Part shown: piece after piece, positions 1 to 64,000 of the stretch | Numbering within the stretch: position 1 is the stretch's first letter | Layout: each line of letters begins with the position of its first letter | Origin: a bacterium | GTDB taxonomy: Bacteria; Patescibacteriota; Minisyncoccia; Phycocordibacterales; UBA918 | Assembly (NCBI GenBank): GCA_043719295.1 | Contig: JAYSUD010000005.1 | Coordinates: 31,651-95,650 of the forward strand | Reading direction: 5' to 3' | DNA: 64,000 nucleotides | The notes under the pieces: model-generated | The model's database searches: none | What the model was told of the DNA's origin: nothing | Seen by the model: only the letters and a program-made list of their open reading frames with translations | Made by a program: the position numbers and the translations under genes

Positions 1-165
1 CCGCATAAACCTGTATACAATGGTCTCACACTAAAAGAAAGCGTCAATAGAATTTGAATATCGTTATTTAGAGCCACCTCTGTGCATAACCTGTGTAAAA
101 GCACGTGTATAAGTATGGGTATACAAACAGGTATAACCGTATGGATAGCAAGACTTTTACAATCT

Positions 166-618
166 TTAAATAGTACGTGACGCTCGGGGATCGTTTTCCA
201 TTTGACTGAAATAGTTTCCATCTCTCATAGCATCTACAACTTTTGGAATATGTACAATTGTATCTTCCGGTAACTCTGTAAGCTTAACCCATGCAACTTC
301 GCTATACTTTTCTGGTTCTGCTAAGTATGGTTCACCTTCCCACTTTTCTGCAGTGAAGTACAAATTAATGTAGACATCATCAACCGCATGTACATGTACA
401 AATTTTAAATCATGAGCTTGTATAGTAACTCCCGCTTCTTCTTTAGCTTCTTTGATTGCAGCCTCAATTGGAGTCTCTCCTTTCTCCACGTGACCTGAAG
501 GGACAGTCCACATGCCATCTGCCCATCCAGTATTAGCACGTCGTAAAATAAAAGTCTTATCACCGCGGTGTAGAAGAACAAATGCAGCAACATGAAATGG
601 ATGGCGTGTATTAGTCAT
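166..618 (-). CDS. NUDIX hydrolase
   Basis: Nudix box GHVEKGETPIEAAIKEAKEEAGV in the 150-aa ORF. Confidence 0.7.
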   Translation of the reverse strand: MTNTRHPFHVAAFVLLHRGDKTFILRRANTGWADGMWTVPSGHVEKGETPIEAAIKEAKEEAGVTIQAHDLKFVHVHAVDDVYINLYFTAEKWEGEPYLAEPEKYSEVAWVKLTELPEDTIVHIPKVVDAMRDGNYFSQMENDPRASRTI

Positions 619-913
619 AATTATATTTGCGACGAAGTGATAAAACTAATAATCCATATTTCTCAATATCTTCTTTGGGCCAAAACTTTTCAGCTTCTTT
701 AGTATTAATGTGTTGCAAGATTTCAGTCTCAAGTTCCCGACCTGTTAATTCTGATGTGCCATCTTTTTGCTCTTTAAGTACCAGAGTATCTCCTGCCTCA
801 TAGTCAAAGTCAGCAAGTCGAATCTCGTATCGTTTTTGACCGTTAAGTATTGACTCAAAGTATTTTGATTGCACTTTCTTTTCTATACGTTTCATATCAA
901 CGTACGATATCAC
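611..913 (-). CDS. small ASCH/PUA-like domain protein (hypothetical)
   Basis: 100-aa ORF overlapping the downstream NUDIX gene by 8 bp; weak resemblance to the ASCH-like fold; the true start may be an internal Met. Confidence 0.35.
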   Translation of the reverse strand: MISYVDMKRIEKKVQSKYFESILNGQKRYEIRLADFDYEAGDTLVLKEQKDGTSELTGRELETEILQHINTKEAEKFWPKEDIEKYGLLVLSLRRKYNYD

Positions 914-949
914 AAAAAAGTTTTATAGAAAATGACTATGCGTTACTCC

Positions 950-1711
950 CTAAATCGTAAAAAACGAACCGATGAAAAAAGCGATAAACGCTGCAGCACC
1001 ACCTACTACCAGTACTTCAAATAATGAAGAGCGAAGACTTGATCCTACAACTCTCCACTTAAGTATTCCAAGCAGAATCAAAGCAAGAAATGTCCCACAT
1101 ACCGAATACACAAAAACAGTAGAAGATGATGCTGTTGACGCAACTAAAAATGGCAATAGAGGGATTGAACCGAAGATAAGAAATGATGTAAATGTTGCAA
1201 GTCCAGTGAGCATTGGGTTGTCACCTCTTGGGTCAGACATCTCTAGTTCATGCGTCATCATAAAATCAACCCAATACGTTTCATTTTTCTTGTAGAGTGT
1301 TGCAAGTGTATGTGCATCTTCTTCACTGTATCCTTTGCCAACTAAAATTGTTATCGTCTCTTGGAACTCCATATCAGTATGATTTTGAACTTCTTGGATT
1401 TCCTTCTCTCGTGCTGAAGCGTATAAGTCTTGCTCGGATTTTACTGATAAGAAATTACCAAGCCCCATTGATACTCCGTCTGCAAACAAGTTTGCTAAAC
1501 CAAAAAGAAGTACAACTAAAAACGATAGTTGCGTTGTTGCTTCATTTGAAAATGCTGCACCTGAGAAACCGGCAACTACTGCAAACGTGGTAATGATGCC
1601 ATCAATGCCCCCGTAGATTACTTCTTTAAAGTAATTTTCAAACGGTGAATGGTAGTGCTCATGGTGCAGATGATTTTTAAGATCTTTTTCGCGTTCTAGT
1701 TGGTTTTTCAT
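950..1711 (-). CDS. VIT1/CCC1-family iron/manganese transporter
   Basis: N-terminal His/Glu-rich cytosolic segment, GGIDGIITTFAVVAG motif and C-terminal TM helices typical of the VIT family. Confidence 0.65.
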   Translation of the reverse strand: MKNQLEREKDLKNHLHHEHYHSPFENYFKEVIYGGIDGIITTFAVVAGFSGAAFSNEATTQLSFLVVLLFGLANLFADGVSMGLGNFLSVKSEQDLYASAREKEIQEVQNHTDMEFQETITILVGKGYSEEDAHTLATLYKKNETYWVDFMMTHELEMSDPRGDNPMLTGLATFTSFLIFGSIPLLPFLVASTASSSTVFVYSVCGTFLALILLGILKWRVVGSSLRSSLFEVLVVGGAAAFIAFFIGSFFTI

Positions 1712-1951
1712 GAAAGTATCGTAACATGCTGTTACTTGTTGTTCAGCATAAATTCACCTATAAAACATCATTTATGACTCATATCCACTCGAGATACTGA
1801 TACATACTAATCTATTCGGACTAGAAAACTGACTCATTTATGTTTATACTAGTTCTTGCCAGAGGTCTTACTACTCACTTCGAGGTATCGACATACCGGC
1901 AGTATCACTACAAATGAAGCGTAAATATTAATTTTTAATTTTGAGAACCAT

Positions 1952-2668
1952 ATGGAACCAGAACAAAAAAAAGCTGAAGACCAAGTGACTGAAGTTATTC
2001 ATGATGTTGAAGCTACAGTACCCGCTGTTGAGCCAGAAGTTAAAACAGTACCAGTAGCGCCTGCATATGTAAAAATCCCTGTAGCGACTATGAAGCGATA
2101 CGCGGTTGCGTTTTGTCTAGGTCTCTTGTTAGTTGTGCTGGCGTTTCTTTTTTCAAAAGGATACTTTATTGCAGCAACAGTAAATGGATCACCGGTGAGT
2201 CGCTTTGCAATAATTAGTGCACTTGAAAAACAAGGAGGTAAAGAAACACTCCAAGCAATCATCAACGAGCGCTTAGTTAAAGCTGAAATTAAAAAAAGTA
2301 ACGTCACACTTGAAGCAGGTGCTGTTGATGCACGTGTTGCACTCATTGAAGAACAAGTTAAGGGCCAAGGAGGAACACTTGCTGAAGCCCTAACTGCTGA
2401 AGGAATGACACTTACACAACTTACTGAACAAATTGAAACTCAATTGTTACTTGAAAAGGTACTTGAGGAGAAACTCAAAGTTACCGATGAAGAAGTTGCA
2501 ACATTTGTAACAGAAAACAGTATCCCTACACCTACTGAAGCTGAGAAAGAAGCGTTCGATGCAAAAGTACGAGAACAACTCAAACAACAAAAGTTTCAAG
2601 AAGAATCCCAAAAATGGATTGCTGAAGTAACTGCAGCTGCAAAGATTAAGTACTACGTGACATATTAG
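1952..2668 (+). CDS. SurA N-terminal-domain-like periplasmic chaperone (PpiD/PrsA-like, no obvious PPIase domain)
   Basis: N-terminal TM anchor after an acidic leader, then a helical SurA_N-like segment (INERLVKAEIKK...). Confidence 0.45.
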   Translation: MEPEQKKAEDQVTEVIHDVEATVPAVEPEVKTVPVAPAYVKIPVATMKRYAVAFCLGLLLVVLAFLFSKGYFIAATVNGSPVSRFAIISALEKQGGKETLQAIINERLVKAEIKKSNVTLEAGAVDARVALIEEQVKGQGGTLAEALTAEGMTLTQLTEQIETQLLLEKVLEEKLKVTDEEVATFVTENSIPTPTEAEKEAFDAKVREQLKQQKFQEESQKWIAEVTAAAKIKYYVTY

Positions 2669-2829
2669 GTGAACAGAATATATACAACAAACCCTACAAG
2701 TAACATTGTCGGGTTTTTGTTTTAAAGTCATAAAAAAACATGTTTCCAGACTACTTGCTCGTTGGATTTTTATTGAAAAGATATTGCGATATCTTTGGAT
2801 ATATTCCTCTGTGGTCACGAGTTACTAAC

Positions 2830-3006
2830 TATAATTGTTCGCTCCGCTCCAATTCTAGTAAGTACTCTCGACCCCGACTCGACTGTTTTCTCCTCTGGGG
2901 AGCAGGAGAAAACATGTCTCCGTCCATCACATCGACCCGTAAGTGACGCAGGTCACTTACTAGAACAGAAAGCACCCCTTCTTAAGAAGGGGTGCTTTCT
3001 GTTCTG
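2830..3006 (+). ncRNA. candidate small RNA (paralog A): TATAAT promoter, conserved 5' leader, covarying hairpin, terminator
   Basis: TATAAT at 2830-2835; GTTCGCTCCGCTCCAATTC leader; hairpin GTTTTCTCCT/AGGAGAAAAC masks an SD followed by ATG at 2914; second hairpin gtaagtgac/gtcacttac; long palindromic terminator 2963-3006; paralog at 32805-32975. Confidence 0.5.
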
Positions 3007-3121
3007 TCGATGTGAGCCTTCAGCTGATAGAACTCATCAAGTTTATTGTCCCGCAACGTTATTTTTTACTAAGTAACGAGAAATATTGACGACCCTTCTC
3101 GTGCCTCTGTTGCTAAATAAA

Positions 3122-3601
3122 TTAGCTGATTTCTTTAATACTAATACATATACCAAACTCGTCAGTGGTTCCTTCAATTGAGACGTCATATGATTCAGTG
3201 TAATCAATTCTTATGGGTGTATGTGACCAAATATCAATAAGAATTTCGTTTATTTTTTTCTGTATCCTTTCATCTAAAGGATAAAAGTTAGAAATACCTT
3301 CATCTCCCAGCAGAGTCTTAAGTTGGTTATGAAAGTCTGTGAATGAACCGTTAAACATGACGGTATTTCCAAAACCTGCATGAAACTTTTTTAATTCATC
3401 AGTAATAATTTTTGGTGCCTTTGAAATTTTTGTATGTAAAGTTAAATTACAGTAGAAGTTTAAGATACTATATTTTTCGGGATGGTTTCTTAATTCAAGG
3501 ATTTTCCTGACCCTTGAAAGTATATAAACAATATCTTCTTCAGTTACAGGAATGGACTTAAGTTTTTCGAGTAATTTATCTTTTATTTCTTTTTCACCCA
3601 T
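3122..3601 (-). CDS. hypothetical protein
   Basis: 159-aa ORF; its promoter region carries the GTGACA-N4-GTGACA direct repeat (3622-3638). Confidence 0.5.
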   Translation of the reverse strand: MGEKEIKDKLLEKLKSIPVTEEDIVYILSRVRKILELRNHPEKYSILNFYCNLTLHTKISKAPKIITDELKKFHAGFGNTVMFNGSFTDFHNQLKTLLGDEGISNFYPLDERIQKKINEILIDIWSHTPIRIDYTESYDVSIEGTTDEFGICISIKEIS

Positions 3602-3684
3602 AATGCTATTTTACAGCAAAAAGTGACAAAAGTGACACTTCTTCAAAAACTGGCAATTTTTCAAAAAAAGAGTAGATTTCCATT

Positions 3685-3999
3685 ATGTCAGGAGGACTCA
3701 AGGCGTTGGGAGTTGTTGGAGCAGGAGCATTACTAGCCCTTGGTATTTCAGCGTCTGAGCCTTCGCCTTCAATAACTAATACGCCCACTTCTGCAGTGAC
3801 TACAAGACCAGATATAAGCAAAACCAAGCCTGCGTCCACCTGTCACCCCAGTTATTCAGGCTGTCTTAAAATGAATGCCGGAGATTATGATTGTGCAAGT
3901 GGTTCAGGAAATGGACCTAACTATACAGGCTCAGTACAAGTCAAAGGTTCTGATCCTTTTGACCTAGATCGTGATAATGATGGATGGGGGTGCGAATAG
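3685..3999 (+). CDS. secreted Excalibur calcium-binding domain protein
   Basis: signal-peptide-like N-terminus; C-terminal DLDRDNDGWGCE matches the Excalibur DxDxDGxxCE signature. Confidence 0.7.
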   Translation: MSGGLKALGVVGAGALLALGISASEPSPSITNTPTSAVTTRPDISKTKPASTCHPSYSGCLKMNAGDYDCASGSGNGPNYTGSVQVKGSDPFDLDRDNDGWGCE

Positions 4000-4070
4000 G
4001 TCAAAATATCTCATGTTATAATGAGGAAAATAAGTATTTAACAAAAAGAGTCGATTTATAAATTTTATAT

Positions 4071-5042
4071 ATGACTAAAGATAGCTACATAAAAATTGGT
4101 CTAGTCCTGATAATTTTGATTGGTGTTCTATTTATCTACTTTTCTAAAGATAAAATTGAACACCTTGAACCACCACTATTGAAAGCAAGTTCTGTTTACG
4201 TAGGTAAAGAAGTCACTCTTTCTGGTGTTGCGTACCCAAATTCTCGAATAGCTGTTTATGTAAATGATTCTTTTGTTGATGAGTTTCAAGTATCTGATAA
4301 GGGACAATTTGAAAATAAGATTCAGTTAAGTACCGAAGGTGAAGTAAAAATAAAAGCTAAACAGCTATTCAAAAATTTAACAAGCGATTTTAGCGATTTA
4401 CTTTCTGTTCAAGTTGATTTAACTCCTCCTGATAAAAATTCACTTAAACTTACATCTGGTATTGCCGAAAAAACTCAGGAACAATTCCTCGAAATTAAGG
4501 GAAGCGTAAACCCTGGTGAGATACTTCAAGTTGGGACGAGTAATATCAACGTCAATCCCGATGGTTCATTTGAAGATAAAATTAAATTAGTTGAAGGATT
4601 AAATACGCTCGAATTTATTATTAAAGATAAAGTAGGAAATTCAGTGGTATCAAAAAATCAACAAATTTATGTAGATTCAATAGCTCCAAAAATTGTTACA
4701 AGTAGTTTTGAGTGTAGGTATAAAGATACTGACACGCTATCAACGCAAGAGAAAGTGTGTATAGAAATAGGTGATTGGTCAGGTTACTTAGACTCTTACA
4801 ACTCGTTACCAATCGTAGGTTCTGTAACAGGACAGATTAAATCTATTAGTGTGAATGAAAAAAGTGTGGAGTGGGATGAAAATAACGAGATATACCAAAG
4901 ACTTAATTTATATCTAAGCGGTGGTATTAATAAGTATAAAGTCATAGTCGAGGATATTTCAGGAAATGTATCTTCAGCATATATTGAAACAAGTGCTGAG
5001 CGGACTCAAGACACTATAAATCTAAACATTGATGATTATTAG
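4071..5042 (+). CDS. membrane-anchored protein with Ig-like beta repeats
   Basis: N-terminal TM helix followed by repeated beta-rich ~90-aa segments. Confidence 0.45.
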   Translation: MTKDSYIKIGLVLIILIGVLFIYFSKDKIEHLEPPLLKASSVYVGKEVTLSGVAYPNSRIAVYVNDSFVDEFQVSDKGQFENKIQLSTEGEVKIKAKQLFKNLTSDFSDLLSVQVDLTPPDKNSLKLTSGIAEKTQEQFLEIKGSVNPGEILQVGTSNINVNPDGSFEDKIKLVEGLNTLEFIIKDKVGNSVVSKNQQIYVDSIAPKIVTSSFECRYKDTDTLSTQEKVCIEIGDWSGYLDSYNSLPIVGSVTGQIKSISVNEKSVEWDENNEIYQRLNLYLSGGINKYKVIVEDISGNVSSAYIETSAERTQDTINLNIDDY

Positions 5043-5165
5043 TCTTTTTACAGAGCAAGGAAGGAAATGTGACAAAAGTGACACTTTTTAGCAGTAATAG
5101 TTACACGGGTCTGTAACTATTAAAACAAAATATCTCCTATATTGATAGGTTATAATATAGGGTAT

Positions 5166-5714
5166 ATGGTGGTCAAATCTACAAAAAACAACCTCCTCAC
5201 TATAAGCTCAAAAAACTTGAGTGATTTTTTGCACATTAGAGACGAAGTTGAATCGTATCTTAAACAAACACTGAAATTCTTTCCGCTTGATGAATTGATT
5301 GATAGCTATAAAAAAGCTGTTGCAAGTGCAGAGCTAATTAATAGACCAACATTTTATATTGAACCAATGTCCTTAGTTCAGACATTTGGTCCAAATGTGG
5401 TGGTGTCTCTATGTCTAGATATTAAACATCATGAACTTTATGAGTATGACAATCACAAGCACAGTCACTGTTTCAGTATAAAGGCTGACCAACAATTTAA
5501 ACTCCTCTACAAAATTTGTGAATCGAATGATGTTTATATACCTACTTCTGAACTAATGAAAGTTGCGGGTTATCGTAGTGTCGCATCTACTTACAAAGCA
5601 ATTGAGAAAATTAATAGTGTCGGGTATCAAATTGGTCTACCAGAGAGGTTATTGATTGGTTCTGAAGGTCAAGGTTATCGAATAAATCAAAATTACACTG
5701 TTACGGTCATCTAA
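5166..5714 (+). CDS. hypothetical protein, possible winged-helix DNA-binding C-terminus
   Basis: C-terminal ...SVGYQIGLPERLLIGSEGQGYRI resembles an OmpR-type wing; GTGACA direct repeat about 80 bp upstream; track start 5142 sits inside a promoter-like AT box, so the Met at 5166 is preferred. Confidence 0.4.
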   Translation: MVVKSTKNNLLTISSKNLSDFLHIRDEVESYLKQTLKFFPLDELIDSYKKAVASAELINRPTFYIEPMSLVQTFGPNVVVSLCLDIKHHELYEYDNHKHSHCFSIKADQQFKLLYKICESNDVYIPTSELMKVAGYRSVASTYKAIEKINSVGYQIGLPERLLIGSEGQGYRINQNYTVTVI

Positions 5715-5847
5715 ACTCTAGCTGGAGTGGAAAACCTCGCAAAAAGCGAGGTTTTCTTTTGCGTGTTCATAGCTGGACTCCAGCTGGAGTTGTTTAAATT
5801 AAGGTGTCTTAACCAGACAATATAGATATACCAGTAAAAATATATCT

Positions 5848-7113
5848 ATGGAAAAACTAGCTTGGACTACAGAAAAACGAAGTGTAATTGAACTCATACC
5901 ATACGAGAAAAACCCTCGAAAAATTAGTGAATACCAACTCAATAATCTAAAGAGGAGTTTTGAGAAATTTAATTTGGTAGAAATACCAGCTGTAGATTTA
6001 GATGGGAAAATAATCGCTGGGCACCAACGCTTAAAGGTAATGAAGTTACTTGGTCGTGAGAACGAAATTATTGACGTACGTGTTCCTAATCGTATATTGA
6101 CTGATGAAGAATACGAACAGTATTTACTCACCTCAAATGCAGTTACTGGTGAGTGGGATTTTGAACTACTGAAAGAATTTGAATTTGAGTTGTTGCAAGA
6201 TATAGGTTTTGACCAAAAAGTACTCGATGACATATGGGACACAACAGAAATAACTGAAAAAGAAAAAGTTACTGATGGTGGTGATATTAGTGTAGAAATA
6301 CAGACCAAGGTTGGTGACCTTATACAGCTCGGCAACCATAGACTGATATGTGGTGACTGTACTAACCTTGGTGTACTAAAAATACTTTGTGGCGATGAGC
6401 GATTGGATATGATTGCTAGTGACCCACCATATAATATTGACCTAGATTATAACGCTGGCATTGGTGGGAATCAGTCGTACGGTGGCAATGTAATTGATAA
6501 ACGAACCGATGAAGAGTATATAGATTTCCTACGCTCTAGTATGAAAGCGGCATTGTCAGTTGCAAAGCCAGATACACATGTTTTCTATTGGAATACTGAA
6601 CAGCACATCTGGATTTTACAGACACTATACCGAGAGCTTGGTATTGAAAACAAGAGGGTTTGTCTATGGATTAAAAATGGACACAATCCAACACCAGGTG
6701 TTGCTTTTAACAAATGCTATGAACCGTGTGTATATGGTACTAGGGGTAAGCCATTCCTGTCAGAGCATAATGAATATACTGAGATATTAAATACTGATAT
6801 AGAGAATGGAAATAAAGGCTTTAGCACCATAAATGTATGGCTTGAAAAACGTCTACCCTCAGCTGAGTATGAACACGCCACTGCCAAACCTGCTTCACTG
6901 CACGAAAGAGCAATTAAACGCTGTACACGAGCAAATGACATCATACTAGATTCATTTGGTGGATCTGGTAGCACACTCATTGCCGCTGAACAACTACATC
7001 GAAGAGCATTTCTGGTAGAGCTTGAACCTAGATTTTGTGACCTTATTTGCCAAAACTTTGAATCACTCACAGGCAAGAAACGTAAGTTAATCGGTAATTA
7101 TGCGAAAGTCTAA
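5848..7113 (+). CDS. ParB-like nuclease domain fused to an N6-adenine/N4-cytosine DNA methyltransferase (phage-type orphan MTase)
   Basis: N-terminal ParB/Srx-like region; DPPY motif (IASDPPYNIDLD); C-terminal FGGSGST AdoMet motif (beta-class order). Confidence 0.75.
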   Translation: MEKLAWTTEKRSVIELIPYEKNPRKISEYQLNNLKRSFEKFNLVEIPAVDLDGKIIAGHQRLKVMKLLGRENEIIDVRVPNRILTDEEYEQYLLTSNAVTGEWDFELLKEFEFELLQDIGFDQKVLDDIWDTTEITEKEKVTDGGDISVEIQTKVGDLIQLGNHRLICGDCTNLGVLKILCGDERLDMIASDPPYNIDLDYNAGIGGNQSYGGNVIDKRTDEEYIDFLRSSMKAALSVAKPDTHVFYWNTEQHIWILQTLYRELGIENKRVCLWIKNGHNPTPGVAFNKCYEPCVYGTRGKPFLSEHNEYTEILNTDIENGNKGFSTINVWLEKRLPSAEYEHATAKPASLHERAIKRCTRANDIILDSFGGSGSTLIAAEQLHRRAFLVELEPRFCDLICQNFESLTGKKRKLIGNYAKV

Positions 7114-7498
7114 AAAATTACTTAAGCAAATTATTGCTGAGCTTGAAAAAATGCCAAACAAGTCATATGTCTGTCAGAAGTTGGGTATCTCACGTCAAAC
7201 TCTTTACCGTTGGATAGAGGATGACCTTGATTTTTCTGATGGGGTTGAATTGGCTATTCGTATAGGCAACGAATCAATGAGTGACTTAGCTGAAAGTAAA
7301 CTTGTTGAAATGGTTAAAGAAGGTGATTTTAGGGCAGTCAGATATTTGCTTGATAACAAACACAAAGACTATAAACGACCTAGACTTCCAAATTGGCATC
7401 AGCAGGAAGACAAAAGACCGTCAGACAACAAAATTATGTTTGTAGATTTTGGGGGCGGTTCAGATCTAGAAGATGATCCTGGTTTTTCTATTTCATAG
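7100..7498 (+). CDS. phage terminase small-subunit-like HTH protein
   Basis: KLGISRQTLYRWIEDD HTH, then ...LVEMVKEGDFRAVRYLLDNKHKDYK as in the TerS family; overlaps the MTase stop. Confidence 0.55.
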   Translation: MRKSKKLLKQIIAELEKMPNKSYVCQKLGISRQTLYRWIEDDLDFSDGVELAIRIGNESMSDLAESKLVEMVKEGDFRAVRYLLDNKHKDYKRPRLPNWHQQEDKRPSDNKIMFVDFGGGSDLEDDPGFSIS

Positions 7499-7538
7499 AA
7501 AATTGAGGGATCTATCTTGATTGCAAAACTAAATTTGA

Positions 7539-8114
7539 CTAACGGACAATGTCTATAATAACCTCGCCACCAGTCCAAAGACCTCCATTAAACTGAAATT
7601 GTAGTCCAGTCGAATCTTTTGGAATCTCAAATCCTACCCACCCCGTCCGCTTACTATTAGCAATGATGGCTCCGTCAAGACGATTACTCATATTTTCCAT
7701 TGATTTTCCTGTAACTGCTACTTGATAGCTGTTACCTTCAGCGTCTCTGATAAACATCTGACCCAGAGTGGTGACATACTGTTGTGATGAATCTTTATTC
7801 TCAATAGTAATATTTAAATCAATCCATTCATTACCTTCACTTGGCTTATTATATTGACCAGCTTTTGAAAATGTAACTTCATTTACTGTAATAACTGATT
7901 TACCCAACTGAACACTTTCTCCAACTTTATAAGTAGTTCGTTTTTCTTCTTTAGTTTCACTTTCACTTATTTCACTAGTACCGTTTGTATTAACTGCTTG
8001 TGGTTTAGGTGTACTGTCTCCTGATCCGATAATGATAAGTACGATAATTGTGACCGCCCACACCCACTTTCTTTTATAAAACGGCTTCTTAGCTACTGGT
8101 ATATTTGTTTCCAT
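7539..8114 (-). CDS. DUF4352-family membrane-anchored protein
   Basis: TM helix then a beta domain with YKVGESVQLGKSVITVNEV... typical of DUF4352; track ORF (to 8219) runs upstream into a repeat region, internal Met at 8114 preferred. Confidence 0.55.
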   Translation of the reverse strand: METNIPVAKKPFYKRKWVWAVTIIVLIIIGSGDSTPKPQAVNTNGTSEISESETKEEKRTTYKVGESVQLGKSVITVNEVTFSKAGQYNKPSEGNEWIDLNITIENKDSSQQYVTTLGQMFIRDAEGNSYQVAVTGKSMENMSNRLDGAIIANSKRTGWVGFEIPKDSTGLQFQFNGGLWTGGEVIIDIVR

Positions 8115-8453
8115 AATTAATGCTTGATAGGACTTAATAATTCGTGGCGGATATACAAAAAGCCCGCCACGGGTAGAGGGCGAACCCTCTCGTACCAGTT
8201 TCCCGATACGGCCTATCAAGCAACCCCATGACGGGTTTTTTATGCTTGATAGGACTTTTCACCATGCTCCAGATATTCTCTGAAGTTTAGGCTACTTCTA
8301 AATATTCGATTCTACGAGAACAATAATAGCAGATTTTACTGCCTATTTCACTCTATCGCATGTTTGTTCTTTTGCTAAGGCTCAAACACGAGTATGTGAT
8401 GAATATGAAGTTCTGCATAGACTATGCATCATAAATGGTTCTGTCATTAATTA

Positions 8454-9776
8454 ATGATGGAAACGAACGCAATTGGGCGTATACCCAGCAATATCTCAAT
8501 CACCGAGACCCGTATCAGATATTGCCTATATGCTCGAAAATCGACTGAATCAGACGAACAGCAAGCATTATCTATAGATTCTCAAGTAAAGGAAATGGGT
8601 GCTATTGCAGAGCGTTTAAACCTCAATGTTGTCAGTATTAAAAGAGAGTCTCATTCAGCAAAGGAATCGGGACAACGTCCTGTTTTCAAAGAACTACTTG
8701 AAGAAGTCAGAAAAGGAACGTATGACGGTATTCTCACATGGGCGGCAGACCGACTGAGTAGAAATGCTGGGGATCTAGGTTCGCTCGTAGATTTAATGGA
8801 TCAGAAGCGGCTTATCCATATTCAGACCTATGGACAGACCTTTTCTAATTCGCCAAACGAAAAGTTTCTCTTGATGATTCTGTGTTCACAAGCAAAACTT
8901 GAGAACGACAACAAAAGTCAAAACGTGAAGCGAGGGTTACGGGCGAGAGTAGAAATGGGTTTATGGCCGTGTAGACCGCCAACTGGGTACAGTAAGTATA
9001 AACGAATGGATCAAAAGTGTGAGTCAGTTATAGATATCGAACGTGCACCGATCATTAAACAAATGTTTGAGAAAGTTGGTAACGACGGCTGGAGTGGAAG
9101 AAAGCTCTATCATTGGCTAAAAGACGATATTAATTTCAAAACTGAGAATAATATGCACTTAAGTCTTGGTAACTTATATCGAATACTTTCAAACCATTTC
9201 TACTATGGGAGGTTTGAATTCCCAAAACAATCTGGACTTTGGTACAACGGAGCGCATGAACCTCTTATTTCCAAAGAGCTTTTTGATTTAGTTCAGTCCC
9301 GTATTAAAAGTCAGATACTTGAGCCACGTTCTGCTCATAAAGAATTTGCGTTTACAAAAATCATGTCCTGTGGACTGTGTGGTTCTGGTATTACCGCAGA
9401 CGAAAAATTTAAGCATCAAATGAACGGTAATACTCACCGTTATGTCTACTATAAATGTACCCGTACCAAAGACAGTAACTGCTCATGTGGTTTTATCAAT
9501 GAAGATGATCTAATTATTCAACTTCAAGACCTAATGAATGACCTTGATATACAAATAGTTCCGATGAGAGAGCAGATCGCTAACGATTTGAGGAAATTCA
9601 AGAAGTTTGAACAAATGATACTCGGTACTAAAACACCAGTAGTAGTGAAAGATATTGATATTCGTAATTACGCCAAATTTATTCTTCAAGAGGGTGATAT
9701 TGAAGAAAAACGTGTTTTTCTAGGGTGCTTAAAAAATAAAATAATCTTAGAAAATAAAAGAATATGTCTAGCATAG
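8454..9776 (+). mobile_element. large serine recombinase (integrase)
   Basis: N-terminal resolvase catalytic domain (YARKSTESDEQ...DSQ...RLSRN), recombinase domain and C-terminal Cys-rich zinc ribbon (CGLCGS...YYKC). Confidence 0.8.
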
Positions 9777-9814
9777 GGTTCTACTTTTACTCTTCGTAAT
9801 AAATTTTGTCGTAT

Positions 9815-11695
9815 TCATATGTCGAGTACATGAATATCATTCGAAGGGAAGAAACCTTTTGTTTCAATTGCAGATCGCATCATTTCAGTATCTTCTGTAA
9901 ATATTACGACAGCCAAATCTTGGACGGCGCGCGAACAGCAAACATAGAATAATCTACGAGTCCTGTCCACCACAGAATCTCTGCCATTTTGAATATTATC
10001 AATATCCGTTTCAGAAAGCGGGACCATATCGAAATATTTACCATAGGAAAAAGATGTCGTCGTACTTTCTTCATCATCGACTACTACCAAAACTCTATCA
10101 AACTCCGCCCCCTTAATCCCTTGTTGTGTTGCAAAGGGTGATTGTTCTTCAATATAAGTCCTATAGCTAAGCACTTGATTTGCACTACAGTTAAGAAATC
10201 TAAGCACTGAGTTTTCAGGGGCGTTTTCGGTAAACGATTCCCTAGAAATAAATTGTGAAAGTGGTTCAAAAAAACGTTCATCTAAAGCTAGAAGATTGTT
10301 CTTTTGAACAAAGTTAATCACATCACCAATTAGGATTTGACTTCTATCTGCAAACATTTCTCCTAGAGCAGTAAGGTCATCATTTAATGAAGCTAACTCA
10401 GTTGCAAGATTATTTGAAAAAATATAATCAGGATCAAGCCGAGGACAACTATTTCTCAGTATAGACATTACCTTGAAATCATCATTATCCGTTCTAGCTT
10501 GTAATAGCGGAATTATATACTGAATGAATGGTCTAACGACCCAAGCTGTCCCATCAATAAGTCCGCTCTTTAAGCTTTCTGGAGATTTGTCATTCAATGC
10601 ACTATAGATGTCAGGGAAACCAAGTCTGGAAGCTGCGATTCTGTGAACTACTACGAGCATTCTGACATCTCCTTCCTTTGTGTCACTCAACCAGAGTGGG
10701 TCATTATTCTGTTGAGCTAACCATGCTCTAACGCTCGTCAATCCCTCGGTTCGTTTATCTGAAGGTAAAATGAACGCTCTTGCCGTGCCTTGGATGGATG
10801 TTTGTACGCCATCAATCTCAATGGTTTTACCGCGAATTTGATGCAATCCATCACCCTCAGCTCTGATATTATTTATAACATTAAGCACATTGACTGGACA
10901 TCTAAAGTTTTCTGGTTTTTGAATTGTTAGCCACCCAACCTCTTCTGGTATCTCACCAATTCCATCCATATAAATCTTTTGCATTGGATCTCCAAAAAAA
11001 CCTAAGCAAAACCCAGTAGACGCACTTGAGGTTATTTTTTTTAAGGCTTTGATAAAATCAGGTATAGTGTCCTGACTTTCATCTACAAAGATGACAGGGA
11101 AGCGTTGCGCTATAACTTTTTGCAAAATGCCATGACTTGATATCAAGTCGGTGCCAATTTTCAGTATGTCACTATGCCCCAAGATTCCGTTTGCATAATC
11201 ACTGCCAGTACCATACCTAAAGCTTTTAACTATTTTAACAAGTTCAACTTGTTCTCTGTACCTCTCAATATTTAAACGCTCCTTTAATTTTGTGGCTTCG
11301 TGTGTCCTTGGTTTGATAATTTTTTCTTCAGATTCCAATATTTTTTCATCTATCCTTTGAAGAACCCAAGTCCTCAAGTCATCCTGAAACGGTCTAATAA
11401 CAATCCATAAGAAACTGTGAATTGTTGATACGTGAAAAAGTGTATCATGACTTACGTCACCATAAATTTCTTTCACAGCAACATCTGTATATGTGATACA
11501 AGCTATTTGCTGTGCTTGTCTACGCAGATGATCACCTCTCATTTCTGATAAATAATTTAAAGCCTTAACCAACGATGTTGTTTTACCAGAACCTGCCCCA
11601 GCTGTCATGAGAAAATGACACAACCCATCGTCATTTAAACGGGAGTGAAGTTCTATATCGGCAGGAGTGTCGGGGTTATCAATACGGCTTGTCAT
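9815..11695 (-). CDS. UvrD/Rep-like superfamily-1 helicase (GajB-like)
   Basis: Walker A TAGAGSGKTTSL, DE/Q motifs; start overlaps the stop of the upstream OLD-family gene (operon). Confidence 0.7.
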   Translation of the reverse strand: MTSRIDNPDTPADIELHSRLNDDGLCHFLMTAGAGSGKTTSLVKALNYLSEMRGDHLRRQAQQIACITYTDVAVKEIYGDVSHDTLFHVSTIHSFLWIVIRPFQDDLRTWVLQRIDEKILESEEKIIKPRTHEATKLKERLNIERYREQVELVKIVKSFRYGTGSDYANGILGHSDILKIGTDLISSHGILQKVIAQRFPVIFVDESQDTIPDFIKALKKITSSASTGFCLGFFGDPMQKIYMDGIGEIPEEVGWLTIQKPENFRCPVNVLNVINNIRAEGDGLHQIRGKTIEIDGVQTSIQGTARAFILPSDKRTEGLTSVRAWLAQQNNDPLWLSDTKEGDVRMLVVVHRIAASRLGFPDIYSALNDKSPESLKSGLIDGTAWVVRPFIQYIIPLLQARTDNDDFKVMSILRNSCPRLDPDYIFSNNLATELASLNDDLTALGEMFADRSQILIGDVINFVQKNNLLALDERFFEPLSQFISRESFTENAPENSVLRFLNCSANQVLSYRTYIEEQSPFATQQGIKGAEFDRVLVVVDDEESTTTSFSYGKYFDMVPLSETDIDNIQNGRDSVVDRTRRLFYVCCSRAVQDLAVVIFTEDTEMMRSAIETKGFFPSNDIHVLDI

Positions 11696-11699
11696 GTCG

Positions 11700-13961
11700 C
11701 TAAGTTACTTGCACACTTATAATAGTCTCACTCAGTACTTCAGTATCTCCGGTGCCTGAGGAGTTCTCTGTGGTAGGGGTAATTTGCATTTCCAACCACT
11801 TCAAACCTTCTGAAATATAATCTGGAACAATCCAGGCATCCTTATCTTTTGTTAGAAGTGCTAAAGCGAAATCGGTTTTTTTGAAGTTCTTGCCGCTGAT
11901 TCGTTTATATAAGCGATCCGTTATAACTTCGAGTGTTGGTGAATCGCTAGACTTTACTCTTAACTTAAGTTCTTTATTAGCCATTTCTTGACTCCAAGAT
12001 AAATTTTGATATGCAAAGGCTTCTTCTAGTGTGCGTCCAGTGCGTTCAATATTCTTAGTATCACGAATGATATTTATTTGCGTTTGATAACATACACGTA
12101 CTGGAGCACATCCTGTGTCACGAACTTGCTCTTTTTCTTCAGAAGTTGACTGCATAAGGTCAATGATATTTCTTTTTTTAGGCAACCACTGAATTAAAGT
12201 CTGATTTGAAGTGACAGCATTTTTTGTTTCGACAGAGCAGCTGCTACCTCTTTTTTTCTCACCCTCCTCGACCTCGTCAATATCTTCAAATTCATCTAAG
12301 TCAGTGTCTTCGTCTGTTACATTTTGTTCTACATCAGGGTCAGATCCAATGACACTATCAAGGTCAGTGATAACAAGAGTCGTTATCCCTAAAAAATCTA
12401 TGAGTGACTGAAAACGGAAACTAAAAGCTCCGCCAATTTCTAATACACTTAAATAAGTTTGTTTAAGAAGCGGTGCACTTTTCTCGATCATCAGTGGCGT
12501 TAATAATCTCTCAACATTTCCCTCAACCAGGACTGCTGCATCAGCAAAGAAGAGATCGCAGTGAGTTAACTTTAGATATCTTTCCAAAAAATCTCGCGTT
12601 GTCTCTGGTGTCTTCGTATAGTATTCAGACAGATTAAGTACAGAAGTATACTGAGAGGCTCCGCTATCTTCTCGCCGGAAATATCTAATAGGTTGAAAAC
12701 CTCTCTCGTAAAGAATGTGAGATGAATGGGTAGTTATAACTATTTGACTAGAATAAGCATCTGAGTCAGGCCCGTTAATGGACAATATGTCCAATATTTT
12801 GTTTACAAAAACCTGTTGCAACTGGTTATGTAAGTGTGCCTCTGGTTCCTCGATAAAAACAAGGTGTAAAGGCGGTCGTTTCACTTCAATATCCATCCAC
12901 TGGTTATGTAAGTCCAGTAATTCCACAACCATATAAATTAAGTTTTTAAAACCTAAGCCATTGTATTTGTCTGGAAGCGTCACGTCGTCACCTAAAGCGT
13001 AATGGACTTGTGTGCCGTCCTGAACATTCATTAATGTTGCTGGATTAAGATCTGAAAGTATCTTGATACTTGGGTTTTTCAACCCAGGATATCCTAGCTT
13101 AGAGAGCTTTTTCATTGTCGACGAGAACACATCTTGTAAATGAACGTTCATCAATCTCTCAGATTCAAAAAGAGCTTTCATGGCCTCATAATCATGACCT
13201 CGTTTCTCTAGATTGCGCTTATAAAATCTACTTAAGTGTCGAGAAAGCTCTTCTGATCTATTGCCGCTAGAAGTGTCTGATAGATGACGTTGTGCTTGCA
13301 GAAAGTCAATTTTGATGAGGGAAGAGAGGATATCTCTACCTGATCTGTTTTTACCAGCAGAGCCTTTGTCTGAAGTGATCTCTAATGGTTCATAAGTACC
13401 AATTTCGGATAGACTTATATCAAACTTTGATCTGTCGAGGACATAATACCTAAATTCGTATTCCCGCTTTAGCTCTTTAGTAAGGAAATCTTTTAGTGTC
13501 TTTGGAAACAAAACTACGGAATCTTCTTCAGCAGTTTGTTGTCCATTTTGAGCTATAGATTGTGCTTCTCTGAACCTAGATAGAGTTAACTGTGAGTCCG
13601 TCGGTGAGAAAGATACTCTTATCCCAACCTGATTTTCTCTCCAAGCAAGACTTGGTAACAAATCAATTACTCGATGTAAGTCAGAATCAGTAACACCAAA
13701 CCAGAAATCTATTGAGATTTCGGGAAGTTCAGAGTCAGCAATACCATTGGCAAAGGCCTCAATATTCGCCCAAGTAGATGCATTAAAATCATGTAGACTA
13801 AGTTTTTCACGAGATGCAGAAGCAAAGAGTTGCAAAGCCTGAACCACAGATGTCTTACCGCTATTGTTTGACCCGACGAAGATAGATATATCTTTTTCCA
13901 AATCTATAACGACGTCTTTTAGGCGTCTGAAGTTCTTTATGTGTAAGGAGTCTAATTTCAT
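11700..13961 (-). CDS. OLD-family ATP-dependent endonuclease, AAA_15/21 ATPase + Toprim (GajA-like)
   Basis: N-terminal MKLDSLHIKNFRRLKD...GSNNSGKTS; Walker B/D-loop LHLVFIEEPEAHLH; Toprim LVEGNVE and ITDLDS motifs. Confidence 0.75.
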   Translation of the reverse strand: MKLDSLHIKNFRRLKDVVIDLEKDISIFVGSNNSGKTSVVQALQLFASASREKLSLHDFNASTWANIEAFANGIADSELPEISIDFWFGVTDSDLHRVIDLLPSLAWRENQVGIRVSFSPTDSQLTLSRFREAQSIAQNGQQTAEEDSVVLFPKTLKDFLTKELKREYEFRYYVLDRSKFDISLSEIGTYEPLEITSDKGSAGKNRSGRDILSSLIKIDFLQAQRHLSDTSSGNRSEELSRHLSRFYKRNLEKRGHDYEAMKALFESERLMNVHLQDVFSSTMKKLSKLGYPGLKNPSIKILSDLNPATLMNVQDGTQVHYALGDDVTLPDKYNGLGFKNLIYMVVELLDLHNQWMDIEVKRPPLHLVFIEEPEAHLHNQLQQVFVNKILDILSINGPDSDAYSSQIVITTHSSHILYERGFQPIRYFRREDSGASQYTSVLNLSEYYTKTPETTRDFLERYLKLTHCDLFFADAAVLVEGNVERLLTPLMIEKSAPLLKQTYLSVLEIGGAFSFRFQSLIDFLGITTLVITDLDSVIGSDPDVEQNVTDEDTDLDEFEDIDEVEEGEKKRGSSCSVETKNAVTSNQTLIQWLPKKRNIIDLMQSTSEEKEQVRDTGCAPVRVCYQTQINIIRDTKNIERTGRTLEEAFAYQNLSWSQEMANKELKLRVKSSDSPTLEVITDRLYKRISGKNFKKTDFALALLTKDKDAWIVPDYISEGLKWLEMQITPTTENSSGTGDTEVLSETIISVQVT

Positions 13962-14069
13962 GCAGTTAAGCTAAGAGTATCACTAATTCAAATAGGTTGA
14001 AATACATACCTAATACAAAAATAACCTCAAATGAGGCTATTTTTGTATGCTTCTCGTGCTAGCACGAAT

Positions 14070-14143
14070 TGGTGATCCCACGGAGAATCGAACTCCGATT
14101 TCCAGGATGAAAACCTGATGTCCTAACCGTTAGACGATGGGAC
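14070..14143 (-). tRNA. tRNA-Glu (UUC), CCA encoded
   Basis: cloverleaf GGTCCCA...anticodon loop TTTTCAT...TGGGATCACCA read on the minus strand. Confidence 0.85.
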
Positions 14144-14256
14144 CAAACGTTATGTATAACGCGAGCAAAATCATACCAAAAAACACAGAAAAAGCTAGTC
14201 TTGTACACAAAAGGGCAATCTCGGAAGATTGCCCCCTATCACCGTTTTACTTGCTC

Positions 14257-14706
14257 TCACCGCTGATGCAAAGGAATTACCTGATGATGCCCTGAAGTGT
14301 AATCCTTTTGAAATAAATCATTTCTCTTTGCCGCTAACTCCACCTGGTCTAGCAACAAATTATTACTGATAATCGATGCCCCGAGCATCAGATCTTCAAA
14401 CGTGAGCCCAAGCAATTCTGCAAGACACTCAACTGCGCTCCTCTTGATGTTATTTGTGACATACGAACGTGACTCACCGAGCGAATAGTAAATGTTTGAG
14501 CGCTCTTTATTGCACGGCCGCTGGATCAAATCAACACCAAGTTTAAACTTTTCTAAAAGCGCTTTAACCGCTAGATAGGCAAGATCTTTTTCTTCTTGGG
14601 TTAAAAGAGGTGATGTTGTCTTTTTCCCTTCAGGAACAGACTTTGGCTCATCTACCAAAGGTGCACCAAACGCAGGCGCGAGCGATATACGTACTTTCCT
14701 AGCCAT
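14257..14706 (-). CDS. hypothetical protein, possible HTH
   Basis: 149-aa ORF; segment SAVECLAELLGLTFEDL is HTH-like; overlaps the upstream 79-aa ORF by 8 bp. Confidence 0.4.
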   Translation of the reverse strand: MARKVRISLAPAFGAPLVDEPKSVPEGKKTTSPLLTQEEKDLAYLAVKALLEKFKLGVDLIQRPCNKERSNIYYSLGESRSYVTNNIKRSAVECLAELLGLTFEDLMLGASIISNNLLLDQVELAAKRNDLFQKDYTSGHHQVIPLHQR

Positions 14707-14938
14707 GTACTTTCCTTTTCATTTTTGGAGCACCTACATTTTTTCGAGCTTCTGTTCGCATAAGGCGTAAGTCTTCCTGAGGGAAGTTATGCACTCTTTC
14801 AAGTGAATGAACTATATCCCAAAGACGTTGATATTCATCAGAATCTTCAGGGGCAAGATACAATTCCCCCCAGCACTTAATATAGAACTCTTTTGCTTTC
14901 TCTGGAGAAAGCACGTGGATATCAATTACGACATACAT
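14699..14938 (-). CDS. hypothetical small protein
   Basis: 79-aa ORF translationally coupled to the downstream 149-aa ORF. Confidence 0.35.
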   Translation of the reverse strand: MYVVIDIHVLSPEKAKEFYIKCWGELYLAPEDSDEYQRLWDIVHSLERVHNFPQEDLRLMRTEARKNVGAPKMKRKVHG

Positions 14939-15005
14939 CTGTTCCCTCCTTAGACTGCACTAAATGATAGACTAACGCATCTTTTAAATCTCTGCAAGAT
15001 TATAC

Positions 15006-16820
15006 CTATTCCACAGTCACACTCTTCGCAAGATTTCGTGGTCTGTCAACATTAAGGCCTTTTGCGAGGCCAACATAATACGAAAAGAGGTGTAGGTATA
15101 CGGTAGTGACAATTGGTTGCACAATTCTGTGCACTTTTGGCATGTAGACCACATCTTGTGCAAGTTCTTTGATATGCATATCGCCTTCTGTAGCAAAAGC
15201 TAAAATAGGTGCCTTACGCGCTTTTACTTCCTCAATATTTGAAATCATTTTCTCATAGACATCATCCTGAGGACAGAGTGCTATAATTGGAAACTCTGTA
15301 TCGAGCATGGCAATTGGACCGTGTTTAAGTTCACCTCCTGCATACGCTTCTGCATGGATGTATGCTACTTCTTTTAGTTTAAGTGACCCCTCGTGTGCAA
15401 TTGGAGTGTGGAATTTTCTCCCGATGAAAATTGCATCACGATGATGGGCAAACTTTTCTGCAATTGCTTTTATTTCATCTGCTTGCGTAAGTACTTTTTT
15501 TAGAACTGAAGGCAGTCCTTCAAGAGCTTTTGCTATTTCAATTCCCTCTTCTTGTTTCATTCCTCGTTCACGCCCAATTAAAAGTGTGAGTAATACAAAG
15601 ACGGTTAACTGTGAAATGAACGCTTTAGTTGATGCAACCGCAATCTCAGGGCCTGCATGGTTATGAACGCCAGCAGTTGTTTCTCTGGCGATTGTTGAAC
15701 CCACCGTATTGATAATTCCAAGCGTTAAGAGACCCATTTCTTTTGCAGAACGAATTGACGCCAACGTATCTGCTGTTTCTCCTGACTGTGATACTGCAAG
15801 TACGGCACTTTTTGGATCGGGAATATTTCGCTTGTATCGATACTCACTTGCAAGCTCAACTTCAGTAGGCAATCCTGCATACTCCTCAAGTAAGTACCGT
15901 CCAACGCAACCTGCATAGTACGCTGAACCACACCCGACAATTTGTAATCGATTGAGTGCTGCAATGTGCGTTAATACATTTTCAAGACCTCCAAGCTTTG
16001 CTCTACCCTTCTCTACCTGTAGACGCCCTCTTATTGTATTTAAAATAACTTCAGGTGCCTCATTGATTTCCTTAAGCATGAAGTGTTCGTACCCTTGTTT
16101 CTGTACTGATTCAAAATCCCACGCTACTTTTTCAGGCACTTTTTCTTTCTTTTCTCCAGACATCGAGAGGACACTGTAGCTACGAGCTGTAATAACGGCA
16201 ATTTCACCATCATCAAGGTACACAACGTCTTTGGTGTGCGCTAAGAGTGCCGACGGGTCGGACGAAACGAAATGGCCATCTTTACCAAGTCCGAGCACAA
16301 TAGGACTTCCCATCCGGGCTACTACAATTTCCCCAGGATTATGTTCACTCTGTACTGCAATACCATAAGTACCGCGAACCATACGTAACGCATCTAAAAC
16401 TGCTTGTTTGAGATTCCCTTTGTTTAAGGTACCGATAAGTTTTGCAAGGACTTCCGTGTCTGTTTGTGAAGTAAAGGTGATGCCTTGGGCTATGAGTCCT
16501 TCTTTAATTTCTCGATAATTTTCAATAATGCCGTTGTGTACGAGCCAAACTCCTCCTGACATATCACAGTGTGGATGTGCATTTTTTTCAGTTGGCTCAC
16601 CGTGAGTTGCCCAGCGGGTGTGTGCAATTCCTGAAGTCCCTCCAATGGTAGTAGTGATTTTTGCTGCAAGATTATCGATGGGACCAACGGCCTTCAGCGC
16701 TCCATAGCCGGGAACAAAAATCCCTGCAGAATCATAGCCTCGGTACTCAAGGGTTCGAAGTCCTTCAATTAAAAGCGGCTCAGCTGTCCGCGTCCCTACA
16801 TATCCAAAAATTCCACACAT
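15006..16820 (-). CDS. glmS: glutamine--fructose-6-phosphate aminotransferase
   Basis: MCGIFGYVG N-terminal nucleophile, two SIS domains, 604 aa. Confidence 0.9.
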   Translation of the reverse strand: MCGIFGYVGTRTAEPLLIEGLRTLEYRGYDSAGIFVPGYGALKAVGPIDNLAAKITTTIGGTSGIAHTRWATHGEPTEKNAHPHCDMSGGVWLVHNGIIENYREIKEGLIAQGITFTSQTDTEVLAKLIGTLNKGNLKQAVLDALRMVRGTYGIAVQSEHNPGEIVVARMGSPIVLGLGKDGHFVSSDPSALLAHTKDVVYLDDGEIAVITARSYSVLSMSGEKKEKVPEKVAWDFESVQKQGYEHFMLKEINEAPEVILNTIRGRLQVEKGRAKLGGLENVLTHIAALNRLQIVGCGSAYYAGCVGRYLLEEYAGLPTEVELASEYRYKRNIPDPKSAVLAVSQSGETADTLASIRSAKEMGLLTLGIINTVGSTIARETTAGVHNHAGPEIAVASTKAFISQLTVFVLLTLLIGRERGMKQEEGIEIAKALEGLPSVLKKVLTQADEIKAIAEKFAHHRDAIFIGRKFHTPIAHEGSLKLKEVAYIHAEAYAGGELKHGPIAMLDTEFPIIALCPQDDVYEKMISNIEEVKARKAPILAFATEGDMHIKELAQDVVYMPKVHRIVQPIVTTVYLHLFSYYVGLAKGLNVDRPRNLAKSVTVE

Positions 16821-16909
16821 AGTAGTAAAGAAAAATAATAATGAAGAAAGAAATAAGTCTTTCTACTATATAATACAATGAATAATCATTAATAGTTATA
16901 TCAATTTTT

Positions 16910-17380
16910 ATGGCTCACATTCATGAATTAATTGACTGGACCACCGGTGTGTATATCGTCCACGACAATAAAGTACTTATTCGTCTTCATGACAAAATTA
17001 AGAAATGGATTCACGTTGGGGGGCATGTTGAACTTGATGAAGACCCAGTTAGAGCTGCAATCCGAGAATGTAAAGAAGAAGTTGGACTTGATATCACCAT
17101 TTATGACAGTGGTATACGACCCTTAGAAATAGAAGCAGAATCTTTCATGAGATATCTACCCCCTCCAGCACATATGAATATTCATCATGTCGGAGGAACA
17201 CAGCATCAGCATATCGACCTTATTTACTACGCATCAAGTTTGACAAATGTCCTTGTCTTAGAAAAAGAAGACGACGAATGCATATGGTTAACAAAAGCAG
17301 AACTAGAAGCTCACCCTGATATTCACCCTCAAATTAAATTTTATGCATTAGGTGCACTTGATACACTCTCTATAAAATAG
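16910..17380 (+). CDS. NUDIX hydrolase
   Basis: Nudix box GGHVELDEDPVRAAIRECKEEVGL. Confidence 0.7.
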   Translation: MAHIHELIDWTTGVYIVHDNKVLIRLHDKIKKWIHVGGHVELDEDPVRAAIRECKEEVGLDITIYDSGIRPLEIEAESFMRYLPPPAHMNIHHVGGTQHQHIDLIYYASSLTNVLVLEKEDDECIWLTKAELEAHPDIHPQIKFYALGALDTLSIK

Positions 17381-17384
17381 AAAT

Positions 17385-17440
17385 AGCTAAAGGCCGGCGG
17401 GAGTTTCAAAAATGAAACGTATCCCCCGCCGGCCTTTGTG
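17385..17440. terminator. bidirectional GC-rich hairpin terminator
   Basis: aaaggccggcggg...cccgccggccttt with flanking A/T runs between convergent genes. Confidence 0.6.
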
Positions 17441-17453
17441 GTAGTGTTGATTG

Positions 17454-18446
17454 TTATTTAATGGCAGCAATCAGTTCTGCCAGGGTCATGTCCTTCAAAA
17501 GTTCCCATTGCGACATCTCTTGAAGTTTCCTAATCATTCTCGCAACATCCGGATCTTGTTGGTGAATCAACTGATACACCAGAAGGTCAAAATATCGAGG
17601 AGGCAAATCGTTAAGTGTCCGCGAAGCAAGGCGCAGAGAAACGAGTTCCTGCAACTCCCCCTTACTATCAATCTGCGTCAAGAGAAATTTCGCCACCTGT
17701 TCCACGTCTGCTTCGGCTGGTGCTTCGGCTGGTGCTTCGGCTGGGAGGCTAGTCAATTTTGGTACATTGTCAACTTGTTCATAACCGAGCAATTCCGGAA
17801 CAGAAATGCCAAGGTTCCTCGCCCACCTTTCCCCACGCTCTTGATTGAGATATGTTTTTTCAGCTTTGAAGTTATTGAGCGTTGACATACCTTCTGGCAA
17901 CACTGCAGCAAGTTCAGAGAGCGTCATACCCCGCTTTGTCCTGATGTAATCGAGTTTTTCATACACACGAGTTCTGATGGCTTTTAATGGCCAAACGCTG
18001 CGTTGGCGAAGTTCGTATGTTTCACCGTAGAGAGTCACTGTATCAAATGTCCAAATAACACTTGGTTCAGCTCGAGGTTCCGAGACAACATGTGTAGCTT
18101 CCGTCGCCAAATCAGTGACAATAGAAGGTGAGGAAACCTGAAAATCATAACGGAATTCCTGAATCGCTGTAGCATGCTTTTCTCCCTTATCCAAAAGCCC
18201 TTTGACCTCATCAAGCTCCAGGAAAAAAGAAATCTCTGACAAAGCTGGAGACTTCCTCCCATCGTAAAATAAATCGAGGGATCCTTTTGTCCAGTTAATT
18301 CTTTTTTGTAAGACCAATTCTTGAAAACTGTAGTTTTCAATAAGATCTCCAAGTTGCATCCCCAACATATCACTATGTCCGATGAATGCCTCTTCAAATG
18401 AAAGTGACATGGTGTTCTCCTGTTCTAGCTCACAAGTGGTTTGCAA
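17454..18446 (-). CDS. hypothetical protein with central XRE-like HTH and an (AEAP)n acidic repeat
   Basis: MTLSELAAVLPEGMSTLNNF...ERWARNLGISVPEL HTH; PAEAPAEAPAEA from a 12-bp x3 DNA repeat; locally elevated GC. Confidence 0.5.
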   Translation of the reverse strand: MQTTCELEQENTMSLSFEEAFIGHSDMLGMQLGDLIENYSFQELVLQKRINWTKGSLDLFYDGRKSPALSEISFFLELDEVKGLLDKGEKHATAIQEFRYDFQVSSPSIVTDLATEATHVVSEPRAEPSVIWTFDTVTLYGETYELRQRSVWPLKAIRTRVYEKLDYIRTKRGMTLSELAAVLPEGMSTLNNFKAEKTYLNQERGERWARNLGISVPELLGYEQVDNVPKLTSLPAEAPAEAPAEADVEQVAKFLLTQIDSKGELQELVSLRLASRTLNDLPPRYFDLLVYQLIHQQDPDVARMIRKLQEMSQWELLKDMTLAELIAAIK

Positions 18447-19359
18447 ACCATTCCTTGCAAGGGGTTTCTGTTGAACGAGCTAACACATAGCTAGCTGGTA
18501 TTACTTCATACAGTTTTAACAGACGCTCATACGAACGTGGGATTGGTGGATCGTCAATAGTCGCCAGTCGTTCTTTAACCTTTTGCATAAGCAGCAAATG
18601 TACTGGAATTGGAACACCAACTACACCAGAAGAAATCTTCTCAATAAGCTTATCAGTGAGTTTATATTCAGATCTGAACCATCGATCTATTGAACGGTAG
18701 TTAGAAAGAAGACTCCCCCACATATAGCTCGCTCGTCTGTCTCCTGATACAAAAGGTCCACTCGGCGACTGCCAAGAATTTCCATTTGATACAGGAGTTA
18801 GTTCCCGATTAAAATTACGAGAACCAAGTAAGACTGCTTGTGGTAGACCTATCCTCTCAGCTAATCTCGAAACAATTTCATGAGAGAGTCTGGTGATCGT
18901 ACTTTCTCCTGACAACACCTTGCGTTGATTAGTTTGCAAAAACACACCAGACGCATAACATATAGTCAGAATCCTTAATCCATGTTCTTGAACTAAGTAG
19001 TCAGAAACAACTGGTACAGCAGAGCTGATACCTTTTTTCTGTCTTAGTTTAGTACCTCGCCACGTTCCATCAACAATTGACTTCAAAAGCAGATACTCAG
19101 ACGCACCATCTCTGACACGCTTGGGATATGCTGCATAAAAATCTAACAGCAATTGAGCAATTGCTTCAACTGCTACCGGCTTATTACCTGCAGCAATTTC
19201 AGTCAAAGCAGAATCACTAAACCCACGGTTTTTACGCCATATCGGTTTATCCACCACTGTTTCAAGCAAAGCAGCAAAGATGCTGCCTGCATATGCATCA
19301 CCACTCACAAGGAGCGGGTGCACAAAGAGCATACTAGGTTGCTCGAGCATTGATCTCAC
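18430..19359 (-). CDS. hypothetical protein (no recognisable domain), operonic with 17454-18446
   Basis: 309-aa ORF overlapping the downstream gene by 17 bp; elevated GC. Confidence 0.5.
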   Translation of the reverse strand: MRSMLEQPSMLFVHPLLVSGDAYAGSIFAALLETVVDKPIWRKNRGFSDSALTEIAAGNKPVAVEAIAQLLLDFYAAYPKRVRDGASEYLLLKSIVDGTWRGTKLRQKKGISSAVPVVSDYLVQEHGLRILTICYASGVFLQTNQRKVLSGESTITRLSHEIVSRLAERIGLPQAVLLGSRNFNRELTPVSNGNSWQSPSGPFVSGDRRASYMWGSLLSNYRSIDRWFRSEYKLTDKLIEKISSGVVGVPIPVHLLLMQKVKERLATIDDPPIPRSYERLLKLYEVIPASYVLARSTETPCKEWFANHL

Positions 19360-19493
19360 TCCTTGATTACATAGGTTTGATCATATTGTTAAAGAACTGC
19401 TTTTGTTCAAGAACAATAGGATTACTAGTGAGATACAATACACGAATCAAGTCCGTTTTGCACGCTGGTTGACAGCTGAAAAGTAAATTATTT

Positions 19494-19805
19494 TTAGATA
19501 GATTTTGGAGCATGCTCCATAAACTGTTCTGGTGACACATCCTCTGCTGAAGTAACAAGATCAATATCTGATCCAAGTACTTCTACAAATCTTTTAGCTT
19601 CGCTACTTTTTCGAGAAATAAAAACCTCAAGTGGTGCTCCGTAACCAATAAATTCATTACTCTCTGCTACCATTGCTAATGCATCATTAAAACGCTTTGA
19701 GCTTTGGTTCTTAAGTAATACAATCCTATCTCGTACTTTCGTAAGATGGACTTCATTTCTCCATTCTAATGGACTCTGTGGACCTTTATCGAATGATTCT
19801 GTCAT
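19494..19805 (-). CDS. hypothetical protein
   Basis: 103-aa ORF upstream of the unknown cassette. Confidence 0.4.
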   Translation of the reverse strand: MTESFDKGPQSPLEWRNEVHLTKVRDRIVLLKNQSSKRFNDALAMVAESNEFIGYGAPLEVFISRKSSEAKRFVEVLGSDIDLVTSAEDVSPEQFMEHAPKSI

Positions 19806-19857
19806 ATCCGTCTAGTATACCAAAAAAGTGACTCTTTCTAGAGTCACTTTTTTGGTA

Positions 19858-21657
19858 TTACTCCTGCAAGAATCCTCCCGCCTGATGCTCCCAAAGTCGT
19901 TGATAGGTACCACCTGCTTCAGCCAGAGTTTTATGACTTCCATCTTCAACAATTTTTCCTCCTTCGAGAACCAAGATTCTATCCATTTCTCGAAGTGTTG
20001 AAAGTCGGTGTGCAATAGCAACAACAGTCTTCCCTTCCATAAGTTCATGCAGTGCCTTCTGAATTGCAACTTCACTTTCACTATCAAGTGCTGAAGTAGC
20101 TTCGTCAAGAATAAGTATTGGTGCGTCTTTAAGCATGGCTCTCGCTATTGCTACTCGTTGCTTTTGTCCACCCGAGAGCTTTACTCCACGTTCACCAACA
20201 AGCGTGTCGTACTTATCTTCAAGTGCACTAATAAACTCATGCGCCTGAGCTTTTTTTGCAACAGCTTCAATCTCTTCATTTATTGCATCCGGTTTCCCAT
20301 ACGCAATATTTTCACGAATTGACCGATGAAACAGCATTGGTTCTTGCGGCACGATAGCTATGGCCTCGCGCAACGAGTCTTGTGTTACTTTTGCAATGTT
20401 TTGTCCATCAATGGAAATGTCCCCTGCTTGCAAATCATGCTGTCTTAGCATTAAAGATACAAAAGTAGTTTTACCTGCTCCTGAAGGTCCAACTAACCCA
20501 ACTCGTTCTCCGGATTTTATAGTCAGATTAAAGTCATCAAATACTTTGTTTTTACCGTATTCAAACAATACGTTATTCCAAGTAATTCCAGCATTATTTA
20601 CTTTCAAATTTTTAGCCTTTACAGCATCATTAATTTCATATGGAAGCAAAACAGCTTCAAGACCTTCTTCTACCTCACCGAATTGTCGAGCAAACCCATT
20701 CATAAGCATTCCCATGATATTGAATGTAAAAGAAACACGAGAAAGAAGTATTAATACCAAAACTAAACTACCTGCTGTAGCTTGTCCCGAAGCAAGCAAA
20801 GAAAACACAATAATGAGCATGCAAAGAATAGTTGCATTACCAAGTAATCCATTACCAACCATAGTCCACTCGCCCATATACCACTGTTTAAAATCTTTTG
20901 CAGTTTTTTCATCAATAGCATCTTTTAAGCGGAGTAATTCTTGATCTTTTCTTGAATATTGTCTCACTGCAGAAATGTTTGTCAGCACATCTACTCCCTC
21001 TCCCCGCAATTTTGATGAAGACGCGGAATACGCCACAACAAACGGCCGCCTTTTTTTAACTCTCCAAACGTTGTACACAATTACAGCTCCGACAATTGCA
21101 ATTGTGGCAACCCCTACAGACCAATGCAATTTAAAAAATAAGTACAAAGTTGCTACTAGTCCTATTATTTCTGGCCACAATCTCCACATAAATTGATCAA
21201 GAATACGTGAGCTACCATCACTTGCATTTGATATCTTATTTGAAAGCGAACCGGCAAATCTATCAACAAAGTACCCATGGCTATGCTCTAATACATACCG
21301 ATATAATTCTTTGTATGCAGTTGCATTCTCCTTAATCATCCAAGCAATACCGGAAAAGCCACTAACTCGCCAGCATGCAGTACGTAAGACTAACAATACA
21401 AAAAATACAGAGCCCCAGTAATACAGCACACTTAATTGCGTCTCTAGATTTTCTGCAATACTAAAATTATCTATAAGTCGAGAAATTGCGTATACTTCAA
21501 GGACTTCGAGGATGGCAGCAAGTGTTACTGAAACCATAGCAATAGTTGCTAATAAACGATGTGGCGAAGTGACATACCACAAAAATGCCAAAGGTGTCTT
21601 AGGAATTGCGCCGCTGTACGTTCCACTTTTTGTAAGTTTTTGGGTTGTTTTTATCAT
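19858..21657 (-). CDS. ABC exporter, fused permease/ATPase (MsbA-like)
   Basis: 6-TM N-terminal domain, Walker A GPSGAGKTT, signature LSGGQKQRVAIARAML. Confidence 0.85.
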   Translation of the reverse strand: MIKTTQKLTKSGTYSGAIPKTPLAFLWYVTSPHRLLATIAMVSVTLAAILEVLEVYAISRLIDNFSIAENLETQLSVLYYWGSVFFVLLVLRTACWRVSGFSGIAWMIKENATAYKELYRYVLEHSHGYFVDRFAGSLSNKISNASDGSSRILDQFMWRLWPEIIGLVATLYLFFKLHWSVGVATIAIVGAVIVYNVWRVKKRRPFVVAYSASSSKLRGEGVDVLTNISAVRQYSRKDQELLRLKDAIDEKTAKDFKQWYMGEWTMVGNGLLGNATILCMLIIVFSLLASGQATAGSLVLVLILLSRVSFTFNIMGMLMNGFARQFGEVEEGLEAVLLPYEINDAVKAKNLKVNNAGITWNNVLFEYGKNKVFDDFNLTIKSGERVGLVGPSGAGKTTFVSLMLRQHDLQAGDISIDGQNIAKVTQDSLREAIAIVPQEPMLFHRSIRENIAYGKPDAINEEIEAVAKKAQAHEFISALEDKYDTLVGERGVKLSGGQKQRVAIARAMLKDAPILILDEATSALDSESEVAIQKALHELMEGKTVVAIAHRLSTLREMDRILVLEGGKIVEDGSHKTLAEAGGTYQRLWEHQAGGFLQE

Positions 21658-21761
21658 AGGTATCTACATTAAAAAGCTTTGTGCCAAAGCTGACACAAGC
21701 AAAGATCAGTGTACGTAGTATAAGTATAGACGCTAGAAGACAATAAATCTTTCTATGGTTG

Positions 21762-22331
21762 TTATAATACGAGGACAGCCTGATTAATCTCCGCTTCGGT
21801 TATATCCCCTTCGCGTACCACGGTGATTTTATCGCCGTTTACTCGTACGATAGTCGAAGCCAAGCCTTTACGAGGACCATCGTCCACTACTGTTGTTATC
21901 ATATGTGCATTCTTGCCAAATTGTTGCAGAATCTCCCCAACAGTTCCGAGCGTTGAAGAACCGCTGATGTTGGCACTAGTACACGTAAGGGGCACATCAA
22001 ATTCTGCCATAAAATCTTCAACTACCTTCTGTGCAAGAGGGTCAGAGGAGATTCGGAAGCCTATAGTTCTGTCACTTGAAATAATGTTTTTTTGAATATG
22101 TGGTAATGCAGGTAATATGAGTGTGAGTTTGCCTGGTAAAAATTGCTCCGCTATTTTTAACGCGACATCTGAAACTTTTGCATACTTTTTTATATCTTCC
22201 ACATTTCGAACCAACCAAGAATAGTGTTTAGAAGTATCCCGCTCTTTAAGCAGATAGATTTTTGCAAGCTCACTTGCATCAAGCGCATTGACTCCAAGTG
22301 CATAGAGCGTTTCTGTTGGATAGAGAATCAT
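21762..22331 (-). CDS. tsaC: L-threonylcarbamoyladenylate synthase (YrdC/Sua5 family)
   Basis: N-terminal YPTETLYALGVNA, K..RD..KHYSWLV motifs of YrdC. Confidence 0.75.
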   Translation of the reverse strand: MILYPTETLYALGVNALDASELAKIYLLKERDTSKHYSWLVRNVEDIKKYAKVSDVALKIAEQFLPGKLTLILPALPHIQKNIISSDRTIGFRISSDPLAQKVVEDFMAEFDVPLTCTSANISGSSTLGTVGEILQQFGKNAHMITTVVDDGPRKGLASTIVRVNGDKITVVREGDITEAEINQAVLVL

Positions 22332-22368
22332 AGAGATACTGTAGTACAGTACTGTACAAAAGCAACAC

Positions 22369-22722
22369 CTAATTCATCTGTTCGTTTCCTTCTTGAATTA
22401 TTACAGACAAACTCACAATCAACGCTGCTTGTTCTTCTGCATCAAGTTGCGGTGGCATAAACTTAGTTAAAAATGGCGTATTGTGTAACATTGTTTTAGC
22501 CATACTCAATTGCTTTTCTGAATCTTTGTTGTGAGCTATGAATGGGACCGATTCTTCTCCTTTTAACACTGAGACAATTCTACTGTGCTGTACCATTTCA
22601 GATGCAAGTCGGCGTTGAGTTTCTATCAAAGATTCAGAAGTCCTTCCTCTGCTTTCTTTATGTATTAAATCTGTTTCTGCTCCTCGATGAATCAATCGCC
22701 CTCCTTCTAATCCATGTGCCAT
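22369..22722 (-). CDS. hypothetical protein
   Basis: 117-aa ORF. Confidence 0.35.
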   Translation of the reverse strand: MAHGLEGGRLIHRGAETDLIHKESRGRTSESLIETQRRLASEMVQHSRIVSVLKGEESVPFIAHNKDSEKQLSMAKTMLHNTPFLTKFMPPQLDAEEQAALIVSLSVIIQEGNEQMN

Positions 22723-22806
22723 AAATGATGATTTAAAAATTCTTAATAATTATGCTACCATCATACTACTTTTTGAGACGGACTATGTACCTCAATATAA
22801 GTAAAC

Positions 22807-22879
22807 GCGCGATTAGCTCAGCTGGTAGAGCGCCCGCATGACATGCGGTAGGTCACAGGTTCAAGTCCTGTATCGCGCA
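22807..22879 (+). tRNA. tRNA-Val (GAC)
   Basis: GCGCGAT acceptor, GCTCAGCTGGTAGAGC D-arm, anticodon loop ATGACAT, TTCAAGT T-loop. Confidence 0.85.
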
Positions 22880-23126
22880 CTTAGAAAATAAATAACTCAG
22901 TGTGTATACACTGAGTTATTTATTTTCTGCGCGATACAGGACTTGAAAGGCGGAGTCGGGGACCCTTTGGGCCGACGAGCCGGGGTCGAGAACACTTAGT
23001 AGATTTGGAGTCGAAGACGAACAAATATACTTAATGATTCGTGACCGAGCCCTGTATCAAATGCCTTAACTCGTACAGCACGCAAAAAAAAGATGACCAT
23101 GCTTTGTTTACTGTATACTATCTTCA

Positions 23127-23981
23127 ATGGAAAACCTTAAAAAAATTGTTGTTATTTACCATGATCAATGTCGTGACGGATTTGGGGCAGCCTACGCTGC
23201 ATGGAAAAAGTTTGGTGACGATGCGTCATATATCCCTCGCAAGACTCAGGACCCTGTTCCCCTAGGACTTATAGATAAAGAGTTATACATCGTTGATTAC
23301 AGCTACAAAATGCCAGAGCTTACGGAATTAGTTAACAACAATAAATTGGTGGTCGTTATTGACCATCATGCAACGTCAAAAGAAACTGTCGAATCATTTA
23401 AGGATAATGTCTTTGATCAAAATCATTCTGGTGCTGTTTTATCTTGGATGTACTTCCATCCAAATACCGAAGTGCCAAAGCTTCTTTTGTATGTTGAAGA
23501 TCATGATTTATGGCGATTTAAAATGGAATTCAATCGAGAGTTTGGTTCTGCCCTTGGCGAATACAATCAAGACTTTGAAACCTGGGATAAACTCAACTTA
23601 AACCTAGAAGACCGTGACGACTTTAGCAAGTTTATATCTATTGGAGGCGCCATTGCGGACTTTGAAGACAAGCACGTTCAAAAACTTCTTACCTTCAAAG
23701 AAAAAGTATTGTTTGAAGGAAATGTAATTTACGCAGTTAATTGTTCACGGCTGTATCGTTCGATTGTGGCCCACGAACTTTCAACGTTAAATGGAAAAGA
23801 AGGAGGAATTGAAATGGCAATTGTCTACTACCGCTATGATGGAAAAGTACACTGTGGACTTAGAAGTAACGGCGACGTTGACGTAAGCAAAATGGCTGAA
23901 AAGTATGGAGGAGGAGGTCATAAAAACGCTTCATCTATCCGAGTAAATTCATTTAACGAGCTCCCATTTACATTCTTATAG
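23127..23981 (+). CDS. DHH/DHHA1 phosphoesterase (NrnA-like)
   Basis: DHH motif (IDHHAT), C-terminal DHHA1 GGGGHKNA. Confidence 0.7.
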   Translation: MENLKKIVVIYHDQCRDGFGAAYAAWKKFGDDASYIPRKTQDPVPLGLIDKELYIVDYSYKMPELTELVNNNKLVVVIDHHATSKETVESFKDNVFDQNHSGAVLSWMYFHPNTEVPKLLLYVEDHDLWRFKMEFNREFGSALGEYNQDFETWDKLNLNLEDRDDFSKFISIGGAIADFEDKHVQKLLTFKEKVLFEGNVIYAVNCSRLYRSIVAHELSTLNGKEGGIEMAIVYYRYDGKVHCGLRSNGDVDVSKMAEKYGGGGHKNASSIRVNSFNELPFTFL

Positions 23982-24054
23982 CAAGGAATGGTATCTCTTA
24001 CTATAATTATTGCAAGGTTGGTAATTTATTCTTTTTTTATATATAGTTTCAATT

Positions 24055-24190
24055 GAGAAGTGGCGGAATAGGTAAACGCACGAATAAGGGTTAACAGTAG
24101 TGTCGTGAAAAGAGTAACCCCGAAAAACCCGGGTAAACAGTCCAGCTCATAATCACGACTTGTGAGGTGCAAATCCTCACCTTCTCATAA
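24055..24190 (+). ncRNA. tRNA-like structured element (possible class-II tRNA with an insertion); unresolved
   Basis: 5' GAGAAGT + GCGGAATAGGTAAACGC (Leu-type D-arm) and 3' TGAGG-TGCAAAT-CCTCA T-arm + CCTTCTCA acceptor, but no clean anticodon arm in about 60 intervening nt. Confidence 0.25.
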
Positions 24191-24198
24191 CTATATAC

Positions 24199-25374
24199 AT
24201 GAAAATCCTTTCAATTGAAACTTCTGCAGATGAGACAGCAGTAAGTATTGTAGAAGCTACAGGCGACTTTCCTTTAGCTACTTACGAGATTCTCGGCAAT
24301 GCGCTTCACTCACAAATTGAACTCCATACCCAATACGGAGGGATTTTTCCAATGATGGCTAAACGTGAACATGCAAAAGCCATTGTTCCTCTGCTACAAA
24401 ATGCACTTGAAGAAGCCGACATGCTCTCAAGTTCGAGGTCTAACCTCGAACAAGGGCTAGTTGAGAAATTACATGAGTTACTTTTGCAGGAACCTGAACT
24501 TGCTCAAACTTTTATTTCTTTTTTAGAATCACACGACATTAAAGATGGAATTGACTGTATTGCAGTTACGTCAGGACCTGGACTAGAGCCGGCGTTATGG
24601 GTAGGGGTTAATTTTGCTAAAGCTTTGAGTCTTGTCCTTAACGTCCCCGTTGTTCCTATTAACCATATGGAGGGACACATGCTTGCGTCACTTTATGACG
24701 TAGTACAAGACGACGCTATTGCGGAAGTTCACTTCCCTGCTTTGGCACTTCTTATCTCGGGCGGACACACAGAACTAGTTCTCATCAAAAAATGGGGTAT
24801 GTATGAAAAAGTTGGACAAACAAAAGACGACGCGGTTGGAGAAGCATTTGATAAAGTTGCACGTATGATGGGACTTCCCTATCCCGGAGGTCCTGAAATT
24901 GGCAAACGTGCAAAGATTGCTCGAGAACAAAAGCTACCTTTATTTAAAAACGAACTACCTCGACCAATGCTTCACTCTAAGGATTTAGATTTTTCTTTTT
25001 CTGGACTTAAAACTGCTGTACGCTATGCAATTGACGGAAGAGAATTATCAGAAAATGAAAAGAATGCACTTTCACGAGATTTTGAAGATGCGGTAACCGA
25101 AGTACTTTTAAAGAAAACACAAACTGCTCTGTCAGAGTTTGGTGCACAAACACTTATTGTTGGAGGTGGCGTTAGCGCGAGTGCGCGTATCCGTGAAGTG
25201 TTCCAAACAGAACTCCTCCACTCACACCCCGATATTGAAGTCTATTTCCCGCAACCAAAACTTTCAACTGACAACAGCATCATGATTGCACTCGCGGGCC
25301 ATGCTCATGTCACGGAAGGCAGAACAGCAGGAGCAGTGAGCTTGATTAAAGCCGATGGGAATCGATCGTTGTAA
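24199..25374 (+). CDS. tsaD: tRNA N6-adenosine threonylcarbamoyltransferase
   Basis: MKILSIETSADETAVSIV N-terminus, Kae1/Gcp family His motifs, 391 aa with an insertion. Confidence 0.85.
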   Translation: MKILSIETSADETAVSIVEATGDFPLATYEILGNALHSQIELHTQYGGIFPMMAKREHAKAIVPLLQNALEEADMLSSSRSNLEQGLVEKLHELLLQEPELAQTFISFLESHDIKDGIDCIAVTSGPGLEPALWVGVNFAKALSLVLNVPVVPINHMEGHMLASLYDVVQDDAIAEVHFPALALLISGGHTELVLIKKWGMYEKVGQTKDDAVGEAFDKVARMMGLPYPGGPEIGKRAKIAREQKLPLFKNELPRPMLHSKDLDFSFSGLKTAVRYAIDGRELSENEKNALSRDFEDAVTEVLLKKTQTALSEFGAQTLIVGGGVSASARIREVFQTELLHSHPDIEVYFPQPKLSTDNSIMIALAGHAHVTEGRTAGAVSLIKADGNRSL

Positions 25375-25431
25375 AACTATTTAAAATACTGAGTAGGTGT
25401 TATATACTACAAATATCGAAAGGAGGTAGAA

Positions 25432-25566
25432 ATGGCAATACGATATTGTGAATGCGGTCGTGAAATTCGTGTTTATATCCATGGTAACTGGGGACCTGCT
25501 CCAGATGAAAATCATGATTTATGCCAAAAGTGTTGGCAGTCGCAATTGGACTCAGATCGCACATGA
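25432..25566 (+). CDS. small zinc-ribbon protein (44 aa, not in ORF track)
   Basis: strong SD (gaaaggaggtagaaATG); MAIRYCECGREIRVYIHGNWGPAPDENHDLCQKCWQSQLDSDRT with CxC...CxxC. Confidence 0.45.
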   Translation: MAIRYCECGREIRVYIHGNWGPAPDENHDLCQKCWQSQLDSDRT

Positions 25567-25711
25567 CCCACGGATTGGCTTACAATCTAGTGGGTCAATT
25601 CGTGTTTATGAATTTATTATTTTACCCCAGAGATTCTTCACCAACGTCATTTTTCATGATACTATCGCTTTATTACGTGCCCCGTTAGAAGCACTGCACA
25701 AATACAATAAT

Positions 25712-27931
25712 ATGTCAGAAATCAATAATAAAATACAAAATAAGGTTGCTTCTGATGGGGTGAACGAAGAAAAAAGCATGATCCCGGAAGTATTTTTGAC
25801 ACCATACGACCCAAATAAACACGAGAAGGCAATATACGAGCTTTGGGAAAAAACAGGGTTTTTTAATCCAGACAACCTCCCTCCCCATCAGGATGGAATG
25901 CCTCGTACAGAGCCTTTTTCTATAGTCATGCCTCCTCCAAACGCCAATGGTTCGCTTCATGCGGGACATGCGTTGTTTGTAACCATCCAAGACATCATGA
26001 TTCGCTACAAGCGAATGCAGGGATTTAAAACAGTTTGGATACCGGGTGCTGACCATGCAGGGTTTGAGACACAAACGGTGTACGAAAAGAAACTTGAAAA
26101 GGAAGGGCGTTCCCGTTTTGGGATGGATCCTAAAGAACTGTACGCGGAAATCATGGCCTTTACTATGGCGAGTAAATCGTTCATGGAAAACCAAATCAAA
26201 GAACTTGGTGCATCGTGTGACTGGAGTCGACTCCTCTTTACACTCGATGACAGGGTTATCAAAACCGTTTACGACACTTTTAAGCAACTCGAAACCGACA
26301 AACTCCTCTATCGCGGTGCACGTATTGTGAACTGGTGTTCAAAACATCAAACTTCCCTTTCAAATCTTGAAACTAACCACGAAGAACGAGTAAGTAAATT
26401 TTACTATTTTCAATACGGACCATTTGTTATTGGGACAGCCCGTCCTGAAACGAAATTCGGTGACAAGTACGTGGTAGTACACCCAAACGACGCAAAGTAT
26501 GCAGAATTCACCCATGGACAACAAATTGAACTTGAGTGGATTAATGGACCGATTACTGCAACGGTGATTAAAGACGAAGCAAGTGATCCTGAAATGGGAT
26601 CAGGTGCCATGACTATCACTCCCTGGCACTCGGGAGTTGACTTTGACATTGCAAAACGACATAACCTACCCTACGAGCAGATAATTTCCTGGCAAGGAAA
26701 ACTTCTCCCTATTGCAGGAGAGTTTGAAGGAATGACTATTAAAGATGCACGCGAGAAGATTGTTGAAAAACTTAAGGAGAAAGGATTGCTGGTAAAGATT
26801 GATGAAGCGTACGCACACGCAGTTCCTTGTTGCTATAAGTGTGACCGCGAGATTGAACCACAAATTCGTGAACAGTGGTTTGTAAAGACAAAACCGCTTG
26901 CAGAGAAAGCACTTGAAGCAGTAGACGCACAGAAGATATCATTCTCAACCGACCGCGATGAACGAGTTTTCCGCGACTGGATGGAAAAGATTGAAGATTG
27001 GAATATCTCACGCCAAATTATTTGGGGAATCCCTATTCCTGCAAAAGTTTGTACGCAGTGCGGGAGTGGAATGGTTGATATTGAAAATACGGTCACTACA
27101 TGTACCGCATGTGGGGGCACAGCACTCATACAAGATCCTGATACCTTTGATACGTGGTTTAGTAGTGGTCAGTGGCCGCTAGCAACCACAGGGTATCCGG
27201 ACAACGAGGATTTCAAAACCTACTACCCTACTTCAGTCATGGAAACAGGAAAAGATATTATTTTTTTCTGGGTATCGCGCATGATTATGCTCGGGCTCTA
27301 TAGAACTGGCGAAGTACCATTTAAAAAAGTCTATTTGCACGGCATGGTGCGCGACAAACACGGCAAGAAGATGAGTAAGAGCAAAGGTAACGTTATTGCA
27401 CCAAGTGAGATACAAGAAAAGTATGGCACTGATGCACTTCGCATGGGACTTATGGTCAACAACGCACCCGGAACTGACATGAATCTCGACCCTGACAAGG
27501 TTAATGCGTACAAAAAATTTGCAAACAAACTTTGGAATATTACACGGTTTGTTCTTGATAATACGCAAGACTATGTGCCACCAGTAGAGCACACCGAAGC
27601 TGACACTGCTTTCGAAAATGAATTTCTGCATCCAATGGTTGCCGAGATTAACAAATTTATGGAAGCTGACCGATACGACTTGGCTTCAGAAAAAATTTAT
27701 CATTTCGTATGGGATCATTTTGCGAGTCAGGTGATTGAGGAATCAAAACCACTTTTAGCTGAAGGTGGAAGCGTTCGAGCTTCACGACAAAGAATGCTTG
27801 TGCACTATTTAGTGACGTCTGTTAAGCTCCTCCACCCATTCATGCCGTTTATCACCGAAACCATCTGGCAGGAACTTCCAAAGCAAATGAAGGATGCAGA
27901 TATATTAATTGTCGCAACGTGGCCAAAATAG
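25712..27931 (+). CDS. valS: valine--tRNA ligase
   Basis: HAGHALF (HIGH) and KMSKS motifs and editing domain; the track ORF start at 25448 is an upstream over-extension in frame, real Met near 25712. Confidence 0.85.
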   Translation: MSEINNKIQNKVASDGVNEEKSMIPEVFLTPYDPNKHEKAIYELWEKTGFFNPDNLPPHQDGMPRTEPFSIVMPPPNANGSLHAGHALFVTIQDIMIRYKRMQGFKTVWIPGADHAGFETQTVYEKKLEKEGRSRFGMDPKELYAEIMAFTMASKSFMENQIKELGASCDWSRLLFTLDDRVIKTVYDTFKQLETDKLLYRGARIVNWCSKHQTSLSNLETNHEERVSKFYYFQYGPFVIGTARPETKFGDKYVVVHPNDAKYAEFTHGQQIELEWINGPITATVIKDEASDPEMGSGAMTITPWHSGVDFDIAKRHNLPYEQIISWQGKLLPIAGEFEGMTIKDAREKIVEKLKEKGLLVKIDEAYAHAVPCCYKCDREIEPQIREQWFVKTKPLAEKALEAVDAQKISFSTDRDERVFRDWMEKIEDWNISRQIIWGIPIPAKVCTQCGSGMVDIENTVTTCTACGGTALIQDPDTFDTWFSSGQWPLATTGYPDNEDFKTYYPTSVMETGKDIIFFWVSRMIMLGLYRTGEVPFKKVYLHGMVRDKHGKKMSKSKGNVIAPSEIQEKYGTDALRMGLMVNNAPGTDMNLDPDKVNAYKKFANKLWNITRFVLDNTQDYVPPVEHTEADTAFENEFLHPMVAEINKFMEADRYDLASEKIYHFVWDHFASQVIEESKPLLAEGGSVRASRQRMLVHYLVTSVKLLHPFMPFITETIWQELPKQMKDADILIVATWPK

Positions 27932-28000
27932 TTAGTATTGTTATTCAGACTAAGACTTGATATAGTCTTTTGTTAGAAACAGCGCTCGGAAGGAATACGC

Positions 28001-28255
28001 ATGAGCTTAGTATTTGCACAGAGAAAATCCCTCAACGGAGAACCCGGAGCACACCTGGTGGATGTTGACATCTTCAAGCCGAACGGAAAAACAAAAATAC
28101 TCCGTGCACAACTTTTCATTGCCTTTGATGAGGCTAAAATAGAAGGGATTGTCCTTGGAGGATGCACAAACGGCTTGGAGTTATTCTCAGATGGAACAGA
28201 AGTTACAATGAGGCCTATTGAACGAGATGGCTACACGCACATGCTGTGTGCCTGA
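28001..28255 (+). CDS. hypothetical small protein
   Basis: 84-aa ORF with a GGAAGGA SD 7 nt upstream. Confidence 0.35.
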   Translation: MSLVFAQRKSLNGEPGAHLVDVDIFKPNGKTKILRAQLFIAFDEAKIEGIVLGGCTNGLELFSDGTEVTMRPIERDGYTHMLCA

Positions 28256-28480
28256 AGTTCTGCATCATGCACAAATCCACCCTTGGACACCACCCGGTGT
28301 CCATTTGCTTTTATACGCAACAACATATAATTCTAAACACATCCTCTGCTACAATAGGACTGATAGAAATGAACATAATTCGAGGCGAACAAGGAAATTT
28401 TTAAGAGCCCTACTTGCTGTAGGGTGAAGAAAAATTTTTGCAGTTCAACAAAGAAGTATGCCATTTCTATCAGTCCTATT

Positions 28481-29188
28481 ATGGAGTCGACATACTTTGC
28501 TATCGCATTCCTAGGCGGCCTCATCCCCGCGCTTTTTTGGTTGTGGTTTTGGCTTCGTGAAGACAAAGAACGTCCAGAACCCTATCTTCTCATTGCGCTC
28601 GCATTCATTGGCGGAATGATGGTAGTCCCCCTTGCACTTCCCTTACAAAAACTTGCTATTGATACCTATACGGGAGACAACCTCGTTGCTATTTGGGTCA
28701 TCATTGAAGAAGTACTCAAATATGCAATTGCACTTATTATGATCTTATGGAATAGAGCAGTTGATGAACCTATTGATGTAATCATCTACATGGTCACCAT
28801 TGCGCTCGGGTTTGCTGCACTTGAAAATACGTTATACATCTTTAATCCAATTACCAACGGAGATTTTGCAAATGCTGGAGTAACTGGTTTCTTCCGATTT
28901 TTAGGATCGACATTGCTTCACGTACTTGCGTCGGGTACTGTGGGAGCGTTCTTGGCACTGGCATTTTTTAAGTCTTCGCTTCAAAAACTAATTTGGGGAA
29001 GCATTGGGTTGTTCGTTGCTATTGTATTGCATGCATTGTTTAACTTTTTTATAATGGATGGAAGTGGAGAGACAATTGTTGGCGTGTTTCTCTTCGTCTG
29101 GATGGGCATTATCGTCTTGTTTCTTATCTTTGAAAAAGTTAAAATTCTTGAAGCCCGTCATAACGCACCTTTACAAAAAACATCATGA
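28481..29188 (+). CDS. PrsW-family intramembrane metalloprotease
   Basis: multi-TM; EEVLKYA, FAALEN and HALFN motifs of the PrsW/YhfC family. Confidence 0.65.
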   Translation: MESTYFAIAFLGGLIPALFWLWFWLREDKERPEPYLLIALAFIGGMMVVPLALPLQKLAIDTYTGDNLVAIWVIIEEVLKYAIALIMILWNRAVDEPIDVIIYMVTIALGFAALENTLYIFNPITNGDFANAGVTGFFRFLGSTLLHVLASGTVGAFLALAFFKSSLQKLIWGSIGLFVAIVLHALFNFFIMDGSGETIVGVFLFVWMGIIVLFLIFEKVKILEARHNAPLQKTS

Positions 29189-29706
29189 AAAAACCATCAT
29201 TTTTAGAACGACTCACTGGATCAGTTGCCACCTCTAAGTACGACGACGTTCTTGATGGTGATCACGAATTTGGTGCAGACGATAAAACAGAACAAGACGA
29301 CAACTATCAAGACGAATCAGCATGGCACGGCCAAGGCGGGATGGATGATGACGAACCTCAAGAAGGTGAACTTCCTGTAGACATGTATCAAACTGGAGAT
29401 GCGGTTATTATTCGTGCGCTTGTTGCTGGAGTGTCTCCTGACGATTTAGACATTGCTATTACTCGTGACATGGTTACTATTCGTGGTTCACGAGAGGAAT
29501 ACAAAGAGGCATCAAATGAGGACTATTATCATAGAGAACTGTTCTGGGGTTCTTTCTCACGAACACTTGTACTCCCTGAAGAAGTAGTCATTGATGAAGC
29601 CGAGGCTCAAGAAAAACACGGTATGCTCGAGATACGTTTACCTAAAGTTGATAAAGGACGAAGTGCCCGCTTAAAAGTAAAGCCACATCACTTGAACGCT
29701 AAATAG
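29185..29706 (+). CDS. Hsp20/alpha-crystallin small heat-shock protein
   Basis: alpha-crystallin domain with an acidic N-terminal extension; start overlaps the prsW stop. Confidence 0.7.
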   Translation: MKKPSFLERLTGSVATSKYDDVLDGDHEFGADDKTEQDDNYQDESAWHGQGGMDDDEPQEGELPVDMYQTGDAVIIRALVAGVSPDDLDIAITRDMVTIRGSREEYKEASNEDYYHRELFWGSFSRTLVLPEEVVIDEAEAQEKHGMLEIRLPKVDKGRSARLKVKPHHLNAK

Positions 29707-29776
29707 TGCCTATAGATAGACATTGAAAAATCGCCAGTCCCTGTTGGGGCTGGCGATTTTGAATTGTGCAGCTTTA

Positions 29777-30037
29777 TCATTCCGCTGCCATTTTGGCGTT
29801 AGTAGCAAGGAGGAATCTGCGACTATAGAGCGCGTCACTCCCCCACCCTGTTACACTGCCAATTCGAACTTCAAAGTAATCTCCTTCTTGTTCATATGAA
29901 TCAATCTGTCTACCCATTTGTCTTGCAAGTGAACGAACTGATTCTTTAACTGATATAAACTCAGATACTTCTTGAAGCCCTTCAAACAAAGCGTCCAAGC
30001 TTACTCTTTGTTGTCTCACTTCCATTTCACTCTCCAC
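29777..30037 (-). CDS. hypothetical small protein
   Basis: 86-aa ORF. Confidence 0.35.
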   Translation of the reverse strand: MESEMEVRQQRVSLDALFEGLQEVSEFISVKESVRSLARQMGRQIDSYEQEGDYFEVRIGSVTGWGSDALYSRRFLLATNAKMAAE

Positions 30038-30263
30038 CTTTGCTGTTGAACAATTCTGAGTTCATCGAATTAACGAAAAATCCGCCTCAGAGAGCGGATT
30101 TCCTGTCTATACACAAAAACTGCTCTCTAATACGGATCCTTGAGAGATGAGGAGCAAAAGCTACTCCACGTGCAGATTGTATTTGTGTGCTTCATAGTGG
30201 GTTTAGTATAGCGGATTGGATGGGGTTGTCTAGGCGGGGTGTGGAAAGAGTCCAGGTCTAATT

Positions 30264-30860
30264 TTACGTATTTTTATTCCTGCCTACCCACCACGCATCA
30301 TCTTTTTCGCCGAACCACCATGCATCAGAATCAGTTTTGGTTACAATATCTCCAAGCAGTTTTCCTTCTTCAGTTTTCAATCTCTTCACTGCTGGCTCAA
30401 TCCAAGTATTCGCACGCTCATTCCCTATGTCGTACTGTTCCTTTAGCGAAATAATAAATTCAAGATTATCAGCATCTTTAACTAACATTGATTCAAGCGA
30501 TTCTCGCAACTCATACTCATCGAGCATTGCTTTTATATCTGTACCAAACGGTAACGAATTTGTCATGTCAGTATGTGCCTTTTCTTCAAACCGTTCCGTA
30601 TATTTTTGATGTACGTAATTTAAATCAGAAATACGAGATTCAGACACATCATGAAAGAGACACATCTGTACCACTTTCCCCGAGTCTACCTTCCCATTCA
30701 TTTTTGCAAGACAGTAGCCAATATAGCAAACACGGTTAATGTGTTCAGCGACACTCTGTTCACCTGACCCAAGGAAATAAAATCCACTTCGTGGGGTCTT
30801 TGCCAAAATTCCCATTTCATAGAGGAAATTTGCGATGTTTGCAAGGTCTTTTTGTTCCAT
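30264..30860 (-). CDS. HD-domain phosphohydrolase (YfbR-like)
   Basis: H...HD...D motifs (AEHINRV, LFHDVSE) of the HD_3 family. Confidence 0.65.
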   Translation of the reverse strand: MEQKDLANIANFLYEMGILAKTPRSGFYFLGSGEQSVAEHINRVCYIGYCLAKMNGKVDSGKVVQMCLFHDVSESRISDLNYVHQKYTERFEEKAHTDMTNSLPFGTDIKAMLDEYELRESLESMLVKDADNLEFIISLKEQYDIGNERANTWIEPAVKRLKTEEGKLLGDIVTKTDSDAWWFGEKDDAWWVGRNKNT

Positions 30861-30863
30861 ACA

Positions 30864-31046
30864 TTAAGTGTAGCAGATTTCGAAAGATTGACTCATTTCA
30901 CCTTCAAAATGGAGGGATACCGCTTCTTCGATATTTTTAACTAATTGGTCAAGAGTTGAAGCTTCAGATACAATTGCTAAATCAACACCTTCTGCAATAT
31001 AGGTGCCTTCTGATTCTGATATTTTAAACTGAATGCTACTTTTCAT
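30864..31046 (-). CDS. HicB-like/UPF0150-fold small protein
   Basis: 60-aa IQFKISESEGTYIAEGVDLAIVSEASTLDQLVKNIEEAVSLHFEG resembles the HicB N-domain; no HicA partner seen. Confidence 0.4.
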   Translation of the reverse strand: MKSSIQFKISESEGTYIAEGVDLAIVSEASTLDQLVKNIEEAVSLHFEGEMSQSFEICYT

Positions 31047-31432
31047 GTATGTATATTATGTCATATTTATTGATTTTGAATATGCTTCACAACCTGACAT
31101 GAAAACGAGGATGTCTTGCTTTCTAAACGAAAAATACTCCAATCGATTGGAGTATTTTTGCTGACGTATTGCGTGATAAGAGTCGGACTTGGTCGCTAGT
31201 TGTGACAACGAACATTAATTCAGGAGCCAGACTTGCACACGAATCACTAAGTATATTATTTCGCTACGCTCATAATCTACTAAGTGTTCGCGACCCCGTC
31301 TCACTCGTCTTGGCATTAGGAAAAGCCAAGACATCGTTGCGACCTTCAAGTCTGGACGCAAGGTGCGCAGGCACCTTACTCTCTGAGCACCACATATACA
31401 AAAACCGCTCCTGAGAGCGGTTTTTGTATATG

Positions 31433-31509
31433 TGGTGCTCAGAGCCAGACTTGAACCGGCGACCCTTCCCTCTTCAGGGGAATGCTCTACCAACTGAGCT
31501 ATCTGAGCA
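31433..31509 (-). tRNA. tRNA-Phe (GAA), CCA encoded
   Basis: GCTCAGATAGCTCAGTTGGTAGAGC...anticodon loop CTGAAGA...TTCAAGT...TCTGAGCACCA on the minus strand; track ORFs 31215-31535 and 31169-31414 are artefacts of this tRNA. Confidence 0.85.
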
Positions 31510-31739
31510 TATGGTATGACTCTCCGCTTATTCAAAAAAGCTAAGTGAGCTGTGACATTGTACCTGTTTTTATCTTTTTTTCAACACACTCTATAAGGCT
31601 TATGAAAATGAGTGAGAAGTGATAGGGAATCACTTCGCAAGAGGTTACCTGCTCTTTTGAAAAAAAGAGCGATAACCTGAACAGTTTCTGTAAGAAACAA
31701 AAGAGGAAACGAAGAAGTGTGCCATTTTCATAAGCCTTA

Positions 31740-32069
31740 CTACTGTCCTCGCGAAGCCTTGATTGCTTCAAGAGTCTGTGAAAACTGCTTCCAACCAGGG
31801 ATTTCTTGCATACCGACACTAAACACCTCGTATGAAGAGCCTAGAGCCTCAAAATACGGTTCTAGGATGTAGAAGTAGAGTGCAAACGGTAGACCAATGA
31901 GGAATAAGTACCAAACAATTCTGAACCAAAAACCCCATACTGCGTTGCGGTGCAGTTTTTTTAACAATAGATTATTTTCCTTAAGAAGCTCCGTATTCTT
32001 CTCAAGAAGGTATTTTATTTCAATAGTTGTATCATCCCCTTGCATGATAGTAAGTATAGCAGACAACAT
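31740..32069 (-). CDS. small 2-TM membrane protein (hypothetical)
   Basis: 109 aa with hydrophobic stretch WGFWFRIVWYLFLIGLPFALYFYIL. Confidence 0.45.
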   Translation of the reverse strand: MLSAILTIMQGDDTTIEIKYLLEKNTELLKENNLLLKKLHRNAVWGFWFRIVWYLFLIGLPFALYFYILEPYFEALGSSYEVFSVGMQEIPGWKQFSQTLEAIKASRGQ

Positions 32070-32115
32070 GGTTTGATTGTCTATCTTTTAATCCTAATTT
32101 AGATATACTTTCAGT

Positions 32116-32781
32116 ATGAAAAAAGATGCAAAACAAATTATTGTCGACTTTCTTGAGCTTCAGAAAAACTACCAGTTTACGCGACGATCGACAATGACCA
32201 AAGAGCGTTTTTGCGATATAGGATTAAAAAATAAAGAATTTGGATTGGATACTACTGACGATAGACTAAAAGAAACATTACTTGAACATGTGGGACATTT
32301 ACCAGTACTTGCAACCTCCCTCTATGAGTATGCCGAAAATGCAGAGAAAATTAATCTTGGCCGAGTTCTCATTATGCTTTCTATCCATGATATTGGAGAA
32401 ACAAAATTAGGTGACGTATTTGCATACACAAAAACACAAAGAGAGGAATCAGACGAGCTCGACACTGCAAAGAAAATGCTTTCCCCACAGCTCATTACTT
32501 ATCTAGAAGAGTACGAAGCAAACGAAACATTCGATGCAAAGTATGCAAAATCAATAGACATTCTTGCACCTTTAATGCATGCAGTTGATTTTATTGGATA
32601 TACCCACGCTCGCTTTTTAAAGTTTGGTGGTACTAACGAAAAAATAATCACAAGAAACCGTCCTCTATTGCTCTGGGATAGTACGTTATTAGAAATATTT
32701 GATTTGATTCTAGAGCAATCAGCCCGATATGAAAAATGCGAACCGTTATTATTCCCCACTGTTGATTATGATTTGAAGTAA
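32116..32781 (+). CDS. HD-domain phosphohydrolase (YfbR-like paralog)
   Basis: HVGHLP...SIHDIGE HD motifs. Confidence 0.65.
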   Translation: MKKDAKQIIVDFLELQKNYQFTRRSTMTKERFCDIGLKNKEFGLDTTDDRLKETLLEHVGHLPVLATSLYEYAENAEKINLGRVLIMLSIHDIGETKLGDVFAYTKTQREESDELDTAKKMLSPQLITYLEEYEANETFDAKYAKSIDILAPLMHAVDFIGYTHARFLKFGGTNEKIITRNRPLLLWDSTLLEIFDLILEQSARYEKCEPLLFPTVDYDLK

Positions 32782-32804
32782 CTGGTTGGGGTCAAGTTTC
32801 TAGC

Positions 32805-32975
32805 TATAATTGTTCGCTTCGCTCCAATTCAAGCAACAACTTCCTCCCCGGACTCACCTGTTTCTGCACTAGGAAGAGCAGAAACATGGCTCCGTCTCAC
32901 ATACAGGCACGAAAGCAAAGCAGTTTGCTTTCTAAACGAAAAATCCACCATTCTTAAGAATGGTGGATTTTTCTT
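32805..32975 (+). ncRNA. candidate small RNA (paralog B of 2830-3006)
   Basis: TATAAT 32805-32810; GTTCGCTTCGCTCCAATTC leader; covarying hairpin GTTTCTGC/GCAGAAAC; CATGGCTCCGTC; hairpin gaaagca/tgctttc; terminator aaaaatccaccattcttaagaatggtggattttt. Confidence 0.5.
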
Positions 32976-32985
32976 TACCTATATG

Positions 32986-33057
32986 TGCCCTCGCTAGGAG
33001 TCGAACCTAGATCCCCTCGTTAGGAGTGAGGAGTTCTATCCATTGAACTACGAAGGC
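32986..33057 (-). tRNA. tRNA-Arg (CCU)
   Basis: GCCTTCG acceptor (one G.U), anticodon loop CTCCTAA, T-arm CTAGG-TTCGACT-CCTAG, minus strand. Confidence 0.75.
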
Positions 33058-33120
33058 AAAGTGGTTCTAGGGTAGCATATATAGTTAAGATAAAATATAG
33101 CTCATACTGCCACCTCGTAC

Positions 33121-33996
33121 CTATTTTAATAATACTAAGACAGCCACGGAAAGAACTATGGCTAATAATTTACGGAAATTCCAATGTTCTTGGTATATAA
33201 ACAAAGACAGTGCTATAGGAACAATAATGTAGAGTGAACTTATGACATACACAAGACTCAGTGTTCCCCCAGCAACAAATGCGAAAATCATTGTGCTTGC
33301 ACTAATAATTTGAGCGATACCCATGATACATACAAGAAGTATCGTTTTAGAAGTGACAATCTGTGTAGCGTACGAAATTGTAGTAGTTTTATGTTTCTTA
33401 AAAAGCACCCCAACTGACGCAGTAGCTAGAAATAAATCACTTACCAAAAGAAAGAGCCACGGATTTAGTGAAATATCAATTCCATATTTGAAAAGTGCAA
33501 TTGATACTGATCCGATAGATGCGGCAAGTAGTACATAAATGATCCCCTTTTTTAAATTCTGCTGGCGTTTATTTTCTGAAGCACTAATGAGTAATAATGG
33601 TATACAAAAACTCATAATGAGACCAACCCACTGTGTTACGGTAAATGATTCTGCAAAGACTAAAACTCCAATTAGAAGAACGAGTACTGGCCCTGCAACT
33701 TTGTATAATGGAAAAAATATTGTTGCATCAAGAACGGATAATGCTTCAATTTTAAAAACCAGAGTAAGCAAATACGTGACTGACCCTATAAGGGCAAAAA
33801 GTGTCGCAAGATGCCAAAATGAAGAAAAGTCTGCAAAATACCATGTACAAAAAAATAAACCTGAAGCTGAGATAATTGAAGATACAACATTTAATACGTT
33901 AATATCATACCCACGTACTGCAACTACTTTATGAGTAAACGCTCCAACTCCACCTGAAAGTGCTGATGCTAATGCGAGAAGAAACCAAGATTCCAT
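33121..33996 (-). CDS. DMT/EamA-like 10-TM transporter
   Basis: two 5-TM repeats, 291 aa. Confidence 0.5.
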   Translation of the reverse strand: MESWFLLALASALSGGVGAFTHKVVAVRGYDINVLNVVSSIISASGLFFCTWYFADFSSFWHLATLFALIGSVTYLLTLVFKIEALSVLDATIFFPLYKVAGPVLVLLIGVLVFAESFTVTQWVGLIMSFCIPLLLISASENKRQQNLKKGIIYVLLAASIGSVSIALFKYGIDISLNPWLFLLVSDLFLATASVGVLFKKHKTTTISYATQIVTSKTILLVCIMGIAQIISASTMIFAFVAGGTLSLVYVISSLYIIVPIALSLFIYQEHWNFRKLLAIVLSVAVLVLLK

Positions 33997-34070
33997 ATAG
34001 GTATTAAGTATATACTACAAAATCCTGTCAATCATATCGACAGGATTTTATATACTCTGAAAGATATAAG

Positions 34071-34310
34071 CTATGCAATCGCTAACAGTTCTTTGATCTT
34101 TGCTTCGTCGAAGCCTACAATCACATCGTTTTCGATACGAATAACGGGGACGCCCATTTGTCCGGTCATGTCTATCATCTCTTGTCGTTTTTCTTGGTCA
34201 GAAGCTACGTTAATCTCTGTGTACTTAATATTGTTTTCACTAAAAAATTCTTTTGCAGCATGGCAATAATGGCACACTGGGGTACTGTAAATTGTTACTG
34301 TTTTATCCAT
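34071..34310 (-). CDS. glutaredoxin-like protein (NrdH/YruB type)
   Basis: CHYC redox motif in a thioredoxin-fold 79-aa protein. Confidence 0.7.
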   Translation of the reverse strand: MDKTVTIYSTPVCHYCHAAKEFFSENNIKYTEINVASDQEKRQEMIDMTGQMGVPVIRIENDVIVGFDEAKIKELLAIA

Positions 34311-34328
34311 AGGAAACTAGTATATCAT

Positions 34329-34742
34329 CTACCAAAATTTGTACCAAGGTTTAGTTTCAATCGGTGAAGTTGTTGTCGCTTCCACCTTCTTCTTCTCGCC
34401 TACAAGAATAATTACTTTTTCATCTTGTTTAGCAACGTCAAAGTTTGAACGAATTTCTTCCTCAATTCCCCGCTCACCTTCAAGATACTCCACACGCTCT
34501 TTAAGCGCAGCCTTACGCTCTATCAATTCTTGTTTCTCTCTATTTGTCTCTATACGCCGCGCATACATCTGCCGCTCAACCACATACCGTTCGTATACTG
34601 AAAACGCAAGAAACAAGACTACAATGAGGAGTCCAATAACAACCACCTTTGAATAGAGGTACTCAGTTATCGATTTCTTTTTTCCGAAACCTGCCATATA
34701 TGCTAGTATACTATCATTAATCAGATGATGTATTTCAAACAT
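34329..34742 (-). CDS. septum-formation initiator (FtsB/DivIC-like)
   Basis: TM helix followed by a coiled-coil (ERQMYARRIETNREKQELIERKAALKERVEYLEGE). Confidence 0.5.
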   Translation of the reverse strand: MFEIHHLINDSILAYMAGFGKKKSITEYLYSKVVVIGLLIVVLFLAFSVYERYVVERQMYARRIETNREKQELIERKAALKERVEYLEGERGIEEEIRSNFDVAKQDEKVIILVGEKKKVEATTTSPIETKPWYKFW

Positions 34743-34966
34743 GAGCTTTCTATTTCACAAACGAACAAAATCAACAATTAAATGGGTTTGGATTGTAGTT
34801 GCATCAATTATTATTTTGAGTATGGTTTTTGCGTACTCAGGTGGTAGTGGAGGATTGTTTTAAGGTAGCACTTACTACTCTAAACAAAACGGCGAGCATT
34901 GTATGCTCGCCGTTTTGTTTGTTTGGGTTTTTGGAGAGAAGACATCTATTCCTTACAGGAACTGTA

Positions 34967-35038
34967 CAGGTTGTCAGTTTTTTATAAACTAAAAAACTAG
35001 ACAACCTCATTAAGAGTGACATTTAGTCACTCTTAATC
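34967..35038 (+). repeat. double-hairpin repeat R1, copy 1 (downstream of lepA)
   Basis: CAGGTTG...CAACCT hairpin followed by palindromic ttaagagtgacatttagtcactcttaa. Confidence 0.7.
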
Positions 35039-36817
35039 CTCTTTTATCATTTTCATGAAGACCTCTGGGGGGATGCTTACTTTTCCGTAGGCGAGCATTT
35101 TCTTTTTTCCTTTCTTTTGCTTATCGCGAAGCTTCATCTTTCTGGTTATGTCTCCCCCATACATATGTGCGGTTACATCTTTTTTCATTGCAGAAAGTGA
35201 ACGAGTTGCGACAATTTTGCCCATTGTTTTTGCTTGGATCTTCGTCACAAACATTTGCCGAGGCAGAGTATTGTAGAGTTTTTCAACAATTGCTTTGGCA
35301 TCTATATCGGCTCGTCGCATACCAATTACCCGCGAGAAGGCAGGAACGAGTTCTTCAGCAACTAAAACGTCAAGGCGTGTAACTGACGCGGGACGCATCT
35401 CTGCAATCTCGTATGATAGTGACGCGTAGCCACTTGACGCATTTTTAAGCTTATCAAAAAAGCCACGCATGAGTTCTCGAAGTGGAATCTCAACCGTGAG
35501 GAGCGTTCTTCCATCACCAAATACTTCTGTATCAATCACACTCGCCTCATGGTCGTACAAAAGGTTCATGATATTCCCCATGTAGGTCGGCGGCATGATA
35601 ATTTGCGCCAATACCCACGGTTCACGAATAGTTACTTTATCCCCCGCGTCAGGGAAACGAGAAGCAGCATAGATGTGTTCAATTGAACCATCTGCGCTCG
35701 TTATCTCATACGCAATAGATGGTGAGGTGATGATGAGTTCCACATTAAACTCACGACGCAAGCGTTCGGTAATAATCTCAAGGTGAAGCATTCCTAAGAA
35801 ACCACAACGAAAGCCTCGTCCAAGTACACCCGAGGATTCTTCTTCATACGATAGCGATGAGTCAGAAAGCTTAAGTCTATCAAGTGCCTGGCGCAAGATA
35901 GTAAAGTCGTCTTGGCTTTCAGGAAATACCGACGCCCATACAACAGGACGTGCCTCTTTGTACCCGGGGAGGGCCAGAGCCGTACTCTTATCAAAAATGA
36001 GTGTATCTCCAACCGACGCAACTCCCGGTTCTTTAATCCCCGTGACAATGTAGCCAATTTCTCCAGCACTTAATAGTGCTACCGGCACTTCACCTGGAGC
36101 AAGCATCCCAACTTCTAGTGCAGTAAAAGTTTTCCCCGAAATAGCAAACTTGAGCTGATCACCTTTTTTAATTTTTCCATCAAATACACGCAAGTACACA
36201 ATAATTCCTCTGTGGTTTGAATATTGAAAGTCAAAGATAAGTCCTCTAAATGTTTTATCTTCATTACTTGCTGGTTCTGGTATCCGTTCACAAATTTCTC
36301 CGAGCAATTCTTTCACACCGACACCGGTCTTTCCTGAAACACACAAAATTTCTGATGCCTCACAATTAAGGAGTGTCTGTATCTCTTCTCCCACTTCCAC
36401 TATGCGTGAGTGCGGGACATCAACTTTGGTGAGAACGGGAATGATTTTTAGATTAAGCTCTTTAGCCATCTGCAAAACACTGAGTGTCTGTGCTTGCACC
36501 CCCTGCGTTGAATCAACAAGGAGAAGTACACCCTCAACCGCATTTAACGCTCGCGAAACTTCATATGAAAAGTCGATATGGCCTGGAGTATCAATAAGGT
36601 TCAATTCATAAGTGACACCGTTATGAACGTACGCCATTCGAACTGGCTGCATCTTAATGGTAATCCCCCGCTCACGCTCAAGATCCATAGAGTCAAGAAC
36701 TTGCTCTTTCATATGTCGCGCCTCAACGGTTTTTGTTTCTTCAAGCATGCGGTCAGCCAAGGTACTTTTACCGTGGTCGATGTGAGCTATGATGCTGAAA
36801 TTTCTAATTTGATTCAT
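35033..36817 (-). CDS. lepA: elongation factor 4
   Basis: IIAHIDHGKSTLADR G1, DTPGHIDF G3, full LepA C-terminal domain. Confidence 0.9.
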   Translation of the reverse strand: MNQIRNFSIIAHIDHGKSTLADRMLEETKTVEARHMKEQVLDSMDLERERGITIKMQPVRMAYVHNGVTYELNLIDTPGHIDFSYEVSRALNAVEGVLLLVDSTQGVQAQTLSVLQMAKELNLKIIPVLTKVDVPHSRIVEVGEEIQTLLNCEASEILCVSGKTGVGVKELLGEICERIPEPASNEDKTFRGLIFDFQYSNHRGIIVYLRVFDGKIKKGDQLKFAISGKTFTALEVGMLAPGEVPVALLSAGEIGYIVTGIKEPGVASVGDTLIFDKSTALALPGYKEARPVVWASVFPESQDDFTILRQALDRLKLSDSSLSYEEESSGVLGRGFRCGFLGMLHLEIITERLRREFNVELIITSPSIAYEITSADGSIEHIYAASRFPDAGDKVTIREPWVLAQIIMPPTYMGNIMNLLYDHEASVIDTEVFGDGRTLLTVEIPLRELMRGFFDKLKNASSGYASLSYEIAEMRPASVTRLDVLVAEELVPAFSRVIGMRRADIDAKAIVEKLYNTLPRQMFVTKIQAKTMGKIVATRSLSAMKKDVTAHMYGGDITRKMKLRDKQKKGKKKMLAYGKVSIPPEVFMKMIKED

Positions 36818-36874
36818 AAAGTGTGCTTAAAAACTTCTACTACTTCGTTACTGCACGACTTACAGTCGCCGTTC

Positions 36875-36943
36875 AGGTTGTATGATATTTTTCCAAAATA
36901 TCGACAACCTTTTGAATAGTGACATTAAGTCACTATTCAACCT
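36875..36943 (+). repeat. double-hairpin repeat R1, copy 2 (upstream of lepA)
   Basis: caggttgtatgatatttttccaaaatatcgacaacc + tgaatagtgacattaagtcactattca. Confidence 0.7.
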
Positions 36944-37140
36944 TGTATTAAAAGCTTTTAAACACACTTTATAATTTGGAGATTTACAATTGAACATTAT
37001 GCCGGGGACAAAGTCTCTAAACTGACCTCATAAAGATCAGGCTACGAGGCGTAAGCGAAAAATGGAAGAAGCGGTACATCGGTACCGTGCCTTACATTTT
37101 ATTGCAGAGCTATGAAGTAGCATGGACTTTTGTGGTCAGT

Positions 37141-38817
37141 TTACAGGACATCAACTTCAGAAGCAACTATATCCGTTTTAAATATACGTCGATGAAATGA
37201 CTTGTAGATTTCCTGAAGTTCAGGCGATTGAAGGAAATGATACATAACTACAATAACACCAATACCCACAAAACCTCCTGAAGCACCTTGAATTAAGATA
37301 CCTAAAAACGCAGTGTCGTTTATACCTGTTGCAAAAATATTGAGCGTCAGATAGGCCGCACATCCTCCGATAATTGATGCAAGCAACGCTCTTGAGATAC
37401 TTGGGAAAAACCATGCGCGTGGTATGGAAAAAGTACGCATAACAAGAATGAAGAGTATGCTCGTTTGAATTAGCATGGCAACACTGTATCCAATCCCGAG
37501 CACAACAATTTCTGACCCAGGGACTCCTTCAATACGCAAAAGCGACTCAAACATCCGTACCGTAGCAGGATTTTCTAAATATCCAAGATACAGTAAGTAT
37601 GTTATCCCAACAGTACAAAGTGTACCAATGGTAGTTACGATAAGTGGCACCATCGTTTTCCCACCTGCATAAAATGCACGAACGATAAGCAAGTTAAGTG
37701 CTTGGGCCAAAAGTGATATTGAAAGAAGAGCTAGAACAGCTGAAGTTAAACGTGTATCTGACCAATTAAATGCGCCACTTCCCAAAACCACACGCACCAC
37801 ATGTGCTCGTAACACTATAAGAAGTGCTATAGCAGGAACCGACCAAAAAATGATGTGTCGAAATGCACTAATCATGTGAAGCGAAAAAGCTTCCATTTTT
37901 TTCTGTGCAAATAAGTCAGCTAAAAACGGAAACGCGGCGATTGAATAACTCGCTCCAATAACAGCAAGTGGCACTGACTGTAAGTTGTACGCAAACTGGA
38001 ATACCGATACAGAACCAACGGTCATCACACTTGCAATCCCTATAAGTACTAAGATAGAAATTTGCTGCATTGAAAGAGTCAATGCCCGAGGTATAGAAAT
38101 ACGCAAAATGCTCCACAATAACTTCCACGAAATATCAAAAGTAAACGTAAATGCCAAACTACTCTTACGAACCAGCGGTACCTGCACAAGTAAGTGTCCA
38201 AGTGCCCCGAGGATGACTCCACCGGCAAGACCATTAAGACCCCACAGAGGATACAAAAATGCAATACCAACGATAATCCCCACGTTATATATAAGTGGGC
38301 TTATGGCATACAAGACAAAGCGGTGCCCAAGCTGGGTTACAACACCAAACAAACTTGAAACCCCAAGAAGCATTGGTTGCAAGAGCAAGATACGTGTTAC
38401 AGAAACAAGCTCACTCATACTTGAAGAAAGTCCAGGAAATAAGTATGGAAGAATATATGGAGCGACAACATACATCACTATCGCAAGTAACGTATAAACA
38501 AGTAAAAAACTGCTGAATATCTGTGAAAGTAACCTTCGTGCGTCACTTGAGTCACCACCTACAATTCGTGACGCGACAAACGGAATCAGTACATACACCG
38601 ACAGTGTTGATGCAAACAGTACGTAAAGAAGATCAGGAATACGAAATGCAGCATAGTAGAGATCTAGTTCCATCCCTGCACCGAATTGATGCGCTAAAAG
38701 TCTGTCACGTACCAATGCCAACAGTTGTGATCCAAACGCAAAGAGACCTAGTATGTATGCGGCCTGATGGAGTCCACGCACCTCCTTATATACCACCTGT
38801 AACATGCGTTTGACCAT
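37141..38817 (-). CDS. murJ: lipid II flippase MurJ
   Basis: 14-TM MviN/MurJ family with a conserved N-terminus (RDRLLAHQFGAG...DLYYAAFRIPDLL). Confidence 0.85.
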   Translation of the reverse strand: MVKRMLQVVYKEVRGLHQAAYILGLFAFGSQLLALVRDRLLAHQFGAGMELDLYYAAFRIPDLLYVLFASTLSVYVLIPFVASRIVGGDSSDARRLLSQIFSSFLLVYTLLAIVMYVVAPYILPYLFPGLSSSMSELVSVTRILLLQPMLLGVSSLFGVVTQLGHRFVLYAISPLIYNVGIIVGIAFLYPLWGLNGLAGGVILGALGHLLVQVPLVRKSSLAFTFTFDISWKLLWSILRISIPRALTLSMQQISILVLIGIASVMTVGSVSVFQFAYNLQSVPLAVIGASYSIAAFPFLADLFAQKKMEAFSLHMISAFRHIIFWSVPAIALLIVLRAHVVRVVLGSGAFNWSDTRLTSAVLALLSISLLAQALNLLIVRAFYAGGKTMVPLIVTTIGTLCTVGITYLLYLGYLENPATVRMFESLLRIEGVPGSEIVVLGIGYSVAMLIQTSILFILVMRTFSIPRAWFFPSISRALLASIIGGCAAYLTLNIFATGINDTAFLGILIQGASGGFVGIGVIVVMYHFLQSPELQEIYKSFHRRIFKTDIVASEVDVL

Positions 38818-38831
38818 ACAAAATCAAATTT

Positions 38832-41318
38832 TTATTCAGCTTCAGTATTAGCAGTGTCTGTATCACCCACAGTATTAACTGGAGTCACCAAAGATGTATC
38901 AGGCACCTTGGTTGTTGTTACTACATCATCTTCTGCAGTTACTGTTTTAGGCTCGACAATCTGTCCACTTGTTTGTTCTACTTGCGTAAACGGTACACCC
39001 GATTTAATTTGTGCAATCAAGTCAATGACTGTTTGATTTCCAGGATTAAGTTCAAGCACCACTTCCAATTGTTCAACTGCCTTCTGTATATCTCCTTTTT
39101 GTGCGTATACCAACGCGAGATTATAGCGGGCATTTGCGTAGCCTGTGTTTAAAGCAATTGCACGTTCAAATGCTGCAATAGCTCCGTCATTATTTTTTTC
39201 TACCGACAACAAAACTCCGAGTTGGTAATATCGTGCAGGATTATTGGGCTCAAGTGAAATAATTGCTTGTGTTGTTTTAATTGCATTAGCAGTTTTACCT
39301 TGTGCGATATCAATTTGTGAAAGAAATAAGAGTGCTTCCGTGTAGTTAGATTTCAATGCAATTGCTTCTTCAGTACTTTTACGCGCCCCCTCTAAGTCAC
39401 CTGATCGTGATGCAAGTTGTGCTTCTAAGAGTGCGTAGAGTGGATTAGTAGGGTCAAGTGCACGTGCTTTTTTAAATACCTCAGCTGACCTTTCCTTTGA
39501 ACCTTCAATATTAGCGCCGGTAAGTAAACTTAGGATACTTCCAAGTGTTGACCAAGAGAGTGCATCAGTTGGATCTTTATCAGCAACAATTTGAGCTGCA
39601 GTAATTGCGTTATAGATACTAGATTGCAATTCTTGTTCTTGCTGTGGAGTCAATTTTTCAATACCAATAAGTGCATTTACTTTTGAAAATTGATAGAGCG
39701 CAAGTTGTTGTGCATATGACTCATTTTTTGATGTAGTGTATATTGCTGCAACCGTAGTTTCAAATTGATCAATAGCTATTCCACTTTGTAGTTGTGACAC
39801 CGCCTTTCCAAAAGAATACGCCGATGAATAATGCTGACCAATATAATAGAGCGCACTTGTTGAACCAACGATGATAACCATCACAATACCTACAAGTACA
39901 AAACCAGCGCGTTTATTTGAGACGATTGAAAATGCAATTGGTTTAAACCCAACAAGTGCTCCGTACGCGGTAAATGAGATGCTTGTAAAAAGTGCTGCAA
40001 GCAACAAAATTGTTGCTCCAGGAACATATACAAAAGACATACCCCATAAATATAAAGCACCAACAAAAGATGATGAGCCTATAAAGTACCAAAATCTATC
40101 CACACGAGTTGAGGTAAAGAGCATGCGGAAGCCACTTTGTAGAAACAGGCCAATGAACGCAACCCATGCAAGTACACCTAAAATACCTGTAGTTACAAAA
40201 AGAGTGGTGAGATAGCCACTTGCCCCGGGAAAATCAGTAGCCCAGAACACCGTTTGGTTAATGGAAGGATCTTTATAGAGTCTCCATGCATCAACAAATT
40301 TATTTGGACCAACACCCAAGAGCGCATTCTCACTATAGACATTTTGAGCTATGTCGGTAGTTGCTTCAAAAGATGGTCGTACTTCAACATACGAGATACC
40401 TGTAAACTTTGAAATATATCCCCCAACTGCACCGCCTCCAATAATAAATACAACTGATACTACAAAAACACACATTGAAAGAATCAACGACTGCAGTGAC
40501 ACTGTACTTTTTTTCCCTTCTAACGTGAGTGTTTTCTCAGCAAACCTATCCTTTGTAAGACTGTACATAAGTACAATCAAACTTACTAAACCAAGTACTA
40601 TCCAAACACCGAAGAAATTAACTACTCCAAGCATGCAGAGCGATACCAAGACTACAATGGAAAACAACCACTTCCCTGGACGGGTTAATGGAAGTTGTTC
40701 AAGCGCAACAAGTGATAACAAAATTGAAAGGCCAAAAAATAGCGCAAGGTCATTCCAACCTCCTACAGGTGTCTGTACGATATTTGTAAACACCCCAAAT
40801 GAGAGAAAGGAAGAGTCTACAATTATCCGTGAGAGATGAAACAATCCAAGTGCAAGTGAACTTCCGGTAAGGAGAATATAAAGACGCATGATTGTCGACT
40901 TTGAGTGACCTAAGAGCGGTGATATTGAAGCGACAAGCGCTAATACGACTACAAAAAGTCCTGTATGTACACCAAAGTCATCTCCAAAAAAAGAATCCCT
41001 CATGTCACCTGAAAGAAGAGATGAAATGACGGTTACTAACGCCACCAACCAGAAAGCACCAAGTGCCCAGGGTACACTCATGTATATTTTTCCCGAACGC
41101 AATACTGTAAGACTAAAGAAAACAACGGCAATAAGTATCCCAATAATAACAAGGACTGTTTTAATGTACCCAAGCGATAAAAATGAAATCGGTAAAAAAA
41201 ACAACGGAAGGAGACCAAATACAAACACAATAGTATTTTGAGAAATACTCCGTAACGATGACTCAATTGGATCACTCTGAACATCTTCTTCTCTTGACAA
41301 CATTGATTCCTGCATAGT
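38832..41318 (-). CDS. polytopic membrane protein with O-antigen-ligase-like core and C-terminal TPR repeats
   Basis: about 12 TM segments then about 6 TPR repeats; track start 41531 runs through the R2 palindrome, Met at 41318 (MQESMLSREE) preferred. Confidence 0.55.
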   Translation of the reverse strand, partial: TMQESMLSREEDVQSDPIESSLRSISQNTIVFVFGLLPLFFLPISFLSLGYIKTVLVIIGILIAVVFFSLTVLRSGKIYMSVPWALGAFWLVALVTVISSLLSGDMRDSFFGDDFGVHTGLFVVVLALVASISPLLGHSKSTIMRLYILLTGSSLALGLFHLSRIIVDSSFLSFGVFTNIVQTPVGGWNDLALFFGLSILLSLVALEQLPLTRPGKWLFSIVVLVSLCMLGVVNFFGVWIVLGLVSLIVLMYSLTKDRFAEKTLTLEGKKSTVSLQSLILSMCVFVVSVVFIIGGGAVGGYISKFTGISYVEVRPSFEATTDIAQNVYSENALLGVGPNKFVDAWRLYKDPSINQTVFWATDFPGASGYLTTLFVTTGILGVLAWVAFIGLFLQSGFRMLFTSTRVDRFWYFIGSSSFVGALYLWGMSFVYVPGATILLLAALFTSISFTAYGALVGFKPIAFSIVSNKRAGFVLVGIVMVIIVGSTSALYYIGQHYSSAYSFGKAVSQLQSGIAIDQFETTVAAIYTTSKNESYAQQLALYQFSKVNALIGIEKLTPQQEQELQSSIYNAITAAQIVADKDPTDALSWSTLGSILSLLTGANIEGSKERSAEVFKKARALDPTNPLYALLEAQLASRSGDLEGARKSTEEAIALKSNYTEALLFLSQIDIAQGKTANAIKTTQAIISLEPNNPARYYQLGVLLSVEKNNDGAIAAFERAIALNTGYANARYNLALVYAQKGDIQKAVEQLEVVLELNPGNQTVIDLIAQIKSGVPFTQVEQTSGQIVEPKTVTAEDDVVTTTKVPDTSLVTPVNTVGDTDTANTEAE

Positions 41319-41470
41319 AAAAAACAACACGGTTACCCCTCTTATAATGTATCTATAGGATACCATGAAGCGAGTCTGCACTATATGCAAAATCAAGTAA
41401 AAGTGGGAGTACAAAACAACAAAAAAACCCCAAAAGGGATTTTTTGTACGCGATAAGCCGGGTTCTGTCC

Positions 41471-41523
41471 CAGTGAAATACAAAGGCAAAGCCTTTGTCT
41501 GCGCAAAGCGCATTTCACCGGGG
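41471..41523 (+). repeat. R2 compound palindrome, copy a
   Basis: cagtgaaat-ACAAAGGCaaaGCCTTTGT-cTGCGCaaaGCGCA-atttcaccgg. Confidence 0.6.
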
Positions 41524-41774
41524 ATGATCATATATCTGTGAACTACATTACTGTAGAACTATAGCGGCTCTCCAAGTGAAGTATAAAAAACAAAGTTTTT
41601 TATCAAGCGCAAGCGCACTTCACCCGGCACGGCCTTGCACGCAAGTAAGGATTTAGCCGTTTCACCTTGTACGTTGCCGTACAAGCTCATCAACACTTTC
41701 ATAGTCCCTACGCATATGGCACACTTCTTCGTTGTAGTGGAAACAAATAATTTGTCTTCATTACATGAACGGTT

Positions 41775-41843
41775 CAGGTTGTAAGATATTTTTACAAAAT
41801 ATCGACAACCTTTTGAATAATGACATCGAGTCATTATTCAACC
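41775..41843 (+). repeat. double-hairpin repeat R1, copy 3
   Basis: caggttgtaagatatttttacaaaatatcgacaacc + tgaataatgacatcgagtcattattca (compensatory changes relative to copy 2). Confidence 0.7.
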
Positions 41844-42056
41844 TCGAATTGCACTCATCTGCGTAGGGACTATTTCATGTTGATGTCTCTTTCTTTCGAT
41901 TAAGACGTCTCTGCTCGCACCTCTTGGAATGAAATATAGAAGCGAAGCTTTTATATTTCATTCCACGATGGGAATTACCCACTACCTTTTTTGATTCTCT
42001 ACGCACCTTTCATGAAGAAAAATGAGTTTCAAAAAAACGTGCCCGGACTTTCCTCC

Positions 42057-42108
42057 CGGTGAAATATAAAGGCAAAGCCTTTATTAGCGCAAAGCGCATT
42101 TCACTGGG
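42057..42108 (+). repeat. R2 compound palindrome, copy b
   Basis: cggtgaaat-ATAAAGGCaaaGCCTTTAT-tAGCGCaaaGCGCA-tttcactgg; covaries with copy a. Confidence 0.6.
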
Positions 42109-42146
42109 CGATCATCTGCGTTTTAATATTATACAACAAAAACTCG

Positions 42147-42659
42147 CTATTGCAAACTCTTTTCGATATCTTTTGGCAAGATCCCCGGTGGCAACACAAG
42201 TCTGTCACCTATAGCCACTTTTGTTGTTGATACAAAAAATGCATTTACTTCAAGCACAAACCGAGCAGGTTCTTTGGATGCGTACACCCTTGGGTATGTA
42301 GAAGGATCAACATTTTCTGCAATATCTATCACGGTTAGATTTTTATCAATCCAAATAATATCAATGGGAAACAACATGTCCTTCATCCAAATGCCATGTT
42401 TATCATCGGTATCAAAAATAAACAATTTTCCATTAAAATCTCCAAGTGAAGTGACAGAGCTTAACCCCTGTATTCTTTCACTTTGTTCATCTGCAACGGT
42501 AACATTAAGTGCCTTCGAACCAAGGTAAATTGTGTATTCAACATCAGTACCGAAAATTGCATGCATGAGCGTATCCCAATACTGGGTATATAAAAAGAGA
42601 CCTGTAAAAAACAGTACTATGATAATAAATATATCGAGCAATATTTTCATGAGTGACAC
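42147..42659 (-). CDS. DUF192 (COG1430) secreted protein
   Basis: signal/TM then GLS...LFIFD...GIWMKDMLFPIDIIWID... DUF192 core. Confidence 0.6.
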   Translation of the reverse strand: MSLMKILLDIFIIIVLFFTGLFLYTQYWDTLMHAIFGTDVEYTIYLGSKALNVTVADEQSERIQGLSSVTSLGDFNGKLFIFDTDDKHGIWMKDMLFPIDIIWIDKNLTVIDIAENVDPSTYPRVYASKEPARFVLEVNAFFVSTTKVAIGDRLVLPPGILPKDIEKSLQ

Positions 42660-43064
42660 TTACACTATTAGAGAGCGTATAAAAACTGCGACACTTGCCA
42701 CAAATGCTCCGAGGAATGTCCCCCACATAATATCAACAATAGACAATGATAGTGGCCACGATTTGAGTGTTGCAAGATTAGTTAGATCGTAAGTGACATA
42801 CGTAAAAAAACCAAATAGACCTCCGAGGATAACAGCAGTTGCAAGAGTGCCTTTAGTTGCAGCGGGATATGTTGCAAAAAAAGTTAACCCAAGAAGAAAG
42901 AGTGCATAAAACAGAAGTGCCGCAACCCATACAATGTCCCCCATTAAGTGACCAACTTGAGCTCGATAAAATCCTTTTGCAATAAATCCAAGCCACAGTA
43001 AGTCACAGAGTAAAAACAGCGGAAATGAAATTGCGTATAGTGTTAAAAAAGTTTGAAGTTGCAT
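42660..43064 (-). CDS. DUF2177-like 4-TM membrane protein
   Basis: 134 aa, four TM helices; start overlaps the DUF192 stop. Confidence 0.45.
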   Translation of the reverse strand: MQLQTFLTLYAISFPLFLLCDLLWLGFIAKGFYRAQVGHLMGDIVWVAALLFYALFLLGLTFFATYPAATKGTLATAVILGGLFGFFTYVTYDLTNLATLKSWPLSLSIVDIMWGTFLGAFVASVAVFIRSLIV

Positions 43065-43128
43065 TACTCTAGTATACCCTAGCTTTGGTATTTAAAAGTT
43101 ACATTACGGGATACGTACTGTGCTGGTA

Positions 43129-43884
43129 CTACAGAGCATTAGGATGCTGTATTGACCACGCATAAAAAACTACTGATGCTGAAGCTGAAGCATTAAGTGA
43201 TTCGCAACGTTTGTGCATAGGGATAGAAATAATACTGTCGCAGTGCTCCTTAGTCTTTTCTCGTATTCCCTCTCCTTCATTGCCAAGTACAAAAACTGAC
43301 GGTTTTGTAAACTGTTCTTGCGGTAGCGATACGTCGCTGTCTTCCCCATCAAGACCATAGACCCAAAAACCATCTTTTTTGAGATCTTCAATTGCACGGT
43401 TGACGTTTGGTACTTCAACAAGGGGTATCTTAAACGCCATACCTACTGAGACTTTCACAACAGTACCCGTTACCCCAGCCTGTCGATGTTTTGGAATCAA
43501 AACTGCTGTAATTCCTAAACCAGCAGCAGAACGAATCACCGCTCCAACATTATGTGGGTCTTGAACTTCACCCAAGAGTGCAAGCGCGGTATCAGTATTC
43601 ACTGTAAGTGTTTGTCTAAAATCATCAAAAGAGAGAACAAGTTTTTCCTTATCAATTTTTGCAATAAAACCCTGATGTACCGCATGTCTATCTACTTCAC
43701 GTGGAATATAATCTCCTTGAAAAAGGCTTACTTTTTTAATTGACTGTAGCAGTGTCGGTTTCACCTCAGATTGTACATCCTCACGTAAAAAAACTTCAAA
43801 GACAACATCCGGTCGAAATGTTAAGGCTTCTGATACAGCATGTTTACCATAAATCCAAATGTATTTATCTTCTTCTTGTTGCAT
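43129..43884 (-). CDS. SpoU/TrmH-family rRNA 2'-O-methyltransferase (RlmB-like)
   Basis: N-terminal substrate-binding domain plus SPOUT motifs (VFVLGNEGEGI, ISIPM). Confidence 0.75.
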   Translation of the reverse strand: MQQEEDKYIWIYGKHAVSEALTFRPDVVFEVFLREDVQSEVKPTLLQSIKKVSLFQGDYIPREVDRHAVHQGFIAKIDKEKLVLSFDDFRQTLTVNTDTALALLGEVQDPHNVGAVIRSAAGLGITAVLIPKHRQAGVTGTVVKVSVGMAFKIPLVEVPNVNRAIEDLKKDGFWVYGLDGEDSDVSLPQEQFTKPSVFVLGNEGEGIREKTKEHCDSIISIPMHKRCESLNASASASVVFYAWSIQHPNAL

Positions 43885-43935
43885 AGTGAGAGAACAATAC
43901 CGAGCATTTGCAATTATAGCAAGTTCTGTGTTCTA

Positions 43936-44685
43936 ATGCAGACATTCACACATATGGCACGACATGTTAAAAACCACAAACGAAGCCGTCACGGAACAGC
44001 CTTCTGGGACCAAGAGTATGCCAAGCCTGAGCACTTGGCTCTTTCAACGGAGGTTAGTGAGGACTTAGAAAAGTTTACGCGGTGGCTTGAACGTCAGACA
44101 AAACGTACATTGTTAAACCCAGCATGCTCTGCAATTGACTTTGGCTGTGGAAATGGAAGAAACCTCATATACCTTGCGCAACAATTCGGGATGCACGGTA
44201 TTGGATACGACTCTTCATCTGCTGCTATTGCTGAAGCAAACCGACTCTCAACAGAATTACAATTAAAGTACCAAACCCGTTCTATTGCAGGAGTGTTTAA
44301 TGACATTAAAGACGATTCACAAACACTCGCACTAGATATGATGAGCTCACACTTTCTTAAGAAGGATGAACGTACCCTCTTACGTGATGAAATCCATCGC
44401 ACACTTAAACCAGGAGGTTACTTGTTTATGAAAACGTTTGTAAGTGACGGAGACTTACACACCAAACGGCTTATTGCAGAACAGCCTGGAAAAGAAGAAG
44501 GTTCATATATACACCCTGTTATAGGTGTCCAAGAATTTGTCTACAGCGAAGAAGGACTCTATGCATTTTTAAGTGAAAAATTCATTGTGCACAAAATCTA
44601 CCTTTCGCATAAACATGCATTACGAAGGAAGGCACGTAAACGACGAACTATCTCTGTGTATGCCGAAAAAGACCCCTACCTTTAG
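43936..44685 (+). CDS. class I SAM-dependent methyltransferase
   Basis: motif I DFGCGNGRN; track start 43840 overlaps rlmB, internal Met preferred. Confidence 0.65.
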   Translation: MQTFTHMARHVKNHKRSRHGTAFWDQEYAKPEHLALSTEVSEDLEKFTRWLERQTKRTLLNPACSAIDFGCGNGRNLIYLAQQFGMHGIGYDSSSAAIAEANRLSTELQLKYQTRSIAGVFNDIKDDSQTLALDMMSSHFLKKDERTLLRDEIHRTLKPGGYLFMKTFVSDGDLHTKRLIAEQPGKEEGSYIHPVIGVQEFVYSEEGLYAFLSEKFIVHKIYLSHKHALRRKARKRRTISVYAEKDPYL

Positions 44686-44901
44686 AACATGCCCGAAATT
44701 CTCATCAACTGCGTTACTTCATAAAAAATATCAGTCACCGTACTCCACGTACGGCTTCTTCTATTTTTTACTTGCGCCTTGTTGCTAAAAATTTCTGACA
44801 CGTTCTAATCATCTCGAGCATCTTGGAAATACTAAGAGTCACTTGCAAGTAGACATAGAAAAAGCCGGTGCTTTCGCACCGGCTTTTTCTATTCACAAAG
44901 C

Positions 44902-45099
44902 TTACGCTCGTGAAACATTTCCTGCAGCTGGTCCCTTAGGGCCATCTACAATATCAAATGTTACAGCATCTCCCTCTCGTAGGTCGTTGAATTCAACGCC
45001 GTTAAGATCTTTAGCGTGGAAGAAAACATCTTTCTGTCCATCGTCTGGAGTAATAAAACCGAAACCTCGGTCTGTAACACGTGCAATTTTACCTGTCAT
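44902..45099 (-). CDS. cspA: cold-shock protein
   Basis: GKIARVTDRGFGFI RNP1 and VFFH RNP2; hairpin terminator 44860-44895. Confidence 0.85.
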   Translation of the reverse strand: MTGKIARVTDRGFGFITPDDGQKDVFFHAKDLNGVEFNDLREGDAVTFDIVDGPKGPAAGNVSRA

Positions 45100-45271
45100 C
45101 TTGTTTTTTGTTTATTTACTTATATACAAAGTGCTGCTGAGCCTGATCTACTTTTTGAGCGATTCTCAAGTGGAGCTTTGCTTTGTTGCCAAGAATTATA
45201 GCATACCTATACCAAAAAAGCAACAAATTATTTCACTAAATGGGCCCTTAAACAAGGCTCTGCTCCTTGTT

Positions 45272-46372
45272 CTAAAATATCCATTTTTGCAACTTCCATC
45301 CATTCCCATGTGAAAGTAAACCGAGATACGATTGGACCACAGCATCTTTGTATTCTGATTCTTTGAGCTTTCGTTCCATCCGGTTCCTGCTTGTTGTACG
45401 AAGCACTCTATGGTGCGGAAAATGTACCCACCCAAGAAAATCAACTCCTGAGGCGTGGGTAGAAATGGAAACTTTGTGTGGATGCAACTCAAGTCTTAAT
45501 GTAACCTCCAGAAATAGTACGATATATCGTACTATTTCTGCAAGGTATTTTTTATCCTGTGAGAGAAAAACAAAGTCATCGGCATAACGGATGTACTGTT
45601 TTACACTTAGTGTATGTTTTACAAACTGGTCAAATTCGTTCATGTATATATTTACGAGTAATTGTGACGTGAGATTGCCTAAAGGTAACCCTTTAGACGT
45701 TGAGCAAGGACTAACTTTGTTCACGACATCTTCATCAGTATTTGTTTTAAAGCTTTTAATTACATCTCCAAGAAGGGATAGGATATCAGTGTCAACGATA
45801 TGTCGTTTTAAAATCTCCATCAAAATTTCCTGATCAATACTTGCGAAAAACTTTCTGATGTCACATTTCAATACCCAACAAGTTTTAGTATAGTTCTTTG
45901 ACACTTTGTGTGCAAAGTTTCTAAACTGATTAATTGCTTTATGGGTTCCCTTTCCATTTCTGCACGAGTAAGAATCGTGAATAAATGTTGTGTCAAAATA
46001 TGGATACAGTTTACGGTAGAGTGCATGGTGAAGTAGTCGGTCACGTACACTTGCTTTATGAATATCACGTGGTTTTGGGTCGTTGATTTTAAATGCTTCG
46101 TATCCACCATGGCCGTACGTCTTTGCTTTTAAGTCGTTGTGAAGCGAAAGAATATTGCTCATCAGATTATATTGAAACTCTTGTACATCAGCTTTCTTTC
46201 GTTTACCTCGTACAAACTCCCTCCATGCAAGAAGTAAATTTTCTACAGAAATGATATCCTCATAGGTATGAGTGAAAAGAGTTTTGACAGTAAAGTCACC
46301 CCCCCCCGACGCAATCTCCTTCCCATTTTGGAGCGTATCAAAGAGTCCTATTTGTTTTGGCATAATTGCCAT
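45272..46372 (-). CDS. diversity-generating retroelement reverse transcriptase
   Basis: RT motifs 0-7 including YADD (YIRYADDFVFL) and the DGR-specific [L/I]GxxxSQ motif (LPLGNLTSQLLVNIYMNEF) in place of QGxxxSP; 366 aa without a maturase domain. Confidence 0.8.
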   Translation of the reverse strand: MAIMPKQIGLFDTLQNGKEIASGGGDFTVKTLFTHTYEDIISVENLLLAWREFVRGKRKKADVQEFQYNLMSNILSLHNDLKAKTYGHGGYEAFKINDPKPRDIHKASVRDRLLHHALYRKLYPYFDTTFIHDSYSCRNGKGTHKAINQFRNFAHKVSKNYTKTCWVLKCDIRKFFASIDQEILMEILKRHIVDTDILSLLGDVIKSFKTNTDEDVVNKVSPCSTSKGLPLGNLTSQLLVNIYMNEFDQFVKHTLSVKQYIRYADDFVFLSQDKKYLAEIVRYIVLFLEVTLRLELHPHKVSISTHASGVDFLGWVHFPHHRVLRTTSRNRMERKLKESEYKDAVVQSYLGLLSHGNGWKLQKWIF

Positions 46373-46666
46373 TCTACCTTACCGAAGACACACAGACATA
46401 CCCTTGGGAACAGAATTGATACTTTATATATTGAACTTATCGAAGCCGTCTCTGCTGCAGCCTTTCTTTCTAAGACAGAAAAACTTCCGTTCTTGCGTCT
46501 TGCGATACGCAAGCGTGACACGCTGACATTGTTACTTGTGATTCTTTTTGAAACAAAGTCGCTTGATATGAAGAAATTCATAAGCATATCAACTCAACTT
46601 GAAGACATTGGCAAGATGTTAGGAGGATGGATTGGGCAAGTAGAAAAACAAACACTTCCCCATTAG
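46268..46666 (+). CDS. avd: Avd-like DGR accessory protein (four-helix bundle), opposite strand to the RT
   Basis: ERIKESYLFW...LPKTHRHTLGNRI...EDIGKMLGGWIGQV parallels Bordetella-phage Avd (ERYERVISYLYP...IPRKHG...EVGRILGSWIARV); overlaps the RT N-terminus by about 100 bp, antisense. Confidence 0.6.
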   Translation: MSEKSFDSKVTPPRRNLLPILERIKESYLFWHNCHSTLPKTHRHTLGNRIDTLYIELIEAVSAAAFLSKTEKLPFLRLAIRKRDTLTLLLVILFETKSLDMKKFISISTQLEDIGKMLGGWIGQVEKQTLPH

Positions 46667-46692
46667 TGAAGAAGTGTTTGAAATGAAGCAAG

Positions 46693-46821
46693 TTGCCAGA
46701 AGCGGTGAGACGTTGTTCGCATTGCGATCATTGTCCAGCCAGTTGTAGTTCCAGGTCCATGAGCCGTCGTCGTTCCGATATAGATACAGGAAGTAGGAAT
46801 TGCCATCAGGGTTCCGCAGAA
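46693..46821 (-). repeat. DGR template repeat (TR), 129 bp
   Basis: aligns over 129 bp with VR 47150-47278; 19 mismatches, 18 of them TR-adenine (coding strand) to any base; N/AAC-rich reading frame; the track ORF 46619-46867 is this non-coding TR. Confidence 0.85.
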
Positions 46822-47126
46822 ATGTGTGCAGTGCCATCCATGCCACCACCCATAGTTTGCAGAACAAATTTAGTGTTGAATTTTATGCGGTATTAAAATA
46901 CCAAGGTATCGCACACCAAGTAACTTCATTTTTTGAAGTGTCTTCATACACCATACTATTCCAAACCGTAATCAGAAATATTCAAAATGTATGGATACTG
47001 GATTCGGTTGCAAGAAACCTTAATCGCTCGCATATGCACCTAATACCACTTTAGAGTATATCGTATAAAAAGTTTGACCGCCTCAATTTCTTGAAGCGGT
47101 CAGGGCAAAGTGCCCAAGGGCTAGAG

Positions 47127-47816
47127 CTAAATTGCAGAAGTCAAAGGACTTGCCAGAAGCGGTGAGACGCTGCGCGCACCGCGACCATAGTCCAGCCAGT
47201 AGTAGTCCCAGGCCCACGAGCCGTCGTCGTCCCGACATAGATACAGGAAGCCGGAATAGCCACCAGGGCGCCGCAGAACACTTCCTGCGAATTCCATCCA
47301 TGAAATCCTGTAAGTGTCATACAGGAAACGAAGTGTCGCCTGCCCTTTCTCTTCATGGAGCGCCTGGCCGGTCTTGGCGTCAGGGCGGATCAATCCGCCT
47401 TGCGTCAGACGTGCCAGTTTTTCGACGCCGGTGATAGTCGATTCGCCATCTCTCAGCCCGCTTTCGAAGCGAACGTTCGAGAAGTCGATTTCGGTCAAGA
47501 AGAGCGCACGCTCGTCCTGCTCACCCATTGTCCATCCCGACCCGATAAACTTCTCCGGGTCAAACGGCTTGGTGCGGTCGATCATCAGGGCGCTCGGTCC
47601 TTTGATTTGGAGCCGACAATCGTTCTTGAGGAAGGCGGTCATACGCTTACCGAGTTCGGCAGGCGACAAGTCGACCACTCCACTTTGAAGCACGTCAGGG
47701 TCAAACTGGCCCCAGTCGATGTTCGCTCCAAGTCGAAGTGACAACGCAACTGCCAGGTCACGAGAAACTGCTTTCGTCATGATAGTGTCCTCCACGCGCT
47801 GTGCCATATTCCGCAA
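47127..47816 (-). CDS. DGR target (variable) protein; VR at 47150-47278 encodes the C-terminal about 43 residues
   Basis: C-terminus ...GGYSGFLYLCRDDDGSWAWDYYWLDYGRGARSVSPLLAS corresponds to TR NPDGNSYFLYLYRNDDGSWTWNYNWLDNDRNANNVSPLLA; VR ends 21 nt before the stop, followed by GC hairpin GGGCAaagTGCCC (47104-47117) and terminator 47076-47103; GC-rich relative to neighbours. Confidence 0.8.
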   Translation of the reverse strand: MRNMAQRVEDTIMTKAVSRDLAVALSLRLGANIDWGQFDPDVLQSGVVDLSPAELGKRMTAFLKNDCRLQIKGPSALMIDRTKPFDPEKFIGSGWTMGEQDERALFLTEIDFSNVRFESGLRDGESTITGVEKLARLTQGGLIRPDAKTGQALHEEKGQATLRFLYDTYRISWMEFAGSVLRRPGGYSGFLYLCRDDDGSWAWDYYWLDYGRGARSVSPLLASPLTSAI

Positions 47817-47966
47817 CTTTGCAGAACAGGCTATAACACAATGAAAATGAGCTGTCCTAAAACGTGAAAATCACGTTTCATCAGCCCACCGATACTATAA
47901 CACATTTCTAGCAATTTTGCAACTTCGCTCAAATTAGTTTCTATTCGTAGAATCAAGGGCGTTTGT

Positions 47967-48737
47967 CTATTTTGGTATTGCTGGGAAAAAGACTGACGTT
48001 TTCTTTTTATAGACCTCCCACTCTTTGTTCCCTTCCCACCGTTTTTCTAACATCGGAACCCCTGACACCTTTAAGAGTAAAAATGTAATTAAGATAGGAC
48101 TTACAATCGCTCCAAGCGCAACAGGAGTGAACGAAATAGCAATGATACAAATACCAAACCACATCATACTTTCACCAAAGTAGTTTGGATGACGTGTGTA
48201 TTTCCATAATCCGTACATCATAATCTTTCCTTTGTTTAAAGGGTTGCCAATAAATGTATCAAGTTGGTAATCGCCAACACTCTCAAAGAAAAAACTGATA
48301 CACCACAAAAGTAACCCTCCGAGGAAAAGTGGTGTATACAAAACAGTATCACCGTATATAAGTGCGAGTACTATTGGCGACGCTACAATAAAAATTATGA
48401 GTCCTTGAAGCATATAGATTTGAAAAAAACTTCGGACCACAAACGAACTCCCCCACGCATCGCGCCACGCTTTATACCGAAAGTCTTCGGGTTTATTTTT
48501 ATTCTTCAGATAAATACGTGACACCAAACGAACTCCCCAGATAAAAGGAAGCGTTACAAAAAGTGCCTGCCCGAGTGATATCGGTGCTGTTACCATCACT
48601 GCAACTGCAGTTATAACAATAAATCCTCCGCCATAGCCAATATCTGCAATTCCATTATTTTTCCGCCATAACGCTACAAAAAATAACGAGCTCATGTATA
48701 AAAACAATGCACCCAAAGATATAAGAATTGTTGACAT
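47967..48737 (-). CDS. DUF1295/ICMT/steroid-reductase-like membrane methyltransferase or reductase family protein
   Basis: multi-TM with a C-terminal RHPNYFGE motif. Confidence 0.55.
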   Translation of the reverse strand: MSTILISLGALFLYMSSLFFVALWRKNNGIADIGYGGGFIVITAVAVMVTAPISLGQALFVTLPFIWGVRLVSRIYLKNKNKPEDFRYKAWRDAWGSSFVVRSFFQIYMLQGLIIFIVASPIVLALIYGDTVLYTPLFLGGLLLWCISFFFESVGDYQLDTFIGNPLNKGKIMMYGLWKYTRHPNYFGESMMWFGICIIAISFTPVALGAIVSPILITFLLLKVSGVPMLEKRWEGNKEWEVYKKKTSVFFPAIPK

Positions 48738-48738
48738 C

Positions 48739-50175
48739 TTAATAGAGTACCCGAAGAAGCCTTTTTGTGAAAGGCGTTAGTTTTGATGCAAAGTAACCTG
48801 ACACAGTACGCTTATTGATGCGAGATGCCGATGGGTAGGCATACGTTTTATTAAAGAGTTCTTGTACGTTGAGCTTAGCTGTTTGTGCCAACACTAACTC
48901 TTGAATAAGTTCACCTGCGTTTGGTGCAACCATGGTACCTCCGAGGACTCCTCCTTTTGGTGTTATAAAAATTTTTGACTTACCGTACTGATAGCTATCG
49001 GTGATTGCTCTATCATCTTCGGTAAAATTTGTAGCAAGCACCTGGTACATGACTTTTTTCTTTTTAAGCTCATGTTCTTGTAACCCAAACGTTGCAATCT
49101 CAGGGGTTGTGTAGGTAGTCCATGAAATACCATCTCCAGTAAACTTCTTTTTAAAAGGAGAAAAGAAGTTTTTTAGTATGACGCTCGCATGCATTTCAGC
49201 CGCATGAGTAAATTGATAATTGCCAGCAATATCTCCACACAGATAGACATTTTTGTTTGTAGTACGTAGAAACGAATCAACAACAATTTTTCCACTTTCT
49301 TTTTGCTTGATACCCGCTTTTTCTAATGATAAATCTTCCGTGTTTAAGACACGTCCAATGCCAACAAATACTGCATCGAAGTCAATCGTAGTTGTAGTTC
49401 CATCATTTTTTGAAAAGATTGCTTGGTTTGAAGAGATAAATTCTATTAGTGTATGTTGAAGTAAGAATCGAACTCCTTCTTTTTCCATTTCCGTACGCAA
49501 CACCAGAGCGATTTCAGGATCTTCTTTATTCAGGATCTGTGAAGCTGGATCAGCAATAGTAACGCATGACCCTAGATACGAAAGTGATTGCGCGAGCTCA
49601 ATACCAATAGGACCCCCCCCGAGAAAAAGAATGCGTTTCGGTAGTTCCTCCATAGTAAAAACATTCTCATTATTAAGTACTGTTGTTACTTTTTCAATTC
49701 CCTGCCCCACAAGTTCTCGTGGACGAGAGCCAGTAGCTAATACAATTTTTTTTGCAGAGTATGTAGTCCCATTAACGGATACTGAGTTTTTGGATATAAA
49801 TGAGGCAGCACCTAAGACAACAGTCATTCCTTTTCCTTCAAACCATTTTGCATTTTCATGTTCCCGAATGCTCTCTTGTTTTTCTTTAATATACGTACGA
49901 ACTTTTTTCCAGTTAACATCACCAGTAGCGACAACACCAAACGCCTCTGCATTTTTAGCGTCATGCACCATACGTGCTACATGAATAAGTGCTTTAGAGG
50001 GTATACATCCAAAGTTTAAACAGTCTCCTCCGATATGGGAATCGCTTTTATCAATGAGCAACACTTTAAAACCAACACGGTTCATAAATCCTGCAATATT
50101 AAGACCACCCGATCCGGCGCCTATGACAATGATGTCAAATACATTTTTTTCTTTCATAGTTGTTATATTATCCAT
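48739..50175 (-). CDS. FAD-dependent pyridine nucleotide-disulfide oxidoreductase (class I)
   Basis: GAGSGG FAD motif, redox-active GGDCLNFGCIPSK, NAD motif, C-terminal dimerisation domain. Confidence 0.75.
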   Translation of the reverse strand: MDNITTMKEKNVFDIIVIGAGSGGLNIAGFMNRVGFKVLLIDKSDSHIGGDCLNFGCIPSKALIHVARMVHDAKNAEAFGVVATGDVNWKKVRTYIKEKQESIREHENAKWFEGKGMTVVLGAASFISKNSVSVNGTTYSAKKIVLATGSRPRELVGQGIEKVTTVLNNENVFTMEELPKRILFLGGGPIGIELAQSLSYLGSCVTIADPASQILNKEDPEIALVLRTEMEKEGVRFLLQHTLIEFISSNQAIFSKNDGTTTTIDFDAVFVGIGRVLNTEDLSLEKAGIKQKESGKIVVDSFLRTTNKNVYLCGDIAGNYQFTHAAEMHASVILKNFFSPFKKKFTGDGISWTTYTTPEIATFGLQEHELKKKKVMYQVLATNFTEDDRAITDSYQYGKSKIFITPKGGVLGGTMVAPNAGELIQELVLAQTAKLNVQELFNKTYAYPSASRINKRTVSGYFASKLTPFTKRLLRVLY

Positions 50176-50866
50176 GATACTTTTTCATAACAATTTTTCC
50201 AACTAACGACAATACAACCACTATCAGGATTGCCAATACTATCTTTGTGATATTAAGTGACGCAAGTGAGTCACCAAAATAAACATATGCAAATGTGCCC
50301 GGAATAATCCCAAGAAACGTACCAAGAAAATAGTCTCTAAATGAGACCTTGGTGACACCAAGTCCAAAGTTAAGTCCATTAAACGGAAACAGTGGGACAA
50401 AGCGCAAGAACAATACCGTCACAAAACCATGTGATGCAATTTTTTCATCATATCTCTCTAGTTTCTTAGCTACACTCCCTTCACCATACTGCAAAAAGTG
50501 CTGCTTGAAATATCGTGATAGGCTGAAGGCTAAAACTGCTCCTAGCGTTGCTCCAATAACTGTGTATAGAGTTCCATAAAGCGGACCAAAAATTGCACCA
50601 CCAGCTAAGGTTAAAGGGCTCCCTGGAATAAAAAGCACTGAGGCTAAAGCGTATAAACCCATGTACACCAATGGCGCCCATATCCCATATCCGAGGATGG
50701 TGTCGCGTATACGCTCTGGTTCGAACAGATCAACAATACCTGTCTGTTTAAGTGCAACTACACAGGCAATAAGAGCACTCACAACTATTACAAATACAAT
50801 GAGTTTGCGACTCATGTATTTAGATTTGTGAGAGGAGGTACCCGTATCCTTCTTTCTCCATATCAA
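50168..50866 (-). CDS. DedA/TVP38/TMEM64-family membrane protein
   Basis: conserved F..R..P.....N...G core; overlaps the oxidoreductase start. Confidence 0.65.
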
Positions 50867-52076
50867 CTTTTGCGATAAAACGCATTGCAGCAGAATTCAT
50901 GCAGTATCGTTTCCCTCCTCTGTCTGTGGGGCCATCATCAAACACGTGCCCCACATGTGAATCTGCATGTTTTGAACGAACTTCAGTCCGTGTAGAAAAC
51001 AATTTTTTATCCACTTTGAGCGTTACCACTTCCTCACTAATCGGCTTTACAAACGATGGCCAACCGGTACCAGAATCAAATTTATCTTTCGAGAAATAAA
51101 GTGGCTCACCTGATACGATATCAACATATATTCCCTCTTGGTAATTTTTGTCGTACTCATTTGAGAATGGGGATTCTGTTCCTTCTTCTTGAGTTACTTT
51201 GAACTGTGTTGGTGTAAGGCGAGCTTTTAATTCTGCCTCTGTTGGTTTTGCAAAGTTATTCCATGACATAGCGTTAAATTGTGTTACTTGATTTTTAATT
51301 GGCAAGGTCGAACTTGCTGTTGTTACTGTTACTTCAAATTGGGTAGCACGAGCACCCCATGTCTTTTCTATAAATGCACTTCTTCCTGATCCTGTTCTAT
51401 AGTATCCATACTTGAGTGGATTCTTTTTTGCATAGTCTTGATGGTATTCTTCAGCAGGCCAAAACTTGACTGTAGGAATAACAATAAGAGGTAGAGATTT
51501 TGTAAATACCTTAAGCCCATCAACTTCCATAATAACCCGTTTTGCCTCGTTTCTCTCAGTATCATTTTCATAATATATTGCTGGGGCATATTGTGGACCT
51601 CTGTCGTTGAAAGAACCCAAGGCATCAGTTGGATTGCCGTGCTTGATGATGTGCTCAACCAAATTTGCATACGTCACTTTTGAAGCGTCATAGGTTACTA
51701 GCACAACTTCCCTGTGTCCTCCCACTGTCGCGTTTTCATAGGTTGGGTTTTCTGTTGTACCTCCCGCGTAACCTGACACTACATCAATGACTCCCGTAAC
51801 TTTTACTAAATCGTTTTCAACGCACCAGAAGCAACCGTTAGCCAAGAGTGCAAGTTTTTTGTTTTCGTTGGTAGTATTCTCTGCACTTACATTTGCTGGA
51901 GTTGATGAAGATAAAATCACTGGAGCTATAATCGGAGTTTGATTCTGCGAAATTGGTTGCGTCTGCACTTCTTGGACGAATTTAGTACCATTTAAAAATA
52001 TAAATGCAGTACTTACCACAAGTACTAGACCTAAAAAGGTGAAAAGTAATGAATTATTCATAAATACAGTATACAC
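50820..52076 (-). CDS. msrAB: secreted bifunctional methionine sulfoxide reductase A/B
   Basis: N-terminal TM/signal, MsrA GCFWC motif, MsrB SelR domain with CxxC...RYCMNS. Confidence 0.8.
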
Positions 52077-52221
52077 TAAATGTAAAGTTAAGTTAACATC
52101 TTGCTATACCTGGTTTACTTGATTAATAACGATGGGTTCCTCAAGATAGTAAGAATATGGCATTTCTGACGTCATATACTCATAATCAGATTAATGTAAC
52201 AAACACTAGATTGACTAAACT

Positions 52222-52770
52222 ATGAAAAAAACACTTATTTTAAGTTTCGGACTTGCAATTATTTTAAGCGTTGCTACAGCGCCAACAGCTTCGGCACTGA
52301 GTTGCTTACCAACTGATGAATACCTCAAAGAGGTTGTGGGAGACGAGAATGTCGTTATGTTTACAGGGACTGCTGTTGAACAAATGAGTGAAAAGAACTA
52401 CACCGCTGAGGTGGTTACTGTTGACACAGTCAAGCAGGGATATGTCGAAGGAAAAGTTTTTGTGTATCACCAAAAGGATGAGACGTGGGGATACTTGTGT
52501 AATGCAGGCCCAGGGAAAAAGGGTGACAAAGGATTCTATGTTGCAGTGCGAGATGAGGCTGGAAAGTATAACGTCACACAGCGCCTCATATTTTCTGAAA
52601 TGTTTGTAGGTATAGTCGAAAAAGAACTGAAGGAAGCCGAAATAGTTGGTGAAAAAATTGAACTTACTACTACAGATAAGATGGAGCAGATTATCACAAC
52701 GATTCAAGATCTGTACGAAGAAATAAAAATCTTATTTAAAGAATATAAGTATTGGATGGGAAGTAAATAA
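52222..52770 (+). CDS. secreted hypothetical protein
   Basis: signal peptide; 182 aa; hairpin terminator 52782-52812. Confidence 0.45.
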   Translation: MKKTLILSFGLAIILSVATAPTASALSCLPTDEYLKEVVGDENVVMFTGTAVEQMSEKNYTAEVVTVDTVKQGYVEGKVFVYHQKDETWGYLCNAGPGKKGDKGFYVAVRDEAGKYNVTQRLIFSEMFVGIVEKELKEAEIVGEKIELTTTDKMEQIITTIQDLYEEIKILFKEYKYWMGSK

Positions 52771-52871
52771 AACTTTTCTAAGAAAGACATACCCTATGGT
52801 ATGTCTTTTTTACTGTCTAATATAATTCTGAAATAACAGATAGACACCGTTATCTAAATAACTAATAAAAA

Positions 52872-53861
52872 TTATATTTTAACAAAATATTCTTTAATTT
52901 CTGACCTGATTTGTGTCCGTAATTCTACTAAGTTTGGATACTGATAAAAGAAAAGCACTTTTTGATCTTTGATGAGCGTACCTGTAGGTTTTTCATACAA
53001 AATAAACTGTGTAAAAGATTCAGCCATGTCTTCTTCAGGGTTTTTAGCTGCATACTCTGTAACAAACTGATTTTTGTTTGCAGCATAGCGCTTAGTGAAG
53101 TTTGAATGTACAAACCACTTAGGGTCGGTCCAAAACTTTGTTGCAAATGACTGAATGTACGACTTCTTCTCTGAGCATCCTTGACTACCTAAAAATCGTT
53201 TACAAGAAAAACTCTTTATTTTTTTATGGTCTACTTGTGTATTGTTGAGAGTAAGAATATGCGCATATTCATGAAGTAAAACGGTGACAAGATCACGTGT
53301 CCATTTTTTACTTCCAAAGTCTGAAGCATTGGCGTTAATCGCCAAGCCCCACTCCTGTCCACTAGTATCAGTTGCTTTTACAAATGCGAGCGTTCCACTG
53401 TCCTTGTTTTTGTACGTGACATAATAACGCATATACTTTGTCACAAAGTCGTCCCCTGCAATACTTGCAAAAATATTCCAAATCTTATAATTATCTACTC
53501 GGTCATCCTTTTGCCATTTTTCATCACCATACAATCTGTTGTTGCGAACTTTATATCGATTCAAAAGTTCACTATCTTCATACGAAGCCTCTTCTTTATG
53601 CAACCCAAGACGGATAGTAGATGCACTATAGTTAAATTTCCATTCTGCTGTTGAGGTAGCTTGGTGTTGGGGTGCTACAGTTTTTGAAATGCCTTGCAAC
53701 TGTAACAGCAAGGATTGTAATTGTTCATACTGCTCCTTTTTTGAAGTTGTCGCACCAAGCGTTGTCTGAGTTTCAACAGCAACAAAAATTACCATAGAGA
53801 AGACCGCTACAAAACTTTTATACAACAATGATGTATTGTTCATTGTAGATATAAATACCAC
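52872..53861 (-). CDS. secreted putative zinc metallopeptidase (HExxH)
   Basis: signal peptide; LLHEYAHIL HExxH motif. Confidence 0.45.
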   Translation of the reverse strand: MVFISTMNNTSLLYKSFVAVFSMVIFVAVETQTTLGATTSKKEQYEQLQSLLLQLQGISKTVAPQHQATSTAEWKFNYSASTIRLGLHKEEASYEDSELLNRYKVRNNRLYGDEKWQKDDRVDNYKIWNIFASIAGDDFVTKYMRYYVTYKNKDSGTLAFVKATDTSGQEWGLAINANASDFGSKKWTRDLVTVLLHEYAHILTLNNTQVDHKKIKSFSCKRFLGSQGCSEKKSYIQSFATKFWTDPKWFVHSNFTKRYAANKNQFVTEYAAKNPEEDMAESFTQFILYEKPTGTLIKDQKVLFFYQYPNLVELRTQIRSEIKEYFVKI

Positions 53862-53913
53862 ACCAGATGATATGACACAAGATTACAAAAAAACATGTAA
53901 TACATCCTATGAC

Positions 53914-54336
53914 CTAGCGTGTTGCTGATAAATCTACATAGTTAAACAGGACACTAAATTGTTTACACCACACCAGCACGTAGCGATACTCATCGATATT
54001 GGTTCCTTTAGGAATCTCATAGTTCACATTACCTTCAGTTGCTTTTAGGGTTCCAAGATTTACAAACTCTTTAGCATCTAGATCTTTTGCAAGATAGACA
54101 TATAAATCAGGTCCATTAATTGTTTTGAAATTTTCATATCGCACAACGTCACCACTTTCAGTTTTAATAATTCGTACTGCCCCACTTCCTTTGTGGCCTG
54201 CCGTGCCAATTACAGAGGCGGATTTTTCTTTCTGCACCTCAACTACTTTAGGTGCTGGCTTTATTTCAACGGGGATATCATTTGCTGATGACGCAACGAC
54301 AACATCAGGAACTGTAGGCACAACTACATTTGACAC
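53914..54336 (-). CDS. DM13-domain protein
   Basis: GPDLYVYL...KATEGNVNYEIP...YRYVLVWC DM13 hallmarks. Confidence 0.6.
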   Translation of the reverse strand: MSNVVVPTVPDVVVASSANDIPVEIKPAPKVVEVQKEKSASVIGTAGHKGSGAVRIIKTESGDVVRYENFKTINGPDLYVYLAKDLDAKEFVNLGTLKATEGNVNYEIPKGTNIDEYRYVLVWCKQFSVLFNYVDLSATR

Positions 54337-54746
54337 AGGAGCTTTCTCATCAATACGTACGTTTATAAAAAAGGAGAAATAAAGTTATAAGCAACTACAA
54401 GCACAACAAGAAAAATCACTCCAATGCATATTTTTTTAATCATACCTATATGGTAACTGAAGTAAGTCTGGATATCTAGCTAACAAACAAGCAATCGTTC
54501 TTGATTGTCCCTGTGTACCGAACTGTGCGTATCTACAGCTTGTAACTGAAGAAGCACCCCTAAGTGTGTTTTTTCTCGAGCTGGGATACAGGGAATTTCT
54601 CTTGTTACACAAGCAGTATAGGTTGTCGCTCTTTTTCCAAAAGAGCTGGCAACCTTTCCGAATCCGCGCGACGCTTTTTTAAAAAAGCTGCGCCTGTATC
54701 CCAGCTCACAGCAAAAAACACCCTCATGGGTGTTTTTTGTTGTGAG

Positions 54747-54817
54747 CTGGGATACAGGGATTCGGACCCCGATTAATGGCTTCAAAGGCCACTGTCCTAC
54801 CATTAGACGATATCCCA
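54747..54817 (-). tRNA. tRNA-Gln (UUG)
   Basis: TGGGATA acceptor, anticodon loop CTTTGAA, TCCGAAT T-loop, TATCCCA-G; aligns with E. coli tRNA-Gln; track ORFs 54480-54818 and 54564-54776 are artefacts. Confidence 0.8.
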
Positions 54818-54896
54818 ATATATGAAAGCGCTCTTTTGAGCGCCCGCATAATGTAGCATATTACCGAGAAAATTACAGCTTTTTATTTCTGGTATT

Positions 54897-55187
54897 CTAG
54901 CTACCTTTTGATTTTTTATAGCACTCCAAACACTTCAAATTACTCGTATCTCTTGGCGTAAAGGGCAAGCTCGTAATTGCGGTTCCACATCCGCTACAGG
55001 TCCAATTTCCTTCTACTTTAGGGCGCTCTCCTTGAGGTGTACTCGCGTCGCTACTTGCATTTGTACTACCAGATACTTTCTTTGAGTGACAGTCTCTGCA
55101 GGTTAGTCCTGCTGTTCCTCTTGGTTCAAATGGAAGTTCTGTTATCTCTCCTCCACATCCACTACAGGTCCAATTTCCTTGAAACAT
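54897..55187 (-). CDS. tandem zinc-ribbon protein
   Basis: two repeats of GNWTCSGCG...ITxLPFxPR...LxCxxCxxK. Confidence 0.45.
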   Translation of the reverse strand: MFQGNWTCSGCGGEITELPFEPRGTAGLTCRDCHSKKVSGSTNASSDASTPQGERPKVEGNWTCSGCGTAITSLPFTPRDTSNLKCLECYKKSKGS

Positions 55188-55226
55188 ATGTTAGTTTTTA
55201 GTTGTTAGTAATTAGTTCTTAGTATA

Positions 55227-56906
55227 CTACTTACTTTCATAACTCGCTTTAATGAATGCAGTAAATATAGGATGCGGATCTAACGGTCGTGCTTTAAACT
55301 CTGGATGGAACTGTACACCAATGAAAAATGGGTGTGCGTCTTTAGGAAGTTCTATAATCTCCATAAGTTTTTTATCAGGAGAGGTTCCCGAGAAAATCAT
55401 ACCAGCGTCTTCGATGAGTCGGATGTACTCAGAATTAACTTCATATCGATGACGGTGGCGCTCAGAAATGATTTCTTTGCCATACGCCTTAATTGCGATA
55501 GTTCCCTTCTTTAGGTGGGCAATTTGTTCACCTAAACGCATCGTACCTCCCATGTTGTTTGTTGCTAGTTTTTCTTTTTGATCGGGCATGATGTCAATTA
55601 CCAAATGCTCAGCTTTAGGGTCAATCTCCGCAGTACTCACACTTTTGAACTTAAGAACGTTTTTAGTAAATTCTAAAACTGCAAGTTGCATACCATAACA
55701 AATTCCAAAATACGGAATCTTATTCTTTCGTACGTATTCAATAACATTGAGCATTCCGTCAACTCCTGTAGTACCAAAGCCACCAGGTACAAGTACCCCA
55801 TCATAGGCTTTTAGATCTTTAAGATTCTTAACATCACTAAAGTGCTGTGCGCCCAGATAGGTAATTTCTGGCGTGAGACCAAGTTTGTAGGTAGAGTACT
55901 TAATTGCTTCTAAGACTGAAATATATACATCTGAGAGGATAAAGTCTCCTGAAGAGAAATACTTTCCAACAACGGCGATTTTAACGGGAGCTTTTCCATT
56001 TTTTGATTTTGCTACAAACTTTTTCCATTCAGATAAGTCTGACTTTTTCTTTGGAAGTCCGAGCAAGTCACAAATTCTTTCTGAGAGATCATCTTTTTCA
56101 AAATTTACAGGTACGTCATACACACTTTTTACATCGGGAGCTGAAATAACGTGCTCTGCTTTTACGTTACAAAACTGAGCTATTTTATCTTTTCGTTTTT
56201 GGTCAAGTGGTACCGGACCCCGCGCTAGAATAAAGTCTGCAAAGACACCCGTACTGTTGAGCATTCGTGCTGCGGTTTGTGTTGGCTTTGTCTTCATTTC
56301 GCCAATTGAGCCAGGTACCGGCAAGTAACTCACCATCACCACACAGACATCATTTGGTGTTTCCATTTTCATCATACGGACAGCTTCAAGGAAAAGGATA
56401 TTCTGGTATTCACCGACTGTTCCCCCAATTTCAATAATAACAACGTCTGCTTTTGCACTTTCTCCTGCTTTTTTGATTCGTGAAATTACTTCGAGCGGAA
56501 TGTGTGGCACCACCTCGACATTGTGTCCTTTGTATTCTAAATTCCGTTCTTTGCGAATAACATCTTGATATACACTTCCAGTAGTCATGTAGTTGATATC
56601 GGGAATGTTGATATTCAAAAAACGCTCATAGTTTCCCATGTCTTGATCAGTCTCAAGTCCTCCTTCAAGCACAAACACCTCTCCATGCTCTGTTGGGTTC
56701 ATGGTACCCGCGTCCACGTTAATGTACGGATCAATTTTAATTGCGGTAAGTGAAAGACCTCGTGCTTGAAGAATTTTTGCTATTGATGATGAGGCAACTC
56801 CTTTCCCTACTCCCGACATTACTCCCCCGACGACAAAGATGTATTTAGTACTTGTGGTAACTGATTTCTGCGTTGCTGATTTTTTCTGATTGTTTTTGAT
56901 TGCCAT
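55227..56906 (-). CDS. pyrG: CTP synthase
   Basis: N-terminal synthetase domain (GGVMSGVGKG) and C-terminal glutamine amidotransferase domain, 559 aa. Confidence 0.9.
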   Translation of the reverse strand: MAIKNNQKKSATQKSVTTSTKYIFVVGGVMSGVGKGVASSSIAKILQARGLSLTAIKIDPYINVDAGTMNPTEHGEVFVLEGGLETDQDMGNYERFLNINIPDINYMTTGSVYQDVIRKERNLEYKGHNVEVVPHIPLEVISRIKKAGESAKADVVIIEIGGTVGEYQNILFLEAVRMMKMETPNDVCVVMVSYLPVPGSIGEMKTKPTQTAARMLNSTGVFADFILARGPVPLDQKRKDKIAQFCNVKAEHVISAPDVKSVYDVPVNFEKDDLSERICDLLGLPKKKSDLSEWKKFVAKSKNGKAPVKIAVVGKYFSSGDFILSDVYISVLEAIKYSTYKLGLTPEITYLGAQHFSDVKNLKDLKAYDGVLVPGGFGTTGVDGMLNVIEYVRKNKIPYFGICYGMQLAVLEFTKNVLKFKSVSTAEIDPKAEHLVIDIMPDQKEKLATNNMGGTMRLGEQIAHLKKGTIAIKAYGKEIISERHRHRYEVNSEYIRLIEDAGMIFSGTSPDKKLMEIIELPKDAHPFFIGVQFHPEFKARPLDPHPIFTAFIKASYESK

Positions 56907-56925
56907 TATGAGGTGCTTACTTTTC

Positions 56926-57846
56926 TTAAACGTTGAGGTAACGTGCTACTGCTAACATACTTGATACCATCCCAAGTGCGATGCCCGAGCCAACTAAGAT
57001 GGCAAAGATACGCATGAAGTCTGATACAAAGTAGGTAAATAAATTAAACTGGAAGAATTCTTCTGTTTCTGGTCCAAGCCAGAGAACTATTGGATACAAG
57101 ATTAATAATGCAAGAACCCCGGCTGCAACGCCATACATAATCCCTTGGAGCATGAATGGACCACGAATGAACGTGTTACTAGCACCAACCAAACGCATGA
57201 CAGAGATTTCTTCACGTGTAGTATATATTGCAAGACGAACAGTATTAAAGGTAATCAAAATTGACGCTGCTACCAATACAATCATTGCAATAAAAGTTGA
57301 ACGCTCTACTGCGTTGATGATGTTGGTAAGCTTATCAATCGCTTCTTTGTTTTTGACGAAATTAACCTGATCAATCAGTGGTTTCTGAGGATCTTCTCCT
57401 GCTTGTTTGTCATTTAAAAATTGAGAAATGCCTTCGTACTGAGAAGTTTCTTTTGCACGAATTGAAAGTGATGCACCAAGTGGATTGTCTCCTAACTCTT
57501 CAAGCCCTTGCATGATTGTTTCGTCATTTTTATGTCGCTCAGAAAAAAGAGCAAGTGCTTCTTCACGTGAGGTAAAAGTTACCTCTTCAACGTCAGGAAG
57601 TGCTTTAAGTGACGACGCAAGAGCGTCAATTGCATCTTGTTCTGCATCAACAACAAAATAAACATTGATGTCAACTTTATCTTGTATATTTTCAAGTGAC
57701 ACAGACAATAGCTTATCTATCATCATAGTAGACCCAACAACAAACAAGGCAACCGTCATAACAAAAATCGCAGCGATAGACACAAACGCGTTACGCCAAA
57801 ATCCTACAAAACCTGATCTGATAACTCGCTTAGTTGCTGTCCACAT
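56926..57846 (-). CDS. ftsX: cell-division permease FtsX
   Basis: N-terminal TM, periplasmic loop, C-terminal 3-TM FtsX domain; downstream of ftsE. Confidence 0.8.
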   Translation of the reverse strand: MWTATKRVIRSGFVGFWRNAFVSIAAIFVMTVALFVVGSTMMIDKLLSVSLENIQDKVDINVYFVVDAEQDAIDALASSLKALPDVEEVTFTSREEALALFSERHKNDETIMQGLEELGDNPLGASLSIRAKETSQYEGISQFLNDKQAGEDPQKPLIDQVNFVKNKEAIDKLTNIINAVERSTFIAMIVLVAASILITFNTVRLAIYTTREEISVMRLVGASNTFIRGPFMLQGIMYGVAAGVLALLILYPIVLWLGPETEEFFQFNLFTYFVSDFMRIFAILVGSGIALGMVSSMLAVARYLNV

Positions 57847-57875
57847 AGAATAAAATAAAAGTTACCTCACACTTC

Positions 57876-58559
57876 TTACAAAACGTACTTACCTTCTTGA
57901 TCATCTCGAACAATACGACCTTCGTCCATAGTGATAACACGTCGCCCAAGTTCATCAATCACACCTTTATTGTGTGTAGTCATAATCACTGTTGTACCAA
58001 GATCATTGATCTTCTTAAGTATCTGCACAACCTCATAAGTAGCTATCGGGTCGAGGTTTCCTGTTGGCTCATCAGCAATAATGATGTCGGGTTGATTTAC
58101 AATCGCACGCGCAATAGCAACACGTTGTTTTTCCCCACCTGAAAGTTCACCAGGGAAATTCCAAATCTTATCTTCAAGATCAACAAGTGCTAAAGCTTGT
58201 GGTACGTTCTCGCGAATCTCTTCATCTGAACGTCCACTTGCTTCCATTGCAAATGCAATATTTTCATACGCAGTCATGTGAGGCAAGAGTTTAAAGTCCT
58301 GAAAAACAGTACCAATTTTTCTTCGGTACTTTGGCAATTTTGAACGAGGGATTTTATGGATATCAAGAGACTCAAAAAAGACTTGACCTTCTGTTGGTCT
58401 GTCTTCTGCAATGAGCATTTTAAGTAAGGTAGTTTTCCCTGCTCCTGAGTGGCCTACAATAGAAACGAATTCTTTAGGTGCAACTTGAAAAGAAATGCCT
58501 TCAAGTGCACTTGAACGTCCATCGTTATACAGCTTCGAGACGTTATCGAAATAAATCAT
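57876..58559 (-). CDS. ftsE: cell-division ATP-binding protein FtsE
   Basis: Walker A GHSGAGKTT, LSGGEKQR signature, 227 aa. Confidence 0.85.
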   Translation of the reverse strand: MIYFDNVSKLYNDGRSSALEGISFQVAPKEFVSIVGHSGAGKTTLLKMLIAEDRPTEGQVFFESLDIHKIPRSKLPKYRRKIGTVFQDFKLLPHMTAYENIAFAMEASGRSDEEIRENVPQALALVDLEDKIWNFPGELSGGEKQRVAIARAIVNQPDIIIADEPTGNLDPIATYEVVQILKKINDLGTTVIMTTHNKGVIDELGRRVITMDEGRIVRDDQEGKYVL

Positions 58560-58779
58560 AATATATTAGTATTTTACTGTACTTGTTAGAGAAAGTCACC
58601 CGTTAAGGCGGGGACTGGAGCTAACAATGAAAACTGGACTGCTGGAGTGAGTCGCGATAGTATCGCGTCGCAAGACTTTACAAGATATTTTAAGCCCATA
58701 GGCGCAAAATATCCGTAAAGTAGACAGTCTCTGTAAGAGGCAGTACTTCTACAGAAAAACCTTTCCTACAGAAACTGTT

Positions 58780-58817
58780 CAGGTTGATGGTATTTTTTGC
58801 AAAATACCTATCAACCT
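58780..58817 (+). repeat. R1 repeat, partial copy 4 (hairpin 1 only)
   Basis: caggttgatggtattttttgcaaaatacctatcaacct. Confidence 0.5.
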
Positions 58818-59021
58818 CTTGCAAAAGTACACAGTACTTTCTCACCTAGTTCGTCTTTTTTGATGAAATGCTTTACTGTAGTTTAGAGCTTGCGTCTAGC
58901 AAATACCTGTATATTGAGCTGTGTACCATGATTAATACTAACAGTGTTAATTCTATACAAAAAAACACCCTCACAGGTGTTTTCTTGTATACTTTATTGT
59001 TTAATTCTCTCTTCTAGTATG

Positions 59022-62000
59022 TTACCCTCCAGCCTTAGTCAACTCAGCAAGCAATGCCTGAAGTTGAGCTAATTGTTGAAGAAGACTATTAATTTGAGCC
59101 TGCATGTCTGTTGGTGCAACAGAACTCGTAGTGACATATGTAGCTACTACATAGCCATCTACTCCAGAGTCGAAGTTAACTTGTACCCATGAGTAGCCTC
59201 CTGCAGTTACTGCGGGTGTAGTTGCTTGGGTTCCTTGAGCTCCTTTGTATTGGGTTCCGAGTCTTGTGCCGTTTGGTGTTGCACGGACGTTGACGTTGTC
59301 GGTGACACTTACCTTTGTTCCGACTGGAACAGGTGTTGGGGTGGGAGTTGGTGTTGGTGTTGGTGTTGGGGTGGGAGTTGGTGTTGGTGTTGGGGTGGGA
59401 GCAGTAACTGATCCGATACGCGCACCATAGCCTATACCACTTGGTGCAGTTGACTTAAGTCGGAGATCTTGATTCTGCCAATCCAAAAAATGACTTCCAT
59501 ACTGAGCATAGGCTACTATTTTATTGTCTGTAACAGTAACCCCTGCATTGGTTTTAACAGTATTTGCGAGATTTTTTTCAATTCGTGAGTTAACTGGTGC
59601 AGTACCATTTTTATGAGCAACAATTTGTATCCATGATGGGCCAGGTGTAGTTTCATTTGGGTCAATAACAGTATTGTTACGGACAGTTACGTTCTTTGCT
59701 CCATACACTGAAATGCCGTGCCAGTGGTCAACGATAACTACGTTGTCCTCAATTAGAAAGTCTTCATACATACCGTCAAACAGACCAATGCCTTGCATTT
59801 CACCTGCAAGTGGTGCTCCTGGGGTTTCGGTATTTATAAAGGTATTACCCTTAAGGGTAATACCCTTCACCACACCAGTACCAACTGATCCATTAGAGTA
59901 TGACCAAGACTGGAAGCCATCTTGATGAGTTTCATCAACTGCAAAAGCATTTTTTACTATGTTTCCTTTAAAGGTCATATTGTTGGCAAGACCCCGCATA
60001 CCATCTGCTCTAAAACCATCGATAGTATTGTTTTCAACTAAACCATTTGTAGCTGAATATCCTCCAACAATTCCATGTGCAACGTTTTTTACTGTGTTGC
60101 CACTAACTACTACGTTTGTTCCATCAAACGTAATTCCGTCAGCTGTTTTACTTAACCACAAACTTGCTGTCCAACCTGAACGATTACCATAGGTAACTGT
60201 GCTATTACTGAAAGTGACGTAGTCTCCGTTAATCTCTACAGCGTCTACTGCACTGGTTGGGTTTACTTGGACTCCACTAACTGTCCACTGATCACTATTA
60301 ATGGTGAGCTTGGTAAATACAGGCTTTGCTCCTGAGGCTGGGACAATAAATGTTTTCTTTGATTTGTCAGCGCCTGAAATTGTTACAGAACCGTAATTTC
60401 CTGACGCTAGAACTATATACCCTCCGGCTGTTACTGTTTTTACAGCAACAAGAAGCTCAGCTGCATTTGAAACATTGATGGTTGTGCCACTTACAGGAGG
60501 TATTGGAGTTGGTGTTGGTGTTGGTGTTGGTGTTGGTGTTGGTGTTGGTGTTGGTGTTGGAGCGATTAACGTGTAGTTATCTGCTCCTACCCAACCGTCG
60601 AAGCCTGAGTCGAAGTTTACGTTAAACCAAACTACTTTCCCAAATGATTCTGTTGATTCTGTTGGACCTGCAATAAGTTTTCCAGCACTTGCAAGAGGAT
60701 TAATCCCTATTAGAGTAGCTGCTGAAACTTGACCTATTGTCCGAACATTGACGTTATTCTTCATACTCACTCTGTCACCAACTTTGAAACCTGAGACGAC
60801 TGGTGGAATTGGTGTAGGTGTAGGTGTAGGTGTTGGAGTAGGTGTAGGTGTTGGAGTAGGTGTAGTAGTAACTGACCATGAAGCAGGTGGATTTACCGGA
60901 TCAATACGAGCACCGGTGTAAAATGAACCGCCTGAAAAAGTATTACCCGATAGTGACACATTTTTTGAATCAGTACTTATTGAAAGTTTAGGCACCATAA
61001 TGCCTGAAGTTGCTCCAAACTGTGCTACGTATGCAGCATTTTCTTTATCACCTAAGTTAAGACTGGCAGCATTTATAGTATTGTTTCTTACTACTAAGCC
61101 ATCAACTTCACCCATGGTGATACCGTGGGTATGTGCATTGGAAATAGAATTGCCTTCAATCAAGAAGTTTTTGTAAAACATTCCTGAACCTGCTTGTCCT
61201 TGGTCTACAACTTCATTTCGCATAAACAGTGACTGTGTCCAAGAACCCTGTTCAACATGTAAGCGATTGTTTCGAATTACTACATCTGTACTTGGAACAT
61301 TTGTCCCTGTAGTCCAAAACTGAATCATGTCTGCATGGTCACCAGAGTTTACTGCACCACGAAAATTATTAAAATAATTACCTTCGATAAGCACTTTTTG
61401 AACCTGTATGAAATCAAATCCATCAGACCTAATAGCATTAATATTATTATTTAATACCTTTAAGTTAGATGACCCAGAGAAGATTGCTCCACGACCAAAT
61501 TTACGAATTTCACTATTTTGTAACGTTAGACCGTTGACACCATCGACGTAGAGACCTCGGCCAGTTGCGTAGCCATTCATGACTGAATTGACACCTGATG
61601 CCATATCTCCATCAATAGTTATGCCACTAAGAACTATGTCATTACTATTTGTGATCTCAAATGCATTAAAGTGATCCGGATCGCCTGAAGAAAAAACGTA
61701 ATCAAAATTTACGTTTTCAATTGTTACTTTAGAAGATCCCGATAGACTTAATTCAGAAAATACAGCTTTACTACTAGTGTTAGCCGATTTGATTGTTACC
61801 ATAGCAGTGTATGTTTTGTTTCGGATTGAAACTGTTCCATAATTCCCCGCATTGAGTAAAATTGTTTCACCTCCTGTAGCATTAGCAATTGCTGCATTGA
61901 GTTCAGCTGTAGTTGAAACTGTGGTAACAGTTGCCGCCAATACTGTTGGCTTCTGCCCACCCTTCATTCCATTAACTACTAACTGTAGTTGATTAAGTGC

Positions 62001-62126
62001 TTTTGCAAGGTCGTTGAGTGTTGCTGCTTGTGCGGGAACACTACTTACAAACAACATACTGAAAGTGAGTATTGCCACAAGGAATAACTTTATTGATTTT
62101 GTGATGCCACGTGTTGGTGCTGTCAT
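59022..62126 (-). CDS. large secreted right-handed beta-helix (pectate-lyase-fold) repeat protein with three (PT)n linkers
   Basis: signal peptide; NNTI/GNxI parallel-beta-helix repeats; TPTPTPTPTP linkers from (GGTGTT)n tracts at about 59330-59400, 60505-60560 and 60815-60870. Confidence 0.65.
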   Translation of the reverse strand: MTAPTRGITKSIKLFLVAILTFSMLFVSSVPAQAATLNDLAKALNQLQLVVNGMKGGQKPTVLAATVTTVSTTAELNAAIANATGGETILLNAGNYGTVSIRNKTYTAMVTIKSANTSSKAVFSELSLSGSSKVTIENVNFDYVFSSGDPDHFNAFEITNSNDIVLSGITIDGDMASGVNSVMNGYATGRGLYVDGVNGLTLQNSEIRKFGRGAIFSGSSNLKVLNNNINAIRSDGFDFIQVQKVLIEGNYFNNFRGAVNSGDHADMIQFWTTGTNVPSTDVVIRNNRLHVEQGSWTQSLFMRNEVVDQGQAGSGMFYKNFLIEGNSISNAHTHGITMGEVDGLVVRNNTINAASLNLGDKENAAYVAQFGATSGIMVPKLSISTDSKNVSLSGNTFSGGSFYTGARIDPVNPPASWSVTTTPTPTPTPTPTPTPTPTPIPPVVSGFKVGDRVSMKNNVNVRTIGQVSAATLIGINPLASAGKLIAGPTESTESFGKVVWFNVNFDSGFDGWVGADNYTLIAPTPTPTPTPTPTPTPTPTPIPPVSGTTINVSNAAELLVAVKTVTAGGYIVLASGNYGSVTISGADKSKKTFIVPASGAKPVFTKLTINSDQWTVSGVQVNPTSAVDAVEINGDYVTFSNSTVTYGNRSGWTASLWLSKTADGITFDGTNVVVSGNTVKNVAHGIVGGYSATNGLVENNTIDGFRADGMRGLANNMTFKGNIVKNAFAVDETHQDGFQSWSYSNGSVGTGVVKGITLKGNTFINTETPGAPLAGEMQGIGLFDGMYEDFLIEDNVVIVDHWHGISVYGAKNVTVRNNTVIDPNETTPGPSWIQIVAHKNGTAPVNSRIEKNLANTVKTNAGVTVTDNKIVAYAQYGSHFLDWQNQDLRLKSTAPSGIGYGARIGSVTAPTPTPTPTPTPTPTPTPTPTPTPVPVGTKVSVTDNVNVRATPNGTRLGTQYKGAQGTQATTPAVTAGGYSWVQVNFDSGVDGYVVATYVTTSSVAPTDMQAQINSLLQQLAQLQALLAELTKAGG

Positions 62127-62278
62127 ACTGTATATAATAAAAGTTTATAATAAATTTATATAAAGGAACAAACCTTAATACTTACAGTCTAGCTTATTTT
62201 TGAGGACAGTAAAAAGAGATACCTATATTGTGGGGACAAGTAAAACTGACCAATAAATCCTCCATTTACTAAATTAAG

Positions 62279-63139
62279 TTAATTTTGAATAAAAAAAGAC
62301 AAATCACCTTCTAACACCGCTTCTACTTTACTTGTTTCCGCTCCCGAACGATGATCTTTAACCATTTGATAGGGATGAAGAACATATGAACGTATCTGAC
62401 TTCCCCACTCAATTTTGAGCGTTTTTTCTACTGACAGCCCTTGAAGCTCTCGTTTACGCTGTACTTCCCTAAAGGCAAACACGCGTCCAGCAAGGAGTGT
62501 AAGTGCGCGCTCACGGTTTTGCTGTTGACTTCGTTCAGTTGAAACATGGACCGAAATATTGGTAGGGACATGAGTCATGCGCACGGCAGTCTCTCGCTTG
62601 TTCACATTCTGACCACCTGCACCCCCTGAACGGGCAAACGACACTTCAATATCGTCTTCACTAATAACCACGTCCGCAACCACCTCAATCTGGGGCGATA
62701 CTTCAACAAGTACAAAAGAAGTCTGTCGCTTACCATTGCTGTTAAAAGGAGAGATACGCACCAGACGATGTACACCTGATTCTGTTTGTAAGATGCCATA
62801 TGCGTTTTTACCACCTATTTCAAAGGTGATACTTCGGTAGCCATTTTCGTCGTTTGTGTTTGAATCGAGTACCGTAACACTCCAGTTTTTTGTTATTGCA
62901 AACTTTTGATACATTTCTACAAGCATCCGCGCAAAGTCTTCAGCGTCATCACCCCCTGCGCCTGCAACAATAGAAATTATTGCATTATTACGATCATACT
63001 TCCCTTTTCCTTCTGCTTCAGTTTTAAGGTCTTCAAGTTCTTTATACATCGCCTGTGCCTTTTTAGGGTCATTCCAAAAATCTGGACGAATCATCGCCTC
63101 CTCAATCTCAGTTATACGGTTTTGAATATCAGGTGACAT
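62279..63139 (-). CDS. prfB: peptide chain release factor 2 (short N-terminus, no frameshift site seen)
   Basis: GGQ motif ([11 protein letters not shown]), SPF tripeptide (RISPFNS), RF-1 domain. Confidence 0.8.
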
Positions 63140-63141
63140 AG

Positions 63142-63594
63142 CTACTTTGTATGGAGCGTATAGAATTTTGTCTTACGTTCTACATACCCCCTTTTTTCAT
63201 ACAATGGTTGCACCACTGTACGTGAGCAGGTGAGGTTAACTTTTCCACACCCCCATTCATGTGCTTTTGTTTCAAGCGCATTCATTATGAGTGAAAAAAT
63301 ACCCCGACCTCGGAAGTCTTCATGAACAACGATATTGTTAATATACCCAACGACGCGTACCGGGTGAACAATTTTTGTAATTTCACCCATTCCTACAATA
63401 TGCCCGTTTTCAAGCACCCCTATAAAATAATTATTCAAATCAGAGACAGCTGCAATAAAGCGTTCTGGCTCAATAGTCTCTTCAGACGTAACAAGGTACT
63501 TTTGTACCGCTACACAGTCGTATAAATACAGCTCAATATTTGTTGCGGTAAGTCTAATGATTTCCATGTCGCAACAGTATACCAAAACAAACAA
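63142..63594 (-). CDS. GNAT-family N-acetyltransferase
   Basis: acetyl-CoA motif [13 protein letters not shown]; ends 2 nt before prfB. Confidence 0.6.
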
Positions 63595-63679
63595 CCAAAT
63601 GCTGTGCGTCTTGCTCTTTGCTTAGACTCTTAATCTCTATACAAAAACCTTTCGGTTAACCGAAAAGTTTTTGTTATTG

Positions 63680-63955
63680 AGCCAATGTCCGGAATCGAAC
63701 CGGAGACCTACGCCTTCGTTTGCACCTCAGTTTCTTAAAAGTGATATCTGAGGACTAGACTGTATCTTACACTTATCATTTTTGATGGAGTGTCCCTTGT
63801 CAGTCGTTCGGGCCCTTGAGTTACAAGTGCCACGGTCTTGGCCATCACTTTGGCTATTAACCGTTATTCGGGGTTCATGTAAAGTATTTCTACTCTACCG
63901 GGCAAGAGTCACACGACTCACCATGGCGTTGCTCTACCAGCTGAGCTACATTGGC
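63680..63955 (-). tRNA. intron-containing tRNA (about 202-nt group-I-like intron in the anticodon loop); Thr(GGU) favoured, Arg(ACG) possible
   Basis: 5' exon GCCAATGTAGCTCAGCTGGTAGAGCAACGCC+AUGGU (63920-63955), 3' exon AA+GGCGTAGGTCTCCGGTTCGATTCCGGACATTGGCT (63680-63717); exon ends in U and intron ends in G; intron contains AGTCTAGTCC (group-I S/P7-like). Confidence 0.55.
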
Positions 63956-64000
63956 ATTTTCTTTCGCAAGTCTTCAATTGCGCCAATGATAGTATCACGA

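Follow-up and report, generated by a model that had tools for sequence, protein, structure and literature searches.

Mobile elements that target the 3' ends of tRNA genes, among them phages, ICEs and genomic islands that depend on tyrosine integrases, have their boundary in the T-loop or the acceptor end of the tRNA, bring a replacement tRNA 3' end, leave the displaced 3' end as a direct repeat, and build up tandem arrays through repeated insertion. A T-loop sublocation class of such integrative elements was reportedly distinguished by Williams in 2002. The elements described here share all of these features. Unlike integrative elements, they comprise only ~200 bp with neither an integrase nor any other ORF, fold into a covarying three-way junction, carry an inverted copy of the target in addition to the direct one, and also occur at the 3' ends of protein genes. 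Their hosts are Patescibacteria, whose genomes are among the smallest and most streamlined of bacteria.

We analyzed a stretch of 64,000 nucleotides (hereafter the window), in which a sequence-only reading had proposed two paralogous promoter-to-terminator units, copies A and B, as a candidate small RNA family. Our analysis establishes a family with a common structure, a link to tRNA genes and marks of insertion; a family of protein-free, folded elements of ~200 bases downstream of tRNA genes is apparently undescribed. According to our best reading, to which we give a probability of roughly 0.5, copies A and B are members of an ORF-less, structured family of insertion modules of ~150–230 bp, specific to Patescibacteria, whose insertion at tRNA 3' ends depends on structure. 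The related loci, covarying hairpins and terminators of the sequence-only reading stand, as does its interpretation of a paralogous, conserved, structured non-coding family with covariation; its unit start, indels and copy number do not, and the promoter-to-terminator sRNA stands only in part. The parts of the two copies are as follows.

2813 to 2873, plus strand: hairpin P1 of copy A (5' arm 2813–2837, loop 2838–2849, 3' arm 2850–2873), with the 12-nt loop TTCGCTCCGCTC and TATAAT (2830–2835) within the 5' arm; 91.1 bits with covariance model R1.
2876 to 2924, plus strand: hairpin P2 of copy A by MFE fold, with a basal helix GAC/GTC, an internal loop TC/TCC, a second helix GAC/GTC and a variable apical hairpin (2886–2912).
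2927 to 2936, plus strand: segment X of copy A, TCACATCGAC, read from the sequence and complementary to GTCGATGTGA at 3006–3015, past the terminator, in the same layout as in tRNA-linked copies.
2939 to 2960, plus strand: hairpin H3 of copy A, a 9-bp stem with a GCAG loop.
2962 to 3005, terminator-like on both strands: hairpin T of copy A, a perfect 20-bp palindrome with a TTAA loop, immediately followed by the complement of X.
32788 to 32848, plus strand: hairpin P1 of copy B, with loop TTCGCTTCGCTC (32813–32824); 71.4 bits with R1.
32850 to 32897, plus strand: hairpin P2 of copy B, whose apical hairpin covaries.
32898 to 32907, plus strand: segment X of copy B, CACATACAGG.
32911 to 32932, plus strand: hairpin H3 of copy B, with a GCAG loop.
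32938 to 32973: bidirectional terminator T of copy B.
32978 to 32987: complement of segment X of copy B, CCTATATGTG, overlapping the 3' end of tRNA-Arg.
32985 to 33057, minus strand: tRNA-Arg(CCT), found by ARAGORN and by the Rfam tRNA model (61 bits), convergent with copy B.

Copies A and B have 81% column identity in a pairwise alignment. As the sequence-only reading had described, both contain TATAAT followed by TTCGCTYCGCTCCAATTC (2830–2855 and 32805–32830; two matches in the window against none in 100 shuffles), a hairpin whose stems differ and remain complementary (2885–2913 and 32860–32884), a common CATGKCTCCGTC block, a second hairpin and then a long GC-rich hairpin with a U tract, with folding z-scores of −7.8 and −7.5. 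The next gene lies on the opposite strand in both cases (ORF 3122–3601 for A, tRNA-Arg(CCT) for B). The stand-alone status claimed for both is doubtful for copy B, whose P1 begins 5 nt past the stop codon of ORF 32116–32781. The claim that downstream similarity persists through indels, out of frame, is wrong: from the ATG (2914–2916 in copy A) through the second hairpin the two copies align without a gap, and the ORF lengths of the two copies differ only through a TGA in A that is CAA in B. We agree that no peptide is conserved: only 17 of 61 family members have CATG, most of the remainder having CATC, and the G of CATG is the first base of a covarying helix. A small-protein gene was rejected on this unconserved start codon.

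Rather than two loci only, four canonical copies lie in the window, namely A, B, C (P1 at 31233–31298) and D (P1 at 22981–23048, minus strand), together with a variant E (~54575–54745). Beyond the window, a genome scan with the exact pattern TANAATNNTTCGCTNCGCTCCAA returned 57 loci, ~50 of them from Patescibacteria MAGs; P1 was absent from the pattern-scan loci outside Patescibacteria. Sequence conservation of the element spans many genera. Contigs in Logan terminate within copies A and B.

Searches against known families gave a consistent result. Rfam annotated only LOOT and five tRNAs in the 64-kb window at the gathering threshold and only tRNAs in 16 Patescibacteria loci that carry the element, and scans of 2700–3100 and 32700–33100 at a permissive E-value returned only sub-threshold, terminator-driven matches. 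The expectation that no known family would account for either copy was thus borne out: among the families of Rfam 15, SRP RNA, 6S, RsaE, LhrC, group I introns and ribozymes gave no match near the gathering score, and a group I intron was accordingly rejected. Literature searches yielded no precedent for the element, and a study of tRNA introns in Patescibacteria (PMC13011429) contains nothing that resembles it. A phage origin of the window was rejected, with no match in a phage collection and with flanking genes that are chromosomal (LepA, VIT1, EamA). Viral carriers were rejected too, since in IMG/VR just four contigs have a short hairpin with the same loop, and these lack the remainder of the element.

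In each unit, a closing stem, S0, and the two hairpins P1 and P2 together form a three-way junction. S0 is locus-specific in sequence, with one strand a direct copy of the 3' end of the neighboring gene and the other an inverted copy. Complementarity of at least 8 nt between the flank on the P1 side and a stretch ~3 nt after P2 was found in 21 of 60 copies (4.5% in controls), and was present also in copies without a linked tRNA. The conserved hairpin P1 is long, at 23 bp, and has a near-invariant apex. Compensatory changes on both sides were seen at 16 of its 23 pairs in 49 sequences, and 84.9% of the cells were paired, a value that none of 500 shuffles reached and that compares with 23–40% in slid controls. 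The basal pair of P2 covaries as well (AT 11, TA 2, GC 18, CG 13). P1 and P2 are usually followed by the 9-bp H3 with its GCAG loop and by a perfectly palindromic, bidirectional terminator-like hairpin. H3 with a GCAG loop was present in 27 of 66 copies, where shuffles would give 1.2, with the 9-bp stem in 18, and its inner stems have 14 different sequences among the copies. The terminator hairpins are GC-rich with U tracts and, being palindromic, are predicted to function in both directions.

Covariation of this kind could also arise from symmetric half-sites of a double-stranded DNA palindrome bound by a protein, such as a Xer-type or other recombinase or a regulator, with no folding involved. 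P1 is a long imperfect palindrome, the terminator arms are nearly pure Watson–Crick (481 of 499 pairs), and the inner arms of P1, ACTWASTAKAAT, resemble the XerC-side arm of the Firmicutes dif (PMC3025954 gives the dif sequence of Bacillus subtilis). However, the half-site pattern occurs at chance in the window (8 found, 5.9 expected) and no full dif-like site exists even with up to 3 mismatches, on which grounds a Xer/dif-like site was rejected. The arms are spaced by 16–18 bp, more than in a recombinase core site (the 28-bp Xer/dif site has a center of 6–8 bp), and within a single genome the arms vary from copy to copy yet stay complementary, which a single DNA-binding protein would not tolerate. 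Conserved bulges, mismatches and strand-biased wobble pairs point instead to a folded single strand, and we regard protein binding to the duplex as very improbable.

Which strand folds was assessed from energies and wobble pairs, and both favor the strand that carries the tRNA sense sequence. This strand was the more stable one in 57 of 58 copies (−48.2 versus −39.6 kcal/mol), and wobble pairs outnumbered those on the strand of the sequence-only reading in P1 (54 versus 21, with 35 of the 54 supplied by a single conserved position), H3 (8 versus 2) and the terminator (8 versus 4), although the G-richness of the tRNA-sense strand may inflate the test. No strand bias was seen in P2, and wobble pairs in the terminator were set aside as uninformative because its arms are almost wholly Watson–Crick. 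On the tRNA-sense strand the loop of P1 reads GA-GCGNAGC-GAA; this strand, the reverse of that in the sequence-only reading, has GAGCGNAGCGAA in all pattern-selected copies. All four bases are found at N, and variant copies retain CGAAG. GCGNAGC is a mini-hairpin motif (PMC13037366); here it lies, with its free N, at the apex of a hairpin, so that its sequence is that of a DNA mini-hairpin, with action as DNA putative. A freely varying center base would be odd for antisense "seed" pairing and fits a GNA triloop of the other strand.

These observations bear on the proposal that had been made for copies A and B, here taken as a trans-acting sRNA from the plus strand that would start at TATAAT, end at the terminator and use its C/U-rich stretches (UUCGCUNCGCUCC, CCCC, CUCC) to pair with Shine–Dalgarno regions of its targets. 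TATAAT does occur in most copies, including those that the covariance model found without the search pattern (copies C and D in the window have TATATT), and a hairpin with the properties of an intrinsic terminator follows 140–170 nt downstream. Upstream of copies C and D there is no gene in the same orientation, and any plus-strand RNA there would therefore need its own promoter. The C-rich unpaired motifs presumably resemble the seeds of RsaE/RoxS and LhrC-type sRNAs. Yet the unit does not start at TATAAT: the 17 nt upstream (2813–2829), the part of the 5' arm of P1 that precedes the supposed start site, pair with 2857–2873 in the transcribed arm, with compensatory changes in 49 homologues. 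Because of this pairing, the hexamer sits inside the covarying helix P1; it has no −35 element, and sigma-70 consensus and promoter scans were empty at both A and B. In addition, the other strand folds better, the center base of the "seed" is free, Rfam has no match, and the direct and inverted copies of tRNA 3' ends, the T-loop junction and the tandem arrays described below are left without explanation. A plus-strand trans-acting sRNA does not account for most of the anatomy, and we consider it quite unlikely.

The remaining copies of the window likewise lie next to tRNA genes.

31224 to 31444, plus strand: copy C (75.9 bits with R1; repeat families D1, I1 and I4; direct-repeat test), composed of a direct repeat of the antisense tRNA-Phe T-arm, GAGCCAGACTTG (31224–31235), P1 (loop 31260–31271), P2, X1 (~31345–31357), H3 (31358–31379) and a perfect 30-bp inverted repeat (31381–31410 with 31415–31444) that includes the tRNA-Phe acceptor 3' strand and CCA.
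31433 to 31508, minus strand: tRNA-Phe(GAA), found by Rfam and ARAGORN, convergent with copy C.
31100 to 31215, plus strand: at the tRNA-Phe locus, the decayed remains of an older element (repeat families D1 and I2), with the 3' half of H3 and a terminator (31118–31159) that share a 20-nt identity with copy B, a degenerate copy of the tRNA-Phe 3' end (31180–31194) and a P1-like remnant.
22881 to 23062, minus strand: copy D, with a terminator (22883–22929), an inverted copy of the tRNA-Val 3' end (~22930–22950), P2, P1 (68.2 bits with R1, loop variant TTCGTCTTCGACTC) and a degenerate direct repeat (~23049–23062).
22807 to 22880, plus strand: tRNA-Val(GAC), found by Rfam and ARAGORN, convergent with copy D.
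54575 to 54745 (about), plus strand: variant E, adjoining tRNA-Gln (54746–54817, minus strand), whose flanks follow the pattern of the other copies, with direct repeat GCTGGGATACAGGGAATTTC on the 5' side and, inside, the inverted copy CCGAATCC...CTGTATCCCAGC interrupted by a hairpin; P1 and P2 are replaced by a different internal module, common to two other loci (L025 and L043).

The convergent tRNAs, the direct and inverted 3'-end copies, the tandem arrays and the remnants form the defining context of the family, which the sequence-only reading had missed. In the window, an element lies downstream of four of the five tRNA genes. The fifth, tRNA-Glu at 14070, has neither an element nor a palindrome of this type, and the inverted copy therefore belongs to the element. 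Across the family, units are positioned downstream of tRNA genes in the opposite orientation, and sometimes downstream of protein genes; a tRNA was found within 420 nt downstream of 35 of 66 copies, on the opposite strand in every case, and the tRNAs next to elements are intact by ARAGORN.

A direct repeat of the tRNA 3' end with a score of at least 9 was detected in 14 of 34 tRNA-linked copies, against a control rate of 0.8%. The repeats reach 25 nt within the test window, abut P1 in nearly all cases and start mostly at T-loop position 55/56, or near the acceptor end in Lys copies. The junction thus falls inside the 3' part of the tRNA, whose 3' end is regenerated, with a direct repeat at the far boundary. 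One tandem array (L036) places three different subtypes at a single tRNA-Ala, and the P1 subtypes at this tRNA all have arms that match it. The sole filled/empty comparison comes from a tRNA-Cys site, which is empty in one locus (L037) and filled in another (L014), where the direct repeat is perfect over at least 51 nt; the filled locus has two tandem copies that are identical over the 230 nt compared.

The complementary segment tracks the tRNA sequence of each genome. In copy C it complements the T-stem 3' strand exactly, and the T-loop as well, with an A opposite U62 where the tRNA itself has G52, and a pseudo-tRNA paralogue was rejected on this basis. At the tRNA-Arg of the window, which does not encode CCA, the segment pairs with the genomic trailer. 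A retroelement-like primer-binding site for mature tRNA was likewise rejected, since the pairing follows this trailer and not the post-transcriptional CCA. Judged from these pairings, the complementarity to the tRNA end lies at the level of DNA or of the precursor.

Several of these properties could also be expected of a cis-acting RNA module on the tRNA strand, that is, a structured 3' extension of tRNA units and some mRNAs, retained vertically and duplicated locally, whose antisense segment would pair with the tRNA 3' end or the downstream repeat and serve termination, 3' processing, stability or quality control. The element always lies on the same strand as the gene, downstream of it, in the better-folding orientation; the occupancy of most tRNA genes in the window, the fidelity of the pairing segment to each genome's own tRNA and the upkeep of ~200 bp per tRNA gene in streamlined genomes would suit such a role. 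The tRNA-Phe and tRNA-Gln loci, too, are occupied in all available relatives, where the proteins are 72–86% identical (at tRNA-Gln, for example, the orthologous site of L022 also holds an element), and same-locus occupancy at this level of identity would fit equally well with a useful module kept by vertical descent over the long term. Against this, the tRNA and the module are separated by a strong terminator-like hairpin, so that a terminated transcript would exclude the module, and copy B would read antisense into a protein gene. The window tRNA-Glu does without an element, and the tandem arrays of mixed subtypes, the remnants and the filled/empty site suggest turnover by insertion. We consider the cis-acting module rather unlikely.

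If the units are insertion modules, the point of entry into a tRNA gene would be T-loop position 55/56 or a site close to the acceptor end, and the unit would supply a new copy of the tRNA 3' end together with a terminator and push the old 3' end downstream. The strand that is folded and recognized would be the tRNA-sense strand, as single-stranded DNA or RNA, and a hypothetical trans-acting enzyme encoded elsewhere in the genome would mobilize the unit. When 975 ORFs from ~50 loci of 8 kb were clustered all against all, no family of recombinases, reverse transcriptases or HUH enzymes proved recurrent in the neighborhood of the elements. Neither simple cut-and-paste nor an integrase accounts for the data unless target-templated copying or gene conversion is added, because the arms of different P1 subtypes at a single tRNA all match that tRNA. 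A small circular intermediate consisting of the 3'-end copy, the terminator, the inverted copy, P2 and P1 would give exactly the observed junctions. It is conceivable, although we hold it to be unlikely, that the units represent, in integrated form, a viroid-like replicon or a transposition intermediate that is circular, three-armed and ~200 nt long, of RNA or single-stranded DNA, in which a hairpin arm mimics the target duplex (T-arm plus acceptor end) and in which base pairing or structural mimicry, rather than a protein of the element, direct insertion at 55/56. Were it true, it would define a new class of protein-free, target-mimicking mobile element in Patescibacteria.

Conserved, folded, non-coding DNA of ~200 bp thus stands behind most tRNA genes of the window and recurs across many genera. 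If mobile, it would be a protein-free element that locates the T-loop of tRNAs and rebuilds their 3' ends; the question would then be which host enzyme recognizes a folded strand bearing a copy of its target, with possible interest for programmable insertion. If cis-acting, it would add a new layer of tRNA 3'-end biology in organisms where many standard RNA-processing enzymes are missing. In practice, the elements break short-read assemblies and generate spurious ORFs in MAG annotation, and a covariance model would improve both.

Four further groups of known systems invite comparison. The C-rich trans-acting sRNAs RsaE/RoxS and LhrC of Gram-positive bacteria have a similar size (100–170 nt), several hairpins, an intrinsic terminator, C-rich unpaired motifs and paralogous copies; the elements differ in having no covariance-model match, a "promoter" inside a helix, a better fold on the other strand and a tRNA-linked anatomy. 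Retron ncRNAs (msr-msd) likewise have an inverted-repeat closing stem and short hairpins beside one long hairpin in a total of ~170–200 nt, whereas the elements occur in many copies per genome and copy their closing stem from the neighboring gene; a retron was rejected as no reverse transcriptase gene is adjacent to or recurrent at the elements. MITEs (Correia, RUP) and REP/BIME sequences are also small, non-coding, multi-copy and structured, lie in 3' intergenic positions often tied to terminators, and break short-read assemblies. In contrast to these, the ends of the elements are not inverted repeats of each other and there is no short target-site duplication of fixed length, for which reasons a MITE was rejected; the repeats are instead copies of the 3' end of the gene, with lengths between 9 and at least 51 nt, placement is site-specific relative to tRNA structure, and conservation extends across genera rather than within one species. 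Finally, sites that act as folded single strands (integron attC, CTX-phi attP(+), the ends of IS200/IS605, G4/ssiA priming hairpins and N4 hairpin promoters) resemble the elements in general features only, no integrase, HUH enzyme or primase having been identified with the latter. These features are strand-biased folding, a conserved structure with variable stems, and conserved unpaired bases, to which single-stranded DNA initiation signals add the GCGNAGC or CGAAG mini-hairpin apex (PMC13037366) and CTX-phi adds a hairpin that mimics its duplex target.

The two loci that a sequence-only reading had taken for promoter-to-terminator sRNA genes, copies A and B, share TATAAT followed by TTCGCTYCGCTCCAATTC (2830-2855 and 32805-32830; 0 in 100 shuffles), align with 81% column identity over both regions and form the proposed hairpins, with folding z-scores of -7.8 and -7.5. 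The unit reaches further upstream than had been reported, and the 17 nt 5' of TATAAT vary in concert with the sequence 3' of the conserved block among the retrieved loci listed (L numbers; mostly Patescibacteria MAGs). Tested on 49 aligned sequences, this region forms a 23-bp hairpin, P1, with the 12-nt block TTCGCTNCGCTC as its apex; 84.9% of cells are paired and 16 of 23 pairs show two-sided changes, while none of 500 shuffles matched any measure and slid controls were 23-40% paired. Within the helix the TATAAT positions pair with ATTCTA, with compensation also in divergent copies (AATC/GATT in L036), and a sigma-70 scan found no promoter at copy A or B. Judged by this covariation, the supposed promoter is part of a covarying helix.

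The covariance-model search that the same reading had proposed, run with a P1 model on the window and related loci, found four window copies and additional copies in related loci, often in tandem.

Elements and tRNA genes in the window
2811-2876 (+): copy A, P1 model 91.1 bits; behind a protein gene, no tRNA neighbour
14070-14144 (-): tRNA-Glu, CCA encoded; sole window tRNA without an element
22981-23048 (-): copy D, P1 model 68.2 bits; neighbour tRNA-Val
31233-31298 (+): copy C, P1 model 75.9 bits; neighbour tRNA-Phe
32786-32851 (+): copy B, P1 model 71.4 bits; neighbour tRNA-Arg
54575-54745 (+): variant E, flank logic kept, interior different; neighbour tRNA-Gln at 54746-54817 (-)

One element carries a second hairpin with the GTTCGCTACGCTC loop inserted within it (L016:5505-5560), so this loop behaves as a portable module. 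Separately, four IMG/VR viral contigs (L060, L061, L065, L069; e.g., L061:2810-2870) have in common a short hairpin, CTTAGCAAATTG-TTCGCTTCGCTC-CAATTTGTAAGAG, with an apex as in P1 (36 bits to the P1 model) and the remainder of the element absent.

P1 is followed by P2, a conserved hairpin whose central basal pair covaries (AT 11, TA 2, GC 18, CG 13) and whose apical part differs between copies in both length and sequence. The ATG previously read as a start codon behind a Shine-Dalgarno-like site corresponds to a conserved "AU" plus the first base of the covarying P2 helix. Because CATG is restricted to 17 of 61 copies, there is no conserved peptide, in line with the earlier argument against peptide conservation. 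Downstream similarity was said to be kept with indels rather than in frame; copies A and B align without gaps between the ATG and the end of the second hairpin, and a stop codon accounts for the 10-aa versus 23-aa ORFs. That copy B stands alone is also doubtful, as it starts 5 nt past the stop codon of a same-strand upstream ORF. An Rfam family, named as a possible refutation, was not found: Rfam 15 gave no match to the element in the window or in 16 Patescibacteria loci. An independent sRNA is improbable.

Next comes a GCAG-loop hairpin in 27 of 66 copies (9-bp stem in 18; 14 distinct inner stem sequences; shuffles 1.2). The final, terminator-like hairpin is a near-perfect palindrome with U tracts on both strands, 481 of its 499 pairs being Watson-Crick. 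Between copies A and B the stems of this hairpin differ, and the central 10 nt, TTCTTAAGAA (2979-2988 and 32951-32960), are identical. A reading of the element as a palindrome bound by protein as a duplex is very improbable, the likeness of the P1 inner arms to a Xer half-site being no better than chance. Larger members (L025:1-330, L057:5890-6125, L011:1500-1680, L043:3268-3500, L022:5520-5700) have additional conserved domains lying between P1 and P2, namely a GAATC-TTACA-GATTC hairpin and two blocks, CTCTTGCG and TCTCACCC, suggesting a superfamily of modular build in which peripheral domains are optional.

A tRNA gene lies at most 420 nt downstream in 35 of 66 copies, without exception on the opposite strand. 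Between P2 and the terminator, the sequence repeats the tRNA 3' end and its trailer in inverted orientation, which in copy C gives a perfect 30-bp hairpin including the acceptor 3' strand and CCA. Directly 5' of P1, the same tRNA 3' end recurs as a direct repeat in 14 of 34 tRNA-linked copies (score of at least 9, up to 25 nt; control rate 0.8%). The repeat adjoins P1 in nearly all of these, and in most its start falls within the T-loop, at tRNA position 55/56; for tRNA-Lys copies the start is near the acceptor end. Pairing between the direct and inverted copies yields a stem that closes off P1 and P2 as a three-way junction; it is present in 21 of 60 copies (control 4.5%), some of which lie behind protein genes. 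Variant E has both tRNA 3'-end copies, with P1/P2 replaced by a module, GGTTGTCGC...GCTGGCAACC, that recurs as an extra domain in the larger L025 and L043. The element-free tRNA-Glu lacks a palindrome over its 3' end, so the inverted copy comes with the element; 3' of this tRNA, 14040-14069 contains a small TCGTGC-TA-GCACGA hairpin as well as a terminator of the ordinary kind. In L003, L029 and L045, the element is convergent with one small conserved protein gene ending ...RRKPGRLMGGKR*, and the inverted copy spans its last codons and stop codon.

In 57 of 58 copies the tRNA strand has the more favourable folding energy (P1+P2 mean -48.2 versus -39.6 kcal/mol); since its G-richness may inflate this gap, we call it only the probable folding strand. 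In P1, wobble pairs number 54 on the tRNA strand versus 21 on the other, 35 of the 54 coming from one conserved position, and the GCAG-loop hairpin has 8 versus 2; P2 shows no strand bias. Read on the tRNA strand, the invariant loop is GA-GCGNAGC-GAA, with all four bases represented at N, and variant copies retain a CGAAG apex. The GCGNAGC motif, a "mini-hairpin" capped by a GNA triloop, occurs in single-strand initiation signals and N4 hairpin promoters; its stability is extraordinary in DNA form and lower in RNA form (PMC13037366). The freely varying centre base is more in keeping with a flipped-out triloop base than with an antisense seed.

A pattern scan with TANAATNNTTCGCTNCGCTCCAA, using one genome per species, returned 57 loci, about 50 from Patescibacteria (CPR) MAGs labelled Paceibacteria, Kaiserbacteria, Nomurabacteria, Parcubacteria, Wolfebacteria or Saccharibacteria; P1 was absent from the non-Patescibacteria matches. 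L022, L027 and L028 are syntenic with the window, with proteins 72-86% identical, which places the window in a Patescibacteria genome. At the syntenic locus 24199-29703, protein identity of L027 and L028 to the window is about 60-80%, and these two MAGs are labelled Candidatus Saccharibacteria and Candidatus Paceibacteria; one NCBI phylum-level label or both must therefore be unreliable, and labels were not used for breadth claims. Flanking genes are ordinary chromosomal ones (LepA, a VIT1 family protein, an EamA transporter, HD-domain proteins), and the phage collection held no match to the window. The window's exact flanking proteins are recorded elsewhere only in one Logan assembly (SRR23617205; L001, L002), whose contigs stop 154-170 nt past the ORFs, within copies A and B. 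Contig ends inside an element are typical of repeats, and the element appears to break short-read assemblies. LOOT, an orphan structured RNA whose function is unknown, also occurs in this Patescibacteria window: the motif (RF03000) matches over its full length at 8175-8293 on the minus strand, with 89.6 bits (gathering score 46.4).

Several loci bear marks of insertion and turnover. L036 has three tandem units of different P1 subtypes before one tRNA-Ala; every unit has a separate terminator, and a 19-nt copy of the tRNA-Ala 3' end precedes the innermost. The window tRNA-Phe locus retains an older decayed unit, with a second degenerate T-arm copy (31180-31194) and a terminator remnant sharing 20 nt with copy B. 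Two copies in L014 lie in tandem and are identical across the 230 nt compared; the tRNA-Cys site of L014 is filled, its perfect direct repeat running for at least 51 nt from C56, and the same site is empty in the syntenic L037. The same tRNA loci are also occupied in related genomes, as would suit a cis-acting RNA module belonging to tRNA transcription units, a reading we consider unlikely, though less so than an independent sRNA.

The model covering most features, to which we assign a probability of about 0.5, is an ORF-less, structure-dependent insertion module. It would enter at the tRNA T-loop or a gene 3' end, supplying a new 3' end and terminator and displacing the old 3' end. A circular intermediate ordered as 3'-end copy, terminator, inverted copy, P2 and P1 would give exactly the observed junctions and would form three hairpin arms. 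No candidate enzyme was found near the elements among the ORFs of about 50 loci, and the insertion model leaves unaccounted for that units of different subtypes carry arms matching the local tRNA.

We found no description of the element in the literature. It resembles tRNA-targeting integrative elements in its junctions, REP/MITE elements in size, copy number and location, and attC, CTX-phi and ssi sites as a strand-biased folded signal, yet lacks at least one defining feature of each class. We rate it as a small, non-autonomous, site-specific insertion element, with something categorically new as a minority possibility.

Follow-up and report, generated by a model that had tools for sequence, protein, structure and literature searches.

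Genes and features at the locus

The window, the whole 64,000-nucleotide stretch of DNA analyzed in this study, contains a large serine recombinase gene (8454-9776, forward strand) that faces two reverse-strand genes, gajB (9815-11695) and gajA (11700-13961). Beyond these lies tRNA-Glu(UUC) (14070-14144, reverse strand), identified by ARAGORN and Rfam. An earlier note on this DNA had given the same places for these four genes. It had also put the pair downstream of the recombinase; however, recombinase and pair are convergent, so this description does not apply in the operon sense. The gajA start is 108 bp from the 3′ end of the tRNA, in agreement with the distance of about 100 bp proposed before, and the suggested close coupling of the two genes is borne out, as they are adjacent and co-oriented, with the TAG stop of gajA and the ATG of gajB 4 nt apart.

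The 753-aa gajA product, an OLD-family ABC ATPase with a Toprim nuclease domain, matched the PADLOC GajA profile PDLC00095 (E 1.4e-254), its residues 1-734 aligning to profile positions 1-740 of 752; in Pfam it matched AAA_15 (4e-53) and OLD-like_TOPRIM (3.9e-15). The 626-aa gajB product, an SF1 UvrD-like helicase, matched the GajB profile PDLC00143 (E 3.5e-227; residues 1-624 to positions 1-630 of 632) as well as UvrD-helicase and AAA_19 in Pfam. These matches agree with the earlier reading of the genes as a Gabija or class-2 OLD pair. The ATPase motifs of GajA (Walker A GSNNSGKTS and FIEEPEAHLH) and the helicase motifs of GajB (GAGSGKT, DESQD, GDPMQKIY, KGAEFD and YVCCSRA) were present in the translations. 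In a phmmer alignment to 8wy4, the residues E480, G510, D533 and D535 of the Toprim domain corresponded to E379, G409, D432 and D434 of BcGajA, the invariant Glu, invariant Gly and DxD that make up a complete Toprim active site in that enzyme (PMC10781630). The OLD gene of the window keeps all four catalytic residues, which were invariant in 54 homologs.

Both proteins had been described as notably longer than canonical Gabija proteins, with an acidic insert as a further peculiarity. The acidic stretch DEDTDLDEFEDIDEVEEGEKK is indeed present after the Toprim DxD motif, but the same loop occurs in more than 6,800 homologs of 725-785 aa, and the matching PADLOC models have lengths of 752 and 632 positions, so that neither the length nor the insert, a family trait, is unusual. 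The AF2 monomer model of GajA was mediocre (pLDDT 68, pTM 0.46); its best fold matches were GajA 8x5i and 8u7i, and the best PDB matches of GajB were GajB chains. PcrA, UvrD and Rep were rejected as identities of the helicase, since its scores were far under the NCBIfam equivalog cut-offs (24.7 against 911 bits for pcrA, 27.5 against 1144 for uvrD and 36.3 against 951 for rep); the earlier view that it is not a dedicated repair helicase is sustained. Judged by profiles and motifs, the pair is predicted to be a complete, standard Gabija/class-2 OLD system.

To the left of the recombinase, a ParB-N domain fused to an N6/N4 DNA methyltransferase of orphan, phage type is encoded on the forward strand (5848-7113; Pfam N6_N4_Mtase 4e-27; phrog_498 7e-84; ParB-like phrogs). 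It is followed by a small-terminase-like helix-turn-helix protein of 132 aa (7100-7498, forward strand; HTH_Tnp_1_2, a weak match to Sf6_terminase, and terminase-small phrogs). At the related loci L156, L159 and L083, a large terminase (phrog_38, 2.5e-78) comes after the terS homolog; no large terminase was found in the window. A gene for a membrane-anchored DUF4352 protein of 191 aa (7539-8114, reverse strand, ATG at 8114-8112) was also called, with the same length, on an identical Logan contig. The matches of its product to DUF4352 (1e-23), phrog_806 and, weakly, Sie phrogs mark it as a putative "moron" of the superinfection-exclusion type.

Further left, the ORF list shows a 159-aa ORF (3122-3601, reverse strand), which had no match in Pfam, PHROG or NCBIfam and no meaningful one in PADLOC, and three ORFs of 104, 323 and 190 aa (3685-5714, forward strand). 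The 323-aa protein has Ig-like/glucodextranase-B surface-protein domains, and the 190-aa ORF is common to the window and the related element L225, which matches window positions 5065-5850 at 72%. A motif, AAAAGTGACAAAAGTGACAC, is present in two copies that are 92% identical (3619-3643 and 5065-5089) and recurs in L070, L020, L024 and L225; it may serve the element as an operator or promoter box. The stretch 3016-5064 was without homologs in the related elements fetched and could be a separate acquisition.

Extent and junctions of the element

The glmS-tRNA-Glu locus of all relatives fetched lacked the 8.1-14.1 kb segment, so the segment is not conserved among them. In the closest empty site, L010, which belongs to a different species with a GlmS 73% identical, the host segment corresponding to window positions 2812-2998 joins the tRNA-Glu 3′ end directly (CCTGTGTGA followed by TCCCACGG), and the window reads GTCGATGTGA followed by GCCTTCAG at its junction. 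The genes glmS and VIT1 are 2.6 kb apart in L010 and 13.3 kb apart in the window. At L003, a different insert of 780 bp occupies the same TGTGA point. The left junction, the probable attL, is placed at 3008-3018, with a GTGA core at 3012-3015, the conserved host segment to its left and element DNA from about 3016. This comparison, together with conserved synteny, sets the element at about 11.06 kb rather than the 6 kb of the minimal islet envisaged earlier.

The right terminus (14013-14075) consists of a hairpin (14013-14048) and a putative P′ half-site, GCTTCTCGTGCTAGCACGAATTGGTGA, and ends in a second GTGA core (14072-14075). It is 94% identical over 63 nt to the terminus of L223, an element with a recombinase at least 90% identical, other cargo and tRNA-Glu(CUC) as its target; identity is complete in the final 31 nt as far as GGTGA, and the tRNA sequence beyond differs. 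Similar termini were also found in L225, L160 and L158. As judged by the junction compared with L010, the last bases of tRNA-Glu(UUC), the integration target, and the encoded CCA come from the element end. Insertion most likely took place through a recombinase-mediated crossover within the short core GTGA/UCAC in the last tRNA bases; with no more than 4 bp in the shared core, the crossover cannot be placed exactly.

We saw no excision product or excised circle, no attP and no truly isogenic empty site. The ends of the identical Logan contig, at 2976 and 14101, are accounted for by a 48-nt palindrome and shared tRNA k-mers and are not evidence of mobility. Matches to GlmS and its synteny were confined to Patescibacteria MAGs, with identity of up to 82%. 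The host is a CPR bacterium, Paceibacteria-like, and the element probably stems from a family of small temperate phage-like elements.

The LOOT RNA

A LOOT RNA (Rfam RF03000) occupies 8175-8293 on the reverse strand (cmscan 89.6 bits versus a gathering score of 46.4; E 1.1e-15; model positions 1-121 of 121). LOOT and the recombinase gene are oriented away from each other, 161 nt apart, and the DUF4352 gene follows on the LOOT strand. The previously reported 16-nt direct repeat ATGCTTGATAGGACTT is real (8120-8135 and 8242-8257), a repeat of that length being reached in none of 200 shuffles. One copy is the 5′ arm of P2, the long stem of LOOT, and the other (8120-8135, reverse strand) lies right at the start of the following gene, 5 nt before the DUF4352 ATG. 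This second copy is able to form a duplex with the P2 3′ arm (8210-8221), computed at -16.9 kcal/mol for the cognate versus -6.3 for non-cognate pairs. A P2 5′-arm copy at the start codon, differing in sequence from locus to locus, was present in 9-10 of 18 LOOT loci.

In addition, a conserved box, ACCCGUGGCGGGCUUUUUGU (8155-8174, reverse strand), lies directly 3′ of the Rfam-defined LOOT and is complementary to apical P2 (8221-8244). The cognate duplex of box and P2 apex was computed at -27.1 kcal/mol and ranked top in 14 of the 18 loci (permutation p<1e-4). A purpose-built model detected LOOT in 17 of 69 related recombinase loci, and a same-strand ORF began 7-84 nt after it in all 18 instances examined. 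This ORF, the P2 apex-box pairing and the P2-arm copy at the start codon suggest a cis-acting leader. LOOT would form the 5′ leader of the DUF4352 gene, and its long stem could alternatively pair with its own copy at the translation start. We tentatively propose, at somewhat less than even chances, that LOOT is a cis-acting leader of about 145-180 nt and not a free-standing sRNA, and that it gates a second accessory slot, holding superinfection-exclusion or defense morons, in a family of phage-like serine-integrase elements that target tRNAs. Control of the plugged-in cargo would be exerted through the P2 apex-3′ box helix and a switch of the P2 3′ arm between the 5′ arm and the start-codon copy. 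Some members of this element family reside in CPR bacteria.

The serine recombinase and related elements

The recombinase, a protein of 440 aa and the integrase of the element, contains Resolvase (PF00239), Recombinase (PF07508) and Zn_ribbon_recom (PF13408) domains, with the catalytic motif YARKS at residues 26-30 and the serine at residue 30. Its best NCBIfam matches were CcrB and XisF, both far below the equivalog cut-offs. Recombinases 42-69% identical to it were found on 69 viral contigs, and the ParB-methyltransferase and terS module was upstream of the recombinase in 51-52 of these 69 loci. Of 60 viral loci that were scanned for tRNAs, 18 had one on the opposite strand, 0.12-5.6 kb downstream of the recombinase; L223 and L225 also have an opposite-strand tRNA after the recombinase. 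Targeting of the 3′ ends of tRNA genes is a habit usually linked to tyrosine integrases.

The backbone of the element comprises the ParB-methyltransferase, the small-terminase-like protein, the LOOT-led accessory gene and the large serine recombinase. Between the recombinase and the conserved right terminus is a variable cargo slot, which holds the complete gajA-gajB pair in this element. The slot contains type II restriction-modification genes and an SNF2 helicase in L160, a methyltransferase and a PtuB-like protein in L194, PDC-S53 in L172, a PDC-S05-like gene in L225, a PDC-S11-like gene in L198 and genes of no known kind in L223.

Nature of the island

The reading we favor, and consider quite probable, is a phage-like integrative element of about 11.06 kb (approximately 3016-14075) that sits in a Patescibacteria chromosome at the tRNA-Glu 3′ end, with a complete Gabija system in its cargo slot and LOOT as the leader of the DUF4352 gene. 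The integrative character assigned to the locus by the earlier note stands, as a large serine recombinase does lie beside tRNA-Glu; the size and the att junction that it gave do not. It had proposed a 6-kb cassette of recombinase and Gabija whose left att junction was a 118-bp segment with the 16-bp repeats (8123-8258). Although the repeats are non-random and the recombinase and Gabija genes adjoin the tRNA, this segment is a full-length LOOT RNA, and the same repeat relation recurs at other LOOT loci in unrelated sequence, always tied to the downstream start codon. Furthermore, the genes left of the segment, ParB-methyltransferase and terS, keep their synteny with the recombinase in some 50 related elements, the empty-site comparison puts the left end near 3016, and serine recombinases cross over within about 2 bp, without 16-bp duplications around a 118-bp segment. 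The 6-kb cassette is thus scarcely credible. We likewise hold it to be very improbable that the OLD nuclease and helicase serve the host as a housekeeping module for DNA repair and just happen to lie beside an unrelated integrase. Pairs of class-2 OLD and helicase genes were described before any defense role was known (PMC10781630), and in another Paceibacteria MAG a 75%-identical pair is flanked by secA on one side and housekeeping genes on the other and is not accompanied by a recombinase. However, the pair of the window is missing at the same locus in all relatives fetched and is located inside conserved element termini, in a slot that is filled by restriction-modification genes and PDC candidates in sister elements. 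In addition, both proteins match defense-system profiles end to end, and the helicase scores, as given above, are far from those of PcrA, UvrD and Rep.

Within the favored reading of an 11-kb phage-like element, the island might be a phage satellite (PICI-like) rather than a decayed prophage, packaged by a hijacked helper phage of the L156/L159 type. A small terminase is kept without large terminase or capsid genes, and the window, L103/L165, L155, L160 and L225 all lack a large terminase and share methyltransferase, terS, a LOOT-led accessory gene and a recombinase, whereas relatives L156, L159 and L083 have one between terS and the recombinase. The size of about 11 kb and the apparently intact recombinase are also in line with a satellite. 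However, no replication, repressor or capsid-remodeling genes were recognized among the four ORFs without assigned function, no helper phage is known, and loss of the large terminase could be plain decay or module exchange. On balance, we regard a satellite as rather unlikely, though far less so than the 6-kb cassette or the repair module.

Significance

Gabija is one of the commonest defense systems, and its identification here, being one more instance, is mainly of annotation value. The system is ordinary and its context is of a well-known kind. Of more interest are two by-products, the lineage of the host and the design of the LOOT leader. CPR bacteria, which cannot be grown on their own, have very small genomes and are presumed to hold few defenses. 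Here, a complete Gabija reaches a CPR bacterium on a small phage-derived element whose sister elements exchange cargo at an integrase-proximal slot, which could be mined for new defense genes in an under-sampled lineage. A serine-integrase family with apparent tRNA 3′-end specificity could interest those who catalog integrases, and the LOOT observations offer a testable role and an extended structure for an Rfam motif without function.

Comparison with known systems

As in the Gabija of Bacillus cereus VD045, in which GajA is a class-2 OLD nuclease, two genes are present with gajA upstream of gajB, and an ABC ATPase and Toprim protein with E, G and DxD has an SF1 UvrD-like partner. GajA of the window is about 175 aa longer, however, with an acidic loop after DxD, and GajB is about 130 aa longer. 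Direct similarity to the Bacillus proteins is remote (phmmer E ~1e-7; 12-15% identity in fold alignments), so that any mechanism is carried over a large distance. The pair of the window falls in a distinct long-form subfamily, a very large one with members in Proteobacteria, Bacteroidota, Myxococcota and Paceibacteria, of which we know of no experimentally tested member. A 4:4 supramolecular complex of GajA and GajB with a nuclease gated by nucleotides, and protection against phages, would be expected of a Gabija system. By homology to the B. cereus system, GajA and GajB of the window would form a hetero-oligomer. GajB would sense DNA ends and hydrolyze (d)ATP/(d)GTP; once nucleotide inhibition of the GajA ABC ATPase domain was lifted, the Toprim nuclease would cut phage DNA.

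The LOOT of the window resembles the Rfam motif, typed there as an sRNA, in being a full-length, high-scoring match with all four hairpins; the P2 apex-3′ box pairing and the start-codon copy are not part of the 121-position model. With the large serine recombinases of phages and SCC (CcrB, XisF and phiC31-type), the recombinase shares the order of Resolvase, Recombinase and zinc-ribbon domains and an integrase role at the element end, whereas it is short, falls far under the NCBIfam equivalog cut-offs and targets tRNA 3′ ends. Prophages and satellites are known to carry defense cargo beside their integrase or att site, examples being the P2/P4 hotspots and integrase-proximal defense genes of mycobacteriophages. 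The elements described here are alike in having a variable slot between integrase gene and attachment site with differing defense systems in related elements; they differ in that the integrase is a large serine recombinase acting at tRNA 3′ ends and in that the hosts are at least partly CPR bacteria.

Boundaries of the integrative element

Close relatives of the GlmS encoded at 15006-16820 (identity up to 82%) were found only in Patescibacteria/CPR MAGs, labelled Paceibacteria, Nomurabacteria, Kaiserbacteria or 'Saccharibacteria', and synteny with these MAGs extended to both sides of the locus. Looking up the exact GlmS protein sequence gave no match. The gene order in relatives was glmS, tRNA-Glu, a conserved segment of ~200 nt (2807-3015 in the window) and the VIT1 gene. 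The distance between glmS and VIT1 was 2.6 kb in the relative L010, compared to 13.3 kb in the window. L010 represents an empty site: its host segment and the 3' end of the tRNA are directly joined (...CCTGTGTGA|TCCCACGG). The window has two junctions, ...GTCGATGTGA|GCCTTCAG on the left (core at 3012-3015) and ...AATTGGTGA|TCCCACGG on the right (core at 14072-14075). By this comparison, the element is placed at about 3016-14075 (11.06 kb). The earlier note had described a serine-integrase islet abutting tRNA-Glu, which we also observed; however, the size of ~6 kb that it proposed was too small, since the empty site in L010 puts the left end at ~3016. The same insertion point is occupied in L003, from the closest GTDB relative, in which tRNA-Glu and the conserved segment are separated by a different insert of ~780 bp with an ORF (16560-17342), located exactly at the TGTGA point. 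This insert may be a remnant of another element. The opposite end of the island was searched for a long directly repeated copy of the 3' part of the tRNA; none was found, in keeping with what a serine integrase would be expected to leave.

The right terminus was defined independently by comparison with that of L223, a related locus whose recombinase belongs to the same 90% cluster as the window recombinase and is separated from a tRNA-Glu(CUC) by 2.6 kb and two genes of no assigned function. This terminus (a hairpin and GCTTCTCGTGCTAGCACGAATTGGTGA) was 94% identical over 63 nt in the window and L223; the last 31 nt up to GGTGA were identical, and the tRNA sequences diverged beyond this point. 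Similar termini were present in L225, L160 and L158. The terminus common to the window and L223 places the Gabija genes inside the element. We also considered an identical Logan contig (11,126 bp, window 2976-14101) as an element-sized unit and rejected it because its ends are ordinary assembly-graph break points: the left end falls on the final k-mer of a perfect palindrome of 48 nt (2959-3006) and the right end on the first k-mer wholly within the tRNA.

Other features were observed at this locus. The segment beside tRNA-Glu is structured in several Patescibacteria (window 2807-3015, plus strand; L010 14027-14210; L003 17342-17534; L070 13511-13583), with a covarying outer stem (ATCACAtcGAC/GTCgaTGTGA vs caGG/CCtg and acGGC/GCCgt) and a terminator hairpin common to it and the tRNA. 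It matched no Rfam family, and an E-value scan gave only hairpin-driven miRNA-type noise. The segment may be an undescribed ncRNA, and a 93-aa ORF overlapping it (2795-3076) is probably spurious. In two other Patescibacteria (L004 15472-17049 and L008 9855-11441), tRNA-Glu adjoins another, larger serine recombinase (525-528 aa, 31-36% identical), whose ORF extends at its 3' end into the tRNA gene; thus, tRNA-Glu serves at least two recombinase lineages as a hot spot. In addition, L070 contains a 23-nt fragment (13398-13420) identical to the anticodon-arm region of tRNA-Glu, which adjoins a 64%-identical recombinase and lies ~200 nt from the intact tRNA-Glu (13622-13695). This fragment is probably a scar of an earlier integration or excision.

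A long-form Gabija pair

ORF calling and a tRNA search located the genes at the positions reported in the earlier note. The recombinase (440 aa, 8454-9776, plus strand; Pfam Resolvase, Recombinase and Zn_ribbon_recom) is convergent with the two minus-strand genes that follow it after a gap of 38 bp, gajB (626 aa, 9815-11695; UvrD-helicase and AAA_19) and gajA (753 aa, 11700-13961; AAA_15 and OLD-like_TOPRIM). The spacer between gajA and gajB reads TAG-CGAC-ATG, and tRNA-Glu(UUC) is located at 14070-14144 on the minus strand. The G+C content across the region was not distinctive.

Both proteins matched PADLOC Gabija profiles from end to end: GajA matched PDLC00095 (752 positions, E 1.4e-254) and GajB matched PDLC00143 (632 positions, E 3.5e-227). 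Judged by these matches, the OLD/helicase pair is an ordinary, already catalogued long form of Gabija, as previously assigned. A search of 5.8 billion proteins yielded more than 6,800 GajA homologues below 1e-20, the best 120 of which were 713-784 aa long and 55-75% identical; their sources included Paceibacteria, Gammaproteobacteria, Alphaproteobacteria, Nitrosomonas, Aquimarina and Archangium. In all 12 aligned homologues, an acidic loop, variable in length, occupied the position of DEDTDLDEFEDIDEVEEGEKK, just past the Toprim DxD motif. Given these loops, the similar lengths and the equally long PADLOC profiles, the extra length and acidic insert, which had been taken for peculiarities of this pair, are family traits.

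The solved Gabija proteins of Bacillus cereus were remotely similar to the window pair (phmmer E ~1e-7). Nevertheless, the Toprim active-site residues of BcGajA, E379, G409, D432 and D434 (PMC10781630), aligned with E480, G510, D533 and D535 of the window protein, all of which were invariant in 54 homologues. The GajA translation also contains a Walker A motif (GSNNSGKTS) and an IEEPEAHLH motif, and that of GajB contains GAGSGKT, DESQD, GDPMQKIY, KGAEFD and YVCCSRA. An AlphaFold2 model of GajA was of moderate quality (pLDDT 68); its top PDB fold matches were the GajA chains 8x5i and 8u7i (E ~7e-13), followed by a Thermus class-1 OLD nuclease and then retron Eco8 OLD, so that the model separates GajA from class-1 and retron OLD proteins by the rank order of matches alone. 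A dedicated repair helicase was considered for GajB and rejected, since it scored 25-37 bits against equivalog models of PcrA, UvrD and Rep that require more than 900 bits. In addition, gajA and gajB were absent from the glmS-tRNA-Glu locus in all fetched GTDB relatives. The helicase scores, the Toprim residues and the locus in relatives thus gave no grounds for refuting the earlier reading. In another Paceibacteria MAG, a 75%-identical Gabija pair is flanked by secA and housekeeping genes and is not accompanied by a recombinase, implying that the two genes also move alone as a unit.

Cargo slot and element family

The slot between the recombinase gene and the tRNA was variable and often contained defence genes. 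Gabija occupies it in the window; the slots of related loci carried a Type II restriction enzyme, a C5 methyltransferase and an SNF2 helicase (L160), an 880-aa methyltransferase and a PtuB-like protein (L194), PDC-S53 (L172, 1354 bits), a PDC-S05-like protein (L225), a PDC-S11-like protein (L198) or genes of no assigned function (L223, L192 and L201). PADLOC searches with the other ORFs of the island gave no match except for the methyltransferase. Slot genes without a PADLOC or Pfam match (L103 1762-3549, L223 11310-13837, L192 9276-10490 and L201 9567-10790) are candidate new defence genes.

When a profile built from seven recombinases was run against viral contigs, 69 loci were retrieved, with recombinases 42-69% identical. 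A ParB-methyltransferase and a small-terminase-like gene (terS) were located upstream on the same strand in 51-52 of these loci. A large terminase (phrog_38, E down to 2.5e-78) was present between terS and the recombinase in L156, L159 and L083; in the window, L103/L165, L155, L160 and L225, this position was occupied instead by an accessory gene led by LOOT, a structured RNA (Rfam RF03000). The 11-kb element could be a decayed prophage or a satellite that retains the small terminase alone. Among 60 loci scanned for tRNAs, 18 had a tRNA gene on the opposite strand 0.12-5.6 kb after the recombinase (Glu, Ser, Gln, Asp, Asn, Arg or Trp). Two different family members were found 16-37 kb apart on several single viral contigs, including IMG/VR contigs 3300014205_009253 (L159/L162), 3300000970_000154 (L168/L169), 3300042286_000458 (L184/L195), 3300032737_000190 (L191/L200) and 3300009873_002614 (L220/L221). 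These pairs suggest tandem arrays of related elements, and their spacing suggests a typical intact element size of 16-37 kb.

Two other features of the family were observed. An intergenic motif, AAAAGTGACAAAAGTGACAC, recurs in this and related elements (window 3619-3643 and 5065-5089; L070 16645-16675; L020 6792-6820; L225 6719-6745; L024 14678-14735), and probably serves a regulator encoded by the element as its operator or promoter box. In L223 (GCA_043735715.1, JAYTDW010000006.1), the region immediately upstream of the recombinase, which is at least 90% identical to that of the window, is a polymorphic-toxin locus (1-9848) encoding an RHS/SpvB protein of at least 2277 aa, a Laminin_G protein, and Imm33-like and Barstar immunity proteins. 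The methyltransferase and terS module is missing from this position, indicating that the recombinase travels with very different partners.

LOOT RNA as a proposed leader

The earlier note had interpreted a 118-bp structured segment flanked by 16-bp direct repeats as a possible att junction. This segment is a full-length LOOT RNA (8293..8175, minus strand; 89.6 bits vs the Rfam gathering score of 46.4) and not a recombination junction. A gap of 161 nt separates it from the divergently oriented recombinase gene, and its 3' end is 61 nt upstream of the ATG of a DUF4352 gene (7539-8114). Of the two repeats, the second (8242-8257) forms the 5' arm of P2, the long stem of LOOT, and the first (8120-8135) lies 5 nt upstream of the DUF4352 ATG. 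With the att site and the islet size revised, the earlier description was largely correct, including its assignment of Gabija.

A covariance model built from the window copy detected LOOT in 17 of the 69 recombinase loci and in L225 (9724-9856). In eight viral loci, LOOT and the recombinase gene were divergently oriented, with LOOT 140-200 nt upstream, and the same arrangement was present in L225 (~145 nt). When viral contigs were searched for LOOT by pattern, 69 matches were obtained, only three of which were real, and the recombinase-anchored search was far more productive. In all 18 instances examined (the window and 17 viral loci), a same-strand ORF began 7-84 nt after LOOT. These ORFs were mutually unrelated; their products included membrane-anchored proteins (DUF4352 and others), a trypsin-like protein, a zinc-ribbon plus tRNA_anti-like protein, and proteins 353 and 570 aa long. 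A σ70-type promoter scan found fewer sites than in shuffled sequences (27 vs 36), and therefore a promoter-like site 30 nt upstream of LOOT carries little weight.

Two additional putative helices were identified. In 9-10 of the 18 instances, the start codon was closely preceded by a copy of the locus's own P2 5' arm, whose sequence varies between loci. Duplexes of the P2 3' arm (8210-8221 in the window) with the cognate start region averaged -9.8 kcal/mol, compared to -5.4 for all pairings, and the cognate pairing ranked first in seven loci (permutation p<1e-4). The MFE fold of a 200-nt window transcript adopts this alternative pairing. In addition, the P2 apex (8221-8244 in the window) was complementary over 17-21 bp to a conserved box (...GGCGGGCUUUUUGU; 8155-8174 in the window), directly past the Rfam 3' end of LOOT, in 18/18 instances; cognate duplexes averaged -25.7 kcal/mol vs -14.8 overall and ranked first in 14 of the 18 loci (permutation p<1e-4). 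The two helices cross and so may be alternatives to each other. These pairings suggest that LOOT acts in cis as a leader whose helices are mutually exclusive and which extends beyond the Rfam model.

Proposed function of the element

The CPR host, the family of tRNA-targeting serine integrases with a defence slot and the design of the LOOT leader are worth a further look. We propose that the recombinase integrated the element via a crossover within UCAC at the last bases of the tRNA, such that the element end would restore the tRNA 3' end and provide an encoded CCA. The DUF4352 protein might be a surface 'moron' expressed from the LOOT leader. By analogy, the Gabija pair would work as the B. 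cereus system does (PMC8136825, 10.1101/2023.05.02.539174, PMC10781630 and PMC10822852): GajA would be a nucleotide-gated DNA endonuclease, GajB would hydrolyse (d)ATP/(d)GTP and act as a sensor of DNA ends, and the two proteins would assemble as a GajA4-GajB4 complex.

Follow-up and report, generated by a model that had tools for sequence, protein, structure and literature searches.

A very rare, chromosome-anchored operon of a patescibacterium pairs a Cro/C1-type helix-turn-helix protein with a duplicated-domain partner, possibly as an autorepressing complex

Introduction

Between the Sua5 and ABC-exporter genes on its upstream side and the Nudix and GlmS genes on its downstream side, the 64,000-nt stretch of DNA analyzed here (hereafter, the window) carries a small, hairpin-bounded block of genes. 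A sequence-only reading had described this block as a GC-rich cassette, suggested to be horizontally acquired and possibly regulatory or defensive. The locus thus raises two questions: whether the block is foreign to the chromosome in which it sits, and what its proteins are likely to do.

Results

Organization of the cassette

Three minus-strand ORFs had been proposed in the block, and all three are present: 17454-18446 (330 aa), 18430-19359 (309 aa) and 19494-19805 (103 aa), referred to here as orfB, orfA and orfC (Table 1). The overlap reported for the first two exists only for the longest ORFs, which begin at GTG or TTG codons. It disappears when translation is taken to start at the ATG codons that are preceded by Shine-Dalgarno sequences, namely AAGGAG (19359-19364) before the in-frame ATG of orfA at 19350 and AGGAGA before the in-frame ATG of orfB at 18410, which leave a gap of 19 nt and yield proteins of 306 and 318 aa. 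Shine-Dalgarno sequences are absent from 47 of 50 ORFs in this genome, and strong ones are found only on orfA, orfB and o149.

The two strong hairpins said to bracket the block are also real, and each is equally stable on both strands. The upstream hairpin, where the cassette is bounded on that side, is the bidirectional intrinsic terminator of the ABC-exporter gene. The downstream hairpin, with arms AAAGGCCGGCGGG...CCCGCCGGCCTTT and the inner stem GTTTCA/TGAAAC, is unique within the window and is the terminator common to the convergent orfB and nudix genes. Its sequence is kept in two related lineages, L005 (83% over 59 nt) and L012 (78% over 50 nt), and a different hairpin takes its place in L010.

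The third gene, orfC, is a singleton (a cluster of one) without a homologue. Its position is held by an unrelated 95-aa ORF in L008, and it is absent in L005 and L010. Orthology with the L008 ORF (L008_o95) or with L005_o87 was rejected (permutation p of 0.6 and 0.37; hhalign below 2%), and we regard orfC as a putative, optional member that belongs to the module by position only. An extended -10-like box near its start may be the promoter of a near-leaderless orfC transcript; TAnnnT lies just upstream of Shine-Dalgarno-less starts in 28 of 50 ORFs genome-wide, against a background of 21%. Two further ORFs, o149 and o79, lie downstream of glmS and were ruled out as paralogues of the module (hhalign below 1%).

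Table 1. Features of the cassette, in positions of the window
Feature	Position (nt)	Strand	Description
Downstream hairpin	17389-17437	.	GC-rich; 13-bp perfect arms plus inner stem; dG -33.4, z -7.2
orfB	17454-18410	-	318 aa from Shine-Dalgarno-backed ATG; net charge -14
OrfB C-terminal helical domain		-	aa 233-318
OrfB acidic/Pro linker		-	between HTH and C-terminal helical domain
Tandem repeat, 12 bp x3	17709-17744	-	TGCTTCGGCTGG on plus strand; encodes PAEAPAEAPAEA in OrfB linker
OrfB beta-hairpin and Cro/C1 HTH	17772-18071	-	aa 114-213
OrfB N-domain	18141-18410	-	aa 1-90
orfA	18430-19350	-	306 aa from Shine-Dalgarno-backed ATG; net charge +9
OrfA A-domain copy 2	18475-18765	-	aa 196-292
OrfA middle module	18793-18996	-	aa 119-186
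OrfA A-domain copy 1	19051-19329	-	aa 8-100
Sigma-70-like promoter candidate	19380-19409	-	TGAACA-18-TATGAT; 9/12 match; overlapped by palindrome
Non-coding element	19384-19474	-	94.5% identical over 91 nt to L008
Imperfect palindrome	19385-19417	-	ATTGTTCTTGAAC-N7-GTTCTTTAACAAT; candidate operator
orfC (putative)	19494-19805	-	103 aa; GC1>GC2>GC3, coding-like
Extended -10-like box	19814-19822	-	TGgTATACT; 8 nt before orfC ATG; overlaps 3' arm of upstream hairpin
Upstream hairpin	19817-19858	.	perfect 19-bp arms, A6/T6 tracts; dG -29.4/-29.2 kcal/mol, z -8.8/-9.3

OrfB carries a Cro/C1 helix-turn-helix

A central XRE-type helix-turn-helix (HTH) had been proposed in the 330-aa ORF, and our searches bear this out. 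The region of OrfB around aa 142-210 has the five-helix lambda-repressor-like fold with a helix-turn-helix. It scores 20.5 bits against Pfam HTH_3 (PF01381; E = 5e-4; gathering score 23) and 18.4 bits against HTH_26 (cutoff 22), so that neither cutoff is reached, and non-curated support comes from PHROG_8, a "transcriptional regulator" family that is the best PHROG match (E = 1.3e-5), with PHROG_3 also among the best. When the profile of the HTH module (A6) was compared with the PDB, HipB was the best match (E = 0.002), followed by MBF1, CylR2 and C-proteins, with MBF1/EDF1 at E values of 0.06-0.13; searches of PDB sequences with the full-length profiles yielded nothing beyond designed-repeat noise and weak XRE matches. 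The best-kept stretch of OrfB is the recognition region of the HTH, NF[RK]AE.TYLNQER. We conclude that OrfB carries a genuine Cro/C1 HTH.

The N- and C-domains of OrfB gave no detectable DNA-binding signature, and the protein as a whole is strongly acidic, with a net charge that reaches -68 in L010. The threefold 12-bp repeat that had been noted in this gene is perfect. It does not occur in OrfB homologues, L005 having LPAEEPEVVVSGE instead, and it is therefore best explained as a recent slippage expansion within the low-complexity linker.

OrfA consists of a duplicated domain and a middle module

No domain had been recognized in the 309-aa protein, and Pfam, NCBIfam, PHROG and PADLOC likewise returned none. 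Two regions of OrfA are homologous to each other (hhalign 95.3%, E 2e-8), and a joint HMM built from them matches both halves of OrfA in every member of the family. As judged from these comparisons, OrfA contains two tandem copies of a new helical domain of approximately 90 aa, the A-domain, together with a middle module.

The A-domains give a Cro/C1-like (lambda-repressor-like) fold signal that is present but weak, with RodZ among the fold matches. At the level of sequence profiles we observed no link to HTH families: the best PDB match of the A-domain profile (A5, 25 sequences) is HipB(Lp) with an E value of 1.1, comparison with the OrfB HTH module gave hhalign values of 1-3.5%, and a DNA-binding signature was not detected in the A-domains. 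By eye the middle module resembles an XRE HTH (...RLAERIGLPQAVLLG), a resemblance that comparison with the OrfB HTH did not support (hhalign 4%); the module shows a weak relationship (28%, E 6e-4) to the domain at the N-terminus of the family's long-form proteins.

Relatives are rare and hold one chromosomal position

An exhaustive search with the OrfA profile returned 21 genuine cluster representatives out of 1.84 billion, all of them lacking a Pfam domain, along with one spurious match to a repeat protein (P0026, 2330 aa). Word-index searches of 5.8 billion proteins yielded 1-3 relatives per query. Pattern and tblastn scans found none in GTDB species representatives, JGI metagenome contigs or IMG/VR, and tblastn detected no homologues of OrfA or OrfB in 50,697 phage records or of OrfA in 72,556 plasmids. 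This is thus a very rare, lineage-restricted family from a rare group of uncultivated bacteria, previously undescribed, with a repeat domain of about 90 aa, a clear modular grammar and a conserved cis-element.

In each of the four relatives for which enough flanking sequence is available (L005, L010, L012 and L013), the A/B pair lies among the same housekeeping genes as in the window; gene order is the same in L005, L010 and L013, and the same neighbors are rearranged in L012. Identity to the relatives is 78-83% for GlmS and 53-64% for the ABC exporter, and falls to 30-37% for OrfA and 21-40% for OrfB. In eight lineages a B-type gene comes directly after an A-type gene. In six proteins (P0011, P0014, P0019, P0020, P0022 and P0023) the hairpin and HTH of OrfB are fused directly upstream of an A-domain (hmmsearch iE 1e-31 to 1e-39; hhalign 99.9% for the module), and visual inspection suggests that an A-domain is joined to an HTH at the C-terminus of P0012, P0013 and P0016 (hhalign 57-65% for the P0013 module, the one compared). 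Since the OrfB HTH module is joined to OrfA-type domains in other lineages, the two proteins probably work together. The adjacency and the fusions strengthen the view, already put forward from the sequence, that this is a tightly coupled, terminator-bounded module.

The genes at the locus do not appear to share one history. By the 3' end of the ABC-exporter gene and by the element upstream of orfA, the window groups with L008, whereas by orfA it is L005 that groups with L008. This phylogenetic incongruence suggests that related lineages may have exchanged divergent alleles while the locus itself stayed in place.

Two tightly coupled genes with a promoter palindrome (see below) and a mosaic allele history could also be a toxin-antitoxin or addiction/immunity module, with OrfB as a HipB/HigA-like antitoxin-autorepressor and OrfA (or OrfC) as an unrecognized toxin or antirepressor; diversifying selection on such a module would explain both the fast evolution and the allele swapping. 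However, OrfA, a duplicated helical domain whose fold matches are HTH-like, lacks a kinase, a nuclease or any other domain resembling a toxin, and neither OrfA nor OrfC matches a toxin family in Pfam, NCBIfam or PADLOC. Moreover, both proteins are about 300 aa long with long linkers, unlike compact toxin-antitoxin pairs, and every relative seen occupies the one core-genome position, with none on plasmids, in phages or in IMG/VR. We consider such a module quite improbable.

Composition does not indicate a foreign origin

The visibly higher GC attributed to the cassette was not confirmed. The region has a GC content of 0.422, which lies at the 83rd percentile of the window (mean 0.399, sd 0.021) and is not a significant shift. 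Among its genes, orfB has 0.444, orfA 0.427 and orfC 0.369, the last being below average; the flanking glmS has 0.436 and sua5 0.418. By codon-usage distance, orfA is unexceptional (rank 22 of 46) and orfB slightly elevated (rank 10 of 46). In the relatives GC is raised more, to 0.468/0.522 in L010 against 0.41-0.42 and to 0.463/0.514 in L005 against 0.40-0.435. The slight rise arises because the linkers are rich in Ala, Glu, Pro and Ser, and so reflects amino-acid composition and not foreign origin. Elsewhere in the window, the target gene of a diversity-generating retroelement (DGR), with a GC content of 0.567, illustrates what a real outlier looks like here. The DGR content, and a gene content resembling that of small genomes, may fit Patescibacteria/CPR.

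Horizontal acquisition, as argued from a compositional shift, is therefore not supported: GC is within normal variation, and the position is the same in relatives whose synonymous sites are saturated. Neither the deviating composition and codon usage of a genomic island, relative to the host genome, nor its variable presence or position among relatives and its border mobility genes or att repeats were found. The A/B locus is not a foreign or defense island.

This evidence also bears on the idea that the locus is a decayed mobile-element remnant, that is, the CI/Cro-type immunity region of a prophage or ICE left between housekeeping genes. Phage immunity regions typically contain Cro/C1 HTH proteins and show mosaic recombination, the best family matches are PHROG_8 and PHROG_3, and GC is somewhat elevated in orfB, with a larger rise in the relatives. 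Against this, we found no integrase or recombinase, att-like repeats or other phage genes in the hairpin-bounded block; the locus keeps the very same place in lineages whose synonymous divergence is saturated; phage records, plasmids and IMG/VR hold no homologues; and the raised GC follows the linkers. A mobile remnant is, in our judgment, very unlikely.

The remaining proposal of this kind, a horizontally acquired anti-phage defense cassette, has been largely refuted, and we give it almost no credence. It could draw on the small hairpin-bounded block of unknown proteins, on a weak capH-like match and on the presence of defense and diversification systems elsewhere in the window (Gabija and the DGR). 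In PADLOC-DB v2, however, orfA and orfC match nothing and orfB matches only capH, a generic HTH family, and does so weakly (E = 0.012), whereas Gabija, as a positive control, is readily detected (GajA, E 1e-254; GajB, 3.5e-227). Phage, plasmid or viral relatives and an enzymatic effector domain are lacking, GC and codon usage are in the normal range, and synteny with housekeeping genes is kept. The real defense island of the window is Gabija (9815-13961), a separate island beyond glmS and tRNA-Glu. For scans of this type there is a caution here: a hairpin-bounded, slightly GC-raised cassette of unknown genes can be an old, vertically anchored, fast-evolving locus.

A conserved upstream element contains a candidate operator

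Upstream of orfA lies a 91-nt non-coding element that is nearly identical in L008, unlike the adjacent orfA genes of the window and L008, which cannot be aligned at the DNA level. A structured RNA or sRNA is not supported (MFE z of -1.85, with 7 of 200 shuffles as good), and apart from hairpin noise the element has no Rfam match at E<=1; there are too few diverged copies for covariation. Within the element is an imperfect palindrome whose core, TGTTC[TC]T, is found 43-81 nt before the A-type gene in 8 of the 10 lineages, where 0.028 would be expected per locus (binomial 1.5e-11, in lineages that are not independent). Two long-form loci carry TTGA(C)...GTCAA instead. Taken by itself the palindrome is statistically unremarkable, 14 inverted pairs being found in 2.6 kb at the same settings; it is conservation across lineages that points to it as a candidate operator. 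In the rest of the window the motif is not enriched (15 found, 13 expected), and no regulon is visible there.

The palindrome overlaps a sigma-70-like promoter candidate, for which L005 has the equivalent TTGGAC...TATGGT, although promoter-like matches are not enriched over shuffles. This promoter would give a leader of approximately 20-25 nt containing the Shine-Dalgarno sequence AAGGAG. That a palindrome and a promoter-like sequence overlap ahead of the A gene suggests autorepression. Together with the genuine Cro/C1 HTH of OrfB, this overlap supports the regulatory half of the sequence-only reading; the defensive half is not supported.

The explanation that we favor, with moderate confidence, is that the region is a lineage-restricted, chromosome-anchored operon encoding a Cro/C1-type protein and a Cro/C1-like partner, most likely an autorepressing DNA-binding complex. 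The operon would run from the optional orfC through orfA to orfB, with strong hairpin terminators at both ends. OrfA and OrfB would form one DNA-binding complex, and this complex would bind ATTGTTCTTGAAC-N7-GTTCTTTAACAAT over the -35 and -10 of the orfA promoter, repress its own operon, and perhaps also control other targets. What weighs against this explanation is that OrfB of L010 has a different HTH sequence and yet its locus keeps a TGTTCTTTGAACA palindrome. The locus is, on this view, ancestral at its position, yet it evolves very fast, changing by linker expansion, by domain shuffling and fusion, and by occasional replacement of whole alleles among related lineages.

It is also conceivable, though in our estimation unlikely, that the complex is a non-transcriptional scaffold in which HTH-like domains serve mainly for protein-protein or RNA/ribosome contacts, as when RodZ binds MreB or MBF1/EDF1 binds ribosomes. 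Acidic OrfB and basic OrfA would then assemble into an adaptor or structural complex, and the motif conserved ahead of orfA would simply be a promoter. Such a role would suit the A-domains and the N- and C-domains of OrfB, which lack a detectable DNA-binding signature, as well as the strong acidity of OrfB, the MBF1/EDF1 and RodZ matches, a long-form locus (L014) that adjoins mreB, and a locus that is a stable core-genome feature and not an accessory regulator. It fits less well with the HTH recognition region being the best-kept stretch of OrfB, or with the promoter-overlapping palindrome, which is what an autoregulating dimeric HTH protein would use.

Discussion

The nearest known proteins to the favored autorepressing complex are the small autoregulatory Cro/C1 (XRE) repressors, such as the restriction-modification controller proteins C.AhdI/C.BclI, DdrO, ClgR, SinR and the N-domains of the 434 and P22 repressors. 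OrfB differs from these in its length of 318 aa, with an extra N-domain, a beta-hairpin before the HTH, and an acidic/Pro-rich linker and C-domain. It also always occurs with a partner, OrfA, whose domain is absent from Pfam, and no restriction-modification, SOS or clp genes lie beside the A/B pair. In contrast to pairs of a repressor and an HTH-fold partner, such as SinR-SinI, TP901-1 CI-MOR and Rep-Ant of a Salmonella phage, the A/B partners are large, multi-domain proteins of the chromosomal core and not of a phage or sporulation circuit, and neither has sequence similarity to SinI, MOR or Ant. A role of OrfA as an antirepressor is purely conjectural.

The pair resembles toxin-antitoxin operons with XRE antitoxins of the HipB, HigA and MqsA type in being bicistronic with palindromic promoter elements, and HipB is the best PDB match of the HTH profile. 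It is unlike them in that the A/B proteins are much larger, the partner is without a toxin domain, and the position is fixed and syntenic, not scattered or mobile. With phage immunity regions, which are mosaic for CI/Cro, it shares Cro/C1 HTH proteins with cognate palindromes (here a candidate one) and alleles that appear to be shuffled among relatives by recombination at conserved flanks. Unlike those regions, it is flanked by core housekeeping genes, and no phage genes lie close by.

We grade the overall significance of these findings as modest. The A/B pair and its palindrome represent a directly testable regulator-operator pair in a barely characterized lineage. If allele swapping holds with more genomes, the locus would be a case of immunity-region-style mosaicism at a core chromosomal regulator.

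A more speculative reading, to which we assign a low probability, is that the locus acts as an "immunity-region-like" specificity switch on the chromosome, in which divergent classes of A/B alleles are matched to their own operator palindromes. The short and medium forms would use a TGTTCTT-type palindrome and the long forms TTGAC...GTCAA, recombination, both in the conserved flanks and at the operator, would exchange alleles between lineages, and the A-domain would represent a novel, strongly diverged form of the lambda-repressor fold acting as a partner or antirepressor subunit. If true, this would place a core-genome regulator under diversifying selection, for example as part of a strain-specific or host-interaction program.

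Anatomy of the cassette

The sequence-only reading had placed three minus-strand ORFs at 17454-19805 between two strong hairpins. All three are present as described; the cassette is real, and its limits are well defined. The two main ORFs had also been said to overlap, but each has a strong Shine-Dalgarno (SD) sequence, as read from the DNA, before an in-frame ATG (orfA, AAGGAGtgagatcaATG, ATG at 19350; orfB, cAGGAGAacaccATG, ATG at 18410). From these starts the likely products are 306 and 318 aa, respectively, and the genes lie 19 nt apart; the overlap arose because the longest GTG/TTG ORFs had been taken. The reported 12-bp triple repeat is perfect, lies inside the orfB linker and gives PAEAPAEAPAEA. 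Likewise, both flanking hairpins are genuine, with very high stability whichever strand is read; a simple terminator scan misses them because the T-run belongs to the stem. The hairpin 3' of orfB occurs once in the window and retains 78-83% sequence conservation with relatives L005 and L012, lineages whose adjoining genes are saturated at synonymous sites; relative L010 has a different hairpin in its place.

Features of the window and of related loci
Feature	Sequence	Coordinates	Strand	Remarks
orfC	window	19494-19805	minus	
orfA	window	18430-19350	minus	
orfB	window	17454-18410	minus	
Upstream hairpin	window	19817-19858	both	19-bp perfect arms, A6/T6 tracts; dG -29.4 kcal/mol, z -8.8
Downstream hairpin	window	17389-17437	both	13-bp perfect GC-rich arms, inner stem; dG -33.4 kcal/mol, z -7.2
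Post-orfB hairpin	L005	3926-3980		
Post-orfB hairpin	L012	1848-1897		
12-bp x3 repeat	window	17709-17744		
Palindrome	window	19417-19385		ATTGTTCTTGAAC-N7-GTTCTTTAACAAT
Promoter-like sequence	window	19409-19380		TGAACA-18-TATGAT
87-aa ORF	L005	4030-4293		
95-aa ORF	L008	1513-1800		
DNA methylase	window	5848-7113		
LOOT RNA (RF03000)	window	8175-8293	minus	89.6 bits; gathering score 46.4
Serine recombinase	window	8454-9776		large
Gabija system	window	9815-13961	minus	complete
GajB	window	9815-11695	minus	PADLOC E 3.5e-227
GajA	window	11700-13961	minus	PADLOC E 1e-254
tRNA-Glu	window	14070-14144		
79-aa and 149-aa ORFs	window	14257-14938	minus	overlapping
Diversity-generating retroelement	window	45272-47807		
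Reverse transcriptase	window	45272-46372		RVT_1 E 7e-27
Template repeat	window	46680-46821		
Variable repeat	window	47137-47278		3' end of target ORF
Target ORF	window	47127-47807		GC 0.567
ORFs after A/B pair	L014	4796-6904		

The small orfC has a coding-like GC-by-codon-position pattern. It is a singleton for which no homologue was found, shows no relationship to the small ORFs located around its position in relatives, and is absent from L005 and L010; it belongs to the module by position only. Elsewhere, an 87-aa ORF downstream of orfB in L005 and a 95-aa ORF upstream of orfA in L008 are clearly homologous to one another, each with its own TATACT/TATAAT-type box, and represent a small gene moving around the module. 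In the window, the unrelated orfC fills the place of the L008 ORF.

Composition and genomic setting

The cassette had been described as visibly higher in GC, and horizontal acquisition had been proposed from that shift. In this window of ~40% GC, the GC content of the region is 0.422; the window averages 0.399 (sd 0.021 from segments of equal size), placing the region at the 83rd percentile, within the normal spread. By gene, the values are 0.444 for orfB, 0.427 for orfA and 0.369 for orfC, with 0.436 and 0.418 for the adjoining glmS and sua5. In codon usage, orfA lies at an average distance (rank 22/46) and orfB at a mildly high one (rank 10/46), and the sole strong compositional outlier of the window is an unrelated gene, the retroelement target ORF. 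The pair is clearly richer in GC than its neighbours in L010 (0.468 and 0.522 versus 0.41-0.42) and L005 (0.463 and 0.514 versus 0.40-0.435), indicating that the mild excess is a conserved trait of the pair. It tracks their Ala/Glu/Pro/Ser-rich linkers and gives no sign of recent import.

In the window the genes run Sua5, ABC exporter, (orfC), orfA, orfB, Nudix (opposite strand) and GlmS, and a gene-neighbourhood check finds this setting again in relatives. The order is identical in L010, and L005 agrees from the ABC gene on. In L013 an A-type (orfA-like) gene comes after the ABC gene; in L002 A and B genes come after Sua5; L012 carries Sua5, Nudix, an A-HTH fusion and GlmS. Only L014, a long-form locus, is placed elsewhere, adjoining mreB. 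Amino acid identity of the window's proteins to those of L005 or L010 is 80-83% for GlmS, 63-72% for Nudix, 62% for Sua5, 53-64% for the ABC exporter, 29-37% for orfA and 21-40% for orfB; four-fold degenerate sites of the flanking genes are saturated. No relatives of the pair were found in phage, plasmid or viral collections. Synteny with housekeeping genes is kept in relatives, and the cassette is no foreign island by composition. It represents a fast-evolving operon, lineage-specific and anchored vertically, that encodes two partner proteins.

Modular architecture of the partner proteins

Consistent, though sub-threshold, signals of a Cro/C1 HTH over aa ~142-210 agree with the XRE-type HTH proposed for orfB. 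Pfam HTH_3 scores E 5e-4 (20.5 bits, under the cutoff of 23) and PHROG_8 'transcriptional regulator' E 1.3e-5. A nine-sequence profile of the HTH module places HipB first in PDB (E 0.002), followed by MBF1/EDF1, CylR2 and R-M controller proteins. We dissected both proteins with iterated local HMMs and hhalign. orfB opens with an N-domain (aa 1-90), followed by a beta-hairpin and HTH (aa 114-213); an acidic/Pro-rich linker then leads to a C-domain.

As had been noted, orfA has no recognisable domain: no match was found in Pfam, NCBIfam, PHROGs or PADLOC, and none of ten family members checked has a Pfam domain. An exhaustive HMMER scan with the orfA profile returned just 22 proteins among 1.84 billion cluster representatives; one of these, P0026, is a spurious repeat protein. 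Residues 8-100 and 196-292 of orfA are homologous to each other (hhalign 95.3%, E 2e-8), and the two halves are copies of one ~90-aa helical 'A-domain'. A joint A-domain HMM matches both halves in every member, with recurrent motifs ..HPL.v.GD..G..F.. and ..I..G..PV... The middle stretch, aa 119-186, is a real module that orfA shares with P0009, P0010 and P0025. Net charge is +9 for orfA, a basic protein, whereas the acidic orfB stands at -14 in the window and at -68 in L010.

The suggested tight coupling of the two genes is borne out by adjacency and by fusions. In eight lineages (window, L005, L010, L002, L009, L011, L014 and L015), the gene right after an A-type gene opens with the orfB N-domain. 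In P0011, P0014, P0019, P0020, P0022 and P0023, the orfB-type hairpin and HTH are fused directly to the upstream side of an A-domain (hmmsearch iE 1e-31 to 1e-39, hhalign 99.9%). By eye, P0012, P0013 and P0016 carry an A-domain, a Lys/Pro-rich linker and a C-terminal HTH; that of P0013, the sole one compared, matches the orfB module at hhalign 57-65%. These fusions are the main evidence for a probable joint complex of orfA with orfB. The partners are built from Cro/C1-type modules and from others that are putatively Cro/C1-like. XRE-type regulators are a very well-known class; what is new here is the repeat domain.

A candidate operator upstream of orfA

In a genome almost without SD sites, 3 of 50 ORFs have one; orfA and orfB account for two of these, which fits genes that carry a leader or lie inside an operon. 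In 28 of 50 ORFs, versus a 21% background, a TAnnnT box (commonly TATACT) lies 9-20 nt before the ATG, suggesting widespread leaderless or near-leaderless mRNAs. orfC has TGgTATACT 8 nt from its ATG, directly 3' of the ABC terminator.

Upstream of orfA, an imperfect palindrome overlaps a promoter-like sequence. In 8 of 10 lineages its core, TGTTC[TC]T, stands 43-81 nt ahead of the A-type gene (0.028 expected per locus; binomial 1.5e-11); the lineages are related, though the surrounding sequence is otherwise unalignable. The two long-form loci have TTGA(C)...GTCAA instead, and the core is not enriched elsewhere within the window. The 91-nt element holding it has no significant RNA fold and matched no Rfam family. 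The best-supported mechanism is probably autorepression, in which orfB, with orfA, would bind this candidate operator over its own promoter; we infer the binding from sequence. Of the earlier suggestion 'regulatory or defensive', the Cro/C1 HTH and the conserved palindrome uphold the first part, and the second does not stand: the cassette is not a defence system.

A possible mosaic history of the locus

Three regions conflict over which lineages are closest. The window and L008 share 93.6% amino acid identity in the ABC nucleotide-binding domain, each being 81.8% identical to L005, and 94.5% identity in the 91-nt element, which has diverged in L005. For orfA, however, L005 and L008 are 73% identical, and the window is 34-37% identical to either. 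At four-fold sites, L005-L008 identity is 62% (63/101) in orfA versus 44% (46/105) in the ABC domain (Fisher p 0.008). The proximal part of the L008 leader resembles L005 and the distal part the window, which would put a breakpoint close to the operator and the -10 region. It is plausible, from few sequences, that alleles have been replaced among relatives at a fixed locus, a limited lateral transfer; this history is interesting but thinly supported.

Other features of the window and relatives

The window's real defence island is the Gabija island, which also holds the serine recombinase and the DNA methylase and is bounded by the tRNA-Glu just downstream of glmS. L005 likewise has a serine recombinase slightly downstream of glmS, so the 3' side of glmS/tRNA-Glu resembles an integration hotspot. 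The LOOT RNA lies ~160 nt upstream of the island recombinase gene, on the opposite strand. Directly downstream of glmS, the 79-aa and 149-aa ORFs have SD-like sites by eye (TAAGGAGG, AAAGGAAAG), unusual for this genome (the SD survey took in the 149-aa ORF only); neither homologues nor domains were found for them, and L005 has unrelated small ORFs in the same spot.

Downstream of the A/B pair in L014 come a 197-aa ORF and a gene, truncated at the contig end, whose product of at least 703 aa has a Walker-A motif (GQTGTGKTN). The window also contains a textbook diversity-generating retroelement, whose target ORF is the strongest compositional and codon outlier; 18 of 25 differences between template and variable repeats fall at template adenines.
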